From contig LFSQ01000002.1 in NCBI GenBank assembly GCA_001512785.1, forward strand, positions 529-64,528: a DNA stretch of 64,000 nucleotides, given 5' to 3'. Each line of letters begins with the position of its first letter. Position 1 is the first letter of the stretch. This document shows, piece by piece, positions 1-64,000 of the stretch. A program made the translations under genes and the position numbers. Below the pieces are notes generated by a model. It did no database searches. It worked only from the letters and a program-made list of their open reading frames with translations, and had not been told where the DNA came from. This DNA is from Syntrophomonas sp. DTU019. GTDB taxonomy: Bacteria > Bacillota > Syntrophomonadia > Syntrophomonadales > Syntrophomonadaceae.

Positions 1-39
1 AGAAAAGGACGGCCCAGCTATCACCAAAAGGACCGTCCT
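1..39 (-). terminator. Possible rho-independent terminator downstream of the dacF-like gene
   Basis: On the minus strand, the AGGACGG/CCGTCCT stem (6-12 pairs with 33-39) is followed by TTTTCT. The loop is long (20 nt) and the site touches the window edge. Confidence 0.3.
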
Positions 40-64
40 CACTGGCAAATTCCATATCAGTAAG

Positions 65-1213
65 CTATCTTATGAGGAATACCCCCTGAAGAAGCTTGAG
101 TATTTCCTTTACTGCCCCCGCCTGAGGCACATCCTGGGCAGCTACCAGATCAACCTGCTTTATTAAGAGCTGATCCTTATAAATCTGAATTTCTCCGATT
201 TTCTGGCCTTTTAATATGGGAGCATCGATATAGTCGGGCAGCACCTGGCTGTAGGAAAGGGACTTTTCCTCACCTTTGAGGCAGATGGTGCCAACATCAG
301 CAGCAGCCACTACCTCAATGCTGTCCACCACACCTTTGCCCACCTTGACCGTTCCACAAACATTGCCCTTTTCAAAGAAGCTCTTATATGCATGTTTGGC
401 AAAACCGTAGTTGAACAACACCATGCTGTCGCTGAAGTGGCCGCGCGGCTCCGGTGAAGCCATCACTACTGCGATCAGGCGCAGCCCATCTCGTTTCACG
501 GTTGCGGCCAGGCAGTATTTGGCCTCATTGGTCCAGCCGGTCTTAAAGCCATCTGTACCCTGAAACCACCACAAGAGCTTGTTGGTATTCCACAACTTGA
601 ACTCCCCATTGCGCAGATCGTATTCTTTGATCGCGCAGTACTCCAGAATCTTAGGATACTGCAGCGCATGCCGGGCTATGACCGCCATGTCATAGGACGA
701 GGTGTAATGGCCTTCGGCAGACAGTCCATAGGAATTGACGAAATGGGTATTCTTAAGGCCCATTTCCTGAGCGGTTTGGTTCATGCGCTCAACAAAGGCT
801 TCATGGCTGCCTTCGAGATGTTCGGCCACAGCTACACAAGCGTCGTTGGCCGATCCCACCGCAATCGCAATCAACATCTCCTCCAGGCTCATTTTTTCAC
901 CGGGCTCCAGATAGATCTGAGAGCCTCCCATTTTCCAGGCATTCTCGCTGGTAACCACTATGTCCGTCAGTGACGCTTTCCCCGCTTCCAGATCCTGAGC
1001 GGCCAGAATCAAAGTCATCAATTTGGTCATACTGGCAGGTGCCATTCTCTCATGTTCATTGTGCGCCAAGAGCACCTGGCCGGAATCAGCATCCATCAAA
1101 ACGTACGATTCGGCTTTGATATCCAGCGTTTCAGCCCTTACTGCCGCAGGGGACCACAGAAGAATGATGAAAGCGCACAACATCATCCAGGCACAATTTC
1201 TGCCTATTTTCAT
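65..1213 (-). CDS. D-alanyl-D-alanine carboxypeptidase (PBP5/S11 family, DacF/DacB-like)
   Basis: 382 aa with an N-terminal signal peptide. It has the SxxK (ASMTK), SxN (GSAND) and KTG (FKTGWT) motifs. Its position relative to deoB and xerD matches dacF in Bacillus. Confidence 0.9.
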   Translation of the reverse strand: MKIGRNCAWMMLCAFIILLWSPAAVRAETLDIKAESYVLMDADSGQVLLAHNEHERMAPASMTKLMTLILAAQDLEAGKASLTDIVVTSENAWKMGGSQIYLEPGEKMSLEEMLIAIAVGSANDACVAVAEHLEGSHEAFVERMNQTAQEMGLKNTHFVNSYGLSAEGHYTSSYDMAVIARHALQYPKILEYCAIKEYDLRNGEFKLWNTNKLLWWFQGTDGFKTGWTNEAKYCLAATVKRDGLRLIAVVMASPEPRGHFSDSMVLFNYGFAKHAYKSFFEKGNVCGTVKVGKGVVDSIEVVAAADVGTICLKGEEKSLSYSQVLPDYIDAPILKGQKIGEIQIYKDQLLIKQVDLVAAQDVPQAGAVKEILKLLQGVFLIR

Positions 1214-1396
1214 AGCAGGCTATACCTCCCCAGACGTTCATTATTAGATTATATTTAGGGAAAGAGGGTATTATGCTAAGGGTTGAGCGGGTAAAAAAGA
1301 GGTATGGTATACTTGAATTAATGGATATATTTAGCATTACACCATGAGCTGCAGGAAAGGCTGCCGGGCCGAGAGCCGGATCGGGCTAAAACCTCT

Positions 1397-1906
1397 ATGA
1401 GGATCGATTTTGAGCAGAAGGCAACTGGATGGCTCAAATCAAGCCGTTTCAGCTTTTATATGGAAGGAGCAAAAATATTGAGGTATTTCACTTTTACGGT
1501 ACTGGCGATCTTTGTTATACTGGCCGTTTGTCTGGGCAGGCCTGCTTTGGATGAAGAAACCCTGATCAGAAACCATGCCGACCCCATCGCCGAACAGATG
1601 CTGACGGCTCTCAGCCAGGATGATTACACCGCCTTCGCCATGCATTTCGATGAACATATGCTTGATACCTTTTCCGAAGCGGAGTTTCACCGGCTCAGCC
1701 AGAGTATCAGGGCAAGCTACGGGATCTATGAGTCAATCAGTCATTTCAGCACTACAGTGTACCCGCAGGCCACAATAGTGAAATATATAGCGCAATTCAG
1801 CCAGGACAGGACCGGTCTTGACTTTACTATCGAATTCTCCAAAACCGCCGGACCTGGTTCTGTACATGGCTTCAGCCTGGTTCAGGCCGGTTGGCTGACC
1901 AGGTAA
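1397..1906 (+). CDS. Hypothetical membrane-anchored protein
   Basis: The ORF has one N-terminal TM helix (FTFTVLAIFVILAVCL) and a ~120-aa soluble domain. A better start is probably the TTG at 1478, preceded by GGAAGGAG (1463-1470). I do not recognise a family. Confidence 0.55.
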   Translation: MRIDFEQKATGWLKSSRFSFYMEGAKILRYFTFTVLAIFVILAVCLGRPALDEETLIRNHADPIAEQMLTALSQDDYTAFAMHFDEHMLDTFSEAEFHRLSQSIRASYGIYESISHFSTTVYPQATIVKYIAQFSQDRTGLDFTIEFSKTAGPGSVHGFSLVQAGWLTR

Positions 1907-2035
1907 AGCAGCTGCCCGACCTGCTTTATTCCAACTGAAAGCAAATATTTCGACCCCATCCTCATCGCAAGGCTTAACCACACGGTGGCTGGTCAGCAAG
2001 TATCCACCAGATGCTGCTGTTCTGTCAGGCTGCCT

Positions 2036-3346
2036 TCATGCTCCGCGAATAACATCGAGTATCAACGGTATCGGGGGCAGTGCCGAGCTGCCCAGCTGAA
2101 AGGCCTGTGTTATCAATTCCCGGGCGGTGTTCATCCGTTCAGAACGGTTGTAATGCATTATGGCCAGGGGTTCACCCTTATCTACCCTGTCCCCGCGTTT
2201 TTTCAAGAGTTCCACCCCAACCGCATGGTCGATTACATCGCTCAAACTCTCCCTCCCGGCACCCAGGTACATAGCTGCGCGGCCGATGGCAAATGCGTCG
2301 ATGCCTTGAACAAATCCGCTCTCAGAGGCATATACCTCCTGTTTACAGTCAGCCTCGGGCAGCCCGTAAGCGGGCTTCTCTTCATCCCAGCTTCCGCCCT
2401 GCCAGGCCACCATCTGGCGGAGTTTGTCCGCAGCCGCTCCGGAGCTGAGCATATCCACAGCCTGGCTCATGGCGGCTTCGAAAGTGCCGGCCTTCTCGCC
2501 CAGGAGGATCATTTCTGCGGCCAGGTGCAGGGAGAGTTCCTTCAAATCCCGGGGCCCCTGCCCTCGCAGGGTATCCATGGCTTCCCTTACCTCAAGGGCA
2601 TTGCCAACCATATTGCCCAGGGGCTGTTCCATGTCGGTTAAAACTGCAACCATTTTTCTGCCGGCTCCTGTGCCGATAGCCACCATCAACTCAGCCAGAG
2701 CCCGGGCGGAGGGAAGATCCTTCATGAAAGCCCCCTGCCCCACCTTCACGTCCAGCACTATGGCGGCGGCTCCGGAGGCCAGCTTCTTGCTCATTATGCT
2801 GGAGGCGATGAGAGGAATGCTGTCTACCGTAGCGGTCAAATCGCGCAGGGCATAGAGGCGTTTATCGGCCGGCACCAGATTGCCTGACTGCGAAATAACC
2901 GCGGCCTTCACCCGGTTAACCTGCCGGATGAACTCGGCATAGCTTCTTTCCACCTGAAATCCGGGAATGGACTCGAATTTGTCAATAGTGCCGCCGGTGT
3001 GGCCCAGGCCGCGCCCGGACATCTTGGCCACCGGCACCCCGGCGGCGGCAGCTATGGGAATGGCCACCAGGGTTGTCTTGTCACCCACACCGCCGGTGCT
3101 GTGTTTATCTACAGTTATGCCCTTAACAGCAGACAGGTCCATTTGTTCGCCGGAGTTGGCCATAGCCACCGCCAGCCAGGTGGTTTCTTCACTGTCCATC
3201 CCCCGGAAATACACCGCCATGGCCCAGGCAGCAACCTGGTAATCCGGCATGGAGCCATCGCTGATGCCTTTCACCACATATTCGATTTCGTCCCGGCTCA
3301 TTTTTAATCCGTCGCGCTTTTTCAGGATCAAATCGTAGTAGTTCAT
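2036..3346 (-). CDS. pdp: Pyrimidine-nucleoside (thymidine) phosphorylase
   Basis: 436 aa. The N-terminus reads YDLILKKRDG and the HSTGGVGDKT motif is present. It overlaps deoB by 4 nt (operon). Confidence 0.93.
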   Translation of the reverse strand: MNYYDLILKKRDGLKMSRDEIEYVVKGISDGSMPDYQVAAWAMAVYFRGMDSEETTWLAVAMANSGEQMDLSAVKGITVDKHSTGGVGDKTTLVAIPIAAAAGVPVAKMSGRGLGHTGGTIDKFESIPGFQVERSYAEFIRQVNRVKAAVISQSGNLVPADKRLYALRDLTATVDSIPLIASSIMSKKLASGAAAIVLDVKVGQGAFMKDLPSARALAELMVAIGTGAGRKMVAVLTDMEQPLGNMVGNALEVREAMDTLRGQGPRDLKELSLHLAAEMILLGEKAGTFEAAMSQAVDMLSSGAAADKLRQMVAWQGGSWDEEKPAYGLPEADCKQEVYASESGFVQGIDAFAIGRAAMYLGAGRESLSDVIDHAVGVELLKKRGDRVDKGEPLAIMHYNRSERMNTARELITQAFQLGSSALPPIPLILDVIRGA

Positions 3347-4524
3347 GATGCTCCCCTCAATTCAGCATAGAAACTCTGCCCGGCCAGCCCTTCCACCGGT
3401 ATGCCCAGGTGCTCGGCTATAGTCTGGCCGACATCGCTAAAACCACGGCGCCGCCCCAGGTTGACATTCCCGGGGAAAGCCGGTCCGTATACCAAAAGGG
3501 GCACACATTCGCGAGAATGGTCGGTGCTGGGGGTAGTGGGGTCATTGCCGTGGTCGGCAGTAATGAACAGCAGGTCTTCGCTGTGCATCAGCGCCAAAAT
3601 CTCCCCCAGGGCTTTGTCGAAGCGGGTCAAGGCCTCTGCGTATCCCAGCACATTGTTCCTGTGTCCGTAAACCTGATCGAAGTCGAGCAGGTTGGCAAAA
3701 ATCAGGCTGCCTTCCCCATCGCCTATGGCTGACAGCAGCAATTCAATGCCATGCTCATTGCCGGTAGTGGGACGATTGTCGCTTACCCCGCGGCCTCCAA
3801 ACAAGTCCTTGATCTTGCCTATCCCAATTACTTTCTGGCCGGATTCGATAATAAAATCCAGTATGTTGCGGGGCGGGGCCAGAGAATAATCGTGACGGTT
3901 GCTGGTGCGTTTGAAGTCCCCGGCCTGTCCGGTGAAAGGGCGGGCAATAACCCGTCCTACGGCATGTTCGCCCTTAAGCAGTTCCCGGGCGGTCTCGCAC
4001 ATGGCATACAGTTCATCTAAAGGAACAACCTCCTCGTGGGCTGCGATCTGAAACACGCTGTCCGCCGAGGTATATACTATGGGGCAGCCGGTTTTCATAT
4101 GGTCGCTCCCCAGTTGCTCGATAATTTCGGTGCCTGAAGCCACCACATTGCCCAGGCACTTGCGGCCGATCCGCTCTTCGAAGGTTTTTATAATCTCCTC
4201 CGGAAAGCCTTGCTCATAAGTAGGAAAAGGCTGCTTAAGTAACACCCCCATGAGTTCCCAATGCCCGGTAGTGCTGTCTTTGCCTTGAGAAGCCGGTTCC
4301 ATCACGCCAAAAGCCCCAATAGGGGTTGGTTGCGCCTCTACCCCTTTAATGTCGGCCAGATGCCCCAGTCCCAGCCGGCTCAAATTGGGAAGCTGCAATC
4401 CGTTTAAAGCCGCAGCGGTATTGACCAGCGAGTTGCTGCCCTCGTCCCCGTACAGTGCGGCATCCGGAGCAGCCCCAATGCCCACCCCGTCCAGGACGAT
4501 CAGTATAGCCCTTCTCTTCATCAC
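3343..4524 (-). CDS. deoB: Phosphopentomutase
   Basis: 393 aa with ILIVLDGVGIG at the N-terminus and the metal-site motif TADHGNDPT. Confidence 0.93.
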   Translation of the reverse strand: MMKRRAILIVLDGVGIGAAPDAALYGDEGSNSLVNTAAALNGLQLPNLSRLGLGHLADIKGVEAQPTPIGAFGVMEPASQGKDSTTGHWELMGVLLKQPFPTYEQGFPEEIIKTFEERIGRKCLGNVVASGTEIIEQLGSDHMKTGCPIVYTSADSVFQIAAHEEVVPLDELYAMCETARELLKGEHAVGRVIARPFTGQAGDFKRTSNRHDYSLAPPRNILDFIIESGQKVIGIGKIKDLFGGRGVSDNRPTTGNEHGIELLLSAIGDGEGSLIFANLLDFDQVYGHRNNVLGYAEALTRFDKALGEILALMHSEDLLFITADHGNDPTTPSTDHSRECVPLLVYGPAFPGNVNLGRRRGFSDVGQTIAEHLGIPVEGLAGQSFYAELRGAS

Positions 4525-4624
4525 AAACCTCCTCGGTTGGTCTAATAGTGTCAGCCCATCATATCACAGCATTGTCGCTGCCCATAGCTTGCCCCAAAAC
4601 CCGCCCCGCATTGGCGGCCCGGCC

Positions 4625-5533
4625 TCAAGCCCGGGGATGATAGAGCTGATATACCTCCAGCAGTCGCGAGCGGGTCAAATGAGTGTATATCTGTGTGGTG
4701 GAAATGTCAGCATGTCCCAGCATCTCCTGCACAGCCCGCAAATCAGCCCCGTTTTCCAAAAGATGGGTGGCAAAGGAATGACGCAGGGTATGTGGGGTGA
4801 TATCCTTGTTCAGATCAGCTTTTTGCGCATAGCCGCTCAGGATTTTGAAAAAGCCCTGCCGGCTCATACGACTGCCGCGGGCATTGAGAAACAATACTTC
4901 CTGGGCCACCTTCTTTATCAGCAGGGGACGGCCGTGCTGCAGGTAATGCTCCACCCAGCGCAAGGCACTGCCGTTTACAGGCACAATCCTCTCTTTGCGG
5001 CCTTTACCCAGACATCGCAAAAAGCCCGCGGTAAGATTGATATCATTGTTCTTTAAGGCCAGCATTTCCGACACCCTTATCCCGGTTCCGTACATCAACT
5101 CCAGCATGGCCCGATCCCGCAAACCACGCGGCGTGGTCACTTTGGGCATCTCCATTAAGCGATCCACTTCGGCCACTGTCAGGACCTGAGGCAGGTGCCT
5201 TTTTATGCGCGGGTTTTCCAAATCCAGAGCCGCATTGTCAGTAACCCGCCCCTCCAGGAGGAGGAACTTAAAAAAGCCTTTGATGCTGGAAAGGCTGCGG
5301 GCAACAGTGGAATGAGCCTGGCCTTGGTCCAATAGCCAGGTCAAAAAAGCCATGATATCCTGCTTCTTAAGCCCGGCCGGGTCAAGGCTGCGACCGGTAT
5401 TCTGCAAAAAAGCGTGCAGTTTCAGCAGGTCCCGGCGATAGGCCTCCCGGCTGTTCGGTGACAGGCCTTTTTCATATTCGAGGTATTCTATAAAGGCATC
5501 AAGACAGGTTAACATGGCTCGCTTTGCTTTCAT
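4625..5533 (-). CDS. xerD: Site-specific tyrosine recombinase XerD
   Basis: 302 aa. The catalytic region carries LRHSFATHLL and GHADISTTQIYTH (R-H-R-Y tetrad). Synteny matches ripX/xerD in Bacillus. Confidence 0.9.
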   Translation of the reverse strand: MKAKRAMLTCLDAFIEYLEYEKGLSPNSREAYRRDLLKLHAFLQNTGRSLDPAGLKKQDIMAFLTWLLDQGQAHSTVARSLSSIKGFFKFLLLEGRVTDNAALDLENPRIKRHLPQVLTVAEVDRLMEMPKVTTPRGLRDRAMLELMYGTGIRVSEMLALKNNDINLTAGFLRCLGKGRKERIVPVNGSALRWVEHYLQHGRPLLIKKVAQEVLFLNARGSRMSRQGFFKILSGYAQKADLNKDITPHTLRHSFATHLLENGADLRAVQEMLGHADISTTQIYTHLTRSRLLEVYQLYHPRA

Positions 5534-5579
5534 TTTTTTGTTTTATTAGACACCCTGTAAGGCTTTTCCTGCACCCCCT

Positions 5580-5837
5580 TTATTCCTCATAATAAAATTC
5601 CTGCAGCTTAAAAACGAACTGATCCAACAGCTGCTGGAATGTGTTCTTTTCACTGTCTTCCACCCTCATGGGATTTCCGCTGGGCTGCTCATCCTGAAAC
5701 CAGGAACTTATGGCCGGAACGTGTTCATAGAGCAGACCGGTCACCAACGGCATAGCAGCGGCAAAAACTGCAATTAAGGCGATTACAGCAAGAATTTTGA
5801 TCAGCTTTTTTTTCCAATTTCCAACCAGAATAACCAA
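5580..5837 (-). CDS. Small membrane protein (YqzK/DUF4227-like)
   Basis: 85 aa with a single TM helix. It occupies the position of B. subtilis yqzK between xerD and spoIIM. The family assignment is from memory and synteny only. Confidence 0.55.
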   Translation of the reverse strand: MVILVGNWKKKLIKILAVIALIAVFAAAMPLVTGLLYEHVPAISSWFQDEQPSGNPMRVEDSEKNTFQQLLDQFVFKLQEFYYEE

Positions 5838-5852
5838 TCAAGACACCTCCCG

Positions 5853-6461
5853 TTATTTTATAAAACTATCTAAAAGCCAGGATACCAAATAGGCCTCTAT
5901 AAAAGCCCCCAGCATGAATACCAGCATCAGCATCCCTACCAAGGAAGTATACCCCAGCAGGCTGACCCCCAATGGGGCCCGGTTATAGCTGCGTCCCCGC
6001 ACAATATAGAGCGAGAAATCCACGGCTATTACCGACGCAATCAGCAGAACCGGAACATAGATGAGGTTTTGGGGGAGAAGCGAAATAAAGGTCAATAACA
6101 CCCCCTGAGCAGCCTTTTCCTGAAACAGGAACCCGGCTGTAAATCCCAAAGAAAAGCCGCGCATGAAAACCACTGCCAGGATGAGGGGAATGCCAATCAC
6201 GGTCAGTCCCAAAGCCCAGATGGCCAGTATGAAGCGGCCCTGATTGAGCAAAGCGCTGACAAAAACGGCGGGGCCGTATACCCCTTGCTGCTCCCCCAGA
6301 TAGAGATCGATCATTTCCAGCAGGCGTTCTTTTACTCCCCCTTCCAGGTCACCTGCTTTCAAGGCTCCCATTATTAATCCCAATGTAAAAAGCGCTGCCA
6401 CCATGCAGTATTGAATGCGGTTTTCGCGGAAGTGCTCTCTGAATTTTAGCCTTAAGTTCAT
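5853..6461 (-). CDS. spoIIM: Stage II sporulation protein M
   Basis: 202 aa polytopic membrane protein with about 5 TM helices. Its length, topology and position fit SpoIIM. Confidence 0.75.
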   Translation of the reverse strand: MNLRLKFREHFRENRIQYCMVAALFTLGLIMGALKAGDLEGGVKERLLEMIDLYLGEQQGVYGPAVFVSALLNQGRFILAIWALGLTVIGIPLILAVVFMRGFSLGFTAGFLFQEKAAQGVLLTFISLLPQNLIYVPVLLIASVIAVDFSLYIVRGRSYNRAPLGVSLLGYTSLVGMLMLVFMLGAFIEAYLVSWLLDSFIK

Positions 6462-6553
6462 GCACTAAGTCTCCCTGGCAAGGCATATTCCGTGGCGTGA
6501 TCGTGCAGCCCAAGAGGCCTGTAACATAATATTTTGGCTATGGTAACTTTATG

Positions 6554-6591
6554 CAAAAAGAAAAAGGCCTGAGATGTCGATTCCCAGGCCT
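6554..6591 (-). terminator. Rho-independent terminator after the CBS-DHH gene
   Basis: On the minus strand, the AGGCCTG...CAGGCCT stem (6565-6591) is followed by TTTTTCTTTTT (6554-6564). Confidence 0.7.
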
Positions 6592-6623
6592 GCCCGGATA
6601 GGCTTGATTTTGTTCCAAAAACC

Positions 6624-7982
6624 CTATACTATTTGTTTTTGCCTGATATGCTGGATAATAACCGGTACTACCTGTTTTTTCCTGGACATCACCCCGGGAA
6701 GGGTTATGATGCCCTGCCGGGCCTGGCTTCGAAAAGCCTCTTCTACAAATTCCGCCTGAGGGCCGGCGATGATCAGCTCGGTCGATTCTTCCAAAATGGC
6801 CGTAACCATCAAACACATGAAGTCATAAGCCCGGCTCTGGCACAGTTCTTCCATAGCCTGACGCAGCCCCTGCTGGCGGCGGTGCAACTGGTGCAACTCC
6901 AGGATCTCCACCTGAGCGACCGCAAACAGCAGCTGATCCTGCTGGTACTCCTTTAAATCGGAGGTTATTATGCTGGTCTCATCCTCTTCATGAAAAGAGG
7001 TCCCTTTTTGCAGTATGTCTTTTCCCCATTGCAGGCTGTTCAGTCCCGATATTTGCTCCAATTTGGCGGCGATCATACGATCCTTGGCAGTGGTGGTGGG
7101 AGATTTGAACAACATGGTATCGGTCATCAGCCCGGCCAGCATCAAGCCGGCATAGCTCCTGGCAAGAGGCACCTCATGGTTGAAGAAATGCTCGGCTATT
7201 AATGTACAAGTCGAACCAACCGGTTGATTGTAAAAATATATCGGCGCAAGGGTCTGCAGGTCGCCCACCCGGTGATGGTCGATAATCTCCACTATCTCCG
7301 CTTCTTCTATCCCATCAACCGCCTGTTTGCTCTCATTATGATCAACCAGTATCACCTGCTTGCGGCGCATGGCCAAAAGATGGTGGCGCGAGATCATGCC
7401 CAGAAAACGATGCTGATCGCCCACAACCGGATAGTTGCGATAACGGCTGTTCAACATGCTTCTTCTGACCTCTTCAATAGTGTCGTCTTTCTCAAAAAGG
7501 ACTAAATCCTGGCTTTTCATGATATCGCCCACCCGCAGGGACAGCAGGCGGCTTAATATCCCAGGGTTTTCGGCAAGGTTTGTTTCCGCACCCAGCTGTT
7601 CCAGGAACAACATGGCCATATCGCCGATAGTGACCAGGCCCAGGAACCTCCCCCCTTCATCCACCACGGGAACGGTTTTAACCGCCTGCTCGCGCATCAA
7701 ACCGCCCAGAGTCTTCAGATCCACATCAGCCCTGGTGGTGATTGACTGGCCGTCCAGAAGGTCTTCAGCTGTTGTGGCTACACTGCTCAACACCAGGGGT
7801 GGTTCTATACCCAGCTGCTGCAGAACAAACTGGCTTTCGCTGTTGATCGCTCCGGCTGCCGCAGGAATATACTCCTGGCCGGCCTGATAGTTCTTAAAAT
7901 GAGCATAGCTTATTGCTGCAGCAATCGAATCAACATCAGGGTTCTTATGCCCTATCACATATACCGGTTTTTTAATCTCCAT
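6624..7982 (-). CDS. DHH-CBS-DHHA2 protein, putative CBS-regulated manganese-dependent inorganic pyrophosphatase
   Basis: 452 aa. The DHH motifs are present (GHKNPDVDS, LVDHNE, IIDHHRVG). A CBS pair is inserted in the middle, followed by a C-terminal DHHA2-like region. Confidence 0.8.
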   Translation of the reverse strand: MEIKKPVYVIGHKNPDVDSIAAAISYAHFKNYQAGQEYIPAAAGAINSESQFVLQQLGIEPPLVLSSVATTAEDLLDGQSITTRADVDLKTLGGLMREQAVKTVPVVDEGGRFLGLVTIGDMAMLFLEQLGAETNLAENPGILSRLLSLRVGDIMKSQDLVLFEKDDTIEEVRRSMLNSRYRNYPVVGDQHRFLGMISRHHLLAMRRKQVILVDHNESKQAVDGIEEAEIVEIIDHHRVGDLQTLAPIYFYNQPVGSTCTLIAEHFFNHEVPLARSYAGLMLAGLMTDTMLFKSPTTTAKDRMIAAKLEQISGLNSLQWGKDILQKGTSFHEEDETSIITSDLKEYQQDQLLFAVAQVEILELHQLHRRQQGLRQAMEELCQSRAYDFMCLMVTAILEESTELIIAGPQAEFVEEAFRSQARQGIITLPGVMSRKKQVVPVIIQHIRQKQIV

Positions 7983-9147
7983 ATGCTTTCAAAACCTTTC
8001 CATAATAGCCTCCGCCACCAGGCCGGATGCTGAGCCGGCCATTGCGCATGGCCATAATCAAACCGGCCAGAGCGCTTCCACCGACCTGTGCTATGCGCTC
8101 TAAGGGGGCATGTTCAAGTATATCGATCTCGCTGGGAAAAGCCTGCCACAAGCGCTGCAGGGTTCGGGGACCGACGCCGGGCAAATCCTTTAAAGGGACC
8201 CGGTAATGATAAGGAGGGCGCCCAATGGGGTGATGCGGTTCATCATAATCCCTGATGCTCATCACCCGGTCATATACCCCCACCACCACATCAAGAGCAC
8301 CGCAGGCCGGACAGGCAAGCACGGGAGCGTCTTCTGTGGCTATGCGCCGGCACCTGGTGCAATAAGTACGGTGGTACTTCCCCAGGAGGGGATCCAGGCC
8401 GTAATTGGCCGCCACCTTCCGCCCTGAGGCTTTATGCAAAGCCAGGCGCAGTTCCTCGAAATTCTTGCCAGACATGCGCAGGAGATTGAATTCGCGCCCG
8501 ATGGTGCCCGAGGAATGGGCATCAGAATTGGACAGAAAGGTCACCCCGCGGGTTTCCGCAATCAGGTCAGCCATATCGGTATCTGCGCTCAGGCCCAGTT
8601 CCAATACCTTGAGAAATTGGGCCTGCTTTCCTAAAACATCCGCCCAGCGCCGGGTCCAGCAGCCATATATGCCTTTGTGGGGGGTGAAAACATGGGCCGG
8701 ACAGAGGATCCCGCCCAGCAGCACATTGAGGTTGATTAGGTCCAGTGTGCTGCAGCGGACTGGCGGGGTGGAAAGGTTGAGATTGCTCACCCGGGTAATG
8801 AGGTACTGCTGCAGTTTCGCCACACTGCCCAGATCAGGCAGATAAATGATGATATGTATGCCTTCGCGGGTCTCTATTTCACAGCCGGTCACCAGCATTA
8901 CCCCGTTTGCTGCCAGAAATCCGCCTCCCGGCTGTTCTTTAATGGCTCCCTCAGCCAGCAAAGACTTTATTTCAGCGCTGACCAGGGGGCTGCCTGCATC
9001 TACCATCCCCACTATATCCAGGCCTTTGCGCGGGGCATCCTCAAACAGCACCTTGCGCAGGGTCAAATGACGTGAGGCTGTGATCTTGACCGCTTTTCCC
9101 TGTGCACAGCCGATGTGAATATGTAAATCAGCGTAATAGTACTTCAT
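7972..9147 (-). CDS. Endonuclease Q-like protein (PHP-type metal site plus zinc finger; TIGR00375-type)
   Basis: 391 aa. The N-terminus reads YYADLHIHIG. A zinc ribbon is formed by CTRCRR...CPACG, and a C-terminal helix-hairpin-helix-like GVGPRT is present. Confidence 0.7.
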   Translation of the reverse strand: MKYYYADLHIHIGCAQGKAVKITASRHLTLRKVLFEDAPRKGLDIVGMVDAGSPLVSAEIKSLLAEGAIKEQPGGGFLAANGVMLVTGCEIETREGIHIIIYLPDLGSVAKLQQYLITRVSNLNLSTPPVRCSTLDLINLNVLLGGILCPAHVFTPHKGIYGCWTRRWADVLGKQAQFLKVLELGLSADTDMADLIAETRGVTFLSNSDAHSSGTIGREFNLLRMSGKNFEELRLALHKASGRKVAANYGLDPLLGKYHRTYCTRCRRIATEDAPVLACPACGALDVVVGVYDRVMSIRDYDEPHHPIGRPPYHYRVPLKDLPGVGPRTLQRLWQAFPSEIDILEHAPLERIAQVGGSALAGLIMAMRNGRLSIRPGGGGYYGKVLKAYGD

Positions 9148-9794
9148 CTACTGGCTGCCCTGCGGTTTAACAAATATTGTATGCCGATAATGCTTTTACC
9201 GTCCATGATCTCACCGCTAGCCATGGCTTTGGCGGCCTCATCCAACGGCATGATGACCCTTTCCACGAATTCATCCGCATCCAGATGCACGGTTCCGGGG
9301 GTCAGTCCGGTGGCCAAAAACAGATGCATATGTTCATTGCAGAAGCCGGGAGCGCTGTAATAAGACACCAATTTCTCCCAGTGTTTGGCCTTCATGCCGA
9401 CTTCTTCCTCCAATTCGCGCTGGGCGCAATGCAGCGGATCTTCCCCTTCTTCCAGGGTGCCGGCGGGAATCTCCACCAGGGTTTTTTCCACTGGCTTGCG
9501 GTACTGGCGCACCATGTACAGGTTATCATCATCATCGATGGCCACGATGGCTACAGCCCCGGCATGAAGGACGATCTCGCGCGTGCTCTCCTCACCGCCG
9601 GGCAGAAGCACCTTATCCACCCTGACTTCAACTATTCTCCCCTTGAATACGGACCTGGATTGTATGGTTTTCTCCTCGAGATTTATAGCGAACCCTCCCT
9701 GTATATATTTTCCATAGCCTGCATATACTGCAGCAGAGGTGACCATGATGAAGGTGTTTATAGAGCCTAACCGAATTGCTATGCAGGGTACCAT
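9144..9794 (-). CDS. nudF: ADP-ribose pyrophosphatase (Nudix hydrolase)
   Basis: The Nudix box reads GTLEEGEDPLHCAQRELEEEVGM. The N-terminal ~30 aa of the ORF are probably not translated; homologs begin near LEEKTI, and an internal Met lies at 9746. Confidence 0.85.
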   Translation of the reverse strand: MVPCIAIRLGSINTFIMVTSAAVYAGYGKYIQGGFAINLEEKTIQSRSVFKGRIVEVRVDKVLLPGGEESTREIVLHAGAVAIVAIDDDDNLYMVRQYRKPVEKTLVEIPAGTLEEGEDPLHCAQRELEEEVGMKAKHWEKLVSYYSAPGFCNEHMHLFLATGLTPGTVHLDADEFVERVIMPLDEAAKAMASGEIMDGKSIIGIQYLLNRRAASR

Positions 9795-9869
9795 CGGGCA
9801 AATACTGGCCTGGCTGGAAAAATTGCCTAAAGAAATGCCTCTTAAGGAGTATATTCACCTCAGCCTGCA

Positions 9870-11024
9870 TTAATTACCGCTGGCATCCGGCTGCTTTTCA
9901 ATAGCTTGCTGTATGATGGCCAGGATGAGCCGGGTGACAGTGGTGAGGTCGGAGACCTTGATAAATTCCTGACAGGTGTGCACTTTCTGCATGCCCACCC
10001 CCAGGTTGACACAGGGTATACCGGCGCCGTGAATAATACTGGCATCACTGCCTCCGCCGGTTTTTATCAAACGCGGCTGAAGCCCGATTGACCTGGCTGC
10101 CGAGGCTGCCAGGCGAACCACATCATCATCTGGTTTTAGGCTTATCTCGGGGTAGAGCAGGGTAACCGCGGTTTTAGCCCTGCCCCCCTGTTTTTCCACT
10201 TCCTCACAGAAGGTCCGGGTCAGGCGCTCGGTGAGCTCATCCAGCTTGGGGCGCGACAAACTGCGGGCTTCACCCTTGATATGGCAGTATTCGGCCACTA
10301 TATTGCGGGCTTTGCCCCCGCTGATCAAGCCGAAATTGCAGGTGGTTTCATGGTCGATACGCCCGCTGGGCATGGCTGATAGGGCTTTAGCTGCCAGGTG
10401 AATGGCGTTGATGCCCTCTTCCGGATTGATGCCGGCGTGAGCTGCCCGTCCGTATACCTCGTATTCTATCTCATTCTGGCAGGGAGACTGTATCACGATA
10501 CAGCCCGGGTCTCCACCTGCGTCCAAGACATAGCCGGCTTCTGCCTGAAGCCCACTGAAATCGAAGGCCTTGGCCCCTTTCAGGCCCTGTTCCTCCCCTA
10601 CGGTAAAAAGGATTTCCAGATCGGCATGAGCCAGGCGGTTTTCCCGCATTACATCAAGAGCCTCAATTATGGCCGCAATGGCGGCTTTATCGTCTGCTCC
10701 CAATATGGTGTCACCCTGGCTGCGAATGATGCCATTTTCAATTACCGCCCTGATGCCTTCTCCAGGCTCAACTGTGTCCATGTGGGCAGCTAAAAGCAGC
10801 TTCTTGCCCGGGGTATTTCCCGGCACCTGCACCAGCAGGTTTCCCGACTCGCCGTTGACTATTTCGGCCGCGGCATCTTCTGTCGCTTTAAGACCGCGCT
10901 CCAGCATAGCCTGTATGAGCAGATCCCGCATAGCTCCCTCGCGCCCGGACACCGAAGCTGTAGCCACCAGATTACAGAAGCTTTTCACCAGTCGATCTTG
11001 ATTTACCATAAACCAGTCTCCCAT
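9870..11024 (-). CDS. M20-family metallopeptidase (PepT/YqjE-like tripeptidase)
   Basis: 384 aa with the metal-ligand motifs AHMDTV, GADDKAAIA and GEEQGLKGA. Confidence 0.85.
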   Translation of the reverse strand: MGDWFMVNQDRLVKSFCNLVATASVSGREGAMRDLLIQAMLERGLKATEDAAAEIVNGESGNLLVQVPGNTPGKKLLLAAHMDTVEPGEGIRAVIENGIIRSQGDTILGADDKAAIAAIIEALDVMRENRLAHADLEILFTVGEEQGLKGAKAFDFSGLQAEAGYVLDAGGDPGCIVIQSPCQNEIEYEVYGRAAHAGINPEEGINAIHLAAKALSAMPSGRIDHETTCNFGLISGGKARNIVAEYCHIKGEARSLSRPKLDELTERLTRTFCEEVEKQGGRAKTAVTLLYPEISLKPDDDVVRLAASAARSIGLQPRLIKTGGGSDASIIHGAGIPCVNLGVGMQKVHTCQEFIKVSDLTTVTRLILAIIQQAIEKQPDASGN

Positions 11025-11288
11025 CCGCTGCTGAGCAAACCCTGCTCACACCTTGTCCCAATACCATCAGTATGGCCGGCAATAAACCGACCAATACACC
11101 TCAGACCAGAATCTTCCCAGTCCAGTATAGCATTTAGGCCACCATATGGGAATCAGGCCCGGCCGGCAGGTTAAAGCTGCTTTTAGCCTTTCGCACCAAA
11201 ACAGGGTTTTAAAAAAGCATCGCATAAAAAACACTTTAGTCGACTCAGGATGTGTAACGGGCGGTAAAGGGCTTTAAAAACCAGCCCA

Positions 11289-11316
11289 TAAAAAAACACC
11301 CTGTATCAACAGGGCG
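11289..11316 (-). terminator. Rho-independent terminator after spo0A
   Basis: On the minus strand, the hairpin CGCCCTG-ttgata-CAGGGTG (11297-11316) is followed by TTTTTTT. Confidence 0.75.
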
Positions 11317-11330
11317 TTTGCTGGGCCAAA

Positions 11331-12134
11331 TCAGCTTACCTTGTTTTCCAGGCGCAGGCGGTCAGCAATGATAGCAATGAACTCAGAATTGGTCGGTTTG
11401 CCTTTTTCACCGCTGATGGTGTAGCCAAACACTTTATTGATTTTATCCACATCCCCGCGATCCCAGGCTAACTCGATCGCATGGCGAATGGCTCTTTCCA
11501 CCCGGCTGGGGGTAGTGTCATATTTTTGTGCTATGGCCGGGTACAACTCTTTGGTAACTGCACCCAGGTAATTGATCTCCTCCACCACAAGCATTATGGC
11601 ATCGCGCAGGTACTGATATCCCTTTACGTGAGCCGGGACCCCAATTTCATGAATTACTTTGGTGACTTCAACCTCAAGATTTTTGCCGCTGCCGGGCTGC
11701 ACCGTGAAGGCGCTTACCCCGCCCCGGTTGTCCTCACGCGGCTTGATATCGCGCACCACTTGCTTGACTCGTTCTCCCAAAACCTCAAGGTTAAACGGTT
11801 TTAAAATGTAATAATCGACCCCTAATTGCACTGCTTTCTGGGTGATATTCTCTTGACCGAAAGCAGTCAATATGACTATTTTGGGCCTGGTCTCCAGATT
11901 GATGCTGTTAATCTTTTCCAAAACCCCTAATCCGTCCATATATGGCATAATAAGATCTAGTATTAAAACCTGAACCTCTTGTTTTTGTAATACATTCAAT
12001 ACTTCTATACCATTGGTGCAAACATCGACTAATTCAAAATCGGGATCATTGGTGAAATAATCCCTGAGTATTCCACAGAATTCACGGTTGTCGTCTGCAA
12101 TCAGGACTTTGATTCTATCGTTGTCAAAAAACAT
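11331..12134 (-). CDS. spo0A: Sporulation master response regulator Spo0A
   Basis: It has a receiver domain (KVLIADDN...ILDLIMP) and the Spo0A-specific C-terminal DNA-binding domain ([29 protein letters not shown]). I take the ATG at 12134 as the start because it is preceded by AGGAGGGG. The track ORF extends to 12176. Confidence 0.95.
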
Positions 12135-12326
12135 GTCCTTTAAACCCCTCCTATTCCCAACTCGTACCCGACTCACTGTAGAACCGATTTCGACTATTCC
12201 CCAGGTATTTCCTGCTTTTTTATTAACCTAAATTAACCTAAAATACCACAGGCAATGTCATAAATAAACACAGCCACAAGACAGTATTGTGGTGAGATTA
12301 AATTATAAATACAGCTAAACGGGCTT
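12135..12326 (-). promoter_or_regulatory. spo0A upstream regulatory region
   Basis: On the minus strand there is a sigma-H-like GCAGGAAAT (12207-12215), then N12, then GTCGAAAT. An overlapping near-consensus 0A box, AGTCGAA (12189-12195), is also present. A tandem repeat ATTAACCTAA x2 lies at 12222-12241. Confidence 0.35.
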
Positions 12327-13682
12327 TCAGGCACAAGCAGCCAGAAGGGGAGAAAATATCGATGTCGAAAAAGCGCCGACGGTATCATGCTCCAGCGGCA
12401 TTTCCGACAGAATGTTATCCATAAAGATGGCATAACCCCGCTGGGGATCGTTTAAGAAGACATGAGTAATGGCCCCGATCAGGCGACCATCCTGTACAAT
12501 CGGGCTGCCGCTCATGCCCTGTACAATACCCCCGGTGACGCTCAATAAGCGAGCATCTTCGATCTTAACCACCATGCCTTTGCCATTTTTACGCTCCGGG
12601 TACACCTTCTCTATGCTCACTGCAAATTCTTCTATACTGGTGCCGTTAACTACCGTGTATATATGAGCCGGACCGGGGTGAACCTGGTGGGCATAGCCTA
12701 TTTCTATGTGGTGGGCATACAGGGGGTTTTCCACCGCCTCTTCAGTTGTGCCAAAAATGCCGGCCTCAGTATTTTTGGAGATACTTCCCTTAAGATTGCT
12801 CTCGCCCTGGAAAACCCCGATTTTTTCGCCTGGCCGGCCGGGCTTTCCAGGCTTAACGGTCTGAATTGATGCAGATACTATGCGTCCTTTTAAAACATCG
12901 ATGTCCTGCTTGGTATCGGCATCCATGATCACATGCCCCAAGGCTGCAAATTGGCGGGTTTGGGGATCCCAAAAGGTAAGCGTGCCGACTCCTACCACCC
13001 CATCGCGCACATAGAGGCCTATCCGAAAACGCTGGGTTTCTGCACAAAAGACAGGATTAACCGTCAAATCGATAATTCGCTCCTTGCGTTTAATATTGAG
13101 CACCAGCTCGCCGTCTTTGACGGTATCGATTATTTGCGCCAAGTCGGTTTCAGTGCTCACCTCTTGATTATTGACCTTGAGGATGAGATCGCCGATCTCC
13201 ACCCCCTGTTCGCGGGCCGGATAGAGCTTTTGCCCCTGAGCGTCAACAATAGGGGCAAAGCCCACTACCATTATCCCCCGTGATTGCAGTAAAACCCCGA
13301 TGGAATGCCCCCCCAGCACCACCCGGCGGGGTGGTACTGATTCGATGGTTATGGATTTCAAAGGGATATAACCTAAGAGTTTGATCTGCAGTGAAGCCTT
13401 GCCGGGTTTTAAAGCAGTTATTTCATAATTGGAGCCATTTTTGGATACCACCACCGCTGGATCCTCTTGAGCAGCGAAAACACTGCGCGATGGATTGAGG
13501 ATTTCCAAAACCAGCTTCTCCTCCAGCAAGGCCGGCAGTTCAATGGGAATGGTGTTAGTTTCACCGACCACCATCTTCTGCTGCAGGGGCAGATTGAGAA
13601 TGGTGCGCACCTGAGGGCTGAAGCATAAAGCAACAAATATTATCGCAATAATAATGCCGCAAGTGGAACGCCAACGCTGCAA
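12327..13682 (-). CDS. spoIVB: SpoIVB peptidase (S55 signalling serine protease)
   Basis: 451 aa with an N-terminal TM helix, a PDZ-like segment and the catalytic region GMSGSPI. Being adjacent to spo0A matches the Bacillus arrangement. Confidence 0.92.
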   Translation of the reverse strand: MQRWRSTCGIIIAIIFVALCFSPQVRTILNLPLQQKMVVGETNTIPIELPALLEEKLVLEILNPSRSVFAAQEDPAVVVSKNGSNYEITALKPGKASLQIKLLGYIPLKSITIESVPPRRVVLGGHSIGVLLQSRGIMVVGFAPIVDAQGQKLYPAREQGVEIGDLILKVNNQEVSTETDLAQIIDTVKDGELVLNIKRKERIIDLTVNPVFCAETQRFRIGLYVRDGVVGVGTLTFWDPQTRQFAALGHVIMDADTKQDIDVLKGRIVSASIQTVKPGKPGRPGEKIGVFQGESNLKGSISKNTEAGIFGTTEEAVENPLYAHHIEIGYAHQVHPGPAHIYTVVNGTSIEEFAVSIEKVYPERKNGKGMVVKIEDARLLSVTGGIVQGMSGSPIVQDGRLIGAITHVFLNDPQRGYAIFMDNILSEMPLEHDTVGAFSTSIFSPLLAACA

Positions 13683-13986
13683 TTATGTCACTTCCCCATA
13701 TTTGCTGATAATCTCTATTGTCTCCTTCAGGGATAGAAACTATACTGCACAGGTCGGCGGGCAATGCGATTGAATCCCGGCAGGCAGGCTTTTAGTAAGA
13801 TATGCTGAGCGGTTCAAATCAATGGGGAGGTTATTGGGCTTGTCGCGAAATGGTAACTGAGCCGACTTTCATAAAGACAGGTTTAATCAGGAAATGCAAT
13901 TAAAAGAATAAAAGCAGATTATAAAATCATTAACCTCGATCTAAACAGACAACAGGAGGCACAAACCGGTTTGATCCCTGTACGAA

Positions 13987-15681
13987 TCAGCTGCTATCGA
14001 GGCGATGGGGCCATTGCTGCCCTTCCGCCAGCATGTGGCGGGCATGCTGCAGGGTAAGCGGGCTGATATCGTCACCTGCCAGCATGCGCGCTATCTCCTG
14101 CACGCGCTGTTCCTCATCCAGGGGTTGCACTTTGGTAAAGGTCTGCCCCTTTTTAACCTCTTTGCTGATCAGATAATGCTGGCCGGCTAGGCTGGCGACT
14201 AAAGGGGCATGAGTGATTATTATCACTTGATAATTACGGGACAGCTGGGCTATTTTACGAGCCATAGCGGACAGGGCCTGCCCGCCCACACCGGCATCTA
14301 TCTCATCAAAAACCAGGGTAGGGACCTCGTAAACACCTGCCAGGACTATCTTTAAGGCCAGCACAAAGCGAGATATTTCCCCGCCTGAGGCCACGCGCTG
14401 CAAAGGCTTCATTTCCTCCCCGGGGTTGGGAGAAAACATCATTTCCACCCGGTTGATCCCGGTACTGCTGGCTTCGCAGTCCAAAACGCGTACTTCGAAG
14501 CGCAGCTCAGGCATGTTGAGCTCAAGCAGTTCTTGACGCACTTTTTCTTCCAACTGCAGTGCGGCCTGCTTTCTGAGCCGGCTCAATTGCTCTGCAGCCA
14601 GATAGTAATCCTTTTCTTGGCGCGCTATCTCCTCGGTTATTTCCTGCTGGCGAACCTCTTCATGCTGCAGATAATCCAATTCCTGCTGAGCCTTTTGCAG
14701 GTATTGTAAAATCTCCTTGATACTCTGGCCGTAACGGCTTTTCAGGCGCTGCATCAGATGCAGGCGCGCTTCCACCTCATCGAGGGAATAAGGCTCTTCC
14801 TCCAGTGTCTGCCTGTAGGCAGAAATCGAAGCAGCCAATTCTTCTATAGTGAAGCGGATTTCCTGCAAAGCCTCTTTTACCGGTGCAAAGAAAGGATCCT
14901 GGAGCGGCTGTATCACCTGCATGGCTGTGGAAATAAGGTCATAAGCGTTGTTGCCTCGTTCCTCCGCGTAGAGCAGCTGCAGCAGGCTTTCGCTGGCCGC
15001 CTGGAGCTTCTCCACATTGCGCATGCGGTCGCGGATGCTCTGCAGTTCCTCTTCTTCATTTTCACGTAAGTTGGCCGACTGGATTTCATTGATCTGGTAG
15101 GTCAGAAAATCTATGCGCTGCAGCTTGTTATGCTCCCGGCTCTGCAGCTCTTCCAGTTCCCTGCGCAGCCGGCCCAGCTGTTTATAAGCGCGCTCTACCC
15201 TGGCCAGTATCTCCGCGCTTTCCGGACTGAGGCGGTCAAGGTACTCTAAATACATATGGGGCTTCAGTATGCTGAGGTGATCATGCTGTAAATGCATATC
15301 CAGCAGCCATGAAGAAACCTGCTTGAGAACGGCAGCGGTTATTACCCTGCCATTCAGCCGGGCCAGATTCCTGCCGTCAGCGACTATTTCCCGGCTCAAA
15401 ACCAGCAGGCTTTCATCCTGCTCCAACAAGCCCTTCCCAACCAGCATGGCCTTAAGCTTGGGCAGCCGGGAGATATCAAAGCTGGCTTCAGCAACCGCTG
15501 CCCGGCTAACGTCGCGTACCAGCTCTTTCTGCGCCCTGTCCCCCAGTATCAATCCCAGGGCATCGACCACAATTGATTTGCCGGCCCCGGTCTCTCCAGT
15601 CAATACGGTTAATCCGGGCTGAAAGGATATTTGCACATTGTCAATGAGGACGAGATTGCTGATATAGATCTCTAACAACAT
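13987..15681 (-). CDS. recN: DNA repair protein RecN
   Basis: 564 aa. It has Walker A GETGAGKS, long coiled coils and a C-terminal SGGE signature with Walker B (LVFDEIDAG). Confidence 0.95.
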   Translation of the reverse strand: MLLEIYISNLVLIDNVQISFQPGLTVLTGETGAGKSIVVDALGLILGDRAQKELVRDVSRAAVAEASFDISRLPKLKAMLVGKGLLEQDESLLVLSREIVADGRNLARLNGRVITAAVLKQVSSWLLDMHLQHDHLSILKPHMYLEYLDRLSPESAEILARVERAYKQLGRLRRELEELQSREHNKLQRIDFLTYQINEIQSANLRENEEEELQSIRDRMRNVEKLQAASESLLQLLYAEERGNNAYDLISTAMQVIQPLQDPFFAPVKEALQEIRFTIEELAASISAYRQTLEEEPYSLDEVEARLHLMQRLKSRYGQSIKEILQYLQKAQQELDYLQHEEVRQQEITEEIARQEKDYYLAAEQLSRLRKQAALQLEEKVRQELLELNMPELRFEVRVLDCEASSTGINRVEMMFSPNPGEEMKPLQRVASGGEISRFVLALKIVLAGVYEVPTLVFDEIDAGVGGQALSAMARKIAQLSRNYQVIIITHAPLVASLAGQHYLISKEVKKGQTFTKVQPLDEEQRVQEIARMLAGDDISPLTLQHARHMLAEGQQWPHRLDSS

Positions 15682-15710
15682 AAGCCTAACCTCATTTATC
15701 GCAAATCCTC

Positions 15711-16184
15711 TCAGGCATTTAGCAAGGAGGTAAAAAGGCTCATCACTTCGCCTACCGCTGTGCTGGGTTTAACCACGGCGATGATGGTGTCGTCACCGGC
15801 TACCGTGCCTAATATGAACTGGTGTTCATAAGCATCGATTACAGAAGCTACCGACTGTGCTCCCCCGGCCACGGTTTTGATCACGATGATGTTCTCGCTG
15901 TAGTCGCAGCCAAGCACCAATTCTTTGAATATGCGCTGCATACGCTGGAAAGAATTCTTCATCACCGGGCTTTCAGGCATGTTATAGCGATAGTAAAACC
16001 CGTCAGCTGTCTTGACCAGTTTCAATTCCTTGATATCCCGTGAAACCGTGGCCTGGGTAACATCGAAGCCGCGCTGTTTTAACAACTCACAGAGCTCTTC
16101 CTGTGTGCTTACCCGCTGTCCGGCGATAATGTCCAGAATGGTAAGATGGCGCTGTGCCTTCATCATTGCCTCCTGTCTTTTCAC
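15711..16184 (-). CDS. argR: Arginine repressor
   Basis: 157 aa with a winged-helix N-terminus (TQATVSRDIKEL) and the C-terminal oligomerisation motif GTVAGDDT. Confidence 0.92.
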   Translation of the reverse strand: MKRQEAMMKAQRHLTILDIIAGQRVSTQEELCELLKQRGFDVTQATVSRDIKELKLVKTADGFYYRYNMPESPVMKNSFQRMQRIFKELVLGCDYSENIIVIKTVAGGAQSVASVIDAYEHQFILGTVAGDDTIIAVVKPSTAVGEVMSLFTSLLNA

Positions 16185-16277
16185 CTATTTACAGTGTCAC
16201 CACCGGATCACTTTGCAGGTCGGCTTTATCTCCCGGCATTCTGCGGTAGGAATCACTGCTGCCGGCCGGTATGGCGA

Positions 16278-17105
16278 CTATGGCCGCTGCGACAAGCCCT
16301 CAAAAGGCAGCAAACGGCTGTTGATGGACTGCAAGAAAGGCTTTTCTTTGAGCTTTATCAACGGCAGCAGATGCCTGGCCCGGGTAATTTCGACCCAATT
16401 CTCCTGGTCGGAGAACAGGCAAACCTGCCCATCCAGACACAACATGGTCTGCCCCCACTTTAAAGAGCGCAAGCGCACCCTGCGGTCGGGATTTAATACC
16501 AGGGGTTTCCAGGAAAGCATATTGGGGGCTAACGGTACCATTACCAGGGCCATCATGCCTGGATCCAGCAGAGGCCCGCCGGCTGACAGTGAATACCCGC
16601 TGGAGCCGGTCGGAGTGCTTACCATCAGCCCGTCCCCCCGGTAAAGATATGCCGGGCCATCATCGATCTGCACCTCGAACCTGATCATACGCGCCCCGGC
16701 GGCTTTTACTGCCGCCTCATTGAGACACTGGTATTCTGCCTGCAGCTTTTCCCCATTGAATACCTGCACGGTGAGCATCAAGCGGTTTTCAAGGCCATAC
16801 TGCCCGGCGATTACCCTGGGCAGATAATCTGGGAGTTCACTGGCCTCGATATTGCTCATCGAACCGACCGTTCCCAGATTCACCCCCAAAATAGGTGTCT
16901 GGCTTTGCCCATAGCGCCTGGCAGCCCTCAGCATGGTGCCATCCCCGCCCAGGACGATCATCACATCGTATCGCTCAGTGGAGGCCTCTTCACGTCCATC
17001 ATCAATATCGCACTCAATCGAGCGGGCTTTCAGCCATGCCGCTACTTGCTCGGCCATAGCGGTGGTATGCTCGCGGCGATGATTGGTTATCAATAAATAC
17101 TTCAT
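16278..17105 (-). CDS. nadK: NAD kinase
   Basis: 275 aa with the GGDGT motif (VLGGDGTMLRA) and a TPTGSSGYSLSAGGP segment. Confidence 0.9.
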   Translation of the reverse strand: MKYLLITNHRREHTTAMAEQVAAWLKARSIECDIDDGREEASTERYDVMIVLGGDGTMLRAARRYGQSQTPILGVNLGTVGSMSNIEASELPDYLPRVIAGQYGLENRLMLTVQVFNGEKLQAEYQCLNEAAVKAAGARMIRFEVQIDDGPAYLYRGDGLMVSTPTGSSGYSLSAGGPLLDPGMMALVMVPLAPNMLSWKPLVLNPDRRVRLRSLKWGQTMLCLDGQVCLFSDQENWVEITRARHLLPLIKLKEKPFLQSINSRLLPFEGLSQRP

Positions 17106-17917
17106 TGCTCTTTCCTCAGCTGTTGATGGGCTTCATGAACGGTCTGATCCACAGCCGGTAAACCGCCTGTACTGCTCCCCTGCGGGTCTGGCTTAAAATG
17201 CAACAAATACTCAATGTTCCCTTTCGGGCCTTTAATGGGCGAATAGGTAATACCCTCACAGTACAGGCCTGCACTTCTGGCATAGCCTATCACTTTGTTG
17301 ATAACCTCAATATGGACCTCTGGGTCCTTTATTACCCCTTTTTTGCCCACTTTGTCCCGCCCGGCCTCAAACTGGGGTTTTACCAGGCATACAACCTGGC
17401 CGTTTCGCTTCAGCCAGGGTGTAATCGCAGGAAAAACCAGGGCAGTGGAGATAAAAGAAACGTCTATGGCGATAATATCCATCATTTCCGGCAGTTCTCT
17501 ATCGCTTATATGGCGTATATTGGTACGCTCCCGGTTGATCACCCGCGGGTCATTGCGCAGCTTCCAGTCCAACTGCCCGTAGCCTACGTCCACAGCGTAA
17601 ACCCTGCTGGCGCCATGCTGCAGGGCGCAGTCGGTGAATCCGCCGGTGGAAGCCCCCACATCCATGACCACTTTATCGGTGAAATCGAGGCTAAAAGCCT
17701 CTATGGCTTTCTTAAGCTTTAAACCGCCCCGACTGACATAACTAAGTCCCCCGCCATGAACCTGTATGTCTGCCTCTTCAGCAACCAGTGAACCGGGCTT
17801 ATCCATTTTCTGACCGTCAACATAAATCTGCCCGGCTTGAATCATGGCCTGGGCTTTTTCCCGGCTGGCTGCCAGGGCTCGGCGGTGAACCAGCACATCC
17901 AGTCTAACCTTTGACAA
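17102..17917 (-). CDS. tlyA: TlyA-family rRNA 2'-O-methyltransferase (hemolysin A-like)
   Basis: 271 aa with an S4-like N-terminus and the FtsJ SAM motif DVGASTGGFTD. Confidence 0.9.
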   Translation of the reverse strand: MSKVRLDVLVHRRALAASREKAQAMIQAGQIYVDGQKMDKPGSLVAEEADIQVHGGGLSYVSRGGLKLKKAIEAFSLDFTDKVVMDVGASTGGFTDCALQHGASRVYAVDVGYGQLDWKLRNDPRVINRERTNIRHISDRELPEMMDIIAIDVSFISTALVFPAITPWLKRNGQVVCLVKPQFEAGRDKVGKKGVIKDPEVHIEVINKVIGYARSAGLYCEGITYSPIKGPKGNIEYLLHFKPDPQGSSTGGLPAVDQTVHEAHQQLRKEQ

Positions 17918-19811
17918 TCTTCAGCAACTCCAATTCGTGGCCCTTTTTAAGCAGTTCCGGCCAGCGCTTCAGTATAGCTTCCACAATCGAGGCGGGGTCT
18001 ATATTGAGACACTCGAACAATAATTCGGTTTTGCCATGCTCGACGAACTCATCGGGGATGCCGATCCTCAAGCAGTCGGCTGAAACAGCAGATTCGGCCA
18101 GCACATCCAAAACCCCGCTGCCAAACCCGCCATTGAGGCAATTTTCTTCCATGGTCACTACCCTTGGCTTGGCTTTGGCCTGCTGTATAATACTGGCCGT
18201 GTCCAGGGGTTTGGCAAAGCGGGCATCCAGGAGAGCCGCTGATATCCCCAGACGGCTCAGTTGGTCCACTACCTCCCGGGCAATATTCACCGCTCGTCCA
18301 ATAGCCATAATCGCAATATCCTGGCCTTCGCATATCAGTCTGGCTTTGCCTGCCTCCAGGCGATCAGCGGAACCGGCATGGCTTTCCGCCACCCCCCGCG
18401 GATAGCGGATAGCTACTGGTCCGGGCAGGGTAAAGGCGGCATCCAGCATCTTGATCAGCTCTTCTTTGTCTGAAGGGGCCATTACAGTAAGATTGGGAAC
18501 ACTTCGCAAATAGGTCAGGTCAAAAACACCATGATGAGTGGGCCCGTCTTCGCCCACCAGCCCGGCGCGATCTATAGCGAAGATAACCGGCAGATTCTGC
18601 AGGGCTACGTCATGAATGATCTGATCATAGGCCCGCTGAAGAAAGGTAGAATATATTGCCACTACCGGCCTTAAGCCCATTTTGGCCATACCGGCGGCTA
18701 AAGTGACAGCATGCTGTTCACATATGCCCACATCGAAAAAGCGTTCCGGAAAATGCCGGGCGAATGAGGTTAAACCGGTGCCGCTGGTCATAGCTGCGGT
18801 GATCCCCACCACTCTTGAGTCGGTTTTGGCCCGGTTGAGCATGTATTCGCCGAATATCTCCGTATAGGTCAAAAAAGGCTTTTTTAACGGATGCCCGGTT
18901 TCCACATTGAACGGGCCGATGCCGTGGAAAAGGTCGGGCTCTAAAATAGCCGGCTCATAGCCGCGCCCTTTCTGGGTGATAACATGTATCAATACCGGGC
19001 CTTTCATCTGCTTCACATTGGACAGCATCAAGTGCAATTCATCCAGATCATGGCCGTTAACCGGTCCTATGTAGGTAAAGCCCAATTCTTCAAAGAGAAT
19101 CCCCGGCACTACCAGGTTTTTGACCATCTCCTTCATGCGCCCGGCAGCCCTGGCGATGTTGGGCCCGATAGCCGGTATGCGGTGCAAGCGGGCTTCGATT
19201 TCCTCTTTGGTCCGGGAATATGACGGATCAGTGCGCAGGCGGTTCAAATAGCCGGACAAGGCGCCAACATTCCTGGAGATCGACATCTCGTTATCGTTTA
19301 ATATCACCGTCAGGTCACAGCCCTGATGGCCGGCATGGTTGAGGGCTTCAAAGGCCATACCCCCGGTTAAGGCACCATCGCCGATAACGGCTATGACCGA
19401 GAACTTCTGCCCGGTCAGATCCCGGGCCAAAGCCATTCCCAGGGCGGCTGAGATAGAAGTGCTGCTGTGTCCGGTATTGAAAGCGTCATGGGTTGATTCT
19501 TCAGTCTTGGGAAAACCGCTCAAGCCTCCAAATTGCCGCAAGGTGGACATTTGCCGGCGGCGACCGGTAAGGATCTTGTGCACATAGCTCTGGTGACCTA
19601 CATCCCAGATAATGCGGTCAGTAGTGGTGTCAAAAACCGAGTGCAGGGCTATGGTCAATTCGACTACGCCCAGATTGGAAGCCAGATGGCCTCCGCATTC
19701 TGATACGCTTTGTATCAATAATGCTCTGATCTCTTCCGCCAGCAGGGTCAACTGGGCTTTGTTCAGCCGGCGTAAATCCTGCGGTGAGTCTATCTTTTCG
19801 AGTATGGACAC
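17904..19811 (-). CDS. dxs: 1-deoxy-D-xylulose-5-phosphate synthase
   Basis: 635 aa with ThDP motifs (GHSSTSISAALG, GDGALTGGMAFEALN). Confidence 0.96.
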   Translation of the reverse strand: MSILEKIDSPQDLRRLNKAQLTLLAEEIRALLIQSVSECGGHLASNLGVVELTIALHSVFDTTTDRIIWDVGHQSYVHKILTGRRRQMSTLRQFGGLSGFPKTEESTHDAFNTGHSSTSISAALGMALARDLTGQKFSVIAVIGDGALTGGMAFEALNHAGHQGCDLTVILNDNEMSISRNVGALSGYLNRLRTDPSYSRTKEEIEARLHRIPAIGPNIARAAGRMKEMVKNLVVPGILFEELGFTYIGPVNGHDLDELHLMLSNVKQMKGPVLIHVITQKGRGYEPAILEPDLFHGIGPFNVETGHPLKKPFLTYTEIFGEYMLNRAKTDSRVVGITAAMTSGTGLTSFARHFPERFFDVGICEQHAVTLAAGMAKMGLRPVVAIYSTFLQRAYDQIIHDVALQNLPVIFAIDRAGLVGEDGPTHHGVFDLTYLRSVPNLTVMAPSDKEELIKMLDAAFTLPGPVAIRYPRGVAESHAGSADRLEAGKARLICEGQDIAIMAIGRAVNIAREVVDQLSRLGISAALLDARFAKPLDTASIIQQAKAKPRVVTMEENCLNGGFGSGVLDVLAESAVSADCLRIGIPDEFVEHGKTELLFECLNIDPASIVEAILKRWPELLKKGHELELLKIVKG

Positions 19812-19822
19812 GGTTACACCTT

Positions 19823-20389
19823 CTACTTCTTAAATAATTCCATCCCGGTGAGATCTTCCCACCAGCTGATCACGATAGCGACCCGAAAGATTATCTGATT
19901 GGCGTAATTCACCGCCAGGTGCTTGCCCAGGGCTTTGCCACCCACGGTTGCAGCTGCAATCAGGCTGGTTATAGCTGACCCCACCCAAATAGCATCGACA
20001 AGCGGGAAATGTTTCATTAAGCTTATGGCTATACCGGCTCCTATAGCGCCGCTTAAGGTTCCGGAGATATCTCCCACCACGTCGCCACAGAAATTGGCCA
20101 CCAATCCGGCATTGTGTATCAGCTTGACAGCTTGCCTGGCCCCATATATTTTTTTTGCCGCCTTAGCATTAAAAGGCGGCAATTCCGCAGCGGTTACTGC
20201 TGTCCCAATCATATCAAAAAATATTCCCACAAAAATTATCAGTATTAACAGTAGAACGGCCACTGCTATCTGATTGGCCGCTTTAACCAGTCCCTCAGAC
20301 CCTATGCTCAACAACAGAGCGATGAAAAAGGTTAACAAGGCCATTAGTATAGCAGAAATCAGGTGATTTTTTCGTATGTAACCGGGCAA
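19823..20389 (-). CDS. oapA: Four-TM membrane protein, candidate OLE-associated protein A
   Basis: 188 aa (~21 kDa) with 4 predicted TM helices and Asp-rich intramembrane motifs (FFDMIG, CGDVVGDISG). It starts at TTG, preceded by GGAGG 9 nt upstream. It lies 11 nt upstream of dxs and directly downstream of the ORF-free structured region. Confidence 0.7.
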   Translation of the reverse strand: MPGYIRKNHLISAILMALLTFFIALLLSIGSEGLVKAANQIAVAVLLLILIIFVGIFFDMIGTAVTAAELPPFNAKAAKKIYGARQAVKLIHNAGLVANFCGDVVGDISGTLSGAIGAGIAISLMKHFPLVDAIWVGSAITSLIAAATVGGKALGKHLAVNYANQIIFRVAIVISWWEDLTGMELFKK

Positions 20390-20404
20390 GCTGATTTTCC
20401 TCCG

Positions 20405-21060
20405 AAAATAGTGGTACTGGCAAAAGGTTGTTCATTGAGTAAACGCTGCGACTTAGGTCCAGACGGTTTTCCCAGCAGGACACCCACATGTTGCCATATG
20501 GGCGATTTCCCTTTACGCCTGCTCTGCCGCGTCACCGCCGACAGAACTGGATTGCCACTTAGTACGCACTTTAATCCCCAACGAACCGTGCACCCGCACT
20601 CAGTCTAGGAGTTTTCCTCAACAACCCACATCGATTTCTAGCCTCTTTTGCAGCAACGGTTTCAAGGCGAGCCATGTCATCTCGGCCAAGATGAGCATAA
20701 CCCACATAAGCCTATTCGCCGCCCCCACTCAAGGCAGGCTACACTGCACCCAGCTTGTTACCGGAATGCAGGTTTTCCTGCCATGGAACATGGCAGGCCT
20801 CCACGGATGCATGGGTAGAGCCCGCATGCCATTGCGGATTCCCCACACATCCTTAACCCCCAGCAATGACCCCTGACTGGGCGTCAAAAGCCAATACCAG
20901 AGGCTTCATCGATGTGCCCTTAACGGATTTTTAGCCCCGTCTTTAAAACCGATAGGGTTGACTAGAATACTGCAACCTTCTGCCAGTCTTCACCGTACTA
21001 TATTATATCATGTCTAATATCTGGCTTCCAGTTGCATGAACGGCGGGGATTTCCCTAAAT
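20405..21060 (-). ncRNA. Candidate OLE (ornate, large, extremophilic) RNA; ends approximate
   Basis: This is a ~770-nt gap with no credible ORF inside an otherwise tightly packed minus-strand operon. The order ispA, gap, 4-TM gene, dxs is the reported OLE context. Several local helices are visible: 20777-20797 (perfect 9 bp), 20677-20694 (6 bp) and 20822-20837 (5 bp). Confidence 0.72.
21002..21040 (-). promoter_or_regulatory. Possible extended -10 promoter inside the ispA-oapA gap
   Basis: The minus strand reads TGATATAAT (TG at 21009-21010, TATAAT at 21002-21007). The -35 is weak (TGGAAG). It would start a transcript of about 590 nt ending before the oapA RBS. Confidence 0.3.
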
Positions 21061-21156
21061 TGGCCTGTATTTAAGCGCCAATTGCTATAATTACTCTGCT
21101 GATAAGCCTTGCTTCAATATGCGTATTTATGCTGGCCGGCAAAACGCTTTTGGGTT

Positions 21157-22059
21157 TCAGCTCTGGCGAAACAGGGTAAACCTGGCCAGATCACGCAAAA
21201 AATCAGCCTCCTCACCAAAGCTGCGCAGGCTGGCGATGCACTTGTCCACACTCTGGCGGGCCAGCTCAACAGCGCCTTCCAGGCCGAACAGGCTGACATA
21301 AGTGATTTTTTGGTTTCTCTCATCGCTGCCGATCGGTTTGCCGACCACTCCCTCGTCCCCGCAAACATCAAGAATATCATCGGTGATCTGAAAGGCCAGC
21401 CCAAAGTGCCGGGCATAATCAGTCAGGTCTTCCAGCGCTTGGGCTTTCATGCCCGCCAGTATAGCCCCGGAACGCAAGGCTGCTCGGAACAAGGCCCCGG
21501 TTTTGAGCAGGTGCAGGTGTTCTAACTCCGCCGGGCCGATTTGCTGCCCCTGCCATTGCAGATCCAGAACCTGTCCGCCCACCATCCCGGTGCTGCCGAT
21601 AGCAGCAGCTACTTCCTCAATCACTGCCACGACTGCGTCCGGGGTAACACCACTTACCCCGGCATTGGCCGCTATCAATTCAAAAGCCCGGCTCAGCAGG
21701 GCATCGCCGGTTAAAATGGCGTTGGCCTCCCCGTATACTATGTGGCAGGTCGGCTTGCCCCGCCTCAAGTCATCATTATCCATACTGGGCAGATCGTCAT
21801 GCACCAGCGAATAACAGTGTATCATCTCGATGGCACAGGCGGTCAGCATCACCGCCTCAGCCGGCCTGCCGGCCAGGTGCGCTCCTTCCACTACCAGTAT
21901 GGGGCGCAGGCGTTTGCCCCCATTGGACACGGCATAATGCATAGCTTGATGAATCAATGGCGAATCGCTGTCAACCGAGAGGCTGCCCAACAAGTGGCGA
22001 TCGATTTCCTCTTTACGCTTCTGTAACTCTTTCAAAAACCCGGTTTTGTCAAAGCCCAT
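21157..22059 (-). CDS. ispA: Farnesyl/geranyl diphosphate synthase
   Basis: 300 aa with the first Asp-rich motif LVHDDLPSMDNDDLRRG and the second, FQITDDILD. Confidence 0.93.
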   Translation of the reverse strand: MGFDKTGFLKELQKRKEEIDRHLLGSLSVDSDSPLIHQAMHYAVSNGGKRLRPILVVEGAHLAGRPAEAVMLTACAIEMIHCYSLVHDDLPSMDNDDLRRGKPTCHIVYGEANAILTGDALLSRAFELIAANAGVSGVTPDAVVAVIEEVAAAIGSTGMVGGQVLDLQWQGQQIGPAELEHLHLLKTGALFRAALRSGAILAGMKAQALEDLTDYARHFGLAFQITDDILDVCGDEGVVGKPIGSDERNQKITYVSLFGLEGAVELARQSVDKCIASLRSFGEEADFLRDLARFTLFRQS

Positions 22060-22100
22060 TCATATATCCCTCGCTTACCCCTGGCGGTCTGAGCATCAGC

Positions 22101-22316
22101 TCAGATATCAGCCAACTCCCAGCCGCCCTCCAGCTTCTTTACCAGCTGCTGCACCCGGCCTTCGGCCTTCTGCAGTTCCTGCTGGCAACGCACCGAGAGG
22201 GCGATACCTTCCTCGAATATCTCAATTGAGGCCTGAAGATCCAGGCTGCCGCTCTCCAAGAGGTCCACAATCTCTTCCAGCCTTTGCAGGGCTTTTTCAA
22301 AGCTTATATTTTCCAC
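22101..22316 (-). CDS. xseB: Exodeoxyribonuclease VII small subunit
   Basis: 71 aa, helical, with the typical FEKALQRLEEIV start. It overlaps the end of xseA. Confidence 0.9.
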   Translation of the reverse strand: MENISFEKALQRLEEIVDLLESGSLDLQASIEIFEEGIALSVRCQQELQKAEGRVQQLVKKLEGGWELADI

Positions 22317-23521
22317 CGGGATACAGCCTCCTTCCCCATTACCCTGACTTTTAAATCGGCATCCAGCATCGATATGCGCAGTTCATCGCCCGGCTTGACC
22401 TGTTCCCCCCGAGTCACCACTGCAGTGCCCGACATTACCAGGGCATAGCCGCGCTGCATGGTTTTTAATGGACTGACCCCATCCAGCCTGGCGGTCAGAA
22501 AGGCCAGCCGGGTAGATTTTTGCTCGATTACCATCCCCATGGCCTGATTGAGGCTGAGTTGAGCCTGCTGCAGGCGATCGCTGTGTAGTTTTATCAATTG
22601 CAGCGGGTCTTTCCACACCTTTTTCATCATGATACGATCCAGGGTTTCCATATGGCGTGTGATCTTGCGGGTTATAGCCGCTGTGATGCGCTCCTGCTGC
22701 CTGGCCAGGGTGGCTTCCAACTGGTTTATGTCCGGGACTGCCAATACCGCGGCCTGAGTAGGTGTAGCCGCTCGCAAATCCGCTGCCAGGTCAGCCAGGC
22801 TGTAATCAGCTTCATGACCGATCGCGGTGATAATCGGTATTTGGGATTTATATATAGCCTCTACCACTATTTCGGTGTTAAAAGGCATCAGGTCTTCCCA
22901 TGAGCCTCCACCACGCCCGATAATGATGACTTCTGACTCACCATGCTCATTGAGCAGGCGGATGGCTTCAGCCAGCTCGTACGGCGCTTCAGCCCCCTGC
23001 ACGGCACTGTGCACCAGAAATACCTGACAGCGCCGGTGGCGCTGGCGAATCACCTTGAGCATGTCCTGCAAAGCTGCTCCGTCCTGTGAGGTGATTATCC
23101 CTACTCGATTGACAAAACCGGGGATGGCTTTTTTCCGCTCTATATCGAAGTAACCGGCTGCCTGGCACTTTTCCCTGATCTTTTCCAGGTACAACTGCCA
23201 GGCCCCAATGCCAAAAGGCTGCAGTTCCTGCACATAGAGCTGATATTTGCCCTGCGGGGCGTATACCGCTACTGACCCCCAGGCCAGGACCTCCATGCCA
23301 TCTTGCGGGGTAATGCTGGCTCTCCTGGCCTGGCTCCTGAACATCACGCAGCTTATCACGCTTTCCTGATCTTTCAAGGTAAAATAATAATGCCCGGATT
23401 GGCGGTGGTGCTTGAATCCGGATACTTCGCCCTTCAACCACAGATCAGAGAGAATTACGTCCGTTTGCAGGAGGTGGTCAATGTGCTTATTGAGTTGGCT
23501 TACCGTCAAATATTCTCTCAT
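22304..23521 (-). CDS. xseA: Exodeoxyribonuclease VII large subunit
   Basis: 405 aa with an OB-fold N-terminus (GEVSGFKHH.SGHYYFTLKD) and the catalytic core (GRGGGSWEDL). Confidence 0.93.
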   Translation of the reverse strand: MREYLTVSQLNKHIDHLLQTDVILSDLWLKGEVSGFKHHRQSGHYYFTLKDQESVISCVMFRSQARRASITPQDGMEVLAWGSVAVYAPQGKYQLYVQELQPFGIGAWQLYLEKIREKCQAAGYFDIERKKAIPGFVNRVGIITSQDGAALQDMLKVIRQRHRRCQVFLVHSAVQGAEAPYELAEAIRLLNEHGESEVIIIGRGGGSWEDLMPFNTEIVVEAIYKSQIPIITAIGHEADYSLADLAADLRAATPTQAAVLAVPDINQLEATLARQQERITAAITRKITRHMETLDRIMMKKVWKDPLQLIKLHSDRLQQAQLSLNQAMGMVIEQKSTRLAFLTARLDGVSPLKTMQRGYALVMSGTAVVTRGEQVKPGDELRISMLDADLKVRVMGKEAVSRWKI

Positions 23522-24381
23522 GGCTTTAGATCCGCTTGTTCCCAGGCAGCCCGGGACAAATTCTGCATCAACTTGGCGATCAGCAAAGGCCCGATTCCAC
23601 CCGGCACTGGCAGTAAATAACCGCTCAGCCCGGATACGTCGTTGTTGTCCACATTGCCTTTGATCCCCTCCGGGGTCCAGTGAAACCCGGCATCGATCAG
23701 TAAGGTGCCACTGGCCAGGTGCCGGGCCTTTATGCTTTGGGCTGAGCCCTTTTCGGCAACAACTATATCCGCTTTAAGGCATTGCTCGCCGTCCCAGCCC
23801 GGCATTACCCTGACCTCGCACCCCCTGGCCACCAAGAGGGCGGTCAGGGGCAGAACAAGATCAAATGAATCCCCAATGAGTAGAGCACTGCGGCCTGCAA
23901 TATCGTCTACACAGCGGTTGATGACCTCCATAGCGGCCAGAGCTGCACAGCTGACAAAAAGAGGCCGCCCGCCGATTAACAGCCCGCGGTTGATGGGATT
24001 AAACCCATCCACATCCTTTGCCGGGCTTATAGCCTGCAGGAATTGATCCTGCATGACCTCTAAATGTTCGGGCAGGGGCAGTTGCAGAATAATTCCCTGC
24101 ACATTTTGGTCCCGGTTTAAGCCTTCAATCTCAAGCAGCAACTGATGCCCGGTTACATCCTCGGCCAGGTGCACTATCCGGCAGATGCCCCCAATATCGG
24201 TTGCGGCTTTTTGCTTGAGATTAACATAGGTCTGGCTGTCCTCCTGCCTGCCTACCAGTATGATGGCCAGGGTGGGGTTTACTCCTCTGGCTTGATTCTG
24301 CTGATATAGATCTTGCCTCAACTGCGCTGCCAAGGCGGTGCCGGATATTAATTGCATAAGATGTTGCTTTCCCCCAATCAA
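23518..24381 (-). CDS. folD: Bifunctional methylenetetrahydrofolate dehydrogenase/cyclohydrolase
   Basis: 287 aa with the typical motifs LAIILVG...SQTYV, GIILQLPLP and PVPGGIGP. Confidence 0.93.
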   Translation of the reverse strand: MIGGKQHLMQLISGTALAAQLRQDLYQQNQARGVNPTLAIILVGRQEDSQTYVNLKQKAATDIGGICRIVHLAEDVTGHQLLLEIEGLNRDQNVQGIILQLPLPEHLEVMQDQFLQAISPAKDVDGFNPINRGLLIGGRPLFVSCAALAAMEVINRCVDDIAGRSALLIGDSFDLVLPLTALLVARGCEVRVMPGWDGEQCLKADIVVAEKGSAQSIKARHLASGTLLIDAGFHWTPEGIKGNVDNNDVSGLSGYLLPVPGGIGPLLIAKLMQNLSRAAWEQADLKP

Positions 24382-24410
24382 AGCGAGCTGTTCATTGAAA
24401 TCTATAAATA

Positions 24411-25409
24411 TTATCCGGTTGTATGGGCATCAACCGGCTTGTTGCGGTGGTACAGCATAGCTGCCAGCCTGGCTACCCCTATGGCATTATCGCTGCAAAG
24501 CCTGGGGTGGGCAAAATAGAGCTTAAGTCCTACCGCCGGATGTTCCAGGCGGTGCAGCAGGTGTTCTTTGATGATGCTATTGGCCATCACCCCTCCGGCC
24601 AAGAGCACATGGCGGCAACCTGTACGGGCTGATTCTTTCAATAAGGCCTTTTCCAGGGTTCGGCCCACGGCTCTGAACAGGGTCAAAGCGATGTCCTCAC
24701 GCTTATGTCCAGAGGCTATCAAGCGCAAAACCTGGGTTTCAATCCCTGAAAAGGAAAAGCCCTCATCCCTGACAAAAGTGGTCAGGGGTGGGGTATCCCG
24801 GCCTTCAGACTTTAAGGCCAGCTCTTCCAGTTCCGGTCCGGCGGGAAAGCTCAAACCCATAGCCACACCGACCCGATCCACCAATTGCCCGGCGTGCAGA
24901 TCCAGGCCGGACATGCCGGTTTCAATTTGCAAAACATCTTCATCATGTCGGCCGACCCGCATTATCTCGGAAGTTCCTCCAGAAAAATGAACCGCCAAAA
25001 AACACTCCTGCTGCAGCAGGGCTTCATTGCCCAGCAAAGCCGCCATTATATGGCCTTCCTGATGGCTGACCAGATAAAGCGGGAGGCCGGCAAAAGCGCT
25101 CAATATCCGGGCCTGGTTTTGCCCGGCCAGGAATACCGGCATATAGCTGTCTTTGACCCGGCGAGGCCAGGCGCTGGCTGCAATGGCAACTACCTCGCCG
25201 CTCAACCCCGCGGGCAGGCGGTTAAACAGCTTGGGCAGGTTCTGAACATGAAAAAAGAGAGCCTGTGATTGCCTCAACCCTCTTTCGCCCGGTTTGACCA
25301 TGAGTGGAATGCGTTCATCGACAACCACCTGGTGCTGATGGTTTACCAGTGCTATCGAAGTGGTGTAGGCGCTGGTATCAAGTCCCAGGAACAGAGCCAT
25401 ATTTTTCAC
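24411..25409 (-). CDS. TsaD/Kae1-like ASKHA-fold protein (peptidase M22 family paralog)
   Basis: 332 aa with LGLDTSAYTTS at the N-terminus, the HQEGH metal motif and a C-terminal GGVMANS. It overlaps the nusB 3' end by about 25-30 nt. Confidence 0.65.
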   Translation of the reverse strand: MKNMALFLGLDTSAYTTSIALVNHQHQVVVDERIPLMVKPGERGLRQSQALFFHVQNLPKLFNRLPAGLSGEVVAIAASAWPRRVKDSYMPVFLAGQNQARILSAFAGLPLYLVSHQEGHIMAALLGNEALLQQECFLAVHFSGGTSEIMRVGRHDEDVLQIETGMSGLDLHAGQLVDRVGVAMGLSFPAGPELEELALKSEGRDTPPLTTFVRDEGFSFSGIETQVLRLIASGHKREDIALTLFRAVGRTLEKALLKESARTGCRHVLLAGGVMANSIIKEHLLHRLEHPAVGLKLYFAHPRLCSDNAIGVARLAAMLYHRNKPVDAHTTG

Positions 25410-25806
25410 CCAAAATCCTGTCTAAAATGGCGTTAATAAAACCCGGCGAGTTATGGTCGCCATATCTCTTGGCGATCTCCACCGCTTCATCTATGGCCAC
25501 TACCGGCTCAGAGGGCTGCATGAAAAGGATTTCGTAAGCGGCCAGGCGCATGATGTTGCGATCCACAGCCGACATGCGGCTCAAATCCCATTCACGGGAA
25601 AATCGCCTGATAGCCTCATCTATATCGGCCAGGTGCCGTATCGCACCATAAACCAGCTCAGCGGCAAAGCTTTGCTCCCTGGGGGCTGTTAGCTCGTCTT
25701 CCTGGTACAGGTAAGATAAGGCTTGCTGCGGCTCAGCCTTGACCTGATCAAACTGGAATAACACCTTAAAGGCTACCACCCGCGCTTTTCTTCTGCTCAA
25801 ACCCAT
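25378..25806 (-). CDS. nusB: Transcription antitermination factor NusB
   Basis: 142 aa starting RRKARVVAFKVLFQ, with an AVDRNIMRLAAYE segment. Confidence 0.93.
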   Translation of the reverse strand: MGLSRRKARVVAFKVLFQFDQVKAEPQQALSYLYQEDELTAPREQSFAAELVYGAIRHLADIDEAIRRFSREWDLSRMSAVDRNIMRLAAYEILFMQPSEPVVAIDEAVEIAKRYGDHNSPGFINAILDRILGEKYGSVPGT

Positions 25807-25818
25807 CTATCCTTTCAA

Positions 25819-26034
25819 TTAACGCTGGTTTTTAAAGGTTTCCAGCCAATTGTTAAAACTGTGATGCTCATCGACCCGTTTGCCGATATAGTAGCCGATA
25901 GAAAGGCAGATGATGATAAATATGGTGCGCCAAAAACCCAGGGTTACAAAGAGAATGCTGGCGACCAGCCCCAGGATAACCCCTACGGTTTTGCCGCGGT
26001 GCTCCTGCCATAGCCAGTTAATCAGACTGTCCAT
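25819..26034 (-). CDS. DUF2273-type small membrane protein
   Basis: 71 aa with two TM helices. It is the usual third member of the asp23-amaP-DUF2273 trio. Confidence 0.7.
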   Translation of the reverse strand: MDSLINWLWQEHRGKTVGVILGLVASILFVTLGFWRTIFIIICLSIGYYIGKRVDEHHSFNNWLETFKNQR

Positions 26035-26057
26035 AATAGGCTACCCCCTTTGGCCCG

Positions 26058-26585
26058 CTACCTTCCCGTAGCGAGAAAATCATCCACCAGCAAGCGAACC
26101 TCCGCGACCTGCAATCCTCCAATATCCTGCAGATACTGCTTGACAGCAGACTGTATCTGCTGGCTGAGGTCGGGTACACTGAGTTCCGGATTAATGGCCA
26201 TATGCAGCTTAATTACCAGGCCTTCTACACTTTGGGACACATGCGGTTTGATATCACGAACCCCTTCGATCGGTTTTATGGCCCGCATAATCAGCACCTT
26301 GATAGCCGGTATGGTTATAGCTATTTCCCCCTGCAGGCTTTGCTTGATAACTACCTGTTGCAAACCGGGTTTCTTAGGTAACATGCTCGCAAACACCGCC
26401 AGGGTAAGGCCCAGCAACAACAAGGCTACGACGCCAAAGATCAGCCGGTTTTCTGGAGTAGCCAAAGCCGCCTGCAAATAGCCCAGTGGCTCGGGACGGT
26501 TTATAGCTGCGGCCAGGCACATCCCCGCCAGTGCCAGGAACAGCAGGTTGTAGAGGAATAACACCCAACGTAAGGCAGCTGACAT
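26058..26585 (-). CDS. amaP: Alkaline shock response membrane anchor protein AmaP
   Basis: 175 aa with two N-terminal TM helices and an Asp23-like C-terminal part. It lies directly downstream of asp23. Confidence 0.75.
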   Translation of the reverse strand: MSAALRWVLFLYNLLFLALAGMCLAAAINRPEPLGYLQAALATPENRLIFGVVALLLLGLTLAVFASMLPKKPGLQQVVIKQSLQGEIAITIPAIKVLIMRAIKPIEGVRDIKPHVSQSVEGLVIKLHMAINPELSVPDLSQQIQSAVKQYLQDIGGLQVAEVRLLVDDFLATGR

Positions 26586-26609
26586 CTCTATCCCACCTCT
26601 TTCTCAAAA

Positions 26610-26640
26610 TACAGCAAACCCCCTGGCTGTGGCAGGGGGT
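26610..26640 (-). terminator. Intercistronic hairpin between asp23 and amaP (possible attenuator or partial terminator)
   Basis: On the minus strand, the ACCCCCTG/CAGGGGGT 8-bp stem (26618-26640) is followed by TTTGCTGTATTTTG. Confidence 0.4.
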
Positions 26641-26663
26641 TATTGGCAAGCTCTGCATTCAGG

Positions 26664-27080
26664 TTATTCTTTATCCGTGTCTGTTCCTTCGAAGGTGCTC
26701 TCCGTTTTTTTGACAGCGACCCCCAGAATATTTACATTTACCGCGCTGACCTTTAATCCCGTCATGGACTCGACCGCCATTTTAACCTCTTTTTGAACGG
26801 TTTCTGCAACAGTGGGAATTGGATATCCATACTCTACGGTAAGAAAGATGTCTATCTTGGTATCATAGTCCCCTACTTCAACCTTAATACCTTTGCCAAA
26901 GTTCTTCTTGCCCAGTTTTTCAACCAGGTCGGTCCCCCATCCTCCGCTCATTGAGGCAACACCCTCAACATCTCCGGCAGCCAGTCCGGCAACAGTTGCC
27001 ACCACTTCATCGGCGATGCGTATTGCGCCAATTTCATTGGTGATTTCGGGCTTCTGCTGGTCCATCCGTTCCACCTCCAA
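26664..27080 (-). CDS. Asp23/Gls24-family envelope stress protein
   Basis: 138 aa with the typical IRIADEVVATVAGLAA and GIKVEV segments. Confidence 0.88.
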   Translation of the reverse strand: MEVERMDQQKPEITNEIGAIRIADEVVATVAGLAAGDVEGVASMSGGWGTDLVEKLGKKNFGKGIKVEVGDYDTKIDIFLTVEYGYPIPTVAETVQKEVKMAVESMTGLKVSAVNVNILGVAVKKTESTFEGTDTDKE

Positions 27081-27152
27081 TTTATGATCTCCAAACTTAT
27101 AAGTATTATTCTACCAAATGGCTGAAGTATGTTCAAATATAGCTGGAAATCA

Positions 27153-28496
27153 TTAGTCTTCCATACGCCGTTGAATGAAATTGGTATAAACCTCGCCGCG
27201 CCTGAAAAAGGCATTGTCCAAAACCTTGAGGTGAAAGGGGATGGTGGTTTTGATATTTTCCACCTTGAACTCGCGCAGGGCTCGCTTCATCCTCTCAATA
27301 GCTTCAACCCGATCGTTTCCCCAGGCTATCAGTTTGGCCACCATAGAATCGTAGTATTGAGGTATGAGATAGTTGGAGTAAACTGCGGAATCCACCCGAA
27401 TTCCAGGTCCTCCGGGAACTACATACTGCCCCACCCGGCCTGGAGAGGGACGGAAATCATTTTCTGGATCTTCTGCGTTGATGCGGCATTCAATAGCCCA
27501 ACCGTTCATAACGATGTCTTCCTGGGTGAAACGCAACCGCTCACCGGCCGCGATGCGGATCTGTTCTTTTACAATGTCAATGCCGGTAACCATTTCAGTA
27601 ACCGGGTGCTCTACCTGTACCCGGGTATTCATCTCGATAAAATAGAAGTTGCGGTTTTTGTCGACCAGGAATTCTACCGTACCCGCACTGGAATAATTAA
27701 CTGCCTGAGCGGCCTTCACAGCAATGCTGCCCATGGTCTGGCGCAGCTGTTCATCCAAAAAGGATGAAGGGGCTTCTTCGAGCAGTTTTTGATTGCGCCT
27801 CTGCAGCGAACAATCACGCTCCCCCAGGTGAACCAGATTGCCGAACTCGTCGCCCAGAATCTGGAATTCAATATGACGCGGTTCCTCCAGGTATTTTTCA
27901 ATATAGACCGCATCATTGCCGAAGGCTGCACCGGCCTCCATGCGGGCAGTATTCAAGGCTTCTTTAAGAGACTCGCGGTTGTGGGCCAGGCGCATACCGC
28001 GTCCGCCACCCCCGGCAGAAGCCTTGATCATTACCGGATAACCTATCTCACTGGCTATAGCCAGAGCCTCTTGAAAGCTGTTGACCGCACCATCACTGCC
28101 CGGCACTACCGGCACCCCGGCCGGCTTTACCAGTTCGCGGGCCTTGACTTTGTTCCCCATGGTTTCGATAACGTTGGGACTGGGGCCGATGAACTTAATG
28201 CCATATGTATTGCATAATTCCGCAAAATAAGCGTTTTCAGCCAGAAAACCATACCCGGGATGGATTGCATCCGCCCCGGTATTTCTGGCCGCAGCTATTA
28301 TATTGGCGATATTCAGGTAGCTTTCCCGGGCAGGCGCACCGCCGATGCAAACCGCTTCATCAGCCATTTTGACCGGCAGGCTGTCTTTGTCGGCCACAGA
28401 GTATGCCACTACGCTGGGGATGCCCAGTTCCTGACAGGCCCGGATCACACGCAAGGCGATCTCCCCGCGGTTAGCGATTAAGATCTTTTCAAACAA
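27153..28496 (-). CDS. accC: Biotin carboxylase (AccC / pyruvate carboxylase subunit A type)
   Basis: 447 aa starting MFEKILIANRGEIALRVIRAC, with the ATP-grasp motifs GGGGRGMR and EMNTRVQVEHPVTE. Confidence 0.93.
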   Translation of the reverse strand: MFEKILIANRGEIALRVIRACQELGIPSVVAYSVADKDSLPVKMADEAVCIGGAPARESYLNIANIIAAARNTGADAIHPGYGFLAENAYFAELCNTYGIKFIGPSPNVIETMGNKVKARELVKPAGVPVVPGSDGAVNSFQEALAIASEIGYPVMIKASAGGGGRGMRLAHNRESLKEALNTARMEAGAAFGNDAVYIEKYLEEPRHIEFQILGDEFGNLVHLGERDCSLQRRNQKLLEEAPSSFLDEQLRQTMGSIAVKAAQAVNYSSAGTVEFLVDKNRNFYFIEMNTRVQVEHPVTEMVTGIDIVKEQIRIAAGERLRFTQEDIVMNGWAIECRINAEDPENDFRPSPGRVGQYVVPGGPGIRVDSAVYSNYLIPQYYDSMVAKLIAWGNDRVEAIERMKRALREFKVENIKTTIPFHLKVLDNAFFRRGEVYTNFIQRRMED

Positions 28497-28506
28497 CTGA
28501 CCACCC

Positions 28507-30408
28507 CTAATCTTTTTGAATTAGGAACAGGGTTTGCCCGTATTCCACCGGCTGGGCATTCTCGACCAGAATATCCACAATGGTTCCGGCAAAATCGGTT
28601 TTAATCTCATTCATCAGTTTCATGGCTTCCAGTATGCACAGGGTTTGGCCGGGTTGAACCCTATCCCCAATCTTAACATACGGGTCTGCATCCGGAGAGG
28701 GTGCGGCATAAAAAGTGCCCACCATCGGCGCCAGTATTTCAGTAATGTTGTCATCGAGTATTTCTTCGGCCTGCTCAACCAGCAGCGGCTGTGCTGCGCT
28801 TGCAACCGGATTGGAGGTTGCTGGAGTATTCCCGGCTACATATTTGCGCAAATGTATTTTAAAATCATTTTTTTGCAGTTCCAGATCAGCGATATTGCTT
28901 TCATCCAAAAGCCGCATCAATTCCCTGATTTCATCGATATTCATCACTTCATCTCCCCTACTAGCTGCGTTAGGCCGAACCTTTGGCTTCAGCTTGGGTG
29001 GAGCCACCGGGGCCTTATTCTCAACTACGGCAAGTTCATACTCATTGGGCTGCATCTGCGGTATGTCTTCGGCACTGCGCGCTTTGCGCCACTCGAAGTA
29101 CTTCAATGCCACCTGCGGGAAAAGGGCATAAGTAATAATGTCTTCTTCGCTTTCGGCCCAATCTTTGGACTCCTGCCGGGCCTTTTCCCACAGCGGCTCC
29201 AAAAGATCGGCTGGCCTGACATCGATTACCGGGGTATGACCGATGATTTTCTGCCTGATCTCGTCGCTGATGGGCACCGGGGGTCTGCCGTAGAACCCGC
29301 GCACATAATCCTTGACCTCGCCGGGGCACATCTTGTATCTTTCCCCCAATAACACGTTTAAAACCGCCTGTATACCTATGATCTGGCTGGTGGGGGTAAC
29401 CAGCGGGGCGTAGCCCAAATCGGCCCGAACCCGGGGGATCTCGGCAAACACCTCATTTATGCGGTGACTGGCTTTTTGTTCCTCCAGCTGCGAGTACAGG
29501 TTGGATATCATGCCGCCCGGAACCTGATGCTCAAAAACCTTCATGTCGGAGATCCGGGTAACACCGCGCTCAAAGCCCTTGTGTTTGCGAATCTGCTCAA
29601 AATGCTCGGCAATTTCAAACAGTTCATGCAGATCCAAACCGGTATCCCACTCAGTGCCCTGCAAAGCTCGGACAATGGTCTCCACCGGCGGCTGAGAAGA
29701 GCCAAAGGCCATGGGAACACTGGCGGTATCTATGATGTCCACCCCGGCTTCGGCCGCTTTCAAAAGGGTGGCTATGGCCAGTCCTCCGATGTAATGGGTA
29801 TGTAGTTGAATGGGCACGTCGAGATTCTCTTTTAGGGCCTGGATAAGCTCATAGGATACGTAAGGGGCCAAAAGCCCGGCCATATCCTTGACACAGATGG
29901 AGTCAGCGCCCATATCCTGAAGCCTTAAAGTTGTATCCACAAAGTGCTGCACCGAATGGACCGGACTGATAGTATATACCACACAGGCCTGCGCATGTTT
30001 GCCGATCCGCTTGACAGTGCGCATGCAGGTCTCCAGGTTGCGCAAGTCATTTAGTGCATCGAACATCCTGAAGATGTCAATTCCATTTTCAGCGGCCTTC
30101 TCAATAAACTTGATCACAATATCATCCGGATAGTGAGTATAACCAACCAGAGACTGTCCCCTGACCAGCATCTGCAGTTTGGTCTTTTTAATATTACGGC
30201 GTATTTCCCGCAGGCGCTCCCAGGGATCCTCGTTGAGATAGCGGATGCACACGTCAAATGTGGCCCCACCCCAGATCTCCAGCGAATGGTAGCCAATATT
30301 ATCCAGTTTCTCCAAAACCGGCAGCATATCTGCAGTTGCCATCCGGGTTGCCCACAGGCTCTGGTGGCCGTCACGCAAGCTGGTATCAGTTATTCGAATT
30401 TTGCTCAT
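28507..30408 (-). CDS. Carboxyltransferase (5S/OadA-PycB type) fused to a C-terminal biotinyl carrier domain
   Basis: 633 aa. The N-terminus reads ITDTSLRDGHQSLWATRM (TIM-barrel carboxyltransferase). The C-terminus carries the biotinylation motif LEAMKLMNEI. Confidence 0.88.
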   Translation of the reverse strand: MSKIRITDTSLRDGHQSLWATRMATADMLPVLEKLDNIGYHSLEIWGGATFDVCIRYLNEDPWERLREIRRNIKKTKLQMLVRGQSLVGYTHYPDDIVIKFIEKAAENGIDIFRMFDALNDLRNLETCMRTVKRIGKHAQACVVYTISPVHSVQHFVDTTLRLQDMGADSICVKDMAGLLAPYVSYELIQALKENLDVPIQLHTHYIGGLAIATLLKAAEAGVDIIDTASVPMAFGSSQPPVETIVRALQGTEWDTGLDLHELFEIAEHFEQIRKHKGFERGVTRISDMKVFEHQVPGGMISNLYSQLEEQKASHRINEVFAEIPRVRADLGYAPLVTPTSQIIGIQAVLNVLLGERYKMCPGEVKDYVRGFYGRPPVPISDEIRQKIIGHTPVIDVRPADLLEPLWEKARQESKDWAESEEDIITYALFPQVALKYFEWRKARSAEDIPQMQPNEYELAVVENKAPVAPPKLKPKVRPNAASRGDEVMNIDEIRELMRLLDESNIADLELQKNDFKIHLRKYVAGNTPATSNPVASAAQPLLVEQAEEILDDNITEILAPMVGTFYAAPSPDADPYVKIGDRVQPGQTLCILEAMKLMNEIKTDFAGTIVDILVENAQPVEYGQTLFLIQKD

Positions 30409-30653
30409 GGTCTGCCTCCGCCCTGCATTAACGCTGCCTCATAGGGCAGCAGGGTATAATGGTATTCTAATAAAATCTTTATATACAAATATACTCAGGC
30501 CAACGACCTGAGCATACTATATTACTCTAGCTCTTTAATATTATATGAGTAAATGAGCCCCATTTCAATATTATTGCAGTGTATACAAGTGTTGAGAACT
30601 GTTTCCATAAGTTCGTAGATGGGTCCAATCTGGCCGGGGTATACCAGCCTGGC

Positions 30654-31190
30654 TTAAGGCTGCCCGCGGGTGACCAGGGCCAGTTTATCAGGGCTGCTGT
30701 TTACCACCTGCCCTACCAGTTCCTTGACCCTTTTTATCTGCTGGGCCTGCATGGGAGGGGACTGCAGGACTATGGTGGTGCTGTCAGCCTGAAACATAAT
30801 CACGCATTCCTGATAACCTTCAGCCTTGATCAGGTTTTCCGCTTTGAGCTCCTTTTCCATGGCCGCGGTGATATCCACCAGGCGCATAGCCGCAGCCTCC
30901 CGGGACTTGGCGTCGCTGCTGCTGTTTTTTATAATGTCCTGCAGCATCTCCACCTGTTGGCTGCGCAGGCGATCGCGGTTGAGCCGGTATTCATGGAAAA
31001 ACCCTCCCGAAGCCTCCTTGATGCTAGTCCGGGCATCGATCTCATCAAGCGGGATAAAATCCCCGGCAACCTGGTTTACCGCCACAGACTCCTGCAGGTG
31101 TTTTTTGGTAGCAGCAATTCCTGCGCTGAGAACCACAATCAGTGTTCCTATGGCGAGCAAGCGCAACAATTCTCTTTTACCCATCACCAT
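30654..31190 (-). CDS. spoIIIAH: Stage III sporulation protein AH
   Basis: 178 aa with an N-terminal TM helix. It is the last gene of an eight-gene spoIIIA operon; the assignment rests on order and size. Confidence 0.8.
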   Translation of the reverse strand: MVMGKRELLRLLAIGTLIVVLSAGIAATKKHLQESVAVNQVAGDFIPLDEIDARTSIKEASGGFFHEYRLNRDRLRSQQVEMLQDIIKNSSSDAKSREAAAMRLVDITAAMEKELKAENLIKAEGYQECVIMFQADSTTIVLQSPPMQAQQIKRVKELVGQVVNSSPDKLALVTRGQP

Positions 31191-31193
31191 ATG

Positions 31194-31775
31194 CTATTGT
31201 CCTCCTTTCCCGGCAACCACCATGACCCGATGCAAAGGTATATTGAGCAGGGTTGCGGTGGCCTTGCTCAATTGCTCTTTAACCGCCACATCGGCGGCAC
31301 CTTCGGCAACCACCAAAACCCCCAATACCTCCGGGGCCTTTTCTTCCACCAGCAGTGGACTGCCGGCGGAAACCGCCAGATCATGGGAAGTGCTCTGCTC
31401 CAGCACCCTTTTGCTCTGCCCGGGGGCCTGCTGTTCACTGGTATCGCGCTTTTCTTCCCTGGTATTGTGGGCATATTCCCTGCTCCCTTCAGAAGCCAGC
31501 ATGACATCCACCTGCACCCTTCCCGCACCATCGATCTGGTTTAAGATCCTTTCCAGCTGTGCCCCGATCTGCTGGCCTTTCCCGTTATATTCGGGCTCTG
31601 CCGCCGCACTGACCGGTGCGGCTGGCGGAGGGTTGACTTGCTGCCCCAACGGCCAGAGGATGGCCAAAAGCCCGATAGAGACCGCTATCACCAGTAGGGC
31701 TTTCCCCTTTTTGGACTGAAACCATGATAAACCTGTAGATGATTGATCTCCCTTGCGAATCCATTCTTCCAACAT
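31194..31775 (-). CDS. spoIIIAG: Stage III sporulation protein AG
   Basis: One TM helix plus a C-terminal ring-forming domain. I take the start at MLEEW (31775), which abuts the spoIIIAF stop. The 41-aa extension in the track overlaps spoIIIAF and is rejected. Confidence 0.8.
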   Translation of the reverse strand: MLEEWIRKGDQSSTGLSWFQSKKGKALLVIAVSIGLLAILWPLGQQVNPPPAAPVSAAAEPEYNGKGQQIGAQLERILNQIDGAGRVQVDVMLASEGSREYAHNTREEKRDTSEQQAPGQSKRVLEQSTSHDLAVSAGSPLLVEEKAPEVLGVLVVAEGAADVAVKEQLSKATATLLNIPLHRVMVVAGKGGQ

Positions 31776-31777
31776 GA

Positions 31778-32353
31778 TTAAGAGCCTCCTTGCACTTGGA
31801 TTTCTATCTGCTGCTCGCTGAGTCCGAACATGTTCATAACGATCCTGGCCATACGCGCCTCCACATCGGGGCCAAGCCGGGCCTCTTCCTGGTCCCAAAA
31901 GGTTCCTACCGATGATGGGTCAGCACCGTTATTATCCTGCCCGGATACATTTATGGTTACCTTTTGAATAGACCCGTCTTCATTGAGCACGATTTTGCTG
32001 TCGACTTCTGCAACCCCCGGGACCAGCATAGCGATTGCGCTGATCTGTCCTTCCAGCTTGGAACGGACGCTTTCATTGCTCTGGGCGATAAGCTCGCTGT
32101 GCAGTTCACTGCCCTTTTGCAGTACCTCTTGCTGCTCGGCACCATAATTGGACCATTCCCAGCTGCTGATGTGCAGGGCTTCGCCGGGATAAAAGCACCT
32201 TATCACCGGGGTTAATACCGCGATCAGCACAAACATCCCGATGGCCAAGCGCACATAAGGCTTCATGCCCCCGCCGGGCAGCAATAACTCCAAAAAACTT
32301 GCCAGTATGATGATAACCAAAAGGTTTTTTACTATCTCCACCAGGACATCCAT
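31778..32353 (-). CDS. spoIIIAF: Stage III sporulation protein AF
   Basis: 191 aa with two N-terminal TM helices. Assigned by operon position. Confidence 0.8.
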   Translation of the reverse strand: MDVLVEIVKNLLVIIILASFLELLLPGGGMKPYVRLAIGMFVLIAVLTPVIRCFYPGEALHISSWEWSNYGAEQQEVLQKGSELHSELIAQSNESVRSKLEGQISAIAMLVPGVAEVDSKIVLNEDGSIQKVTINVSGQDNNGADPSSVGTFWDQEEARLGPDVEARMARIVMNMFGLSEQQIEIQVQGGS

Positions 32354-32402
32354 AGCCTACCTCCTCGACATAAACACATCATAGCAGGTGAAATTGCAGA
32401 GA

Positions 32403-33719
32403 CTAGTGCAGGCTGGCCCACCCGTTGGATAGCCCCACCACTATAGCGATCATGATAAAGAACATCAAAGCCACTGCCACTACTGCAGCCAGCATCAGGA
32501 ATAGATGGGCACTCATGCTCTCCAAGGCCGCTGCGGTGCGAGAATCACCGAGAGGTTCGGCCAGGGCTGCGGCCAATTTGTAGATTAAAGCGATAGCTGT
32601 GACCTTGACCACCGGCATTATGATCATGGCCAGGATTATCAATACCCCCAAAACCCCCAGGGCCTGTTTGAGCATCACCACATAGCCGGCCGCGACGTCT
32701 ATGGTCTCGGAAAACATCTTGCCTATTACCGGCAGAGCATTGTCGGAAACAAAGCGAGTAGCCCTGAGCGCAGTCTTATCCAGGACTGAAGCATAAAGGG
32801 CGCGCATGGTAAGCACCCCTACAAACAGGGTGAGAAAGAATCCCAGAGCCACCTGAGCGAACTGGGTGAAGAATTTTCCCAGGCGCTGCAGTTTGATGCT
32901 TTCCGACATGTTGTTGATAATGCTGACTACCGCTGAAAGTATGATAAGGGGGAACACGATGTTGTTGATCGCATTGCCCAGAGCTGTGGCCGTGGTCATC
33001 AGCATGGGGAACACCATGGCGGCGGAGTTGATCCCCCCCAAACCGGCGGTCAATACCAGCATCTGCGGCAGCATTGCAGTCATAAACCCAACCATATTGC
33101 TTATAGTGCCCTGCCCGATATCCAGCACTGTTTTAAAAGATGCTACCGCCAGGGTGATCAGGGCCAGATAACAGGCCAAATAGGAGATGCGGGCCACATC
33201 GGTGGAGAAGGACTGCTGCAGGTTGACCAGCAAGGCCGACAGCACACACAATACCAGCAATTTGGCCAAAAGGCCGCTGTTGACCACCACTTCCCCCAAC
33301 AAGAGCTGCAGCAGGCGTTTCATCAGCTCGCTCCAGCTGAATTCCCATTGCCCCTGCACAAAATCTATAATCCATTGTTTAAGTGAAATGGACTGCATAT
33401 AATTGCTGATCTCACTGTCCACCTGCTGTTTGTATTCCTCCAGGGCCTTGAGATCCAGCTGTTCCAGGCCTGCTGATATGCTATAAGCGGATATTTCAAG
33501 GCCTGCTTCATCCTGCGCCTGAAGCCTTTCCGGGACGAAAAGCCATAAATGCATGAAAAACAGCAGGCTCAACAGCACCATCGCGATCCGTCCTGCCCAT
33601 TTTCGTTGAAGCTTACAGCCTGTACCACCGGCCATGGCCTGAAGCCGCCGGCGAGCAGGAGAAACCGACCTTATTCTCACTATTGACGCTGGTTTTTGAC
33701 CGACCTGTTCCATCATCAA
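32403..33719 (-). CDS. spoIIIAE: Stage III sporulation protein AE
   Basis: 438 aa polytopic permease-like protein. Assigned by operon position. The start may be further downstream than shown. Confidence 0.85.
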   Translation of the reverse strand: MMMEQVGQKPASIVRIRSVSPARRRLQAMAGGTGCKLQRKWAGRIAMVLLSLLFFMHLWLFVPERLQAQDEAGLEISAYSISAGLEQLDLKALEEYKQQVDSEISNYMQSISLKQWIIDFVQGQWEFSWSELMKRLLQLLLGEVVVNSGLLAKLLVLCVLSALLVNLQQSFSTDVARISYLACYLALITLAVASFKTVLDIGQGTISNMVGFMTAMLPQMLVLTAGLGGINSAAMVFPMLMTTATALGNAINNIVFPLIILSAVVSIINNMSESIKLQRLGKFFTQFAQVALGFFLTLFVGVLTMRALYASVLDKTALRATRFVSDNALPVIGKMFSETIDVAAGYVVMLKQALGVLGVLIILAMIIMPVVKVTAIALIYKLAAALAEPLGDSRTAAALESMSAHLFLMLAAVVAVALMFFIMIAIVVGLSNGWASLH

Positions 33720-33749
33720 GCTTTACCCCTTACGGATGCTTTGTTCATC

Positions 33750-34145
33750 CTAGCCCGGCATCAGTTGCATCAGCGATTCCAAAATGGCCACCATTATAGG
33801 AATGGCCAGCACCACGACGATAACCTTGGCGGCAAATTCAACCTTTTTGGCGATAGCGCTTTCACCGGCGTCCTGACAGATAGCAGCGGTAAAATCAGCC
33901 AGATAGGCTACACCGATTATTTTCAATATGGTGCTGAAAAAAAAATAGTTTACCTCGGCACGGGCCACCAGTTGTTTCATCACATCTATGACCACCACCA
34001 GTCTTTCCATCATTAAGGCGAAGATCACCACCGCGCAGGCAATGGTGAGCAATACTGCCATAACCGGTTTTTCCTGGCGGATAATCAACAGCATTATGGT
34101 GGTTATTAAGGCTAATCCCACTATCTGAGCTATGTCCAAAGCCAT
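33750..34145 (-). CDS. spoIIIAD: Stage III sporulation protein AD
   Basis: 131 aa with 4 TM helices. Assigned by operon position. Confidence 0.85.
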   Translation of the reverse strand: MALDIAQIVGLALITTIMLLIIRQEKPVMAVLLTIACAVVIFALMMERLVVVIDVMKQLVARAEVNYFFFSTILKIIGVAYLADFTAAICQDAGESAIAKKVEFAAKVIVVVLAIPIMVAILESLMQLMPG

Positions 34146-34194
34146 CTCCCCTTCGCAGCGTTTGCCTTTGCTGATAAACAGATATGGCCTGCTA

Positions 34195-34398
34195 TCACAG
34201 ATTGAATACCGACCTCACCACCGTAAATAGCTGGCTCATCAATTGCACCACGATAATCAGGACCACTACCACACCTGCCAGGGTGAGCATTTCCGCCTGT
34301 TCTTCCTTGCGGGCCTGTTTCAGCACTATAGAGAGCACTGAGATCAAAATGCCGATCCCGGCAATGCGAAAAATGATATCGATGTTCAACTGTGCCAC
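34195..34398 (-). CDS. spoIIIAC: Stage III sporulation protein AC
   Basis: 67 aa with 2 TM helices. Assigned by operon position. Confidence 0.85.
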   Translation of the reverse strand: MAQLNIDIIFRIAGIGILISVLSIVLKQARKEEQAEMLTLAGVVVVLIIVVQLMSQLFTVVRSVFNL

Positions 34399-34420
34399 CT
34401 CCTGTAAAGGCTTGAATATG

Positions 34421-34942
34421 CTATATCAACAGCAATACTATGGCTGCACCCATAATAAAGCCTCCGTACGACCATAGCTTGTGGTTGGAGTCAAGTTCTC
34501 GCTGGGCTTTTTGCTGCTGCAGTGAAAGCTCCTCTTGCAGAGCCGCCAGGGCTTTATGCTGCTCACTGGCATTGGATACGCCCAATTGGGCCGCCAGGGA
34601 GGCCAATAATTCAATGTCTTTGGGCTGCAATTGAGCCTGTTGGCGCATAGCCTGCAACCCCTTCAGCCAGGCCTCCTCGGCGGTGACGCCCTTCTTTTGG
34701 CCCAGCTCCCGGGCGGCTACGGCAAATACCAGCCTGGCCGGAAACTGTGTGAACTGTGCGGTCTTCTGCATGGCCAAAGAGAGATTGGTATGCATAAAGC
34801 AGATCTCTTTTTCCAGAAAGCCCAAGGCTGCTTTTAGTTCCCCCAGCTGTTCCTGGCGCTTTTCCAGGCCTTTGGCCCCGGACAGCCCCCATACCCCGCA
34901 GGCCGCGATAATCATCACCATACCTATGGCTTTCAGCATCAT
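34421..34942 (-). CDS. spoIIIAB: Stage III sporulation protein AB
   Basis: I take the start at MMLKAIG (34942), which forms an ATGA overlap with the spoIIIAA stop. The 59-aa extension in the track overlaps spoIIIAA and is rejected. Confidence 0.82.
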   Translation of the reverse strand: MMLKAIGMVMIIAACGVWGLSGAKGLEKRQEQLGELKAALGFLEKEICFMHTNLSLAMQKTAQFTQFPARLVFAVAARELGQKKGVTAEEAWLKGLQAMRQQAQLQPKDIELLASLAAQLGVSNASEQHKALAALQEELSLQQQKAQRELDSNHKLWSYGGFIMGAAIVLLLI

Positions 34943-35901
34943 GAGGCATCCCACCTTATCACCTGTTCTATCTGGCCGGGGCCGTGACGCCGCGAGAGTA
35001 TGATGATGAGCTTGAACACCCCATCGGCCATAAGCTTTCTCAAAATCGGCCTCTGACGCAGTTCTTCCAGGCTTTCGGCATGAGCCGTACTGATTATATT
35101 CACTCCGGCATGAATGCATTCCATAACCGCCTCAGCATCGCTCTGTCTGCCGATTTCATCGGTAACCACCACCTGCGGCGAAAGGGCCCGGATGGCCATC
35201 ATCATGCCGATATCTTTGGGGCAGCCGTCCAGTATATCGGTGCGCGGTCCCACATCCAGCTGCGGCACTCCCTGATAACAACCGGCTATTTCGGAACGCT
35301 CATCGACTACCACCACATTTAACCCGGGTCGAGGTGCGCCTTCAGAAATCCGGCGGGTAATGTCTCGCAAGAGGGTAGTCTTGCCACAGCGGGGCGGGGA
35401 TACGATCAAGGTGTTGTGCAGAGTACCCTTAGAGGCGCTGAATAAAGTCGGCATAACGGGATCAGCACAGCCTTTCACCTCCCTGGCTACCCTGAAACAG
35501 AGGCTGCCGAAGTTTTTCATCAGCTCGATGCTCTGCTCCTTAAGTATCACCTGGCCGGCCAGTCCCACCCGGTGGCCTCCGGGTATGGTGATAAAACCGC
35601 GGCGAATATCCTCCTCGAAGGCATACAGGGAATTATCGCTGATGGAGGCTATCACCCGGCAGATATCATCCGGTTCTACCCGGTAACCCTGCGGTAATAG
35701 CGTGGTAAGAAAGCCTTCCCGGCTTACCGCCAGTTCACGTTCGCCGATGCGCACTACCAGGGGCTGTCCGCACCTGAGCCGGATTTCTTCCAGTTGTTGA
35801 TAATCCTCCACCTTGAGGTTGTAGAGCAGCCTTTGAATATGTACGGGGAGATAGGATAATACCTCTCTTTTGATTTGCGTCGGGGAGCTTACAACCGGCA
35901 T
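34939..35901 (-). CDS. spoIIIAA: Stage III sporulation protein AA (AAA-type ATPase)
   Basis: Walker A is SPPRCGKTTLLRD and Walker B is VVVTDEIG. The ATG at 35901 is preceded by AAGGTGGTGA. The track ORF starts at a TTG at 35970. Confidence 0.9.
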   Translation of the reverse strand: MPVVSSPTQIKREVLSYLPVHIQRLLYNLKVEDYQQLEEIRLRCGQPLVVRIGERELAVSREGFLTTLLPQGYRVEPDDICRVIASISDNSLYAFEEDIRRGFITIPGGHRVGLAGQVILKEQSIELMKNFGSLCFRVAREVKGCADPVMPTLFSASKGTLHNTLIVSPPRCGKTTLLRDITRRISEGAPRPGLNVVVVDERSEIAGCYQGVPQLDVGPRTDILDGCPKDIGMMMAIRALSPQVVVTDEIGRQSDAEAVMECIHAGVNIISTAHAESLEELRQRPILRKLMADGVFKLIIILSRRHGPGQIEQVIRWDAS

Positions 35902-36060
35902 ATTTTCACCACCTTGCTCTAAATAGATATTGGCAAGCCCTGCAAAATATGCCAGCAAATTGAGGCTCAAAGGGATGATTATCGGGCGGTGAGGAGATAA
36001 AAGAAGCCATAAATAAAGAGAGGGTGAATACCATCTTTTTAGGGCTTCACCCTGTCTTGA

Positions 36061-36109
36061 GCGGGCACATCCCTGCCCGCTAAAAACCGCCCTGCGGCAT
36101 ACAGGGCGG
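36061..36109 (-). terminator. Tandem hairpins and terminator after the zinc-ribbon gene
   Basis: On the minus strand, the hairpin CCGCCCTG-tatgccg-CAGGGCGG (36087-36109) is followed by TTTTTA. A second hairpin, GCGGGCAGGGATGTGCCCGC, follows at 36061-36080. Confidence 0.7.
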
Positions 36110-36131
36110 CTGCTTTGCAGCTATTTGTGTT

Positions 36132-36584
36132 CTATGGAGATGGTGAGGGGTTTGCCTGATTTGACTCCATGGTTATTTGCTCGTCGGCAACACTGGGTTG
36201 GTAATCAAAAGAACTGTCGTTTACGAAAACCACCTCATTGCAGCGGGGACAGATGATTTCAATAGTATCTTCATCATCCAGCAGGCCGGCGTCAAAGTAC
36301 AGCTTTTCTCCACAATTGTCGCATTCTATTTGGATATGGTCCGAATCAGCCTCATCCAGGACCAATTCCTGCAATTCGCACAGGTCGCTGTCAATGCTGT
36401 CCATATGCTCGCTGAGCTCGAAAACATCCTCGCGCAGATTCTTGATATGAGCGGTGATTTCACTAAGCACATCCAAAACGCCCATGATAATCCTGCCCTG
36501 CGGACCGCTGTCATTGATGTTCAAGCCTTCCGTAAGCCCCTGCAGGTAGCTGACCTGTTCCGTTAAGTCCCTGGCCATAACCAT
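36132..36584 (-). CDS. Acidic zinc-ribbon protein of unknown function
   Basis: 150 aa and strongly acidic. An N-terminal helical region is followed by CDNCGE...CPRCNE (a four-Cys ribbon). It occupies the slot between efp and spoIIIAA. Confidence 0.7.
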   Translation of the reverse strand: MVMARDLTEQVSYLQGLTEGLNINDSGPQGRIIMGVLDVLSEITAHIKNLREDVFELSEHMDSIDSDLCELQELVLDEADSDHIQIECDNCGEKLYFDAGLLDDEDTIEIICPRCNEVVFVNDSSFDYQPSVADEQITMESNQANPSPSP

Positions 36585-36671
36585 CCTCCCTTTTTAAATC
36601 CGTGTAGTAGGCTACAATTATTATTGCTAAAAAAGAGAGGAAATAAACCCGCTAAAATCTGATAGGGATGG

Positions 36672-37229
36672 TTAAGCCCTTTCTATATATAACCCGGTGC
36701 GGGTGTCAATGCGCAGCCTGTCGCCGGCGTTGATAAATAGCGGCACCTGCACCCTGGCGCCAGTCTCCAAAGTGGCGCTCTTGGTCGCACCGGTAGCGGT
36801 ATCGCCCTTGATTCCGGGCTCGGTTTCAACAACCTGCAGTTCCACAAAATTGGGCAGCTCGATGCCAATTATATTGCCCTGGAAAAACAACACCTGAATA
36901 TTCATATTCTCCAGCAGCCATTTCACGCCCTCACCGATGGTATCAGCGCTGATAGTAATCTGCTCATAGTTCTCATTATCCATAAAAATATAACCATCGC
37001 TATCATTATAGAGGTATTGCATTTCGCGACGGTCCAGGTGGGCTTTGGGGATCTTTTCACCTGCGCGGAAGGTCTTTTCCACCACCCCGCCGGTCTTGAC
37101 GTTTTTCAGCTTGGCCCTTACGAAAGCCGCGCCTTTACCGGGTTTCACATGCTGGAAATCCACTACCACATAAGCCTGTCCGTCCATTTCAATGGTAACC
37201 CCGGTTTTGAAGTCATTTACTGATATCAT
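36672..37229 (-). CDS. efp: Translation elongation factor P
   Basis: 185 aa with [16 protein letters not shown] containing the modified-Lys loop. Confidence 0.96.
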
Positions 37230-37241
37230 CCTATCCCTCCA

Positions 37242-38312
37242 TCACAGTATTAATAGTTCCTTACTGCTTTGCGTTATTATTTCAACACCATTCTTGGTTA
37301 CGATGACCGTATCCTCAATGCGTATGCCGCCCCAGCCGGGGATGTATACCCCGGGCTCAACCGTCACCACCATATTCTCCATGAGGGTATCTTCACTGTT
37401 TGAGGACAGGGTCGGTCTCTCATGTATCTCCAGACCTACCCCATGCCCGGTGCCGTGGGTAAAAAACTGATCGAGGCCATGTTTTTGCAGGCAGTGGCGC
37501 ACCTGTTGATCCACCTCACGGCAGCTGACCCCGGCCTTGATGGAATCCAGGCCAACTTGCTGGGCTTCACTGACCTTCTGATAAATATCCTTATAACCCT
37601 GAGGGGGAGGGTTGATAGCAACAGTCCTGGTCATATCCCCGGCATAACCCTCAAAAATGCCTCCAAAATCCAGAGTCACCATATCACCGGGGAAAAGCAC
37701 CCTCTTCCCCGGCCTGCCATGTGGCAAAGCGGCATTTTCTCCCGCTACCACAATAGCATCAAAAGCCTCCTTTTCACAACCTTTTTGTCGCAACAGGTGT
37801 ACAATGGTATCCGCCAGGCTTTTTTCTTCTGCCCCGGCTCTGATCATGGGCAGGATAGCAGCGAAGACCTCATCGCCTATCCTGGCGGCTGCTCTTAGCC
37901 TATCCAATTCCGCCGGGGTTTTTATGCTGCGCAGGGCTTCGATAAGCCCCGCCACCGGTTCCCAGATAACCGGTTTAATCCGGGACATTTTTTGGTAAAA
38001 AGCGTAGCTGACATGCAGGGCTTCAAACCCGATTTTGTGCAATCCCGGGGCTTTCTTGCCCAATTGTTCCAACCCCTGGGGTTTTTCCTCCTGATAGTTC
38101 CATGAGGGGCATTCCAACACCACTTGCTCCCGGTAGCGGCTGTCGGTGAAGATATACTGATCTTCCAGGGTGAGCAACAGCCGGGCGTCGGCCCCGGCTG
38201 TGAAGCCGGAAATATAGCGTATGTTGGCCGGGGAGGTTATCAATAAGGCGTCCAGTTCATGCTTTAACAGTGCTTTGCGCAATTCATTGATACGTGATTC
38301 ATCCATAGGCAT
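37242..38312 (-). CDS. pepP: Xaa-Pro aminopeptidase (M24B)
   Basis: 356 aa with the metal ligands in DFGG..GY.GDMTRT, HGTGHGVGLEIHE and VTVEPG. Confidence 0.9.
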   Translation of the reverse strand: MPMDESRINELRKALLKHELDALLITSPANIRYISGFTAGADARLLLTLEDQYIFTDSRYREQVVLECPSWNYQEEKPQGLEQLGKKAPGLHKIGFEALHVSYAFYQKMSRIKPVIWEPVAGLIEALRSIKTPAELDRLRAAARIGDEVFAAILPMIRAGAEEKSLADTIVHLLRQKGCEKEAFDAIVVAGENAALPHGRPGKRVLFPGDMVTLDFGGIFEGYAGDMTRTVAINPPPQGYKDIYQKVSEAQQVGLDSIKAGVSCREVDQQVRHCLQKHGLDQFFTHGTGHGVGLEIHERPTLSSNSEDTLMENMVVTVEPGVYIPGWGGIRIEDTVIVTKNGVEIITQSSKELLIL

Positions 38313-38343
38313 CCTCTTTAATTTTTTCAGTTTGACTGCTGGT

Positions 38344-38796
38344 TCAACGGGCTTTTTTCCGGCCCAGATAGTCTATGGCCGCTCTGGCTGCCAGATAATA
38401 GCTCAACGGCCCGAAGCCGAAGATGCCCCCAACAGCTAAGGGAGACAGCAGCGATTTGCGGCGAAACGGCTCGCGGCTGTATATGTTGGTCATATGTACT
38501 TCGATTACCGGGCGTCCCAAGACCTTGAGGGCATCATACAGGGCTATGCCATAGTGGGTTAAAGCCCCGGCATTAATAATCACCAGATCGCATTCCGGTC
38601 CGGTCGACTGCAGTTTGTCAATCAGCTCGCCCTCGTGATTGGACTGGTAGAATTCGGCTTCTATCTGCCCTTCACTTAAGATTGCCTGCATGTGGCTTTC
38701 AATCTCTGCCAGGGTGCTATGCCCATAAATATCCGGTTCGCGAGTACCCAGGGTATTGAGATTGGGTCCATTTATAATCAGTACCTTGGCTTGCAT
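38344..38796 (-). CDS. aroQ: Type II 3-dehydroquinate dehydratase
   Basis: 150 aa with INGPNLNTLGTREPDIYG and the HMTNIYSRE motif. Confidence 0.93.
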   Translation of the reverse strand: MQAKVLIINGPNLNTLGTREPDIYGHSTLAEIESHMQAILSEGQIEAEFYQSNHEGELIDKLQSTGPECDLVIINAGALTHYGIALYDALKVLGRPVIEVHMTNIYSREPFRRKSLLSPLAVGGIFGFGPLSYYLAARAAIDYLGRKKAR

Positions 38797-38806
38797 TTTT
38801 ACCTCC

Positions 38807-40147
38807 TCAACTGCCGGCCACGCTCAATGAGGCTACCCGCAGGCTGGGTGCGCCGCGGCTGCCGAAGAACTGCACCTCTGTGCCTACCGCATCTATATTC
38901 TGCAGCATGGCAATCATATTGCCGGCTACGGTCAGGCCGCGCACCGGGTAAGTGAGCCGGCCTTTATCAATCACTATGCCGGCTGCACCCAGGGAAAAAT
39001 CCCCGGATACCGGGTTGGCGGTGTGCAGCCCCATTAAATCAGTAATGTAAAGCCCTTCCGCCAAATCCCCCACCATTTCTGCATCGGTTACCTTCCCGGC
39101 CTGAATATAGAGGTTGCTGGGGCTGATGGAGGGCAGGCTGCGAAATGACACCCGCCGGGCATGGCCGGTAGAAGTCAGCCCGGCTCTATGAGCCGCCTGA
39201 TTGTCGTAAAGAAACCCCTTTAAGAGGCCTTGATCTATCAAGACATGCCTTTGCGCCGGAACCCCTTCATCATCAAAGGGGAAGGTGGCCAGACCGCCAT
39301 CCAAAGCAGCATCATCTATCAATGAAAAACCCTCTGCCGCCACTCGTTGCCCGACCTTGTCGGCTAAGAGCGACTTGCCTTTAAAAACCGCTTCAGCGTT
39401 CACCATGGGGGCCAATATACCCAGAAACTTTACGGCTATATAGGGTTCGAATACACAGGGAATTCTTTTTGATTCCATAGCGCGCGCTTTGAGGGTGCGC
39501 AAGGCGCGATGAGCAGCCTCGCGGGCCACTTGCTCGGCATTGAGTTCTGCATAGCGGCGGCGGCTCATGCTGGCAAACCCGCCCTGAGCGTCACCATCCT
39601 GCTCAGCCAGGGCGTACAGATAAAGGCTGCAGTAATTGCCCCGGGCATATGCGTTCACCCCCTGGCTGTTTACTATCAGCACATCAAACTCCTTTTCTTC
39701 ATACCCGGAGCGTTCTACCTTGGAGATGCGCTTATCGGCCGCCCGGGCCATATTTTCCGCCTGCTGTGCCAGGGCGGTCTTTTCCTCTATGGGGTGTTTG
39801 TCCAGCTCTGCATCAAAAGTGTTCAAGCGCGGGTATTCCAACCCTCCCGGGGTCAGGTTCAGGTGTGCATCAGCCGGCATATAGCCCGAGGTTTCCAAAG
39901 CAGTTTGGGCCGCTGCTTTGAGGGCCTGAGGCTTTAAATCTGAAGTGAAAGCAAAACCAAGCCGCTGGGAATTGACGATGCGAATCCCCAGACCGCTTTC
40001 AACCGCTTCCTTAAGGTTTTCCACCTGCCCTTGAGCCACTTCTATCTGCAGTTCGCGACGGCTGCAAGCATAGACTTCTGCTTCCACACCGGGTTTAAGC
40101 GCGTAATTAAGGGCTTGCTCGGCCGCTTTCATCAACATGTCCTGCAC
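38807..40147 (-). CDS. pmbA: PmbA/TldE-family metalloprotease subunit
   Basis: 446 aa from the TldD/PmbA family, lacking the HExxxH motif. It is paired with the upstream tldD. Confidence 0.85.
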   Translation of the reverse strand: MQDMLMKAAEQALNYALKPGVEAEVYACSRRELQIEVAQGQVENLKEAVESGLGIRIVNSQRLGFAFTSDLKPQALKAAAQTALETSGYMPADAHLNLTPGGLEYPRLNTFDAELDKHPIEEKTALAQQAENMARAADKRISKVERSGYEEKEFDVLIVNSQGVNAYARGNYCSLYLYALAEQDGDAQGGFASMSRRRYAELNAEQVAREAAHRALRTLKARAMESKRIPCVFEPYIAVKFLGILAPMVNAEAVFKGKSLLADKVGQRVAAEGFSLIDDAALDGGLATFPFDDEGVPAQRHVLIDQGLLKGFLYDNQAAHRAGLTSTGHARRVSFRSLPSISPSNLYIQAGKVTDAEMVGDLAEGLYITDLMGLHTANPVSGDFSLGAAGIVIDKGRLTYPVRGLTVAGNMIAMLQNIDAVGTEVQFFGSRGAPSLRVASLSVAGS

Positions 40148-40151
40148 TGCT

Positions 40152-41552
40152 TCACCTCCTGGTTCCTGGCCTTACCTGGGTTCCACCCACGGTCAGTTCC
40201 TTGATTCTCATAGTGGGCTGAGCGTCGCTTACCGGAACCCCCTGGCCGTCTTTTCCGCACACCCCGATGGAAAACCCCAGGTCGCACCCCACCCGGTCCA
40301 CATCCGCCAGGGCTTTGGGCCCATTGCCGGCCAGGGTAGCCCCCCGCACCGGATAGCTTACCTTTCCCTTCTCAACCATGTAAGCCTCGCTTACCTCAAA
40401 AACAAAATCGCCGCTGATGGTATTGACCTGGCCGCCGCCCATTTTCAAAACCAGCAGGCCGCGGTCGGTGGAAGCGATGATCTCCTGGGGATCATCCTCT
40501 CCCGGGGCAATAATGGTGTTGCTCATGCGGGGGATGGGTTTATGCTGATACGATTCCCGGCGGCCATTGCCGGTGCTGTTAGTTTTATCCTGAATGGCAT
40601 AGAGGCGGTCATACAAGTAGTTTACCAGCCGCCCTTTCTCGATTAATACAGTGGCTTGAGCAGCCTGGCCTTCATCATCAAAGCGGTAGCTGCCGTAGCG
40701 ATGCAGCAGAGTGGCATCATCTATTACCGTCACCAGTGGTGAAGCCACCATCTGGCCTATTCTGCCCTGATAAACCGACAGCCCCTTATGTACCAGATCA
40801 GCTTCCAGCCCGTGCCCACAGGCTTCGTGCACCATGGTGCCACCGGCCTGCGCGGACATGATTACCGGCATACGCCCTGCTGGCGCAGGCTGAGCTGTGA
40901 GCATATCGATAGCCAGCCGGGCTGCTTTATAAGCCCGTTCTTCCCAGTGTTCTTCATCCAGCAGTTCCCAGCCGCACACCCCGCCAATAGATTCATAGCC
41001 GGTCTGCAGGAGGCTGCCCTGGCTGGCTACTACATTGATCATCCCGCGGATGCGGTTGAACCTGTCCTCCACCCATTCCCCCAGGCTGCTGGCAAACAGC
41101 ACCTCTTTCTCCACATCGGCCAGGGCCACCGATACCTGGCGTACTGCCGGGCCAGCCCTGCGGGCTGCCTGATTGGCGGCCAAGGCCTTCTCGATCTTGT
41201 GCTGCCAGGGGACTGGTTGAGCTGCCTGAGCATCTAAGCGAGGGTAATCCTTACTGAGCCCGGTCAAGGGTATGACCCTGCTGGCGGAAGAGCTGTTTAT
41301 GGCCTGGCCGGCGATTTTAGCAGCCTTTTCCAGGGCTGCCGGGCTCAGGTCGCTGCTGTACACATAAGCCGTCTGCCGCCCTTTAATCACCCTGATGCCC
41401 AGGCCGTTTTCCATCCCGCTGTGGATCTTTTCCACCTGCTCATCTTCCAGCCAGATACCGCTGTTTTTCTTTTTCTCTATATAAATATCAGCGTAATCGC
41501 CGCCGGTTTGCAGGGCGAGAGCAAGCAGCCTCTTCAACAGCGCAGCCTCCAT
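40152..41552 (-). CDS. tldD: TldD metalloprotease
   Basis: 466 aa with the HEACGHGLE zinc motif and a C-terminal GVCGKDGQ. Confidence 0.9.
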   Translation of the reverse strand: MEAALLKRLLALALQTGGDYADIYIEKKKNSGIWLEDEQVEKIHSGMENGLGIRVIKGRQTAYVYSSDLSPAALEKAAKIAGQAINSSSASRVIPLTGLSKDYPRLDAQAAQPVPWQHKIEKALAANQAARRAGPAVRQVSVALADVEKEVLFASSLGEWVEDRFNRIRGMINVVASQGSLLQTGYESIGGVCGWELLDEEHWEERAYKAARLAIDMLTAQPAPAGRMPVIMSAQAGGTMVHEACGHGLEADLVHKGLSVYQGRIGQMVASPLVTVIDDATLLHRYGSYRFDDEGQAAQATVLIEKGRLVNYLYDRLYAIQDKTNSTGNGRRESYQHKPIPRMSNTIIAPGEDDPQEIIASTDRGLLVLKMGGGQVNTISGDFVFEVSEAYMVEKGKVSYPVRGATLAGNGPKALADVDRVGCDLGFSIGVCGKDGQGVPVSDAQPTMRIKELTVGGTQVRPGTRR

Positions 41553-41738
41553 CTTTTTGCCCCCTTAACTGATTTTTTAATATGTTTCCCATTTTACCGG
41601 TCTTAAGGTGTGGGATTCTGCTATGCCATATTTTTCTTAGCAATCATTATACCATTCCCGGTGAGTATTGTTGCTAAGCGGGCAGGCACAAAACGAGATT
41701 AAACCTCTTTTCCTCTCATCTGCTTAAAGCCCGTATCA

Positions 41739-42218
41739 TCAAAGGCCGGCCGGGGCCTTATCGAGGGATTGTACTTCAATATAAACGCTTACCGTCTCGG
41801 CGATGACTATCATCTCCACCGACAGGGCGATTATCCGGTTACCGACCTCAATCTGCCGCTCGTCTATTATATCCGGAATCAACCGGTGGTTGACCTCAGC
41901 AACGCCTTGCCCGTATATTGGCTCCAACCATGCTCTGATGCTTTTCTCAACCTCCAACGCGATCATGCTTTTTTCGAAATCAGTGAAATCATTTTTATCT
42001 GCAAACTGCACATGAGTATCAACCCTGCTTATAATTCTTTTCTGGGGCTTTTCTTTTAACTGCTCTATTTGCTTTTCCATGGTTCTCATCTTATCCTGTA
42101 ATGACATATTCTCTATATGCAATGCATCGATCTGGGATCCAATTAATACAGTAGTGCAAGAGGCACCTGAGAGTATGCCCAGGACAAAAATGACCACCCC
42201 AAATACTAAACGCTTCAT
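41739..42218 (-). CDS. ytrI: Sporulation membrane protein YtrI-like
   Basis: 159 aa with one N-terminal TM helix. It overlaps the ytrH stop by 4 nt. Assigned by the pairing with ytrH. Confidence 0.6.
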   Translation of the reverse strand: MKRLVFGVVIFVLGILSGASCTTVLIGSQIDALHIENMSLQDKMRTMEKQIEQLKEKPQKRIISRVDTHVQFADKNDFTDFEKSMIALEVEKSIRAWLEPIYGQGVAEVNHRLIPDIIDERQIEVGNRIIALSVEMIVIAETVSVYIEVQSLDKAPAGL

Positions 42219-42541
42219 TTACCTTTACCTGAAAGGATAAAAATCAAGTAATAGCCCACCTGAGTGCCGAGGATAGCTATAAAAATGTACAGGAGTTGTT
42301 TTACCAGGGGTCTCAATTCACCTTTAAAAAGCCCGGATTCAATGATTTCAAAGGTCGAAAAAGTGCCCCCGATAGCAGCCACGATAGCCCAGATTTTAAT
42401 CTCTTTGGCCAGTTTTAGCATGGTGCTGATAGGGGGCTCTTTAACCAGTACAGCTGCAAGTGAGCCCAATAATGACGACCCCAGGACTATTCCCATAGCC
42501 GTAAAGAATATTAATACGCATTTGTGCGAAAAGGCATACAT
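42215..42541 (-). CDS. ytrH: Sporulation membrane protein YtrH
   Basis: 108 aa. It matches the remembered YtrH signature (GSSLLGSLAAVL..EPP...KIWAIVAAIGGTF). Confidence 0.75.
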   Translation of the reverse strand: MYAFSHKCVLIFFTAMGIVLGSSLLGSLAAVLVKEPPISTMLKLAKEIKIWAIVAAIGGTFSTFEIIESGLFKGELRPLVKQLLYIFIAILGTQVGYYLIFILSGKGK

Positions 42542-42769
42542 AGCTTATCAAACCCCGTTTAAACCTGTGCATGCCCTAATATATTCAACTGCGCAGATTC
42601 TATTACAGCTTCGTCTAAATACTGGGTTATATGGCAAACCGTATTCAGCTGTATTGGCTGCCGAAAAAACACCAAGAAGGATTGCTCTGGCAGGTAACCA
42701 ATCCTGCCAGTGCGATCCCCTCTTTCAATAAGCATATGTGAGCAACTAACACCCGGCAGAAGGCCGTTG

Positions 42770-43606
42770 CTAAGCCCCGTCAACGGCATCCGCTTCCGGC
42801 AGCTCAAATTCACACGGGACCCCCACCTGGCATTTCCCGCACCCGTAGCGGGGATTGAATTTTTCCGCAGTGCGATCTATAAATCGCGAACATTTGTGGT
42901 GGTCCTTGCCCTCTTCTTTGGAAATCGCCTTAACCGGGCAGCGCTGTACACATTTGCCGCACCGTGTACAGTATTGGTCAAATATATCATAATCCCTGTT
43001 GTCGGGTTGCAGGTACATAGTAGTGATGACACTGCCAAGCCTTCCCGCTGTACCTTTAGGGGTTATCAGTCCTTTGGAAAGCCCAAAGGTGCCTAACCCG
43101 CATATGTAGGCCACATGCCGTTCCGACCAGTTGCTGGTGAAATGGCCCGGTTTATCAGGCTTATCTGTATTGCTCCAGAATCTCGGGTCCAAGCCCGGTA
43201 CCAGGCTGGGATAACCGGACTGTTCCAGTACGGATTGCACATACCGGCATACCGCATTTATAAACTGCTGCCCTTCAAGGCGGGCATGAAGCCATTCAGC
43301 GGAAGGCCACACCTGTTCCTCTCTATTTGTGCTGCAGACCGTTTCACTCAATGGCATGAAGAAGGCTATGACCGTTCGCGCCCCTGGCAACCAGTCGGCT
43401 GGCAGCATAAAATGCTCCCCGATTACCGAGTCCTTCTTTAACAATTTAAAATAAGCATCATCAGCAGCCCCGAAAGCGAAAATGGGCCGCTCATACATCT
43501 TCACCATGCTGGCTTTTCCCGCATGGGCGGTTTCTGCACATACATAATTTTCTGCCGCACTGTCCACATACTCCCCCACAGCCTGAATCAAATCATGTTT
43601 ATCCAC
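42770..43606 (-). CDS. 4Fe-4S cluster protein (epoxyqueuosine-reductase/reductive-dehalogenase-related)
   Basis: 278 aa with the ferredoxin motifs CTRCGKCVQRCP and CGKCQVGVPC near the C-terminus. Confidence 0.65.
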   Translation of the reverse strand: MDKHDLIQAVGEYVDSAAENYVCAETAHAGKASMVKMYERPIFAFGAADDAYFKLLKKDSVIGEHFMLPADWLPGARTVIAFFMPLSETVCSTNREEQVWPSAEWLHARLEGQQFINAVCRYVQSVLEQSGYPSLVPGLDPRFWSNTDKPDKPGHFTSNWSERHVAYICGLGTFGLSKGLITPKGTAGRLGSVITTMYLQPDNRDYDIFDQYCTRCGKCVQRCPVKAISKEEGKDHHKCSRFIDRTAEKFNPRYGCGKCQVGVPCEFELPEADAVDGA

Positions 43607-43852
43607 CGCTGGCCCTCCTCATACCGCTTTACAGCCATTGTAAACGCTCGCTTCTATTATACCGGGGCATCTGCCAATGATGTTTCAGTTTTCCTATAGA
43701 GCCGGGGGCGATGGAAAGCAAGGCCAGAATTTTTGATATTTACGGTTCATATTGGCCATCATGAGGCTGTGTCGGAGCATAATACGGTGGGATTAACAGC
43801 TGAGCAGCCCGGTCAGGCGGCAGCATTTGCCAGGCTTTGATCAGCTTTATCA

Positions 43853-44245
43853 TCACAGCAGCGTTTCCTGGCCTGGCAATACTATGATGAAATTCCTGGA
43901 AGCCTGGTATGATGCGCCCTGGTAGCTGCCGGTAGCTGTGACCGTATATTGGCAGTCCGTGCCGACCATCTGCAGGCTGCTGCTGACTGTGCAGTGAGCC
44001 CCATTGGGAAAAGCCAGCTCAGCTTGCAGGGAATCGCCCGGTGCGAAAGAAGGGTGGGCCAGCTGGCAGTGTGCCCAGGCCAGTCCGGCATCAGCCGCCT
44101 GCCAGGCCTGCAGGCTGCAGCGGTCCCAGTACACGATCCGGCCGTTGACATAAGCAGTGTTTAGCGCTGCCATTATAAAAGCGCTGCAGACCAACATGAT
44201 CAGCAGCACCAGAATAACCGCATTGCCCTGTTGATCATTCTTCAC
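43853..44245 (-). CDS. Minor pilin / PilX-ComGG-like pilus protein
   Basis: 130 aa with an N-terminal hydrophobic helix (AVILVLLIMLVCSAFIMAAL). It is the last gene of the pilus operon. Confidence 0.6.
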   Translation of the reverse strand: MKNDQQGNAVILVLLIMLVCSAFIMAALNTAYVNGRIVYWDRCSLQAWQAADAGLAWAHCQLAHPSFAPGDSLQAELAFPNGAHCTVSSSLQMVGTDCQYTVTATGSYQGASYQASRNFIIVLPGQETLL

Positions 44246-44801
44246 CGCCCTGTATCACCTCATCAGCATAGCGGTTGTAGCTTAAGCTGCAGATGCTTTC
44301 ACAGCAGGCCCCATTTTGTTCGGCCCTGATCAACATCAGCACTGTACCTGGATTATGGCTGGAGAAATGCAAACTGTTGACGTGTTCTGCCAGGGGGAGC
44401 GGTGAACTGTGATTGCTGTCACGATACAGCTGATCGTTATCTATGTAATAATGCAAGAGCTCATCGCTCATGGTCAGAAACAGGTGCGGCCCGCTAACTG
44501 CGGGTTGGCCCGAGGCGTCTTTGACCTGCACCTGAATGCAAGCCGCCAAATCCGCAGCCAAATACTGACGGCTCCTTCTCACTGAGTACTGCAGTTCCGG
44601 CAGGTCTTGAAGCTGACTGGTGGCCAGAAATACATGCCAATACACGGCCATGACGCTGTGCAGCATGAGCAGCAATAAAAACAAGGCCAGTACGGTTTCC
44701 AGCAGTGTCAATCCGGACTGGCCTTTTAAACCCGGCAGGTATTTACGGAGGTACATACACCAGGGTATACATCTCCACTGCTTTTTGGCTTTGTCCGCCA
44801 T
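44235..44801 (-). CDS. Prepilin-type minor pseudopilin
   Basis: It has the cleavage/methylation-type N-terminus G-LTLLETVLALFLLLL. The start is probably internal, since the ORF overlaps the upstream gene. Confidence 0.7.
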   Translation of the reverse strand: MADKAKKQWRCIPWCMYLRKYLPGLKGQSGLTLLETVLALFLLLLMLHSVMAVYWHVFLATSQLQDLPELQYSVRRSRQYLAADLAACIQVQVKDASGQPAVSGPHLFLTMSDELLHYYIDNDQLYRDSNHSSPLPLAEHVNSLHFSSHNPGTVLMLIRAEQNGACCESICSLSYNRYADEVIQGGEE

Positions 44802-45192
44802 CCCAGTTAACCCTCACCTGTACTTGCCATAATTGAGCCTGGCCATTATAGGGCTGAAAATCGGCCTGCCAGGGATAAGTGTTCTCTGCTGGAGGCTCGC
44901 CCAGCAACAGCTGGCGGGCATCTGTGCCGCTTGAAGGCCCGCTGGCCAGCAACCCGGGCTGGGCCCGGCAATAGTCCAAAATTCCAAAAGCCAGTACTGC
45001 AGCTTGAGCCTGCCTTTCGGCCTCTTTTACCCAGTGCCCGCTGACAGCAGCAATTTTGATAAGAGAGCCCGCCAACAATGCCAGCAACAGCAAGGCCACC
45101 AGAACTTCCAGCAAGGTGACCCCGGCCCGATTGCGCAGTGGGCCCAGGCAGTTCATTAGGGCTTTTTTATTACGGTCCGCCCGGTTCGCCAC
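44743..45192 (-). CDS. Prepilin-type minor pseudopilin
   Basis: N-terminus reads AGVTLLEVLVALLLLALLAG. Confidence 0.7.
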   Translation of the reverse strand: MANRADRNKKALMNCLGPLRNRAGVTLLEVLVALLLLALLAGSLIKIAAVSGHWVKEAERQAQAAVLAFGILDYCRAQPGLLASGPSSGTDARQLLLGEPPAENTYPWQADFQPYNGQAQLWQVQVRVNWDGGQSQKAVEMYTLVYVPP

Positions 45193-45505
45193 GGCCTAGG
45201 TCTGCCAGGGTATAAGGTTCTTCAGTACCGGGTTTATTGGGAATCTCTCTGACATAGTTGCCTTCAACCAGCTGATTTAAGTCAGTCACCGTTTCACCTT
45301 CATTAGTCTCGTACAGGTCGCAGGCGTTGTTGAGCATCTCGATGTTGGCTTGATCAACCCTTTCCCCGGAGTCTGCCAAAATATTGGCGAATCGAGGGAC
45401 CACCAATCCGGCCAAAAGGGCCAGAACAGCCATGACCACGACCAGCTCAATTAAGGTAAAACCCTGCTCCCCTTTCAGTTTTGACCTCATTTTCAGCACA
45501 CTCAC
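45170..45505 (-). CDS. Major (pseudo)pilin, ComGC/PilA-like
   Basis: 111 aa with the canonical class III signal KGEQG/FTLIELVVVMAVLA. It lies immediately after the platform protein gene. Confidence 0.82.
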   Translation of the reverse strand: MSVLKMRSKLKGEQGFTLIELVVVMAVLALLAGLVVPRFANILADSGERVDQANIEMLNNACDLYETNEGETVTDLNQLVEGNYVREIPNKPGTEEPYTLADLGRGEPGGP

Positions 45506-45534
45506 CTTTCACACCTCCTCTCTATCCCTTTTCA

Positions 45535-46716
45535 CTACATGCCGCCGGCCAGATCCATGAGACTGTACATCGGCAGAAGGGTGGCTATTACCGTAGTCCC
45601 TACCAGAAAAGCCACTATTACAATCAAGGCAGGTTCCAGCAAGGCAATCATGCTATCCAGCCGGTGCAGCAGGTCCTTTTTCAGATGTGCAGCCAATGCC
45701 GCGAGCATTTCAGCAAGGCTGCCGCTCTCTTCCCCGGCCGCGATCATGCGGGTGTACATTTCATCAAAAACACCGTCTTTAGCCAGACTGCGGGCAATGC
45801 TTTGCCCGGCTCGCATGCCTGAACAGGTCTCTTCCAGGACTTTCTGCAAATAGAGGTTTCCCGCCGTTTTTCCGGCGGTTTCCAGAGCAGTCAAGGCTGG
45901 CACCCCCACCTTGAGCAAAACCGCCAGGGTCTCAGTGATCCGCATAATGGCCAACCCCCGCACCGTATTGCCCAGCAGGGGAAGAAAGAGCAGCTTTTGG
46001 TGCACTCGTAAGGCGAAAGGGGCGTGCCGCATAGCCCTGATGAGGATAAAGCTGCCTGCCAAAATCAGGACCAGTATCAAGCAGCCATAATGCCTGATAA
46101 ACTCTGCACTGTATATGACCATGACCGTCACTGCCGGCAGGGATACCCCGCTTGCCTGGTAGAGTTCGCCAAACATCGGCATGATAAAAAAGCTTATGCC
46201 CAGTACTGCGGCTATGGCAAAAACGAATACGATGCTGGGATAAGCCAGGGCCGTCAATATCCGCCGGTTGATCTCGTATTGGTGCTCTATGTATTCACTG
46301 GCCCGGTAGAGCATGTCGGTGAGTACACCGCCCGATTCACCGACCTTTACCATCTGCAAGGCCAGGGTGGGAAACAATTGATGGTGCCCGGCCAATGCCT
46401 GATAGAGGGACATGCCGCCTCGCAGCTGATTCAGTATGTCATCCAGGGCTTCTCTTAAATAAGGCCTTGAGGTCTGGGCAAGCAGGATTTCCAGGGCGCG
46501 TTCCAGACTGAGACCGGCGTCCAACATCACCGCCAGCTGCTTCAACAACTGGGATATCTCGCGACGCGGTACGCCTGCCCATCTCAACCACTCCCGCGCA
46601 TGTCTCATTATGAAGGCCAAACCGGACCACACTATATTCGCTTTAGAGGCTGATTCTTCACTAACGGTTTCTTCCCGCCTTAATACCGCCTGCTCCATCA
46701 TGACCTTCCCTTTCAT
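45535..46716 (-). CDS. Type IV pilus / competence pseudopilus platform protein (GspF/PilC/ComGB family)
   Basis: 393 aa with a duplicated GspF domain and 3 TM segments. The 5' end overlaps the ATPase gene by 56 nt, so the start is uncertain. Confidence 0.88.
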   Translation of the reverse strand: MKGKVMMEQAVLRREETVSEESASKANIVWSGLAFIMRHAREWLRWAGVPRREISQLLKQLAVMLDAGLSLERALEILLAQTSRPYLREALDDILNQLRGGMSLYQALAGHHQLFPTLALQMVKVGESGGVLTDMLYRASEYIEHQYEINRRILTALAYPSIVFVFAIAAVLGISFFIMPMFGELYQASGVSLPAVTVMVIYSAEFIRHYGCLILVLILAGSFILIRAMRHAPFALRVHQKLLFLPLLGNTVRGLAIMRITETLAVLLKVGVPALTALETAGKTAGNLYLQKVLEETCSGMRAGQSIARSLAKDGVFDEMYTRMIAAGEESGSLAEMLAALAAHLKKDLLHRLDSMIALLEPALIVIVAFLVGTTVIATLLPMYSLMDLAGGM

Positions 46717-48004
46717 GGTCTTCGCTTACCACCCGCATCACCTCTTCCAGGCTGCTCAAGCCCTGTACGGCCTTATCGATGCCATCACAGATTATAGGCA
46801 CCATATGACTGGCAACCGCCAGGGCTTCCAGTTCCTCTTCAGAGCGGGTGCCTGTATAAATGGCCTTTTTCAAACCCGCCCCAATTACCATTACTTCTTG
46901 AATGGCGGTTCGCCCCCGGTAGCCCAGACCCAGGCAGTGACTGCACCCCAGCGGCCTGTACATGTTCATTCCGGTCAATTCGGGGCGCTGCAGTGATGCT
47001 GCCTCCAGGTGATCCAGCTGATAGCTTTCCCGACATAGCGGGCACAACAGCCTTATCAGGCGCTGGGCCACAATACCGGCCAGGGCTGAAGCCAATAAGT
47101 ACGGCTCACACCCCATGTCCATCAGTCGGGTCACCGCTGCGGCAGCACTGTTGGTATGCAGGGTGGATAGGACCAGATGGCCGGTCAAGGCTGCATGGAC
47201 TGCCAATTGCGCAGTCTCCTGATCGCGGATCTCACCCACCATGATCACATCCGGATCCTGGCGCAGGGCGGAACGCAGCCCATTGGCAAAACGAAGCCCG
47301 GCCTTGTAATTGATCTGCACCTGATTGATGTTTTCCAGGGAGTACTCCACCGGGTCTTCAAGGGTGATGATATTCTTGTGCACGGTATTGATGGCATGCA
47401 GCAGGGCGTAGAGGGTGCTGGTCTTGCCGCTGCCGGTGGGGCCGGTCACCAGCAACAAGCCGTGGCTGCGATGGGAAAGGCCTTTTAGAAGCCGGTAATT
47501 GTGCCGGCTTAAGCCCAGTTGCCCCAACTGGCTGATGGCTTGTTGGCGATCTAAGACCCTTATTACCGCCTTTTCGCCATGCTGTACAGGCATGGTGGAA
47601 ACCCGGCAGTCCACCTTGCCATGTGAAGCCTCAAAGGTAAAGCGCCCATCCTGGGGAAGCCGTTTTTCGGCTATATCCATTCCCGCCAGGATTTTGAGGC
47701 GGGATATCAGCTGGGGATGGACTTCACGCTCCAGAGCGGCCACCTGATACATCATGCCGTCAATACGGAAACGCAGCCGAATATCGCTTTCCCGGCACTC
47801 GATATGAATATCGCTGGCCCGGTGCTGTATAGCCTGATGCAGGATCTCGTCCAGTAAATCAATGCAGTTGAAGCCAGCAAGCTCTTCAAGGGATATGTAT
47901 GCCCTGCTTTGCCCCGGTTTGATTTCCGCAGCGGGCTGTTTAGTATCGGTTATTGGTATAACCTTCGGCCTTAAACCTTGCTCCACAGCGCTTTTATAGG
48001 CCAT
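46661..48004 (-). CDS. Type IV pilus / competence pseudopilus assembly ATPase (GspE/PilB/ComGA family)
   Basis: 447 aa with Walker A GPTGSGKT, the Asp box, Walker B (IMVGEIRD) and a tetracysteine motif (CPLC...CSHC). Confidence 0.92.
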   Translation of the reverse strand: MAYKSAVEQGLRPKVIPITDTKQPAAEIKPGQSRAYISLEELAGFNCIDLLDEILHQAIQHRASDIHIECRESDIRLRFRIDGMMYQVAALEREVHPQLISRLKILAGMDIAEKRLPQDGRFTFEASHGKVDCRVSTMPVQHGEKAVIRVLDRQQAISQLGQLGLSRHNYRLLKGLSHRSHGLLLVTGPTGSGKTSTLYALLHAINTVHKNIITLEDPVEYSLENINQVQINYKAGLRFANGLRSALRQDPDVIMVGEIRDQETAQLAVHAALTGHLVLSTLHTNSAAAAVTRLMDMGCEPYLLASALAGIVAQRLIRLLCPLCRESYQLDHLEAASLQRPELTGMNMYRPLGCSHCLGLGYRGRTAIQEVMVIGAGLKKAIYTGTRSEEELEALAVASHMVPIICDGIDKAVQGLSSLEEVMRVVSEDHEREGHDGAGGIKAGRNR

Positions 48005-48092
48005 TTTTCTACACCAACCGCTCGCTTGTGCAGTGCTAATCTAAATATATACATCTTTTTCCATTATTTCCATAAGATGTTTTTTATTATTT

Positions 48093-48120
48093 TGTAGCAT
48101 GCTGTCATCAATATGCTACA
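48093..48120. promoter_or_regulatory. Perfect 8-bp inverted repeat in a divergent promoter region (candidate operator)
   Basis: The sequence is TGTAGCAT-N12-ATGCTACA, followed by an AT-rich TATATATAT. It lies between the pilus ATPase gene (minus strand) and the orphan 447-aa gene (plus strand). Confidence 0.4.
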
Positions 48121-48198
48121 GCTATATATATTACCTGGACTTAATAAGCCATCTCTGTTATGTTTTTGTTAGCAAAAATAGGGAGGAAGAGAGGCCTG

Positions 48199-49542
48199 AT
48201 GGCTGAAGGGATATTCCACTATTATTTCTTATTGAGCGAGGATGCAGCACCTTTCATTGACAAAATGGCCCCCTGGCTGCAAAACGCCGGATTCCGGCCA
48301 TTAACCGCAGATGATGGGGAAGCTCTGCCTGACGAACTGCCTTTTAAACCGGCTTACTGGCAGTTTGCAGCGGACGAAGGGAGCGGTGTCTTGGCCCTGG
48401 CCTTTAGTCCGGAAAGTACCGGGCAAAACCCTCTGCAACAGCTCAAGTCTCTGGAACAGGAGGCGGGAGTTGATGTGGATATGATCCTGGGGCAGGCCAC
48501 TGTTGTGATAGCCCCCGGGAAGCCTTTTGAAGAAGTGCTTAAGCAGTACCAGGCTGTAGTGAGGAAAAGGCCGGGTACAGAATTGCCCTTGAAAGCCGGT
48601 CGGCTGATGAGACATGTTTTATCATCAACCAGCATCTTTTATATCGCCATCCCTGAGGCCTATGATGCCAGGAACTCTCATTTTTGGGGACAACGCCTGG
48701 CCCAGCTGGAGGGGCAGCATTTCAAGATGAGAATCATAACCCGGCTCCTGGGGGAACAGTTAAACTCAGTAAAGCGGGAATATGGGGCTCTGGAACATGA
48801 ACTGTCCTTAATACTGCACTCCAACCTGGTTTCAAAACAGGGCGAGCTGGCAGAAAGTGAGGAACTGGATGAGCAATTGAAATTGTTGACCACCTCTTAT
48901 GCCAAACTGGCCGGCAACCGCCGTCTCATCGCCGAAGGTAAAGCAAACCTCCAGGCCCTGCTCAACCAGTTCACCCGACAGCTCCGGCAGGAACCGGCTT
49001 TTGATTTTACCTCCGCGGGGTTTAACACCCTGATAGAGAATTATCAGCAACGCCTCGAGCAGCTAACCCAGACTGAAGCCCATCTGCAGGTTTCCCAGCA
49101 GGATTACCAGGCTGCCATAGAGGTGGTGCGCAGCCGCATTGACATAATGAACAGCCGCAGCAATCTGGCTACACAGGCCCAAATCCGCGAACTGATGGAG
49201 CATAACACCCAGATGCAGAAACAGAGCCTGGTTTTCCAATATGCGGCCGGTTTGATCGAGTTTATCGTGCTGGCTTATTACAGCCATTCCCTGTGGAAAA
49301 ACCTGGCTTATCAAGCCTATAACATGATACCGGCCTCAATACAATTCATGGTGGTTTTGTTGTTTTCGGGCCATGCCGTGTATTGTACCCACCTTTTGGC
49401 AGAATACATACAGGGTGAACATGAGGTCAAGAACAAGGTAGCAATAGCCTTGCTGTTAATGGCCCTGCTGCTCGGGGTGATCATAGTCTATACCGCCTGG
49501 ATCAGCTCGCAAGGTGTTCCCGGCGCTTTACCGGGGCATTAG
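48199..49542 (+). CDS. Orphan membrane protein with CorA-like architecture (function unknown)
   Basis: The ATG at 48199 is preceded by GGGAGGAAGAGAGG; the track ORF starts at 48160. It has an N-terminal soluble domain, long Q/E/L-rich coiled coils and 2-3 C-terminal TM helices. The GMN motif is absent. Confidence 0.7.
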   Translation: MAEGIFHYYFLLSEDAAPFIDKMAPWLQNAGFRPLTADDGEALPDELPFKPAYWQFAADEGSGVLALAFSPESTGQNPLQQLKSLEQEAGVDVDMILGQATVVIAPGKPFEEVLKQYQAVVRKRPGTELPLKAGRLMRHVLSSTSIFYIAIPEAYDARNSHFWGQRLAQLEGQHFKMRIITRLLGEQLNSVKREYGALEHELSLILHSNLVSKQGELAESEELDEQLKLLTTSYAKLAGNRRLIAEGKANLQALLNQFTRQLRQEPAFDFTSAGFNTLIENYQQRLEQLTQTEAHLQVSQQDYQAAIEVVRSRIDIMNSRSNLATQAQIRELMEHNTQMQKQSLVFQYAAGLIEFIVLAYYSHSLWKNLAYQAYNMIPASIQFMVVLLFSGHAVYCTHLLAEYIQGEHEVKNKVAIALLLMALLLGVIIVYTAWISSQGVPGALPGH

Positions 49543-49550
49543 GGAAAACA

Positions 49551-49742
49551 TTATTTGCCCATCAATTTGATGGCCTTTAACCTCTCCAGCAGGCGCTTAT
49601 AATGGCTTTCCTCCTCACGGGCAATCTGTTCCAGCATGAGCCTGGTTTCCGGATCCTCGGCAATACGAGCCAATTCCAGGTATTTCTCCTTGGTCTGACT
49701 CTCCTGTTCGCAGGCTAATTCCAGTGCTTGTCTGATATTCAT
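49551..49742 (-). CDS. 63-aa ferritin/rubrerythrin-like two-helix protein
   Basis: Two predicted helices carry E...E and EExxH (REEESH) ligands, like half of a diiron four-helix bundle. Confidence 0.5.
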   Translation of the reverse strand: MNIRQALELACEQESQTKEKYLELARIAEDPETRLMLEQIAREEESHYKRLLERLKAIKLMGK

Positions 49743-49947
49743 GTCTGTTCTCCTTAAACCATATCGTTTCTCCTGACATTATATTATATATTAAAACCGG
49801 CCTCAGGGTCGATTCCTGCCTGAATCCCGCCGCTCGAGGGCTGCCCGCCTGTATAATCTGCTTTAAGCTTAAGCCTGTGTTAAGCCAGGAATCTTTGTCA
49901 TCTGCTTCGTCAATACTAGCTCATAAGAAGAGCAAGCAGGTGTTGAG

Positions 49948-50628
49948 ATGAACGAAGCTCTAGTGGTTTTGGTACGCAGTTTGATCGCTTTTGCCTCTCT
50001 GCTCATTTTCACCAGAATGCTGGGAAAACGGCAGCTAAGCCAGCTTACCTTTTTTGATTATGTTCTGGGCATAACCATTGGCTCGATAGCAGCCAGTGTC
50101 TCCACCGACCTGAGCAGTCCCGCCTGGCCTCACTGGGTGGGCCTGTTTACCTGGGTGGCTGTAGTGGCCATTGTGCAGTGGTGCAGCATCCGCTGGAAGA
50201 TAGTGGACCGTTTCTTAAGCGGGGAACCGGTAGTGATGATCATGAAGGGTAAGATCCTGGAACAAAATATGAAAGCGGTTCGTTATACCATATCCGAATT
50301 ATTGGAGCATTTGCGCGACAAAGAGGTGTTTGATATAAGCCAGGTGGAGTTCGCGGTTTTAGAGACCAGCGGCACTTTATCGGTATTGCTCAAACCGGAG
50401 TATCAACCCCCTACCTTAAAGGATCTGAATATCACCCCGCCGCAGGGTGGAATAAGCACCGAGCTTATCTACAGCGGCCTGGTCATAGAGGAGAATCTGA
50501 AACAGGCCGGGGTTAATCATAAGTGGTTGATGAAGCAGCTCAAAGCTCAGGGGATATCAAACCCGGACGAGGTGTTCCTGGCTACTTACAACCTTCAGAG
50601 CGGGGTGTTGTATGTGGACAAATACTAG
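49948..50628 (+). CDS. DUF421 (YetF/YrbG-like) membrane protein
   Basis: 226 aa with 3 N-terminal TM helices and a C-terminal soluble domain (GEPVVMIMKGKILEQNM). Confidence 0.75.
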   Translation: MNEALVVLVRSLIAFASLLIFTRMLGKRQLSQLTFFDYVLGITIGSIAASVSTDLSSPAWPHWVGLFTWVAVVAIVQWCSIRWKIVDRFLSGEPVVMIMKGKILEQNMKAVRYTISELLEHLRDKEVFDISQVEFAVLETSGTLSVLLKPEYQPPTLKDLNITPPQGGISTELIYSGLVIEENLKQAGVNHKWLMKQLKAQGISNPDEVFLATYNLQSGVLYVDKY

Positions 50629-50652
50629 GATAAACAAACGTGGAGCATTAGC

Positions 50653-51018
50653 ATGCAAAAACTGATTTATTACAGTATAGTTGCGGTAATTCTCGCCTTA
50701 AGCATATTGGTGATGAATGCGGACCTCTTTTTGAGCACCGGCCGTACGGAAAGCGAAAATGTCCCCTTGCATATCTCAGCACTGAAAACCTCGCTGGAAC
50801 ATGCTCAATGGGAATCGGCCCAGCAGGAATACCAAGCCTTGACTGGGGCCTGGCAGATCATTAAGCCGCGGATACAGTTCAGTGTGGAGAAAAATCAAAT
50901 GGATGCCATCGATGCGGGCTTAGCCAGACTGGCTGCTTATATCCGCTGGCGGGACAGAGTCGGGGCGGCGGTGGAACTGAGCGAGATTGAAGCCCACTGG
51001 CATGATTTACGGCGCTAA
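50653..51018 (+). CDS. DUF4363-like small membrane-anchored protein
   Basis: 121 aa with an N-terminal TM helix and a helical domain. It is the usual partner downstream of DUF421 genes (from memory). Confidence 0.6.
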   Translation: MQKLIYYSIVAVILALSILVMNADLFLSTGRTESENVPLHISALKTSLEHAQWESAQQEYQALTGAWQIIKPRIQFSVEKNQMDAIDAGLARLAAYIRWRDRVGAAVELSEIEAHWHDLRR

Positions 51019-52119
51019 AGCCTGACATGCGGCTATAGCCTCAAGGACCGCCTGCCGGGGCACATCATCGCGGATGGCGAAATACCCGATACCTTCAGGC
51101 AATACCAGCCGCAGTTTGCCCCCCTGCACTTTTTTGTCGTTTTGCATATGCAGGTAAACCATTTCGGGGGGATAATGCGGAAACTTATACTCCAGCCCCA
51201 GGCTCTGGCACAAAGTGGCGATGCGCTTCAATTCCTGCTCCTCAAGCATTCCCAACTGCATGGCCAGTACAGCCGCTGCCATGCAACCCATCACTACCGC
51301 TTCCCCATGGGTATAGGTCTGATAACCGCCCAGCTTTTCCAGGGCATGGCCAAAGGTATGCCCCAGATTTAGGCTCATGCGCAGGCCTGCCTCACGCTCG
51401 TCCTCGCTCACGATCATGCTCTTGAGTTCACAGCAGCGCTTGATAATAGCCTCCAACACTGTCAAATCGCGGCTGAGGATCTGCTCGCTGCTCTTTTCCA
51501 GGCAGCTGAACAAATCGGCATCAAAAGTGAGGGCGTACTTGACCACCTCTCCCAGACCGCTCAGGTAATCACGGCCAGACAGGCTCAACAGGGTATGGCT
51601 GTCCACGATTACCAGCACAGGCTGATGAAAGGCCCCGATCAGATTCTTGCCCTCACTGTGATTCACCGCCACCTTGCCGCCCACACTGCTGTCCACCTGA
51701 GCCAGCAGTGTGGTAGGTATCTGCACCAGACGGATCCCGCGCCGGTAAATGGCCGCCACAAAACCGGCCAGATCTCCAACCACTCCGCCTCCTAAAGCCA
51801 CCACTACACCGGAGCGCTCCAGCCCGGCCTGTACGGCCCTATCTATGATTTTCATGGCTTCCTGCACATTTTTATACTGTTCGCCATCAGGCATCTGCGC
51901 AACTACGAGTCGCATGCCCTGCCTGCTCAGGCTGTTTACCACCTGCTCCCCGTAAAGGGAGAATACCAGGGGATTGCTGACCAAAAGGGCCTGCTGTGTA
52001 CCGGTCAATTCCTGGATGAGCCTACCCGCCTCATGCAATAGACCTGAGCCTATCAGGATGTTGTACGAACGTTTCCCCAGATCCACTGAAAGCTCGGTCA
52101 CTGTTGTATCCTCCTGCAA
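51007..52119 (-). CDS. aroB: 3-dehydroquinate synthase
   Basis: 370 aa with GGGVVGDLAGF, the NAD-binding motifs and the metal ligands HTFGHALE...HGEAV. Confidence 0.93.
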   Translation of the reverse strand: MQEDTTVTELSVDLGKRSYNILIGSGLLHEAGRLIQELTGTQQALLVSNPLVFSLYGEQVVNSLSRQGMRLVVAQMPDGEQYKNVQEAMKIIDRAVQAGLERSGVVVALGGGVVGDLAGFVAAIYRRGIRLVQIPTTLLAQVDSSVGGKVAVNHSEGKNLIGAFHQPVLVIVDSHTLLSLSGRDYLSGLGEVVKYALTFDADLFSCLEKSSEQILSRDLTVLEAIIKRCCELKSMIVSEDEREAGLRMSLNLGHTFGHALEKLGGYQTYTHGEAVVMGCMAAAVLAMQLGMLEEQELKRIATLCQSLGLEYKFPHYPPEMVYLHMQNDKKVQGGKLRLVLPEGIGYFAIRDDVPRQAVLEAIAACQALAP

Positions 52120-52127
52120 TTGTCGAT

Positions 52128-52682
52128 CTATTCCTGCAATTCTGGGGGGTTTTTGCGCCTGCTGTTCAGCCTCTTTATTTGCACAACAATCTCATTGACC
52201 ACCTTGTTTAAATCCTGACCGGTGGTGTTGATCCTGATATCGGCACAGGCATAGTATTCCTCTCGAGCGGCCAGCATTTTCTCAATATCATCAACCGTGG
52301 TATGCTTGCCTAACAAGGGACGGTTGCTCTTTTTGCGGCTGACCCTGGACATAATGGCCTCCGGGCTGGCTTCCAGGCCGACGATAATGCCGTTTCTTTT
52401 CAATGCGGCCACATTCTCGGGATGCAGCACCACCCCGCCTCCGGTTGCGATCACCAGATTGGAGCGCTGCCCCAGCTTCTTGGCCATCAATTGTTCCTCG
52501 GAGCGAAATCTGGTTTCACCATGCTTCCTGAATATTTGCGCGATGCTCATACCGGTGATGCGCTCGATCTCACGATCCATATCCACGAACTCCAGCTGAA
52601 GCCGTTCTGCCAGACGCATCCCCACCGTAGTCTTGCCAGTGCCCATAAAACCTATTAAGACTATATTCTTTCCCATCGCCAC
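52128..52682 (-). CDS. aroK: Shikimate kinase
   Basis: 184 aa with Walker A GFMGTGKTT and the GGG lid (ATGGGVV). Confidence 0.92.
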   Translation of the reverse strand: MAMGKNIVLIGFMGTGKTTVGMRLAERLQLEFVDMDREIERITGMSIAQIFRKHGETRFRSEEQLMAKKLGQRSNLVIATGGGVVLHPENVAALKRNGIIVGLEASPEAIMSRVSRKKSNRPLLGKHTTVDDIEKMLAAREEYYACADIRINTTGQDLNKVVNEIVVQIKRLNSRRKNPPELQE

Positions 52683-53848
52683 ACCTTTTTCATATACTTT
52701 TGATAGCCTGCAAAAGCATCCCTGACTTGATCCAGATGGTCCCCACTGAATTTGTGCAGAAAAGCCCGGGCAATGCCGAAGGACATCATGGCCTCACCTA
52801 CCACCGCCGCAGCCGGGACTGCGCAAATATCAGATCTCTCCACTGCGGCTTTTTCTTCCTGCCACAGCCTGGTATCTACACTTCTCAGGGGTTTGTACAG
52901 GGTCGGTATCGGTTTCATATAACACCTGGCCCAAATGGTCTCGCCGTTGCTTATACCGCCTTCAATGCCCCCGGCCCGGTTGGTCTGGCGGTATATTCCC
53001 TGTTGATTATTGTAAAATATCTCATCATGAACCCTGGATCCAGGCAACTCGGAATTCCTGACCCCATCGCCGATCTCCACCGCTTTGATAGCCGGTATGC
53101 TCATCAACAGCCCGGCAAGCATTGCGTCCAGTTTTGTATCCCAGGACACATGGCTGCCCAGCCCAGGTGGAACCCCGACTGCCCCTACTTCAAAGCACCC
53201 TCCCAGCGATTCGCCTTCCTGGCGGGCATAGTCTATGGCCTCCATCATGGCCCGTGAAGCCTGGGGGTCGGCACAGCGAACGGCAGATTTTTCTGCCTCC
53301 TGCACTAGCTGCTGCCAGTTCCGGCGGTCAACCGGCCGGCTTTGACACTTGACTTCTCCGATAGCCAGCACCTGACTGTAAATGCGTATGTTGAATACCG
53401 CCAGGAATTGCTTAAAAATCGCCCCTGCGGCTACCCGGCAAGCAGTCTCGCGAGCGCTGGCCCTCTCCAGTACGTTGCGCATATCCCGGTGATTATATTT
53501 AATAGCCCCGGGCAGGTCGGCATGGCCGGGCCGGGGAGAGGTCAGCAGGCCTTCATCCGCTTTCACCTTCTCCTCGCTGCTCATGATATTTTCCCAATTG
53601 GGGTAATCCTTATTGGCGATTATAAACGCAATCGGGCTGCCCAGGCTCATGCGGTTGCGCACCCCGGACATAATCTCAATCTGATCCTTTTCGATGGCCA
53701 TGCGCCCACCTCGGCCATAACCCTGCTGCCGCCTGTGAAGCTCATGGTCGATGGCTTCCCGGTCGATAGGTACACCGGCCGGCAAACCGGTTATTACACC
53801 AACCAGGGCCTTGCCATGTGACTCGCCGCTGGTCTGAAAACTAAGCAT
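52661..53848 (-). CDS. aroC: Chorismate synthase
   Basis: 395 aa with the signature motifs GESHG, GRSSARETA-like (RASARETACRV) and RSDICAVPAA. Confidence 0.94.
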   Translation of the reverse strand: MLSFQTSGESHGKALVGVITGLPAGVPIDREAIDHELHRRQQGYGRGGRMAIEKDQIEIMSGVRNRMSLGSPIAFIIANKDYPNWENIMSSEEKVKADEGLLTSPRPGHADLPGAIKYNHRDMRNVLERASARETACRVAAGAIFKQFLAVFNIRIYSQVLAIGEVKCQSRPVDRRNWQQLVQEAEKSAVRCADPQASRAMMEAIDYARQEGESLGGCFEVGAVGVPPGLGSHVSWDTKLDAMLAGLLMSIPAIKAVEIGDGVRNSELPGSRVHDEIFYNNQQGIYRQTNRAGGIEGGISNGETIWARCYMKPIPTLYKPLRSVDTRLWQEEKAAVERSDICAVPAAAVVGEAMMSFGIARAFLHKFSGDHLDQVRDAFAGYQKYMKKVWRWERI

Positions 53849-53881
53849 TATTTACTCCTTATTCTTAGATTTGGTATGCTA

Positions 53882-54337
53882 TCACCAGCTGGCCGGGGGA
53901 TGATCAGACACCCGGATACGGCCGGCTACCGGACTGACTATAACATAGCTGGTTTGACCCTCTTCATTCATCAGCACCACAGTCCCTCCGGCCCGCGGTA
54001 TCCCTGAAGGCTGAAAGATACAGGCCGGGACCTGGCCGATGCGGGTGGGGAAATTGGGCAATGCGGCATACTGCGCCCCGTCCAGATAATAGCGGGTAGT
54101 GTCCATCAAATAGGAATTGTTGGAATAATAGAAGCGCACCATCTGGCTCTGTCCGGAATAAATCGCTTTTTGCTGGGCGGAACGCAACACCCAGCCCATC
54201 ATTTCAGCACTGTTTTCCAGGCGCTGCCGGGCTATTACCTGCTCTAAAGCCGGGGCCAGCGCTACCAGGCTAAATGAAACAATCAGCATCACCAAGATCA
54301 GCTCCAACAAAGTGAATCCCTTGTCATCGCAGGGCAT
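53882..54337 (-). CDS. Prepilin-type N-terminal domain protein (GspH/FimT/ComGD-like minor pilin)
   Basis: 151 aa with the class III signal DDKG/FTLLELILVMLIVSF. It overlaps the aroE 3' end by 14 nt and lies 33 nt upstream of aroC. Confidence 0.78.
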   Translation of the reverse strand: MPCDDKGFTLLELILVMLIVSFSLVALAPALEQVIARQRLENSAEMMGWVLRSAQQKAIYSGQSQMVRFYYSNNSYLMDTTRYYLDGAQYAALPNFPTRIGQVPACIFQPSGIPRAGGTVVLMNEEGQTSYVIVSPVAGRIRVSDHPPASW

Positions 54338-55178
54338 CTTCTGCCACTCCTCTCATGAACTCCACTGGAGCCTTAATGCCCAGCCACAATTCCAAACTCA
54401 AAGCAGCCTGATAAACAAACATCGACAGCCCATCAATGGTGGGCAGGCCGGCCTGTTGTGCCAGGCAGAGCAGTTTGGTCACCGGCGGGTTGTATACTAT
54501 ATCACAGATCAAAGTCCCCGGCTGAAGCATATTGAGGTGCAAAACCGGGCTATTGTCGGTCTCGGGGAACATGCCTACCGGGCTGCAGTTCACTATCAAA
54601 TCAGCATTTGGGGCATAATGCTCGAAGATTTCATGACTCATCCGCCCGGCTGCCGCCGAGCCCCCGACCTGGCGGTTTATGAACCGAGCCAGTGATTGGG
54701 CCCGTTCAACATCTATGTCCAGCAATACCAGCTGCTTTATCCCGGCCATGGCCAGTTGACAGGCAATTGCCCGGGCTGCGCCGCCGCTGCCGATTAACAC
54801 CGCAGATTGCAGTTTGCTTGAAGAGTGCTCCTGCAACGCCTGCATAAACCCGGCCCCGTCCGTATTATGACCGACCAGGTAACCTGACTGATTCACTATC
54901 ACATTCACCGCTGCACAGGCTCTGCTTTCAGGACTGAGTTCATCCAGGTAAGGAATAACGGCTTCCTTGAAAGGGATGGTCACATTAACCCCGCTTATGC
55001 CCAGAACGCGTATGGAGTTCACTGCTTCCTTAAGCTGTAGAGCATCGATTTCAAAGGGTAAATAGACGTAATTGAGGCCCAGATGACGTAAAGTGCGGTT
55101 ATGCAGTAAAGGTGAAAGACTGTGCCGCAAGGGGTTGCCTATTATTCCTAAGCAGCGGGTTTGAGTATTTATATCCAT
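54324..55178 (-). CDS. aroE: Shikimate dehydrogenase
   Basis: 284 aa with GNPLRHSLSP, the NVTIPFK motif and the Rossmann GSGGAARA. Confidence 0.93.
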   Translation of the reverse strand: MDINTQTRCLGIIGNPLRHSLSPLLHNRTLRHLGLNYVYLPFEIDALQLKEAVNSIRVLGISGVNVTIPFKEAVIPYLDELSPESRACAAVNVIVNQSGYLVGHNTDGAGFMQALQEHSSSKLQSAVLIGSGGAARAIACQLAMAGIKQLVLLDIDVERAQSLARFINRQVGGSAAAGRMSHEIFEHYAPNADLIVNCSPVGMFPETDNSPVLHLNMLQPGTLICDIVYNPPVTKLLCLAQQAGLPTIDGLSMFVYQAALSLELWLGIKAPVEFMRGVAEDALR

Positions 55179-55243
55179 GGCAGGCTCCTTTTATACTGCT
55201 GGGATGACATCCTCTGGTGGTCAGGCGACGTGTTATACAGCCT

Positions 55244-55762
55244 TCAGAAGCGCTTGCTTCTACGCCGCTGCTTCTGTTTCAGGCGTTTCAAGACCATTTT
55301 CTCCATAGCCCGGGATATTTTGGTGCCAAAAAACTCCTTTCTGGCCAGCGGGGTTACCAGTATGGTATATAACCCGGCGCGATTGCCTCCCAGGACATCG
55401 GTAAAAATCTGATCCCCGATCACCGCCGTTTCCTCGGGTTTAACCTGCATAATCTCCATGGCACGGTAAAAAGCAGCCCGGCGAGGCTTCTTGGCTTTGA
55501 AGATAAAGGGGATATCCAGGTGTTTGGCTACAGCCAGGCAGCGCTGTTCCTTGTTGTTGGACAGGATGCAGGCCCGAAACCCCGCTTGCTTTATGTTTTG
55601 GAACCATTCCCCCACCTGCTTGTGCACGGTATTGCTGTTCCACTCCGTAATAGTATTGTCCAGATCCAGAATTAAGGCCTTGATTTGGCGAGCTTGCAGG
55701 CTTGCCAGAGGAATATCGGTCAATGATGCTACCTGCAGGTCGGGATACAGTTTGTTTATCAT
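55244..55762 (-). CDS. yqeG: YqeG-family HAD phosphatase
   Basis: 172 aa with DxDxT (LILDLDNT) and GDQIFTD. Being adjacent to aroE matches the Bacillus yqeG-yqeH-aroD(E) locus. Confidence 0.85.
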   Translation of the reverse strand: MINKLYPDLQVASLTDIPLASLQARQIKALILDLDNTITEWNSNTVHKQVGEWFQNIKQAGFRACILSNNKEQRCLAVAKHLDIPFIFKAKKPRRAAFYRAMEIMQVKPEETAVIGDQIFTDVLGGNRAGLYTILVTPLARKEFFGTKISRAMEKMVLKRLKQKQRRRSKRF

Positions 55763-56779
55763 CTATTCAACCTCACAGCTGTCTTGCAGGGCCTGACTCA
55801 ATATCTGCGCAGCTCGCTCCGGCGCGACCGGATTCATGTAGAAACCAGTGCCGATCTCCACTGCATTCATCACCATCAAACGGGGAGTTATCTCCATAAA
55901 CCAGTGATATCCCTTTTCCTCACCATTATTGACCGGCGCCGTGTTTATGCTGATATTGTAAGCCGGGTGGTCCAGGGCATTCATCATGGCGCCTATATAA
56001 GCCTTGCTCAAAACCGCCAGGTCTGCTATCTCCTGGTCAGATATCCCATCATAATGCTCGGTATGGGTCTTGGGTATAATCCACGCTTCATAGGAAAACC
56101 GCGAAGCATAGGGGCACAGCAGCAAAAAGTAATCGGTTTCGGTAACCACCCTGATTTTTCTGGCTATTTCCGCCGCTATGGTATCACAGATCAGGCAGCG
56201 CTGATGCTTTTCATAATAACGCCCTATGGCCGCATTTTGTCCGGGGACCATGGGATAGGCCAAGATCTGGCTGTGGCTGTGCTGCTGGGAAGCCCCGGCA
56301 AATAAGCCCCGGTTTTTATAAATCTGGATGTACTTTATGCGCGGGTCCTGCTTTAAATCCCGATACCTCTGCCGCAACAAGCGGTAGAGGTGCTCGATAT
56401 GCTCTGGACTGCGCTGATGGATTTCCTGATAATGCCAGGGGGTTTCAATCACTACCTCGTGATGCCCCAGTCCATTGAAGCATTCAAAAAGCCCTGTCTG
56501 CGACCGGTGCAGTTCACCCTCCAGGTTAAAAGCGGCATATTTGTTGGGCACAGTGCGCACCAGCCATCCCGGGGAATCGGGGAGGCTGCCCTGCAGGCGG
56601 ACAGCAGCGATCTCCTGTGTGGTACAGGCTTCACGTCCCTCGCAAAAAGGACAGTCACTGCCGTCAAAATGAGCACTGACCTGATTGCGATTAATGGGGA
56701 ATTGATCCGGTTTTAAAGCATTATCGGCTACTATAACCACCCAATTGTCCCTGACCAAATCCTTGCGCAGTTCTGGCAA
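55763..56779 (-). CDS. Galactose-1-phosphate uridylyltransferase-like HIT-superfamily nucleotidyltransferase/phosphorylase
   Basis: 338 aa with a zinc motif (CPFCEG) and the active-site HSHSQ (HxHxQ). Confidence 0.8.
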   Translation of the reverse strand: MPELRKDLVRDNWVVIVADNALKPDQFPINRNQVSAHFDGSDCPFCEGREACTTQEIAAVRLQGSLPDSPGWLVRTVPNKYAAFNLEGELHRSQTGLFECFNGLGHHEVVIETPWHYQEIHQRSPEHIEHLYRLLRQRYRDLKQDPRIKYIQIYKNRGLFAGASQQHSHSQILAYPMVPGQNAAIGRYYEKHQRCLICDTIAAEIARKIRVVTETDYFLLLCPYASRFSYEAWIIPKTHTEHYDGISDQEIADLAVLSKAYIGAMMNALDHPAYNISINTAPVNNGEEKGYHWFMEITPRLMVMNAVEIGTGFYMNPVAPERAAQILSQALQDSCEVE

Positions 56780-57076
56780 AGCACCACCCCCCTAAAACGC
56801 TCGCCAAAACAGCCTGGTTGCAAAACTGGCTCACTGCTACATACTGATATTCTAATAAAACCGAGCCGGATTTATTACAGAGAGTCCTTAGATAATAAGA
56901 CAGTACATTATAAAAAATACTATATCAAGAGCGGAACTCCTTTTTAATCGGGCCGGGTTTTCCAAAGCAGCATAACCTCCACCAGTGTAAAAGGCACCAT
57001 ATTGAGCAGGCTGAAAAACTAGACCTGTATAAATATTCCTCTTATAATATGTATAGTAAATGAAAGGTGGTTATTT

Positions 57077-57730
57077 ATGCGCCAATTGCTTCGATTAGCA
57101 GTGTTGTTAATCTTCTTGTTTGCCGCAGGTTGTGCTCAACCGGCCACGCCTCCAGGCGACAATCAAACCCCTCAGCCAGGCGACACCCCATCCCAGCCGG
57201 GTCCAGTGGTTTTGCAAGCACAGGCCTATTTCCCCATAAAAGCCGGCAGCAGTTGGACCTATCAGGGGGAAGGCAACGAATTCGCCTCATTTACCCGGGA
57301 AGTCATTTTTAGCCGGGATAACCGGGGGCAGTTCAAGGAAAACAATGGGGGTACGGTCAGCAGTGCAGTTTTCGAGGTCAGTCCTGATGCCGTCACCCGG
57401 ATATACTTTGAAGGTGAGGTATACGAACCCGACAACCTGCTGGAAGATCCGGCGTTTACTGGCAATGATAACACGGTGATTATCAAAGCACCGCTTGAAC
57501 CAGGCACTACCTGGAATGGCGGCAACTTTGAGAAAAAGATAGTGTCTATTGATGCCAGTGTGGACACGCCTGCCGGTAAATTCGATAAATGCCTGCAGAT
57601 AGAAACTCGCACCGCGGACAGTGTGGTAACTGAGTATTACCGGGAAAACATCGGCCTGGTAAAGCGCGAGTTCAGATCGGGCGATGCCCTGGTAACATCG
57701 ACTCTTTCGCAATATAAGATAGGACCTTGA
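57077..57730 (+). CDS. Putative lipoprotein
   Basis: 217 aa with a signal peptide bearing the lipobox LFAAGC, followed by a Pro/Gly-rich linker. No family recognised. Confidence 0.7.
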   Translation: MRQLLRLAVLLIFLFAAGCAQPATPPGDNQTPQPGDTPSQPGPVVLQAQAYFPIKAGSSWTYQGEGNEFASFTREVIFSRDNRGQFKENNGGTVSSAVFEVSPDAVTRIYFEGEVYEPDNLLEDPAFTGNDNTVIIKAPLEPGTTWNGGNFEKKIVSIDASVDTPAGKFDKCLQIETRTADSVVTEYYRENIGLVKREFRSGDALVTSTLSQYKIGP

Positions 57731-57749
57731 GCGACAATCTGGAGGGTTT

Positions 57750-58364
57750 ATGCTGGAGAATAGAATCCGTTCTTTGCAAGGCCGCCGACCCAAGGTTCTG
57801 GGGCATGCTGAAACCTTGAAATCGGCAGTTATCGTGCCGTTGATTGTTGAGGACGATGAAATCTATGTAGTATTCGAGAAAAGGGCTGCCTCTTTAAACT
57901 GGCAGCCCGGTGAAATCTGCTTCCCCGGGGGCCGGGCCGAGCCTGGTGACAAAGGGCTGCAGGCCAGCGCCATCAGAGAAACCTGCGAAGAACTGGGGCT
58001 TAGCCCCGCTGATATAGAAATTATTGCCCCTCTGGATATTATGGTGCATCCTGCCAGCAGCATTATAGTCCCCTATTTGGCATTTATAAAGGATCGCAGC
58101 AAGATAAAGCCCAATTGTGAAGAAGTGGACCGTCTGCTGTTCGTTCCCCTATCCTATCTCTTAAACGTCGAACCGCAGGTTCACGGTATTAAAGTGCGCA
58201 TGTTTTTTGACGAGGATTTCCCTTTCGAATTGATTCCTCACGGCAGGAATTACCCGCTGCGTACCGGAAGGTACGAGCAGTATTTTTATTTTTGGGACGG
58301 CGAAGTTATCTGGGGCATGACCTCTAAGATCCTGAAGCACTTCATTGACCTGCTCAAGGCGTAA
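57750..58364 (+). CDS. Nudix hydrolase (CoA pyrophosphatase-like)
   Basis: 204 aa with the Nudix box GGRAEPGDKGLQASAIRETCEELGL. Confidence 0.85.
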   Translation: MLENRIRSLQGRRPKVLGHAETLKSAVIVPLIVEDDEIYVVFEKRAASLNWQPGEICFPGGRAEPGDKGLQASAIRETCEELGLSPADIEIIAPLDIMVHPASSIIVPYLAFIKDRSKIKPNCEEVDRLLFVPLSYLLNVEPQVHGIKVRMFFDEDFPFELIPHGRNYPLRTGRYEQYFYFWDGEVIWGMTSKILKHFIDLLKA

Positions 58365-60273
58365 CTTCAGACATCTTCTCCACAAACAGCTTGACCACCT
58401 GAGGATCAAACTGCGTGCCCGCACAGCGCTGCAGTTCGCGCAGGGCTTCCTGTTTGCTGATAGGCTGGCGGTAAGGGCGCCCATTTACCATCACATCGTA
58501 GGCATCACACACGGCCAGGATTCGTGACAATAAGGGTATTTTCTCTTCCTTCAATCCCAGGGGATAACCGGTGCCATTCCATGACTCGTGATGCGCCAGA
58601 ATAGCCTCGGCGATAGGCACCAGTTCCGGGGTGGAAAGAGCAATCCGGTAGCCGATCTCAGGGTGTTTCTTCATGGTGTCCCATTCTTCCTCCGAGAGAT
58701 TATCGGCCTTGTCCAGAATGGTGCTGGGAATGGCGATCTTGCCGATATCATGCAAAGCCGCCAGGAGATTCAGGGCATCCAGTTCCGCTTCGCTCATTTT
58801 CATGCCCCGGCCTATCATAGTTGACAATTGCTGTAAGCGCGCTGTGTGTTCCTCGGTTTCATGGCTCTTTTCCCGCAAGGTGCGCTCCAGCGACAAGAGG
58901 AAAGAACTGCGAATACTGCGGCTTTCGATGAGCTTGTTGCGGTACATGCGATCTTCCGCTTCACGCAAGATATCTTCTATACTCTGGGAAATGTCGGTTC
59001 GGATAGCCATTCCTAAGGCCAGACTGACATGCTCCGAACAGTACTCGGTCTTTTTGCAGTTGTTTTTGATGCGATTGCAGATCTCTTCAGCTATTTCGGC
59101 ACTGGTCATAGGCAACAGGACCACAAACTCGTCACCGCCCAGGCGGGCGATAATATCCTCATGCCGGCACGAAGCCCGGAGCACATCTGCGGCTGCTTTT
59201 AAAACCGCATCCCCTTTGTGGTGCCCAAATGCGTCATTGATAAGCTTCAAACTGTTGAGGTCGCCCATGATGATGCTCATAGGAAGCTGCCGGGGAGTAT
59301 CCAGGCGCTTCAATTCCTCCTGAAAGAAAGCCCGGTTGTAAAGCCCGGTAAGGGGATCGTTAAAGCTCAGGTAGCGAATGCGTTCTTCGGCCTTCTTGCG
59401 CTCGCTGATCTCTTCACAGGCAACTATGACCTCAGTCACCTTACCCTGCTGGTTGTATATGGGATTGGCTTTATAATGCAGCCATACTTCCCGCCCCCAG
59501 GAAGACACGAAGTGTATTTCCCCGGTGCCGGGCTTGCCCTCCCTTACCGTCTCCAGCAATTCGTACTGGATCAAAGCCGTCTCCTTCTCGGATTGGGCCA
59601 ATTGATTCAGATGGCGCAGCTCTTCTTTAGAACTGGCTCCCAGGGTTTGCAGCATATAATGATTCAGATCGGTGATGTTACCCTGTGCATCATATTTGAA
59701 CAGACCTACCGGATTGTTCTCAAAAAGCTCCCTATAGCGCTGCTCACTGACCTCCAGGGATTGGCTGCTGAAAGACTGGCTGCCCAGACCCAGGGCTCTC
59801 AAGGTGCGCCCGTTACGGTCTTTGAATACCATTCTGCCGAAGAGACGTACCCACATCCATTCGTCCTGGCTATTTTTGATGCGGCACTCTACCTCATAGC
59901 GTTTATGGCTTCCTTCTATATAGTACTGTGCGGCCTCGATCAGCCGGTCGAAATCCTCTGCATGGAACAAATCCCGCCACTCCTGCAGGGGGCGGGTATC
60001 CTCCTTCCACTCATAACCCAGCACATTAGCCCAACTATCGTTGACATAAATCATGTTGGTCAGGACATTCCAATCCCACAGAAACACACTGCCAGCCCAC
60101 AAGGCCAGTTCGGTGCGTTCCTGATACTCAACCAGAATGTTGTGATTTTGCTTGAGATGCTCAATTTCTTCTTGCAGTCGAGTGTTGTGAGCTAAAACTT
60201 CATCAAATCTATCATGCACAGAGTGAGCGTGTTCTGCGGTAGGCTCTTCATTTACTCTATCCAGGGAATCCAC
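58354..60273 (-). CDS. PAS-PAS-GGDEF-HD-GYP signalling protein (c-di-GMP synthesis plus hydrolysis domains)
   Basis: 639 aa with an intact GGDEF (RLGGDEFVV). The HD-GYP domain carries HDIGK and HHESWNGTGYP. Confidence 0.9.
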   Translation of the reverse strand: MDSLDRVNEEPTAEHAHSVHDRFDEVLAHNTRLQEEIEHLKQNHNILVEYQERTELALWAGSVFLWDWNVLTNMIYVNDSWANVLGYEWKEDTRPLQEWRDLFHAEDFDRLIEAAQYYIEGSHKRYEVECRIKNSQDEWMWVRLFGRMVFKDRNGRTLRALGLGSQSFSSQSLEVSEQRYRELFENNPVGLFKYDAQGNITDLNHYMLQTLGASSKEELRHLNQLAQSEKETALIQYELLETVREGKPGTGEIHFVSSWGREVWLHYKANPIYNQQGKVTEVIVACEEISERKKAEERIRYLSFNDPLTGLYNRAFFQEELKRLDTPRQLPMSIIMGDLNSLKLINDAFGHHKGDAVLKAAADVLRASCRHEDIIARLGGDEFVVLLPMTSAEIAEEICNRIKNNCKKTEYCSEHVSLALGMAIRTDISQSIEDILREAEDRMYRNKLIESRSIRSSFLLSLERTLREKSHETEEHTARLQQLSTMIGRGMKMSEAELDALNLLAALHDIGKIAIPSTILDKADNLSEEEWDTMKKHPEIGYRIALSTPELVPIAEAILAHHESWNGTGYPLGLKEEKIPLLSRILAVCDAYDVMVNGRPYRQPISKQEALRELQRCAGTQFDPQVVKLFVEKMSEVTP

Positions 60274-60408
60274 GTTGTTTTATCCCTCCACCTGTTTACT
60301 GATGACGGAGGCGTTCATTGTTATGTCCTTTTCATTATACTATACATGGTGCCGTTCTACTTCTTGTCTAATAATCCTACATGCTTTAGTACACAATAGC
60401 TATATGCC

Positions 60409-60560
60409 CCGCTCTTAAAGTCCTAATCCCAAGCAATCTGTTGATCACAGTCTTTGGGGTATACATTGCACCATCCTACTTGCATTATTTTACTTTCTTA
60501 CTGCTCAACTTGCAATAGTTTATCAGACAATTATTATGTTATCCGCTCATAAAGTCCTAA
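60409..60560. repeat. Pair of 18-nt direct repeats (17/18 identical), 134 bp apart
   Basis: CCGCTCTTAAAGTCCTAA lies at 60409-60426 and CCGCTCATAAAGTCCTAA at 60543-60560. They are flanked by the inverted pair ATGCCCC (60404-60410) and GGGGCAT (60564-70). Internal 15-nt repeats ACTTGCAWTAKTTTA occur at 60478 and 60508. Confidence 0.6.
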
Positions 60561-60729
60561 AATGGGGCATTTTTTTGTACAATTTTTTGTTTAACTCAGC
60601 CGGGAAGGTGGCAATTAAAAATTTGGCAAAAGCGATGGTGCAAAGATGTCAGGATACAAATGGCCAATAAAGAAGCTGCCACGACAGGCTTTATGCTCAA
60701 CCTATCGGTCCGCTTGTCCGATGCTGCTG

Positions 60730-60760
60730 TAAAAAATGCTGGAGAACTCACTCTCCAGCG
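60730..60760 (-). terminator. Rho-independent terminator after sigK
   Basis: On the minus strand, the hairpin GCTGGAGA-gtgagt-TCTCCAGC (60738-60759) is followed by ATTTTTTA. Confidence 0.8.
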
Positions 60761-60767
60761 CTCTTCA

Positions 60768-61466
60768 TCAAGTTTGCACGCTTATTTCATTAATCAGCTT
60801 CTTTAAGGCCCGCTTTTCTATCCTTGATACATAAGATCTGGATATTCCCATTTTTTTGGCAATTTCCCGCTGAGTCTCCTTAAGTCCATTAAAAAGCCCA
60901 TAGCGCATCTCGATAACCTGTTTTTCCCTCCGGGAAAGGATATCGATGGTCTTGCGTATCTTCTCTTCCTGCAGCTTGACTTCTACACTGTCAATGATTT
61001 CATTATCAGTTGTCAATACGTCAATCAGGGATATTTCATTGCCTTCTTTGTCGAAGCCGATTGGGTCATAGATGGATACTTCCTGCTTTAGCTTTTTAGT
61101 ATTGCGCAGATGCATGAGCACTTCATTCTCGATGCAGCGAGCTGCATAAGTGGCCAACCTCACGGCACGCTCATCATTGTAGGTCTTAATCGCCTTAATA
61201 AGGCCAATCGTACCTATAGAGATCAAATCTTCCATGTCTTCGCCGCTGTTTTCGTATTTCTTGACAACATGAGCTACCAGCCGCAGATTGTGTTCTATCA
61301 GAATGTTGCGGGCATCTTCGCTGCCCTGTTTCAACAAGGCCAACTGCTCTCTTTCCTCTTCCTCTGTCAATGGCTGGGGAAAGACCTGATTATTAAGATA
61401 GGCGAACAACAGCAGGCTTCCCTGAAGCAGAGCCACAAAGGCTAACAGCCCGCCGAGGATGCTCAA
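60768..61466 (-). CDS. sigK: Sporulation sigma factor SigK (pro-sigma-K), uninterrupted
   Basis: 232 aa with a hydrophobic pro-sequence followed by FPQPL. Regions 2-4 read [25 protein letters not shown] and [13 protein letters not shown], which is SigK-specific rather than SigE. It starts at TTG, preceded by AGGAGGTGA. Confidence 0.9.
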
Positions 61467-61496
61467 TATATCACCTCCTAATAATGAGCGCCTTAC

Positions 61497-61530
61497 ATCT
61501 TATGATATAAAGCGACGAAAAGTGACTTCT
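61497..61530 (-). promoter_or_regulatory. Possible sigma-E/sigma-K-type promoter of sigK
   Basis: The minus strand reads AC-N17-CATAAGAT (the -10 at 61497-61504), about 30 nt upstream of the start codon. Confidence 0.3.
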
Positions 61531-61682
61531 TCGTCCCGGTATTTTATGGCAATTTCAGGAGGTGACAGGTCTTAAAGCCAATAGAGTAGGGAAACCACTT
61601 GCATGGCCTCACCCTCATTAAACCGCACATGCTCCCCGGCAGCCTGCTGATGGAGGCTCAACAGCCGCCTAAGATTACCTGC

Positions 61683-61763
61683 TTAATCTTTCCAGTAAAT
61701 ATCGTCTATGGCTTCAGGAAAAAGGGTGATCTGCATGCGCTCTTCGCCCTGTATATAGGCCAT
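61683..61763 (-). pseudogene. 26-codon relic resembling the N-terminus of an IS1182/IS5-type transposase
   Basis: The minus strand reads GAGGTGGGATA-ATG, then MAYIQGEERMQITLFPEAIDDIYWKD-stop. The M-x-[YF]-I-x-G-x-x-R-x-Q-x-x-L-F-P-x-x-[IL]-D-D signature is typical of that family's N-terminus (from memory). The reading frame then collapses. Confidence 0.4.
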
Positions 61764-61964
61764 TATCCCACCTCGCTATCACCCTATTAATTTGACTTCT
61801 TCAAGTTTTTCCTTTTTTCTGTGGAATAGTTCTCACACCTGCTGTCCCCTTGTTACATTGTCTTTGCAACAACAATCTTGATTTTGAGTATTCCGCCCTT
61901 TATTGAGCCATCAGTCCGGTCAATGAGAGCCACCTATCCGGAACAGAAAGCCATTGTGATCATT

Positions 61965-62041
61965 CTTTAGAATGTAAGTTAGTGTTGTTAATAGGTCATA
62001 TTTGGGCATTTTTGCTCACCCTTCTTCGTTTTAGAATGTAA
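61965..62041 (+). repeat. Subterminal direct repeats TTTAGAATGTAA x2 at the IS21 left end
   Basis: Copies lie at 61966-61977 and 62030-62041. IS21-family ends typically carry multiple transposase-binding repeats. Confidence 0.55.
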
Positions 62042-62088
62042 CCATGTACTGTTAGAGTGCAAATACATTCTTGAAGGGGGTCATAAAA

Positions 62089-63624
62089 ATGACCAAGTAT
62101 CGTGAAATCCTCAGGCTATACAGCCAGGGGATCAGCCAGCGCAGCATTGCACTGAGTTGTGAATGCTCACGCAATACTGTTGCTAAAGTAATTGCACGAG
62201 CTAAAGAGCTTAATATCATTTGGCCCTTAAGCCCGGAGCAGACCGATGCCGACCTGGAAAAACTGTTTTTCCCCAAGGAGTCGGTACAATCACAGCGCAG
62301 GTATCCCGATGTAGAATACATCCACAAGGAACTTATGCGCAGCGGAGTAACATTAAAGCTGCTTTGGTACGAATACTGTGAAGAGTGCCGCCAAAATAAC
62401 GAGATTCCCCTTATGTACTCCCAGTTTTGCTACCACTACCAGAAGTATTCTGAGAAGAAGCGCGCTTCCATGCATATTCCTAGAAAACCGGGAGAGCAAA
62501 TAGAAGTAGATTGGGCAGGAAAAACTGCTGCCCTGGTAGAGCGGGATACTGGAGAAATAATTCCAGCTTACGTATTTGTAGGAGTACTATCCTACAGTCA
62601 ATATGCTTACGTAGAAGCATTTCTATCAATGAATCTAGAAAGTTGGATAACTGCTCACGTAAACATGTATCGCTATTTTGGAGGGTCTTCTCGTATATTG
62701 GTTCCGGACAATTTGAAAACTGGTGTACAAAAACCAGACTGGTACGACCCGGTAATCAACAAAACATATCATGAGATGGCAGAGCACTACCAAACGGCGA
62801 TTATCCCTGCCCGAGTAAGAAAACCCAAAGATAAACCTAATGTCGAAGGAGCCGTCAACATAATCTCTACCTGGATCATCGCCGCTTTGCGTAATCAAAA
62901 GTTTTTTACTCTAGCGGAACTAAACCAGGAGATTAAAGTAAAACTGGATGAGTATAATAATCGCCCGTTCCAGAAAAAAGATGGCAGCAGGCTCAGCATC
63001 TTTCTTGGGGAAGAAAAGCCGTTGCTGGTATCGTTGCCTGCTGCACCCTTTGAACTAGCAGAATGGAAACAAGCCACCGTTCAGTTTAATTATCATATAG
63101 CTGTTGATAAAATGCACTACTCAGTTCCCTATGAATACATTAAGCAAAAGGTGGATGTCAGGCTTACACGCAATATGGTGGAAGTCTTTTACCATAACAA
63201 CCGGATTTGTTCGCACAAAAGGCTTTATGGACGTCCCGGTCAGTATAGCACCATCGAAGCTCATATGCCTGAGGAACATCAAAAATATATTCAGTGGAAC
63301 GATCAACGTTTCATAGAATGGGCTGAAAAAATCGGTCCTAATACAGTATCTACGGTTAGATTCATCCTTGATTCCCATAAGGTTGAACAGCAAGGTTACA
63401 AAGCCTGCATGGGGCTACTAAGGTTAGCTGATAAGTATTCGACCCAGCGTTTGGAGGCTGCCTGTAAAAGGGCTTTATCTTACACCCCCCATCCCAGCTT
63501 CAAAAGTGTGAAAAACATCTTGGTCACTGGTCAGGATAAAGTCGATAACAATTCTCAACCACATAGTTCGGAAGCGGAGCGCCACGGATTTACCCGTGGT
63601 GCAGAATATTATGGAGGTAAATGA
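62089..63624 (+). CDS. istA: IS21-family transposase IstA
   Basis: It has an N-terminal HTH (YREILRLYSQGISQRSIA) and a DDE core (IEVDWAG...LVPDNLKT...KPNVEG). The ATG at 62089 is preceded by GAAGGGGG. The track ORF begins at a TTG at 62071. Confidence 0.92.
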   Translation: MTKYREILRLYSQGISQRSIALSCECSRNTVAKVIARAKELNIIWPLSPEQTDADLEKLFFPKESVQSQRRYPDVEYIHKELMRSGVTLKLLWYEYCEECRQNNEIPLMYSQFCYHYQKYSEKKRASMHIPRKPGEQIEVDWAGKTAALVERDTGEIIPAYVFVGVLSYSQYAYVEAFLSMNLESWITAHVNMYRYFGGSSRILVPDNLKTGVQKPDWYDPVINKTYHEMAEHYQTAIIPARVRKPKDKPNVEGAVNIISTWIIAALRNQKFFTLAELNQEIKVKLDEYNNRPFQKKDGSRLSIFLGEEKPLLVSLPAAPFELAEWKQATVQFNYHIAVDKMHYSVPYEYIKQKVDVRLTRNMVEVFYHNNRICSHKRLYGRPGQYSTIEAHMPEEHQKYIQWNDQRFIEWAEKIGPNTVSTVRFILDSHKVEQQGYKACMGLLRLADKYSTQRLEAACKRALSYTPHPSFKSVKNILVTGQDKVDNNSQPHSSEAERHGFTRGAEYYGGK

Positions 63625-64000
63625 TTATGATTAATGAAAGCACTTTTAACAAAATGATTGAGATGAGGCTTACGGCTATGGCTGATGCTTGCCGTATGCA
63701 GATCAACGATAATTCGTTCAATGAACTGTCCTTCGAAGAACGCATGGGACTACTGATAGATATCGAATATCGCAGCCGTAAAAACAACAAATTAAAAAGC
63801 TCATTAAAAATGCCGCTTTCGACCAGCCACATGCTTGTATAGCTGATATTAATTACACTGCTGATCGTAAGCTGGATAAAGCCTTAATAACTAGACTGGC
63901 CAATTGTGATTACATAGCCGACAAGCATAATGTAATACTGATGGGAGCCACAGGAACTGGCAAAACTTATTTGGCGTGCGCTTTAGGAATGGAGGCCTGT
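63621..64000 (+). pseudogene. istB: IS21 helper ATPase IstB, apparently frameshifted
   Basis: Frame 0 gives MIMINESTFNKMIEMRL...RKNNKLK and stops at 63840-42. The IstB sequence resumes in another frame from about 63800 (LIKNAAFDQPHACIADINY...ILMGATGTGKTYLACALGMEAC) and runs to the window end. Confidence 0.7.

Follow-up and report, generated by a model that had tools for sequence, protein, structure and literature searches.

A full-length OLE RNA gene between ispA and oapA in a Syntrophomonadaceae bacterium

OLE (ornate, large, extremophilic) RNA is a large non-coding RNA found bound to the membrane in anaerobic Gram-positive bacteria; the class was described in 2006. To our knowledge, it is among the largest bacterial RNAs whose biochemical function is not yet known. 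It has been proposed in recent work to span the membrane as an RNA dimer. Several elements of its architecture have been described in the literature: a P1 stem has been described at the termini of the RNA (PMC3413148), a P3/P3.1 stem has been proposed as the membrane-spanning element (PMC12265935), OapC binds a k-turn whose strands have been delimited (PMC9723947, PMC12286853) and the OapB site needs a GNRA-capped P13 hairpin with a single-nucleotide bulge (PMC7936274). The A-rich loop of P4 is a dimerisation contact in cryo-EM models (PMC12265935), and P9 contributes a symmetric kissing-loop contact between the two RNAs through its GGCC loop (PMC12286853, PMC12265935). The membrane protein OapA of Halalkalibacterium halodurans has been reported to contain a DxxxD motif and to adopt a CNNM-like fold (PMC11332333), and experiments in B. 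halodurans have demonstrated an OLE-proximal promoter (PMC3413148). Like OLE, the GOLLD and ROOL RNAs are large, highly structured and non-coding, have no known biochemical function and assemble into RNA-only multimers, but they are unrelated to OLE in sequence or fold and form nanocages, whereas OLE forms dimers (PMC12286853).

The DNA analysed here, a 64-kb stretch referred to as the window, carries a run of genes on its minus strand, where all of the features described below lie unless otherwise stated, in the order folD-xseA-xseB-ispA-[OLE]-oapA-dxs-tlyA-nadK-argR-recN. Upstream of the RNA, folD (23518–24381) overlaps xseA (22304–23521) by 4 nt, xseA overlaps xseB (22101–22316) by 13 nt and a gap of 41 nt separates xseB from the immediate upstream neighbour ispA (21157–22059), which encodes farnesyl diphosphate synthase (NF045485, 345.7 bits; PF00348, 209.4 bits). 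Downstream, oapA (19823–20389) lies 11 nt from dxs (17904–19811; TIGR00204, 823.3 bits), dxs overlaps tlyA (17102–17917) by 14 nt, tlyA overlaps nadK (16278–17105) by 4 nt, and gaps of 93 and 29 nt lead to argR (15711–16184) and to recN (13987–15681), with which the run ends. The 767 nt between ispA and oapA (20390–21156) are the sole long junction from folD to recN, as noted in the first-pass annotation of this DNA, all others being overlaps or gaps of at most 93 nt. The core-like GC content ascribed to this gap was likewise recovered (50.3% versus 51.8% for the window), and profile matches to the genes confirmed the order and orientation ispA-OLE-oapA-dxs on which the OLE proposal had been built. 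The reference OLE RNAs, from H. halodurans and, by cryo-EM, from Clostridium acetobutylicum and C. botulinum, have the same neighbourhood, with oapA immediately downstream and ispA, dxs, tlyA, nadK, argR, recN, folD, xseAB and nusB nearby.

A search of the window with Rfam covariance models (cmscan) placed OLE (RF01071) at 20994–20408, with a score of 484.6 bits (E = 3.9e-139) against a gathering score of 50 bits and a match extending over model positions 1–616 of 616 without truncation, so that the assignment decisively passed the first of the tests proposed for it. The OLE RNA gene, as delimited by the Rfam match, thus spans 20408–20994, and its helix-closed core, from P1 to P1, spans 20987–20416. 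The earlier proposal of OLE for this gap holds in that a complete RNA lies inside it, although the RNA takes up no more than 587 of its 767 nt; the ispA side is a 162-nt AT-richer spacer (41.4% GC, compared with 53.0% for the OLE part) whose last part is the OLE promoter. The gap almost certainly encodes a full-length OLE RNA of a Syntrophomonadaceae bacterium, and no observation speaks against this identification. No other credible Rfam family was found in the 64-kb window, even at E < 0.1, and neither was a tRNA or tmRNA; the only further match at E < 0.1, of 27 bits to a eukaryotic lncRNA model, was dismissed as chance. All 17 Syntrophomonadaceae loci scanned with Rfam have a full-length OLE directly upstream of oapA, scoring 454–502 bits, and nhmmer located OLE upstream of oapA in 75 of 80 related loci, the remaining five ending at a contig end. 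A seeming rearrangement upstream of oapA in one locus (L084, GCA_900198705.1) proved to be a run of N beginning inside OLE, with the gene order unchanged.

The host is of the kind in which OLE RNAs are expected, namely an anaerobic or extremophilic member of the Bacillota, as judged from its relatives, its sporulation genes and its occurrence in digesters. Among the OapA homologues listed, the closest relatives of OapA and OLE all belong to the Syntrophomonadaceae; spo0A, spoIVB, spoIIIA genes, spoIIM and sigK are present in the window; and identical DNA is found in anaerobic-digester metagenomes, the same DNA being already present in public assemblies. The closest GTDB species representative displays 86% OapA identity.

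The fold of the RNA was evaluated in an alignment of 71 sequences, comprising the window copy as first row and 70 related species. In the window copy, 139 of the 147 Rfam consensus pairs are canonical. Across the alignment, 91.4% of the cells are paired, and the compensatory changes anticipated for homologous intergenic regions are present: double changes occur at 86 of 160 pairs, compared with 28–48 in slid controls, and none of 500 shuffles of the 71-sequence alignment reached the observed covariation. The OLE fold is kept by compensatory changes across the 70 related species, and the slid and shuffled controls speak against the model match and the covariation being products of misalignment. 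The three local helices singled out by the first-pass annotation all fall within the Rfam consensus structure, to whose helices the labels P4–P15 were assigned by us. The perfect 9-bp stem CCTGCCATG/CATGGCAGG at 20797–20777 is the OLE stem P7, a hairpin with a UUC loop in which seven of eight counted pairs covary; TCATCT/AGATGA at 20694–20677 forms the tip of P9 around its GGCC loop; and CCGCA/TGCGG at 20837–20822 is P6.1.

Three long-range helices, P1, P2 and P3, lie outside the Rfam annotation and were named by mapping from published text descriptions. The 5' strand of P1, ACUGGCAGAAGGU (20975–20987), pairs with its 3' strand, ACCUUUUGCCAGU (20416–20428), over 13 bp, with changes on both sides at nine of the 13 pairs and 88.7% of cells pairing in the 71 sequences. 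A second helix of 12 bp with one bulged base is formed between 20957–20946 and AAAUCGAUGUGGG (20637–20625) and encloses P4–P9; both-side changes were found at 11 of its 12 pairs and 96.2% of its cells pair. This P3-like helix is likely to correspond to the published P3/P3.1. The P2-like pairs, CAGU/ACUG and CUAG/CUAG, are 100% paired and, being invariant, are uninformative on covariation either way.

Could the locus nevertheless be a decaying, non-functional relic of OLE? Eight consensus pairs are non-canonical in the window copy, and P7 falls below the Rfam consensus length, with 3 nt where the model has 27. However, P7 varies among family members and takes no part in dimer contacts, most relatives likewise leave several of the eight mismatched positions unpaired, and the score of 484.6 bits falls within the range of the 17 relatives scanned. 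The promoter and oapA are intact, and all alignment-invariant positions hold in the window copy, as follows from its being the first row of the alignment. Conservation effectively refutes this interpretation, to which we attach hardly any probability.

The open reading frames in the gap offer no better account of the conservation. Six ORFs of at least 50 aa (52–81 aa) lie within the gap or enter it from the oapA side, in or reaching into the OLE region, and three further ORFs (60–138 aa) enter from the ispA side. The three ORFs of 64–81 aa mentioned earlier agree in number with those of at least 60 aa in the first of these groups, but not entirely in size, which is 64 aa on the minus strand and 81 and 61 aa on the plus strand. 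One or more of the 52–81-aa ORFs might in principle encode small proteins, the helices being incidental. A conserved coding signal in the gap, an observation that would have told against the RNA assignment, was looked for and not found: the ORFs are intact in only 1–15 of the 71 orthologous sequences, the window itself counted, and elsewhere start codons are lost, internal stops appear and indels are not multiples of three. Moreover, substitutions track base-pairing rather than codons, and several of the ORFs are antisense to the conserved promoter-driven strand, which leaves a small-protein origin of the gap effectively refuted and its probability next to nil.

With the OLE assignment in place, the sites at which partner proteins and a second RNA would dock can be followed in the window copy. 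The J4a/5 strand CACAUCGAUGAAG (20904–20916), the 5' half of the predicted OapC k-turn, is identical to the Rfam consensus, and all of its positions but one are invariant in the 71 sequences; when tested at the level of sequence, the strands that would build the k-turn (J4a/5 with J5/6 or J6/7), namely CACAUCGAUGAAG, GUUAAGG and GUGGAGG, are all present and almost invariant. The hairpin P13 (20524–20544; CUGUC-G-GCG-GUGA-CGC-GGCAG), seven of whose eight pairs covary, combines a GNRA tetraloop with a one-base bulge in the stem and is the predicted OapB site, and P14.1 bears a GCAA loop. As for dimerisation, P4 (20922–20941) displays the A-rich loop CUAAAAAU, which is invariant in the 71 sequences, as is the palindromic GGCC loop (20687–20684) at the tip of P9 (20677–20694), and the complementary loops GCCCA and AUGGCA of P5.1 and P6.1 are present and essentially invariant in the same alignment. 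In sequence, the sites for OapB, for OapC and for dimerisation are all intact. Among the ORFs scanned, a part of those in the 64-kb window, neither oapB (ybzG) nor oapC (ybxF) was seen.

The window copy has in common with the reference OLE RNAs the helix set and the conserved joining regions, together with the P13 GNRA loop and bulge, the k-turn strands, the dimerisation loops and the proximal promoter. It differs in its short P7, which departs from the RF01071 model as described above, in the bulged base of P13, which is G rather than the U498 of H. halodurans, and in its host, a syntrophic-type digester anaerobe, whereas H. halodurans is an alkaliphile; these differences are at the lineage level only and affect no defining feature. 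OLE variants 1 and 2 share conserved core nucleotides with the window copy, but P7–P9 are shortened and the OapB site is often missing in variant 1, while variant 2 is devoid of P7 and P8. The window OLE retains P7, P8 in full, a long P9 and also the OapB site, and is therefore of the full-length type.

The protein encoded immediately downstream (19823–20389), a membrane protein of 188 aa, has the attributes of OapA, the partner of OLE RNA: a small size (about 190 aa in the family), four transmembrane helices, a DxxxD motif and, on the cytoplasmic side, a conserved basic cluster. The DxxxD motif is DVVGD at residues 103–107, Asp103 and Asp107 being invariant in 24 homologues, and an invariant block, Ala77-Ala78-Lys79-Lys80, lies inside FNA(K/R)AAKK. 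A search retrieved 569 homologues, and those that are named among the 120 listed are all from Syntrophomonadaceae. The AlphaFold2 model (pLDDT 75.5) contains long helices at residues 7–37, 41–67, 94–125 and 130–161 and a C-terminal helix; simple hydropathy picks three of the four, the helix with the DxxxD motif staying under the threshold. The four best PDB fold matches of the model are transmembrane domains of CNNM/CorB/CorC proteins (7m1t, 7m1u, 7cff), with probabilities of 0.97–1.0 and TM-scores of 0.44–0.56. These domains were found only by the fold search, a comparison of the OapA profile with the PDB by sequence having returned nothing meaningful, and the Pfam CNNM match is weak (23.4 bits, below the cut-off of 28.4). 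Judging from the model, OapA is CNNM-like in fold, yet outside true membership of the Pfam CNNM family, in agreement with PMC11332333. The predicted fold resembles the transmembrane domain of the CNNM/CorB/CorC/MpfA Mg2+ transporters, but OapA has the DxxxD motif, which CNNM domains do not, and, with no Pfam match other than the weak CNNM one, is without the CBS-pair and CorC/HlyC domains of the MpfA type (domain list in PMC11332333). The occurrence of MpfA is reported to anticorrelate with that of OLE (PMC11332333).

Upstream of the RNA, a predicted sigma-A-type promoter (21002–21031) consists of a −35-like CTGGAA (21031–21026) and an extended −10 element, TGaTATAAT (21010–21002), from which transcription would start at about 20995–20993. 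The motif TGnTA(T/C)AAT occurs in 70 of 71 orthologous loci, 5–10 nt (mostly 8–9) before position 1 of the Rfam model, and is preceded at a distance of 18 nt by a conserved tTGgaA consensus. A generic promoter and terminator scan of 19700–21400, whose counts were at chance level, overlooked this promoter because its −35 element has only three of six matches. Two other sites were set aside: from the promoter-like TTGCCA-18-GAAAAT at 20423–20394 a transcript would begin on the start codon of oapA itself, and a terminator-like site at 21223–21204 lies inside ispA. A further idea, that the −35 motif ACTGG(A/C)A acts in read-through transcripts as a mimic or competitor of the P1 5' strand (ACUGGCA), was rejected because the −35 element stays TTGG/CTGG-like where P1 differs (loci L039, L068 and L027), with no covariation between the two.

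The distance from the end of P1 to the oapA start codon is just 26 nt, including a Shine-Dalgarno sequence, GGAGG (20399–20403), 9 nt before the TTG start codon, so that oapA, and probably dxs-tlyA-nadK too, would have to be translated from transcripts that begin at the OLE promoter or further upstream and pass through OLE. This arrangement raises the question of whether OLE acts only in cis, as a riboswitch- or attenuator-like 5' leader of oapA-dxs-tlyA-nadK, and not as a free-standing RNA. The promoter directly before OLE and the short spacer would suit such a leader. Neither a terminator nor a processing signal is apparent in that spacer, and close spacing is a conserved trait, with at most 40 nt in 58 of 69 loci. 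On the other hand, spacers above 40 nt are tolerated in the other 11 relatives, and exceed 100 nt in eight of these. The OLE of B. halodurans occurs as one discrete RNA that is both very stable and highly abundant, and on induction oapA mRNA rises far less than OLE (PMC3413148). Furthermore, three proteins, OapA, OapB and OapC, are bound by OLE, and its mutation leads to phenotypes in trans (PMC9723947, PMC7936274). The RNA dimerises (PMC12286853), and about 25% of its nucleotides are more than 97% conserved, features far beyond the needs of a leader. A purely cis-acting role is accordingly very improbable.

The sequence points to transcription of OLE from a conserved extended −10 promoter of its own, with a start near 20994. 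A functional model can be drawn by homology with a single distant species, H. halodurans, and with cryo-EM structures of Clostridium RNAs determined without protein. In this model the RNA, of roughly 570–590 nt, may fold into two domains, one formed by P3–P9 and the other by P1, P2 and P10–P15. Dimerisation would involve the A-rich loop of P4, the loops of P5.1 and P6.1 and the GGCC loop of P9; the CNNM-like, DxxxD-containing OapA would tether the RNA to the membrane; and OapB and OapC would bind at P13 and the k-turn, respectively. Stresses against which the resulting complex may help the cell include alcohols, cold, excess Mg2+ and poor carbon sources. Most probably it would do so by modulating, at the membrane, an ion-handling activity of OapA, the RNA serving as scaffold or sensor. 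Besides this role in trans, OLE in the Syntrophomonadaceae might double as a 5' leader, obligatory and promoter-proximal, of the oapA-dxs-tlyA-nadK transcript, in which case its folding, dimerisation or processing at P1 could set in cis the amounts of OapA and of isoprenoid-precursor enzymes. We regard this addition as unlikely; if true, it would provide a mechanistic link between OLE and its long-unexplained isoprenoid gene neighbours.

The OLE RNA of the window is an ordinary member of an already known class, for which a Rfam model and a GTDB-wide survey exist (PMC11332333), and nothing new about the class emerges from it; since none of the features tested sets it apart from the family, it brings the function of OLE no nearer. 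Our literature search, which was limited in reach, retrieved no paper on OLE in Syntrophomonas. For the annotation of this locus, an 'empty' gap of 767 nt is replaced by a promoter and a 587-nt non-coding RNA gene, and a 'hypothetical' membrane protein receives the name oapA. For the family, the 71-sequence Syntrophomonadaceae alignment provides clean covariation support for P1 and P3, both of which are missing from the Rfam structure line, and this covariation, together with the conserved proximal promoter, is consistent with earlier experiments in H. halodurans.

The 767-nt gap between ispA and the gene for a 188-aa membrane protein (20390–21156) contains an OLE (ornate, large, extremophilic) RNA, whose identity, fold and conservation were established in this analysis, as were its promoter motif and its linkage to oapA. 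A scan of the whole 64-kb window against Rfam 15 yielded a single above-threshold match, to the OLE family RF01071, at 20994–20408 on the minus strand, which spans model positions 1–616 of 616 without truncation and scores 484.6 bits (E = 3.9e-139) against a gathering score of 50; the only other match in the window at E < 0.1 was a chance 27-bit match to a eukaryotic lncRNA model. The proposal of an OLE candidate in the ispA–dxs gap, made from the sequence alone in the first-pass annotation, is thus real and correctly interpreted, and concerns a previously known RNA. Remarkable as the class is, the copy in the window is ordinary; OLE RNA was reportedly described in 2006.

The gap is the sole long junction in a minus-strand run that comprises folD (23518–24381), xseA (22304–23521), xseB (22101–22316), ispA, encoding farnesyl diphosphate synthase (21157–22059; NF045485, 345.7 bits), oapA (19823–20389), dxs (17904–19811; TIGR00204, 823.3 bits), tlyA (17102–17917), nadK (16278–17105), argR (15711–16184) and recN (13987–15681), all other junctions being overlaps or gaps of at most 93 nt. 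The coordinates and sequence features originally listed for the gap were correct, including its core-like GC content (50.3%, versus 51.8% for the window), and the three helices singled out at that stage sit where they had been placed, corresponding to P7 (20797–20777), the tip of P9 around its GGCC loop (20694–20677) and P6.1 (20837–20822), all on the minus strand. Between nusB and folD lies a TsaD/Kae1-like 332-aa protein (24411–25409, minus strand), which looks like a divergent paralogue, scoring 124.7 bits, well short of the TsaD cut-offs of 207.8 and 296.1, and 92 bits with Pfam TsaD.

Upon projection of the Rfam consensus structure onto the window sequence, 139 of its 147 pairs were found to be canonical. 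P7 is short, 27 nt of the model being represented by 3 nt. Since the copy retains P7 and P8 along with a long P9, the RNA is of the 'full-length' type and differs from the published variants 1 and 2 (PMC11332333); a GTDB-wide survey found OLE in 2,822 genomes (PMC11332333).

Homologues of the 188-aa protein number 569 and, among 120 listed, every named one belongs to the Syntrophomonadaceae. A GTDB scan for this protein, with one genome per species, gave 80 loci, the best from Syntrophomonas sp. UBA4922 (86% identity), with S. wolfei at about 67%. A full-length OLE was located directly 5′ of the protein gene in all 17 loci scanned with Rfam (454–502 bits), and nhmmer with the window OLE as the query detected a homologue in 75 of the 80; in the remaining five, the contig ends no more than about 400 nt from the protein gene. 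Seventy-one full-length copies (80% mean column identity) were aligned with plain MAFFT, not fitted to structure, and compared with the Rfam consensus structure, which was not derived from these sequences, plus a terminal helix. Standard pairs occupy 91.4% of cells, and the compensatory changes that the first-pass annotation had suggested seeking in homologous regions were found, with two-sided changes at 86 of the 160 pairs versus 28–48 when the 3′ partners were slid by 1–3 columns; none of 500 column shuffles reached the observed covariation values. A conserved coding signal was also looked for in the gap and was not found: the short ORFs, which might be read as encoding small proteins, are intact in only 1–15 of the 71 orthologues, and coding is therefore excluded. 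A relic gene is likewise excluded, given that the copy scores inside the family range and that its promoter, its partner gene and the positions invariant in the family are all intact.

Three long-range pairings missing from the Rfam structure emerged from the 71-sequence alignment, all on the minus strand. The terminal helix (13 bp; 20987–20975 with 20428–20416) displays double changes at nine of its 13 pairs, and a 12-bp helix with one bulge, which encloses P4–P9 (20957–20946 with 20637–20625), displays them at 11 of 12, with 96.2% of cells pairing. The third, CAGU/ACUG plus CUAG/CUAG (20972–20962 with 20608–20601), is 100% paired and invariant, and is thus uninformative either way. P1 has been placed at the termini of the RNA (PMC3413148), and P3 with P3.1 has been described as bounding domain 1 and totalling about 12 bp, interrupted by a small bulge (PMC12265935); from such text descriptions, we infer that the three helices are the published P1, P2 and P3.

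OapB recognition depends on P13 having both a bulged single base and a GNRA tetraloop (PMC7936274), and a predicted OapB site is present in P13 of the window RNA (20544–20524, minus strand; CUGUC-G-GCG-GUGA-CGC-GGCAG), while P14.1 has a GCAA loop. OapC targets a k-turn formed by J4a/5 with J5/6 or J6/7 (PMC9723947; PMC12286853), the strands of which, CACAUCGAUGAAG, GUUAAGG and GUGGAGG, are all found in the window and are near-invariant in the family, constituting a predicted OapC site. The dimer contacts observed by cryo-EM involve an A-rich P4 loop, the P5.1/P6.1 loops and a palindromic P9 GGCC loop (PMC12265935; PMC12286853), and the corresponding predicted contact loops are all present and conserved.

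Directly 5′ of OLE, a predicted promoter comprises an extended −10 element, TGaTATAAT (21010–21002, minus strand), and, 18 nt above it, a −35-like CTGGAA (21031–21026, minus strand). With the loci anchored on the −10, T-G-n-T-A-(T/C)-A-A-T was found in 70 of 71; the TG and all but one of the six hexamer positions are invariant or nearly so, and the −35 consensus is tTGgaA. The −10 lies 5–10 nt ahead of Rfam model position 1, which predicts a transcription start at about 20995–20993, a few bases upstream of P1. A proximal promoter in B. halodurans boosts expression of OLE by more than 100-fold, and the very stable RNA has 5′ ends that map close to where P1 begins (PMC3413148). The spacer from the ispA stop codon to the OLE start (162 nt; 20995–21156, minus strand) is AT-richer than its surroundings (41.4% GC) and, across the 70 nt immediately preceding OLE that were compared with relatives, the promoter is the sole conserved element. 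No convincing terminator was found 3′ of ispA, so read-through from the upstream operon into OLE is possible.

Only 26 nt, containing GGAGG (20403–20399), separate the end of P1 from the TTG start of oapA, with no terminator-like site among them, so that expression of the protein gene has to come from transcripts crossing OLE. The spacer is at most 40 nt in 58 of 69 relatives. That OLE is a leader acting in cis only is disfavoured by data from H. halodurans (PMC3413148 among them), and a contribution in cis on top of its role in trans is considered unlikely. A few related Syntrophomonadaceae loci (L012, L027, L065 and L076) carry OLE–oapA inserts of 150–280 nt; that of L012 (locus positions 3823–4000; JAHDSE010000036.1) is a REP-like hairpin array built from nested GACACAAGGGG / CCCCTTGTGTC inverted repeats, and those of L027 and L065 have in common the repeat unit AAAACGC...GAAAGGAAGGCGC.

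The 188-aa protein bears the published OapA signature, which combines four transmembrane helices with a DxxxD motif absent from CNNM domains and has 7M1U as a top structural match (PMC11332333). Residues 103–107 are DVVGD, with Asp103 and Asp107, as well as the KK at 79–80, invariant in 24 homologues. The AlphaFold2 model (mean pLDDT 75.5) has long helices at 7–37, 41–67, 94–125 and 130–161, and its four best PDB fold matches are CNNM/CorB/CorC transmembrane domains (7m1t, two chains, 7m1u and 7cff; probability 0.97–1.0); the Pfam CNNM match is sub-threshold (23.4 versus 28.4 bits).

Anaerobic-digester metagenome contigs share 100% identity with the window DNA over 3.5 kb, and the NCBI assemblies GCA_002385395.1 and GCA_900198705.1 are identical to it outside N runs. 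Their loci (L083, DGDK01000057.1, and L084, FZPS01000085.1, respectively) are exact matches broken by N runs, which start inside OLE (window 20823) in one assembly and inside dxs (window 18705) in the other. An apparently different synteny in L084, where a gene caller had placed an unrelated FAD-binding gene just upstream, proved to be false.

Elsewhere in the window, an intact gene for the sporulation sigma factor SigK (60768–61466, minus strand; 359 bits) is followed by a 604-nt gap (61467–62070) with no ORF of at least 70 aa and no Rfam match at E < 0.1, and then by a transposase with rve and Mu-transposase C-terminal domains (62071–63624, plus strand). A signalling protein of 639 aa that carries two PAS domains, a GGDEF domain and an HD (HD_5) domain (58354–60273, minus strand) is probably involved in cyclic-di-GMP turnover. 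The segment 31778–37229 (minus strand) carries spoIIIA operon genes (AF, AE and AC/AD), a CD1247 N-terminal-domain protein and efp; the spoIIIA genes, together with spo0A, spoIVB, spoIIM and sigK at other places in the window, place the host in an endospore-former lineage, which fits the reported correlation of OLE with sporulation genes.

By homology, the OLE RNA would dimerize, be held at the membrane by OapA and be bound by OapB and OapC, and may help the cell to tolerate alcohol, cold, excess Mg2+ and poor carbon sources. Given the kinship of OapA with CNNM Mg2+ transporters and the anticorrelation of OLE with MpfA (PMC11332333), the favoured reading, which stems from the literature, is that the RNA may serve as a scaffold or sensor and thereby modulate an ion-handling activity of OapA.
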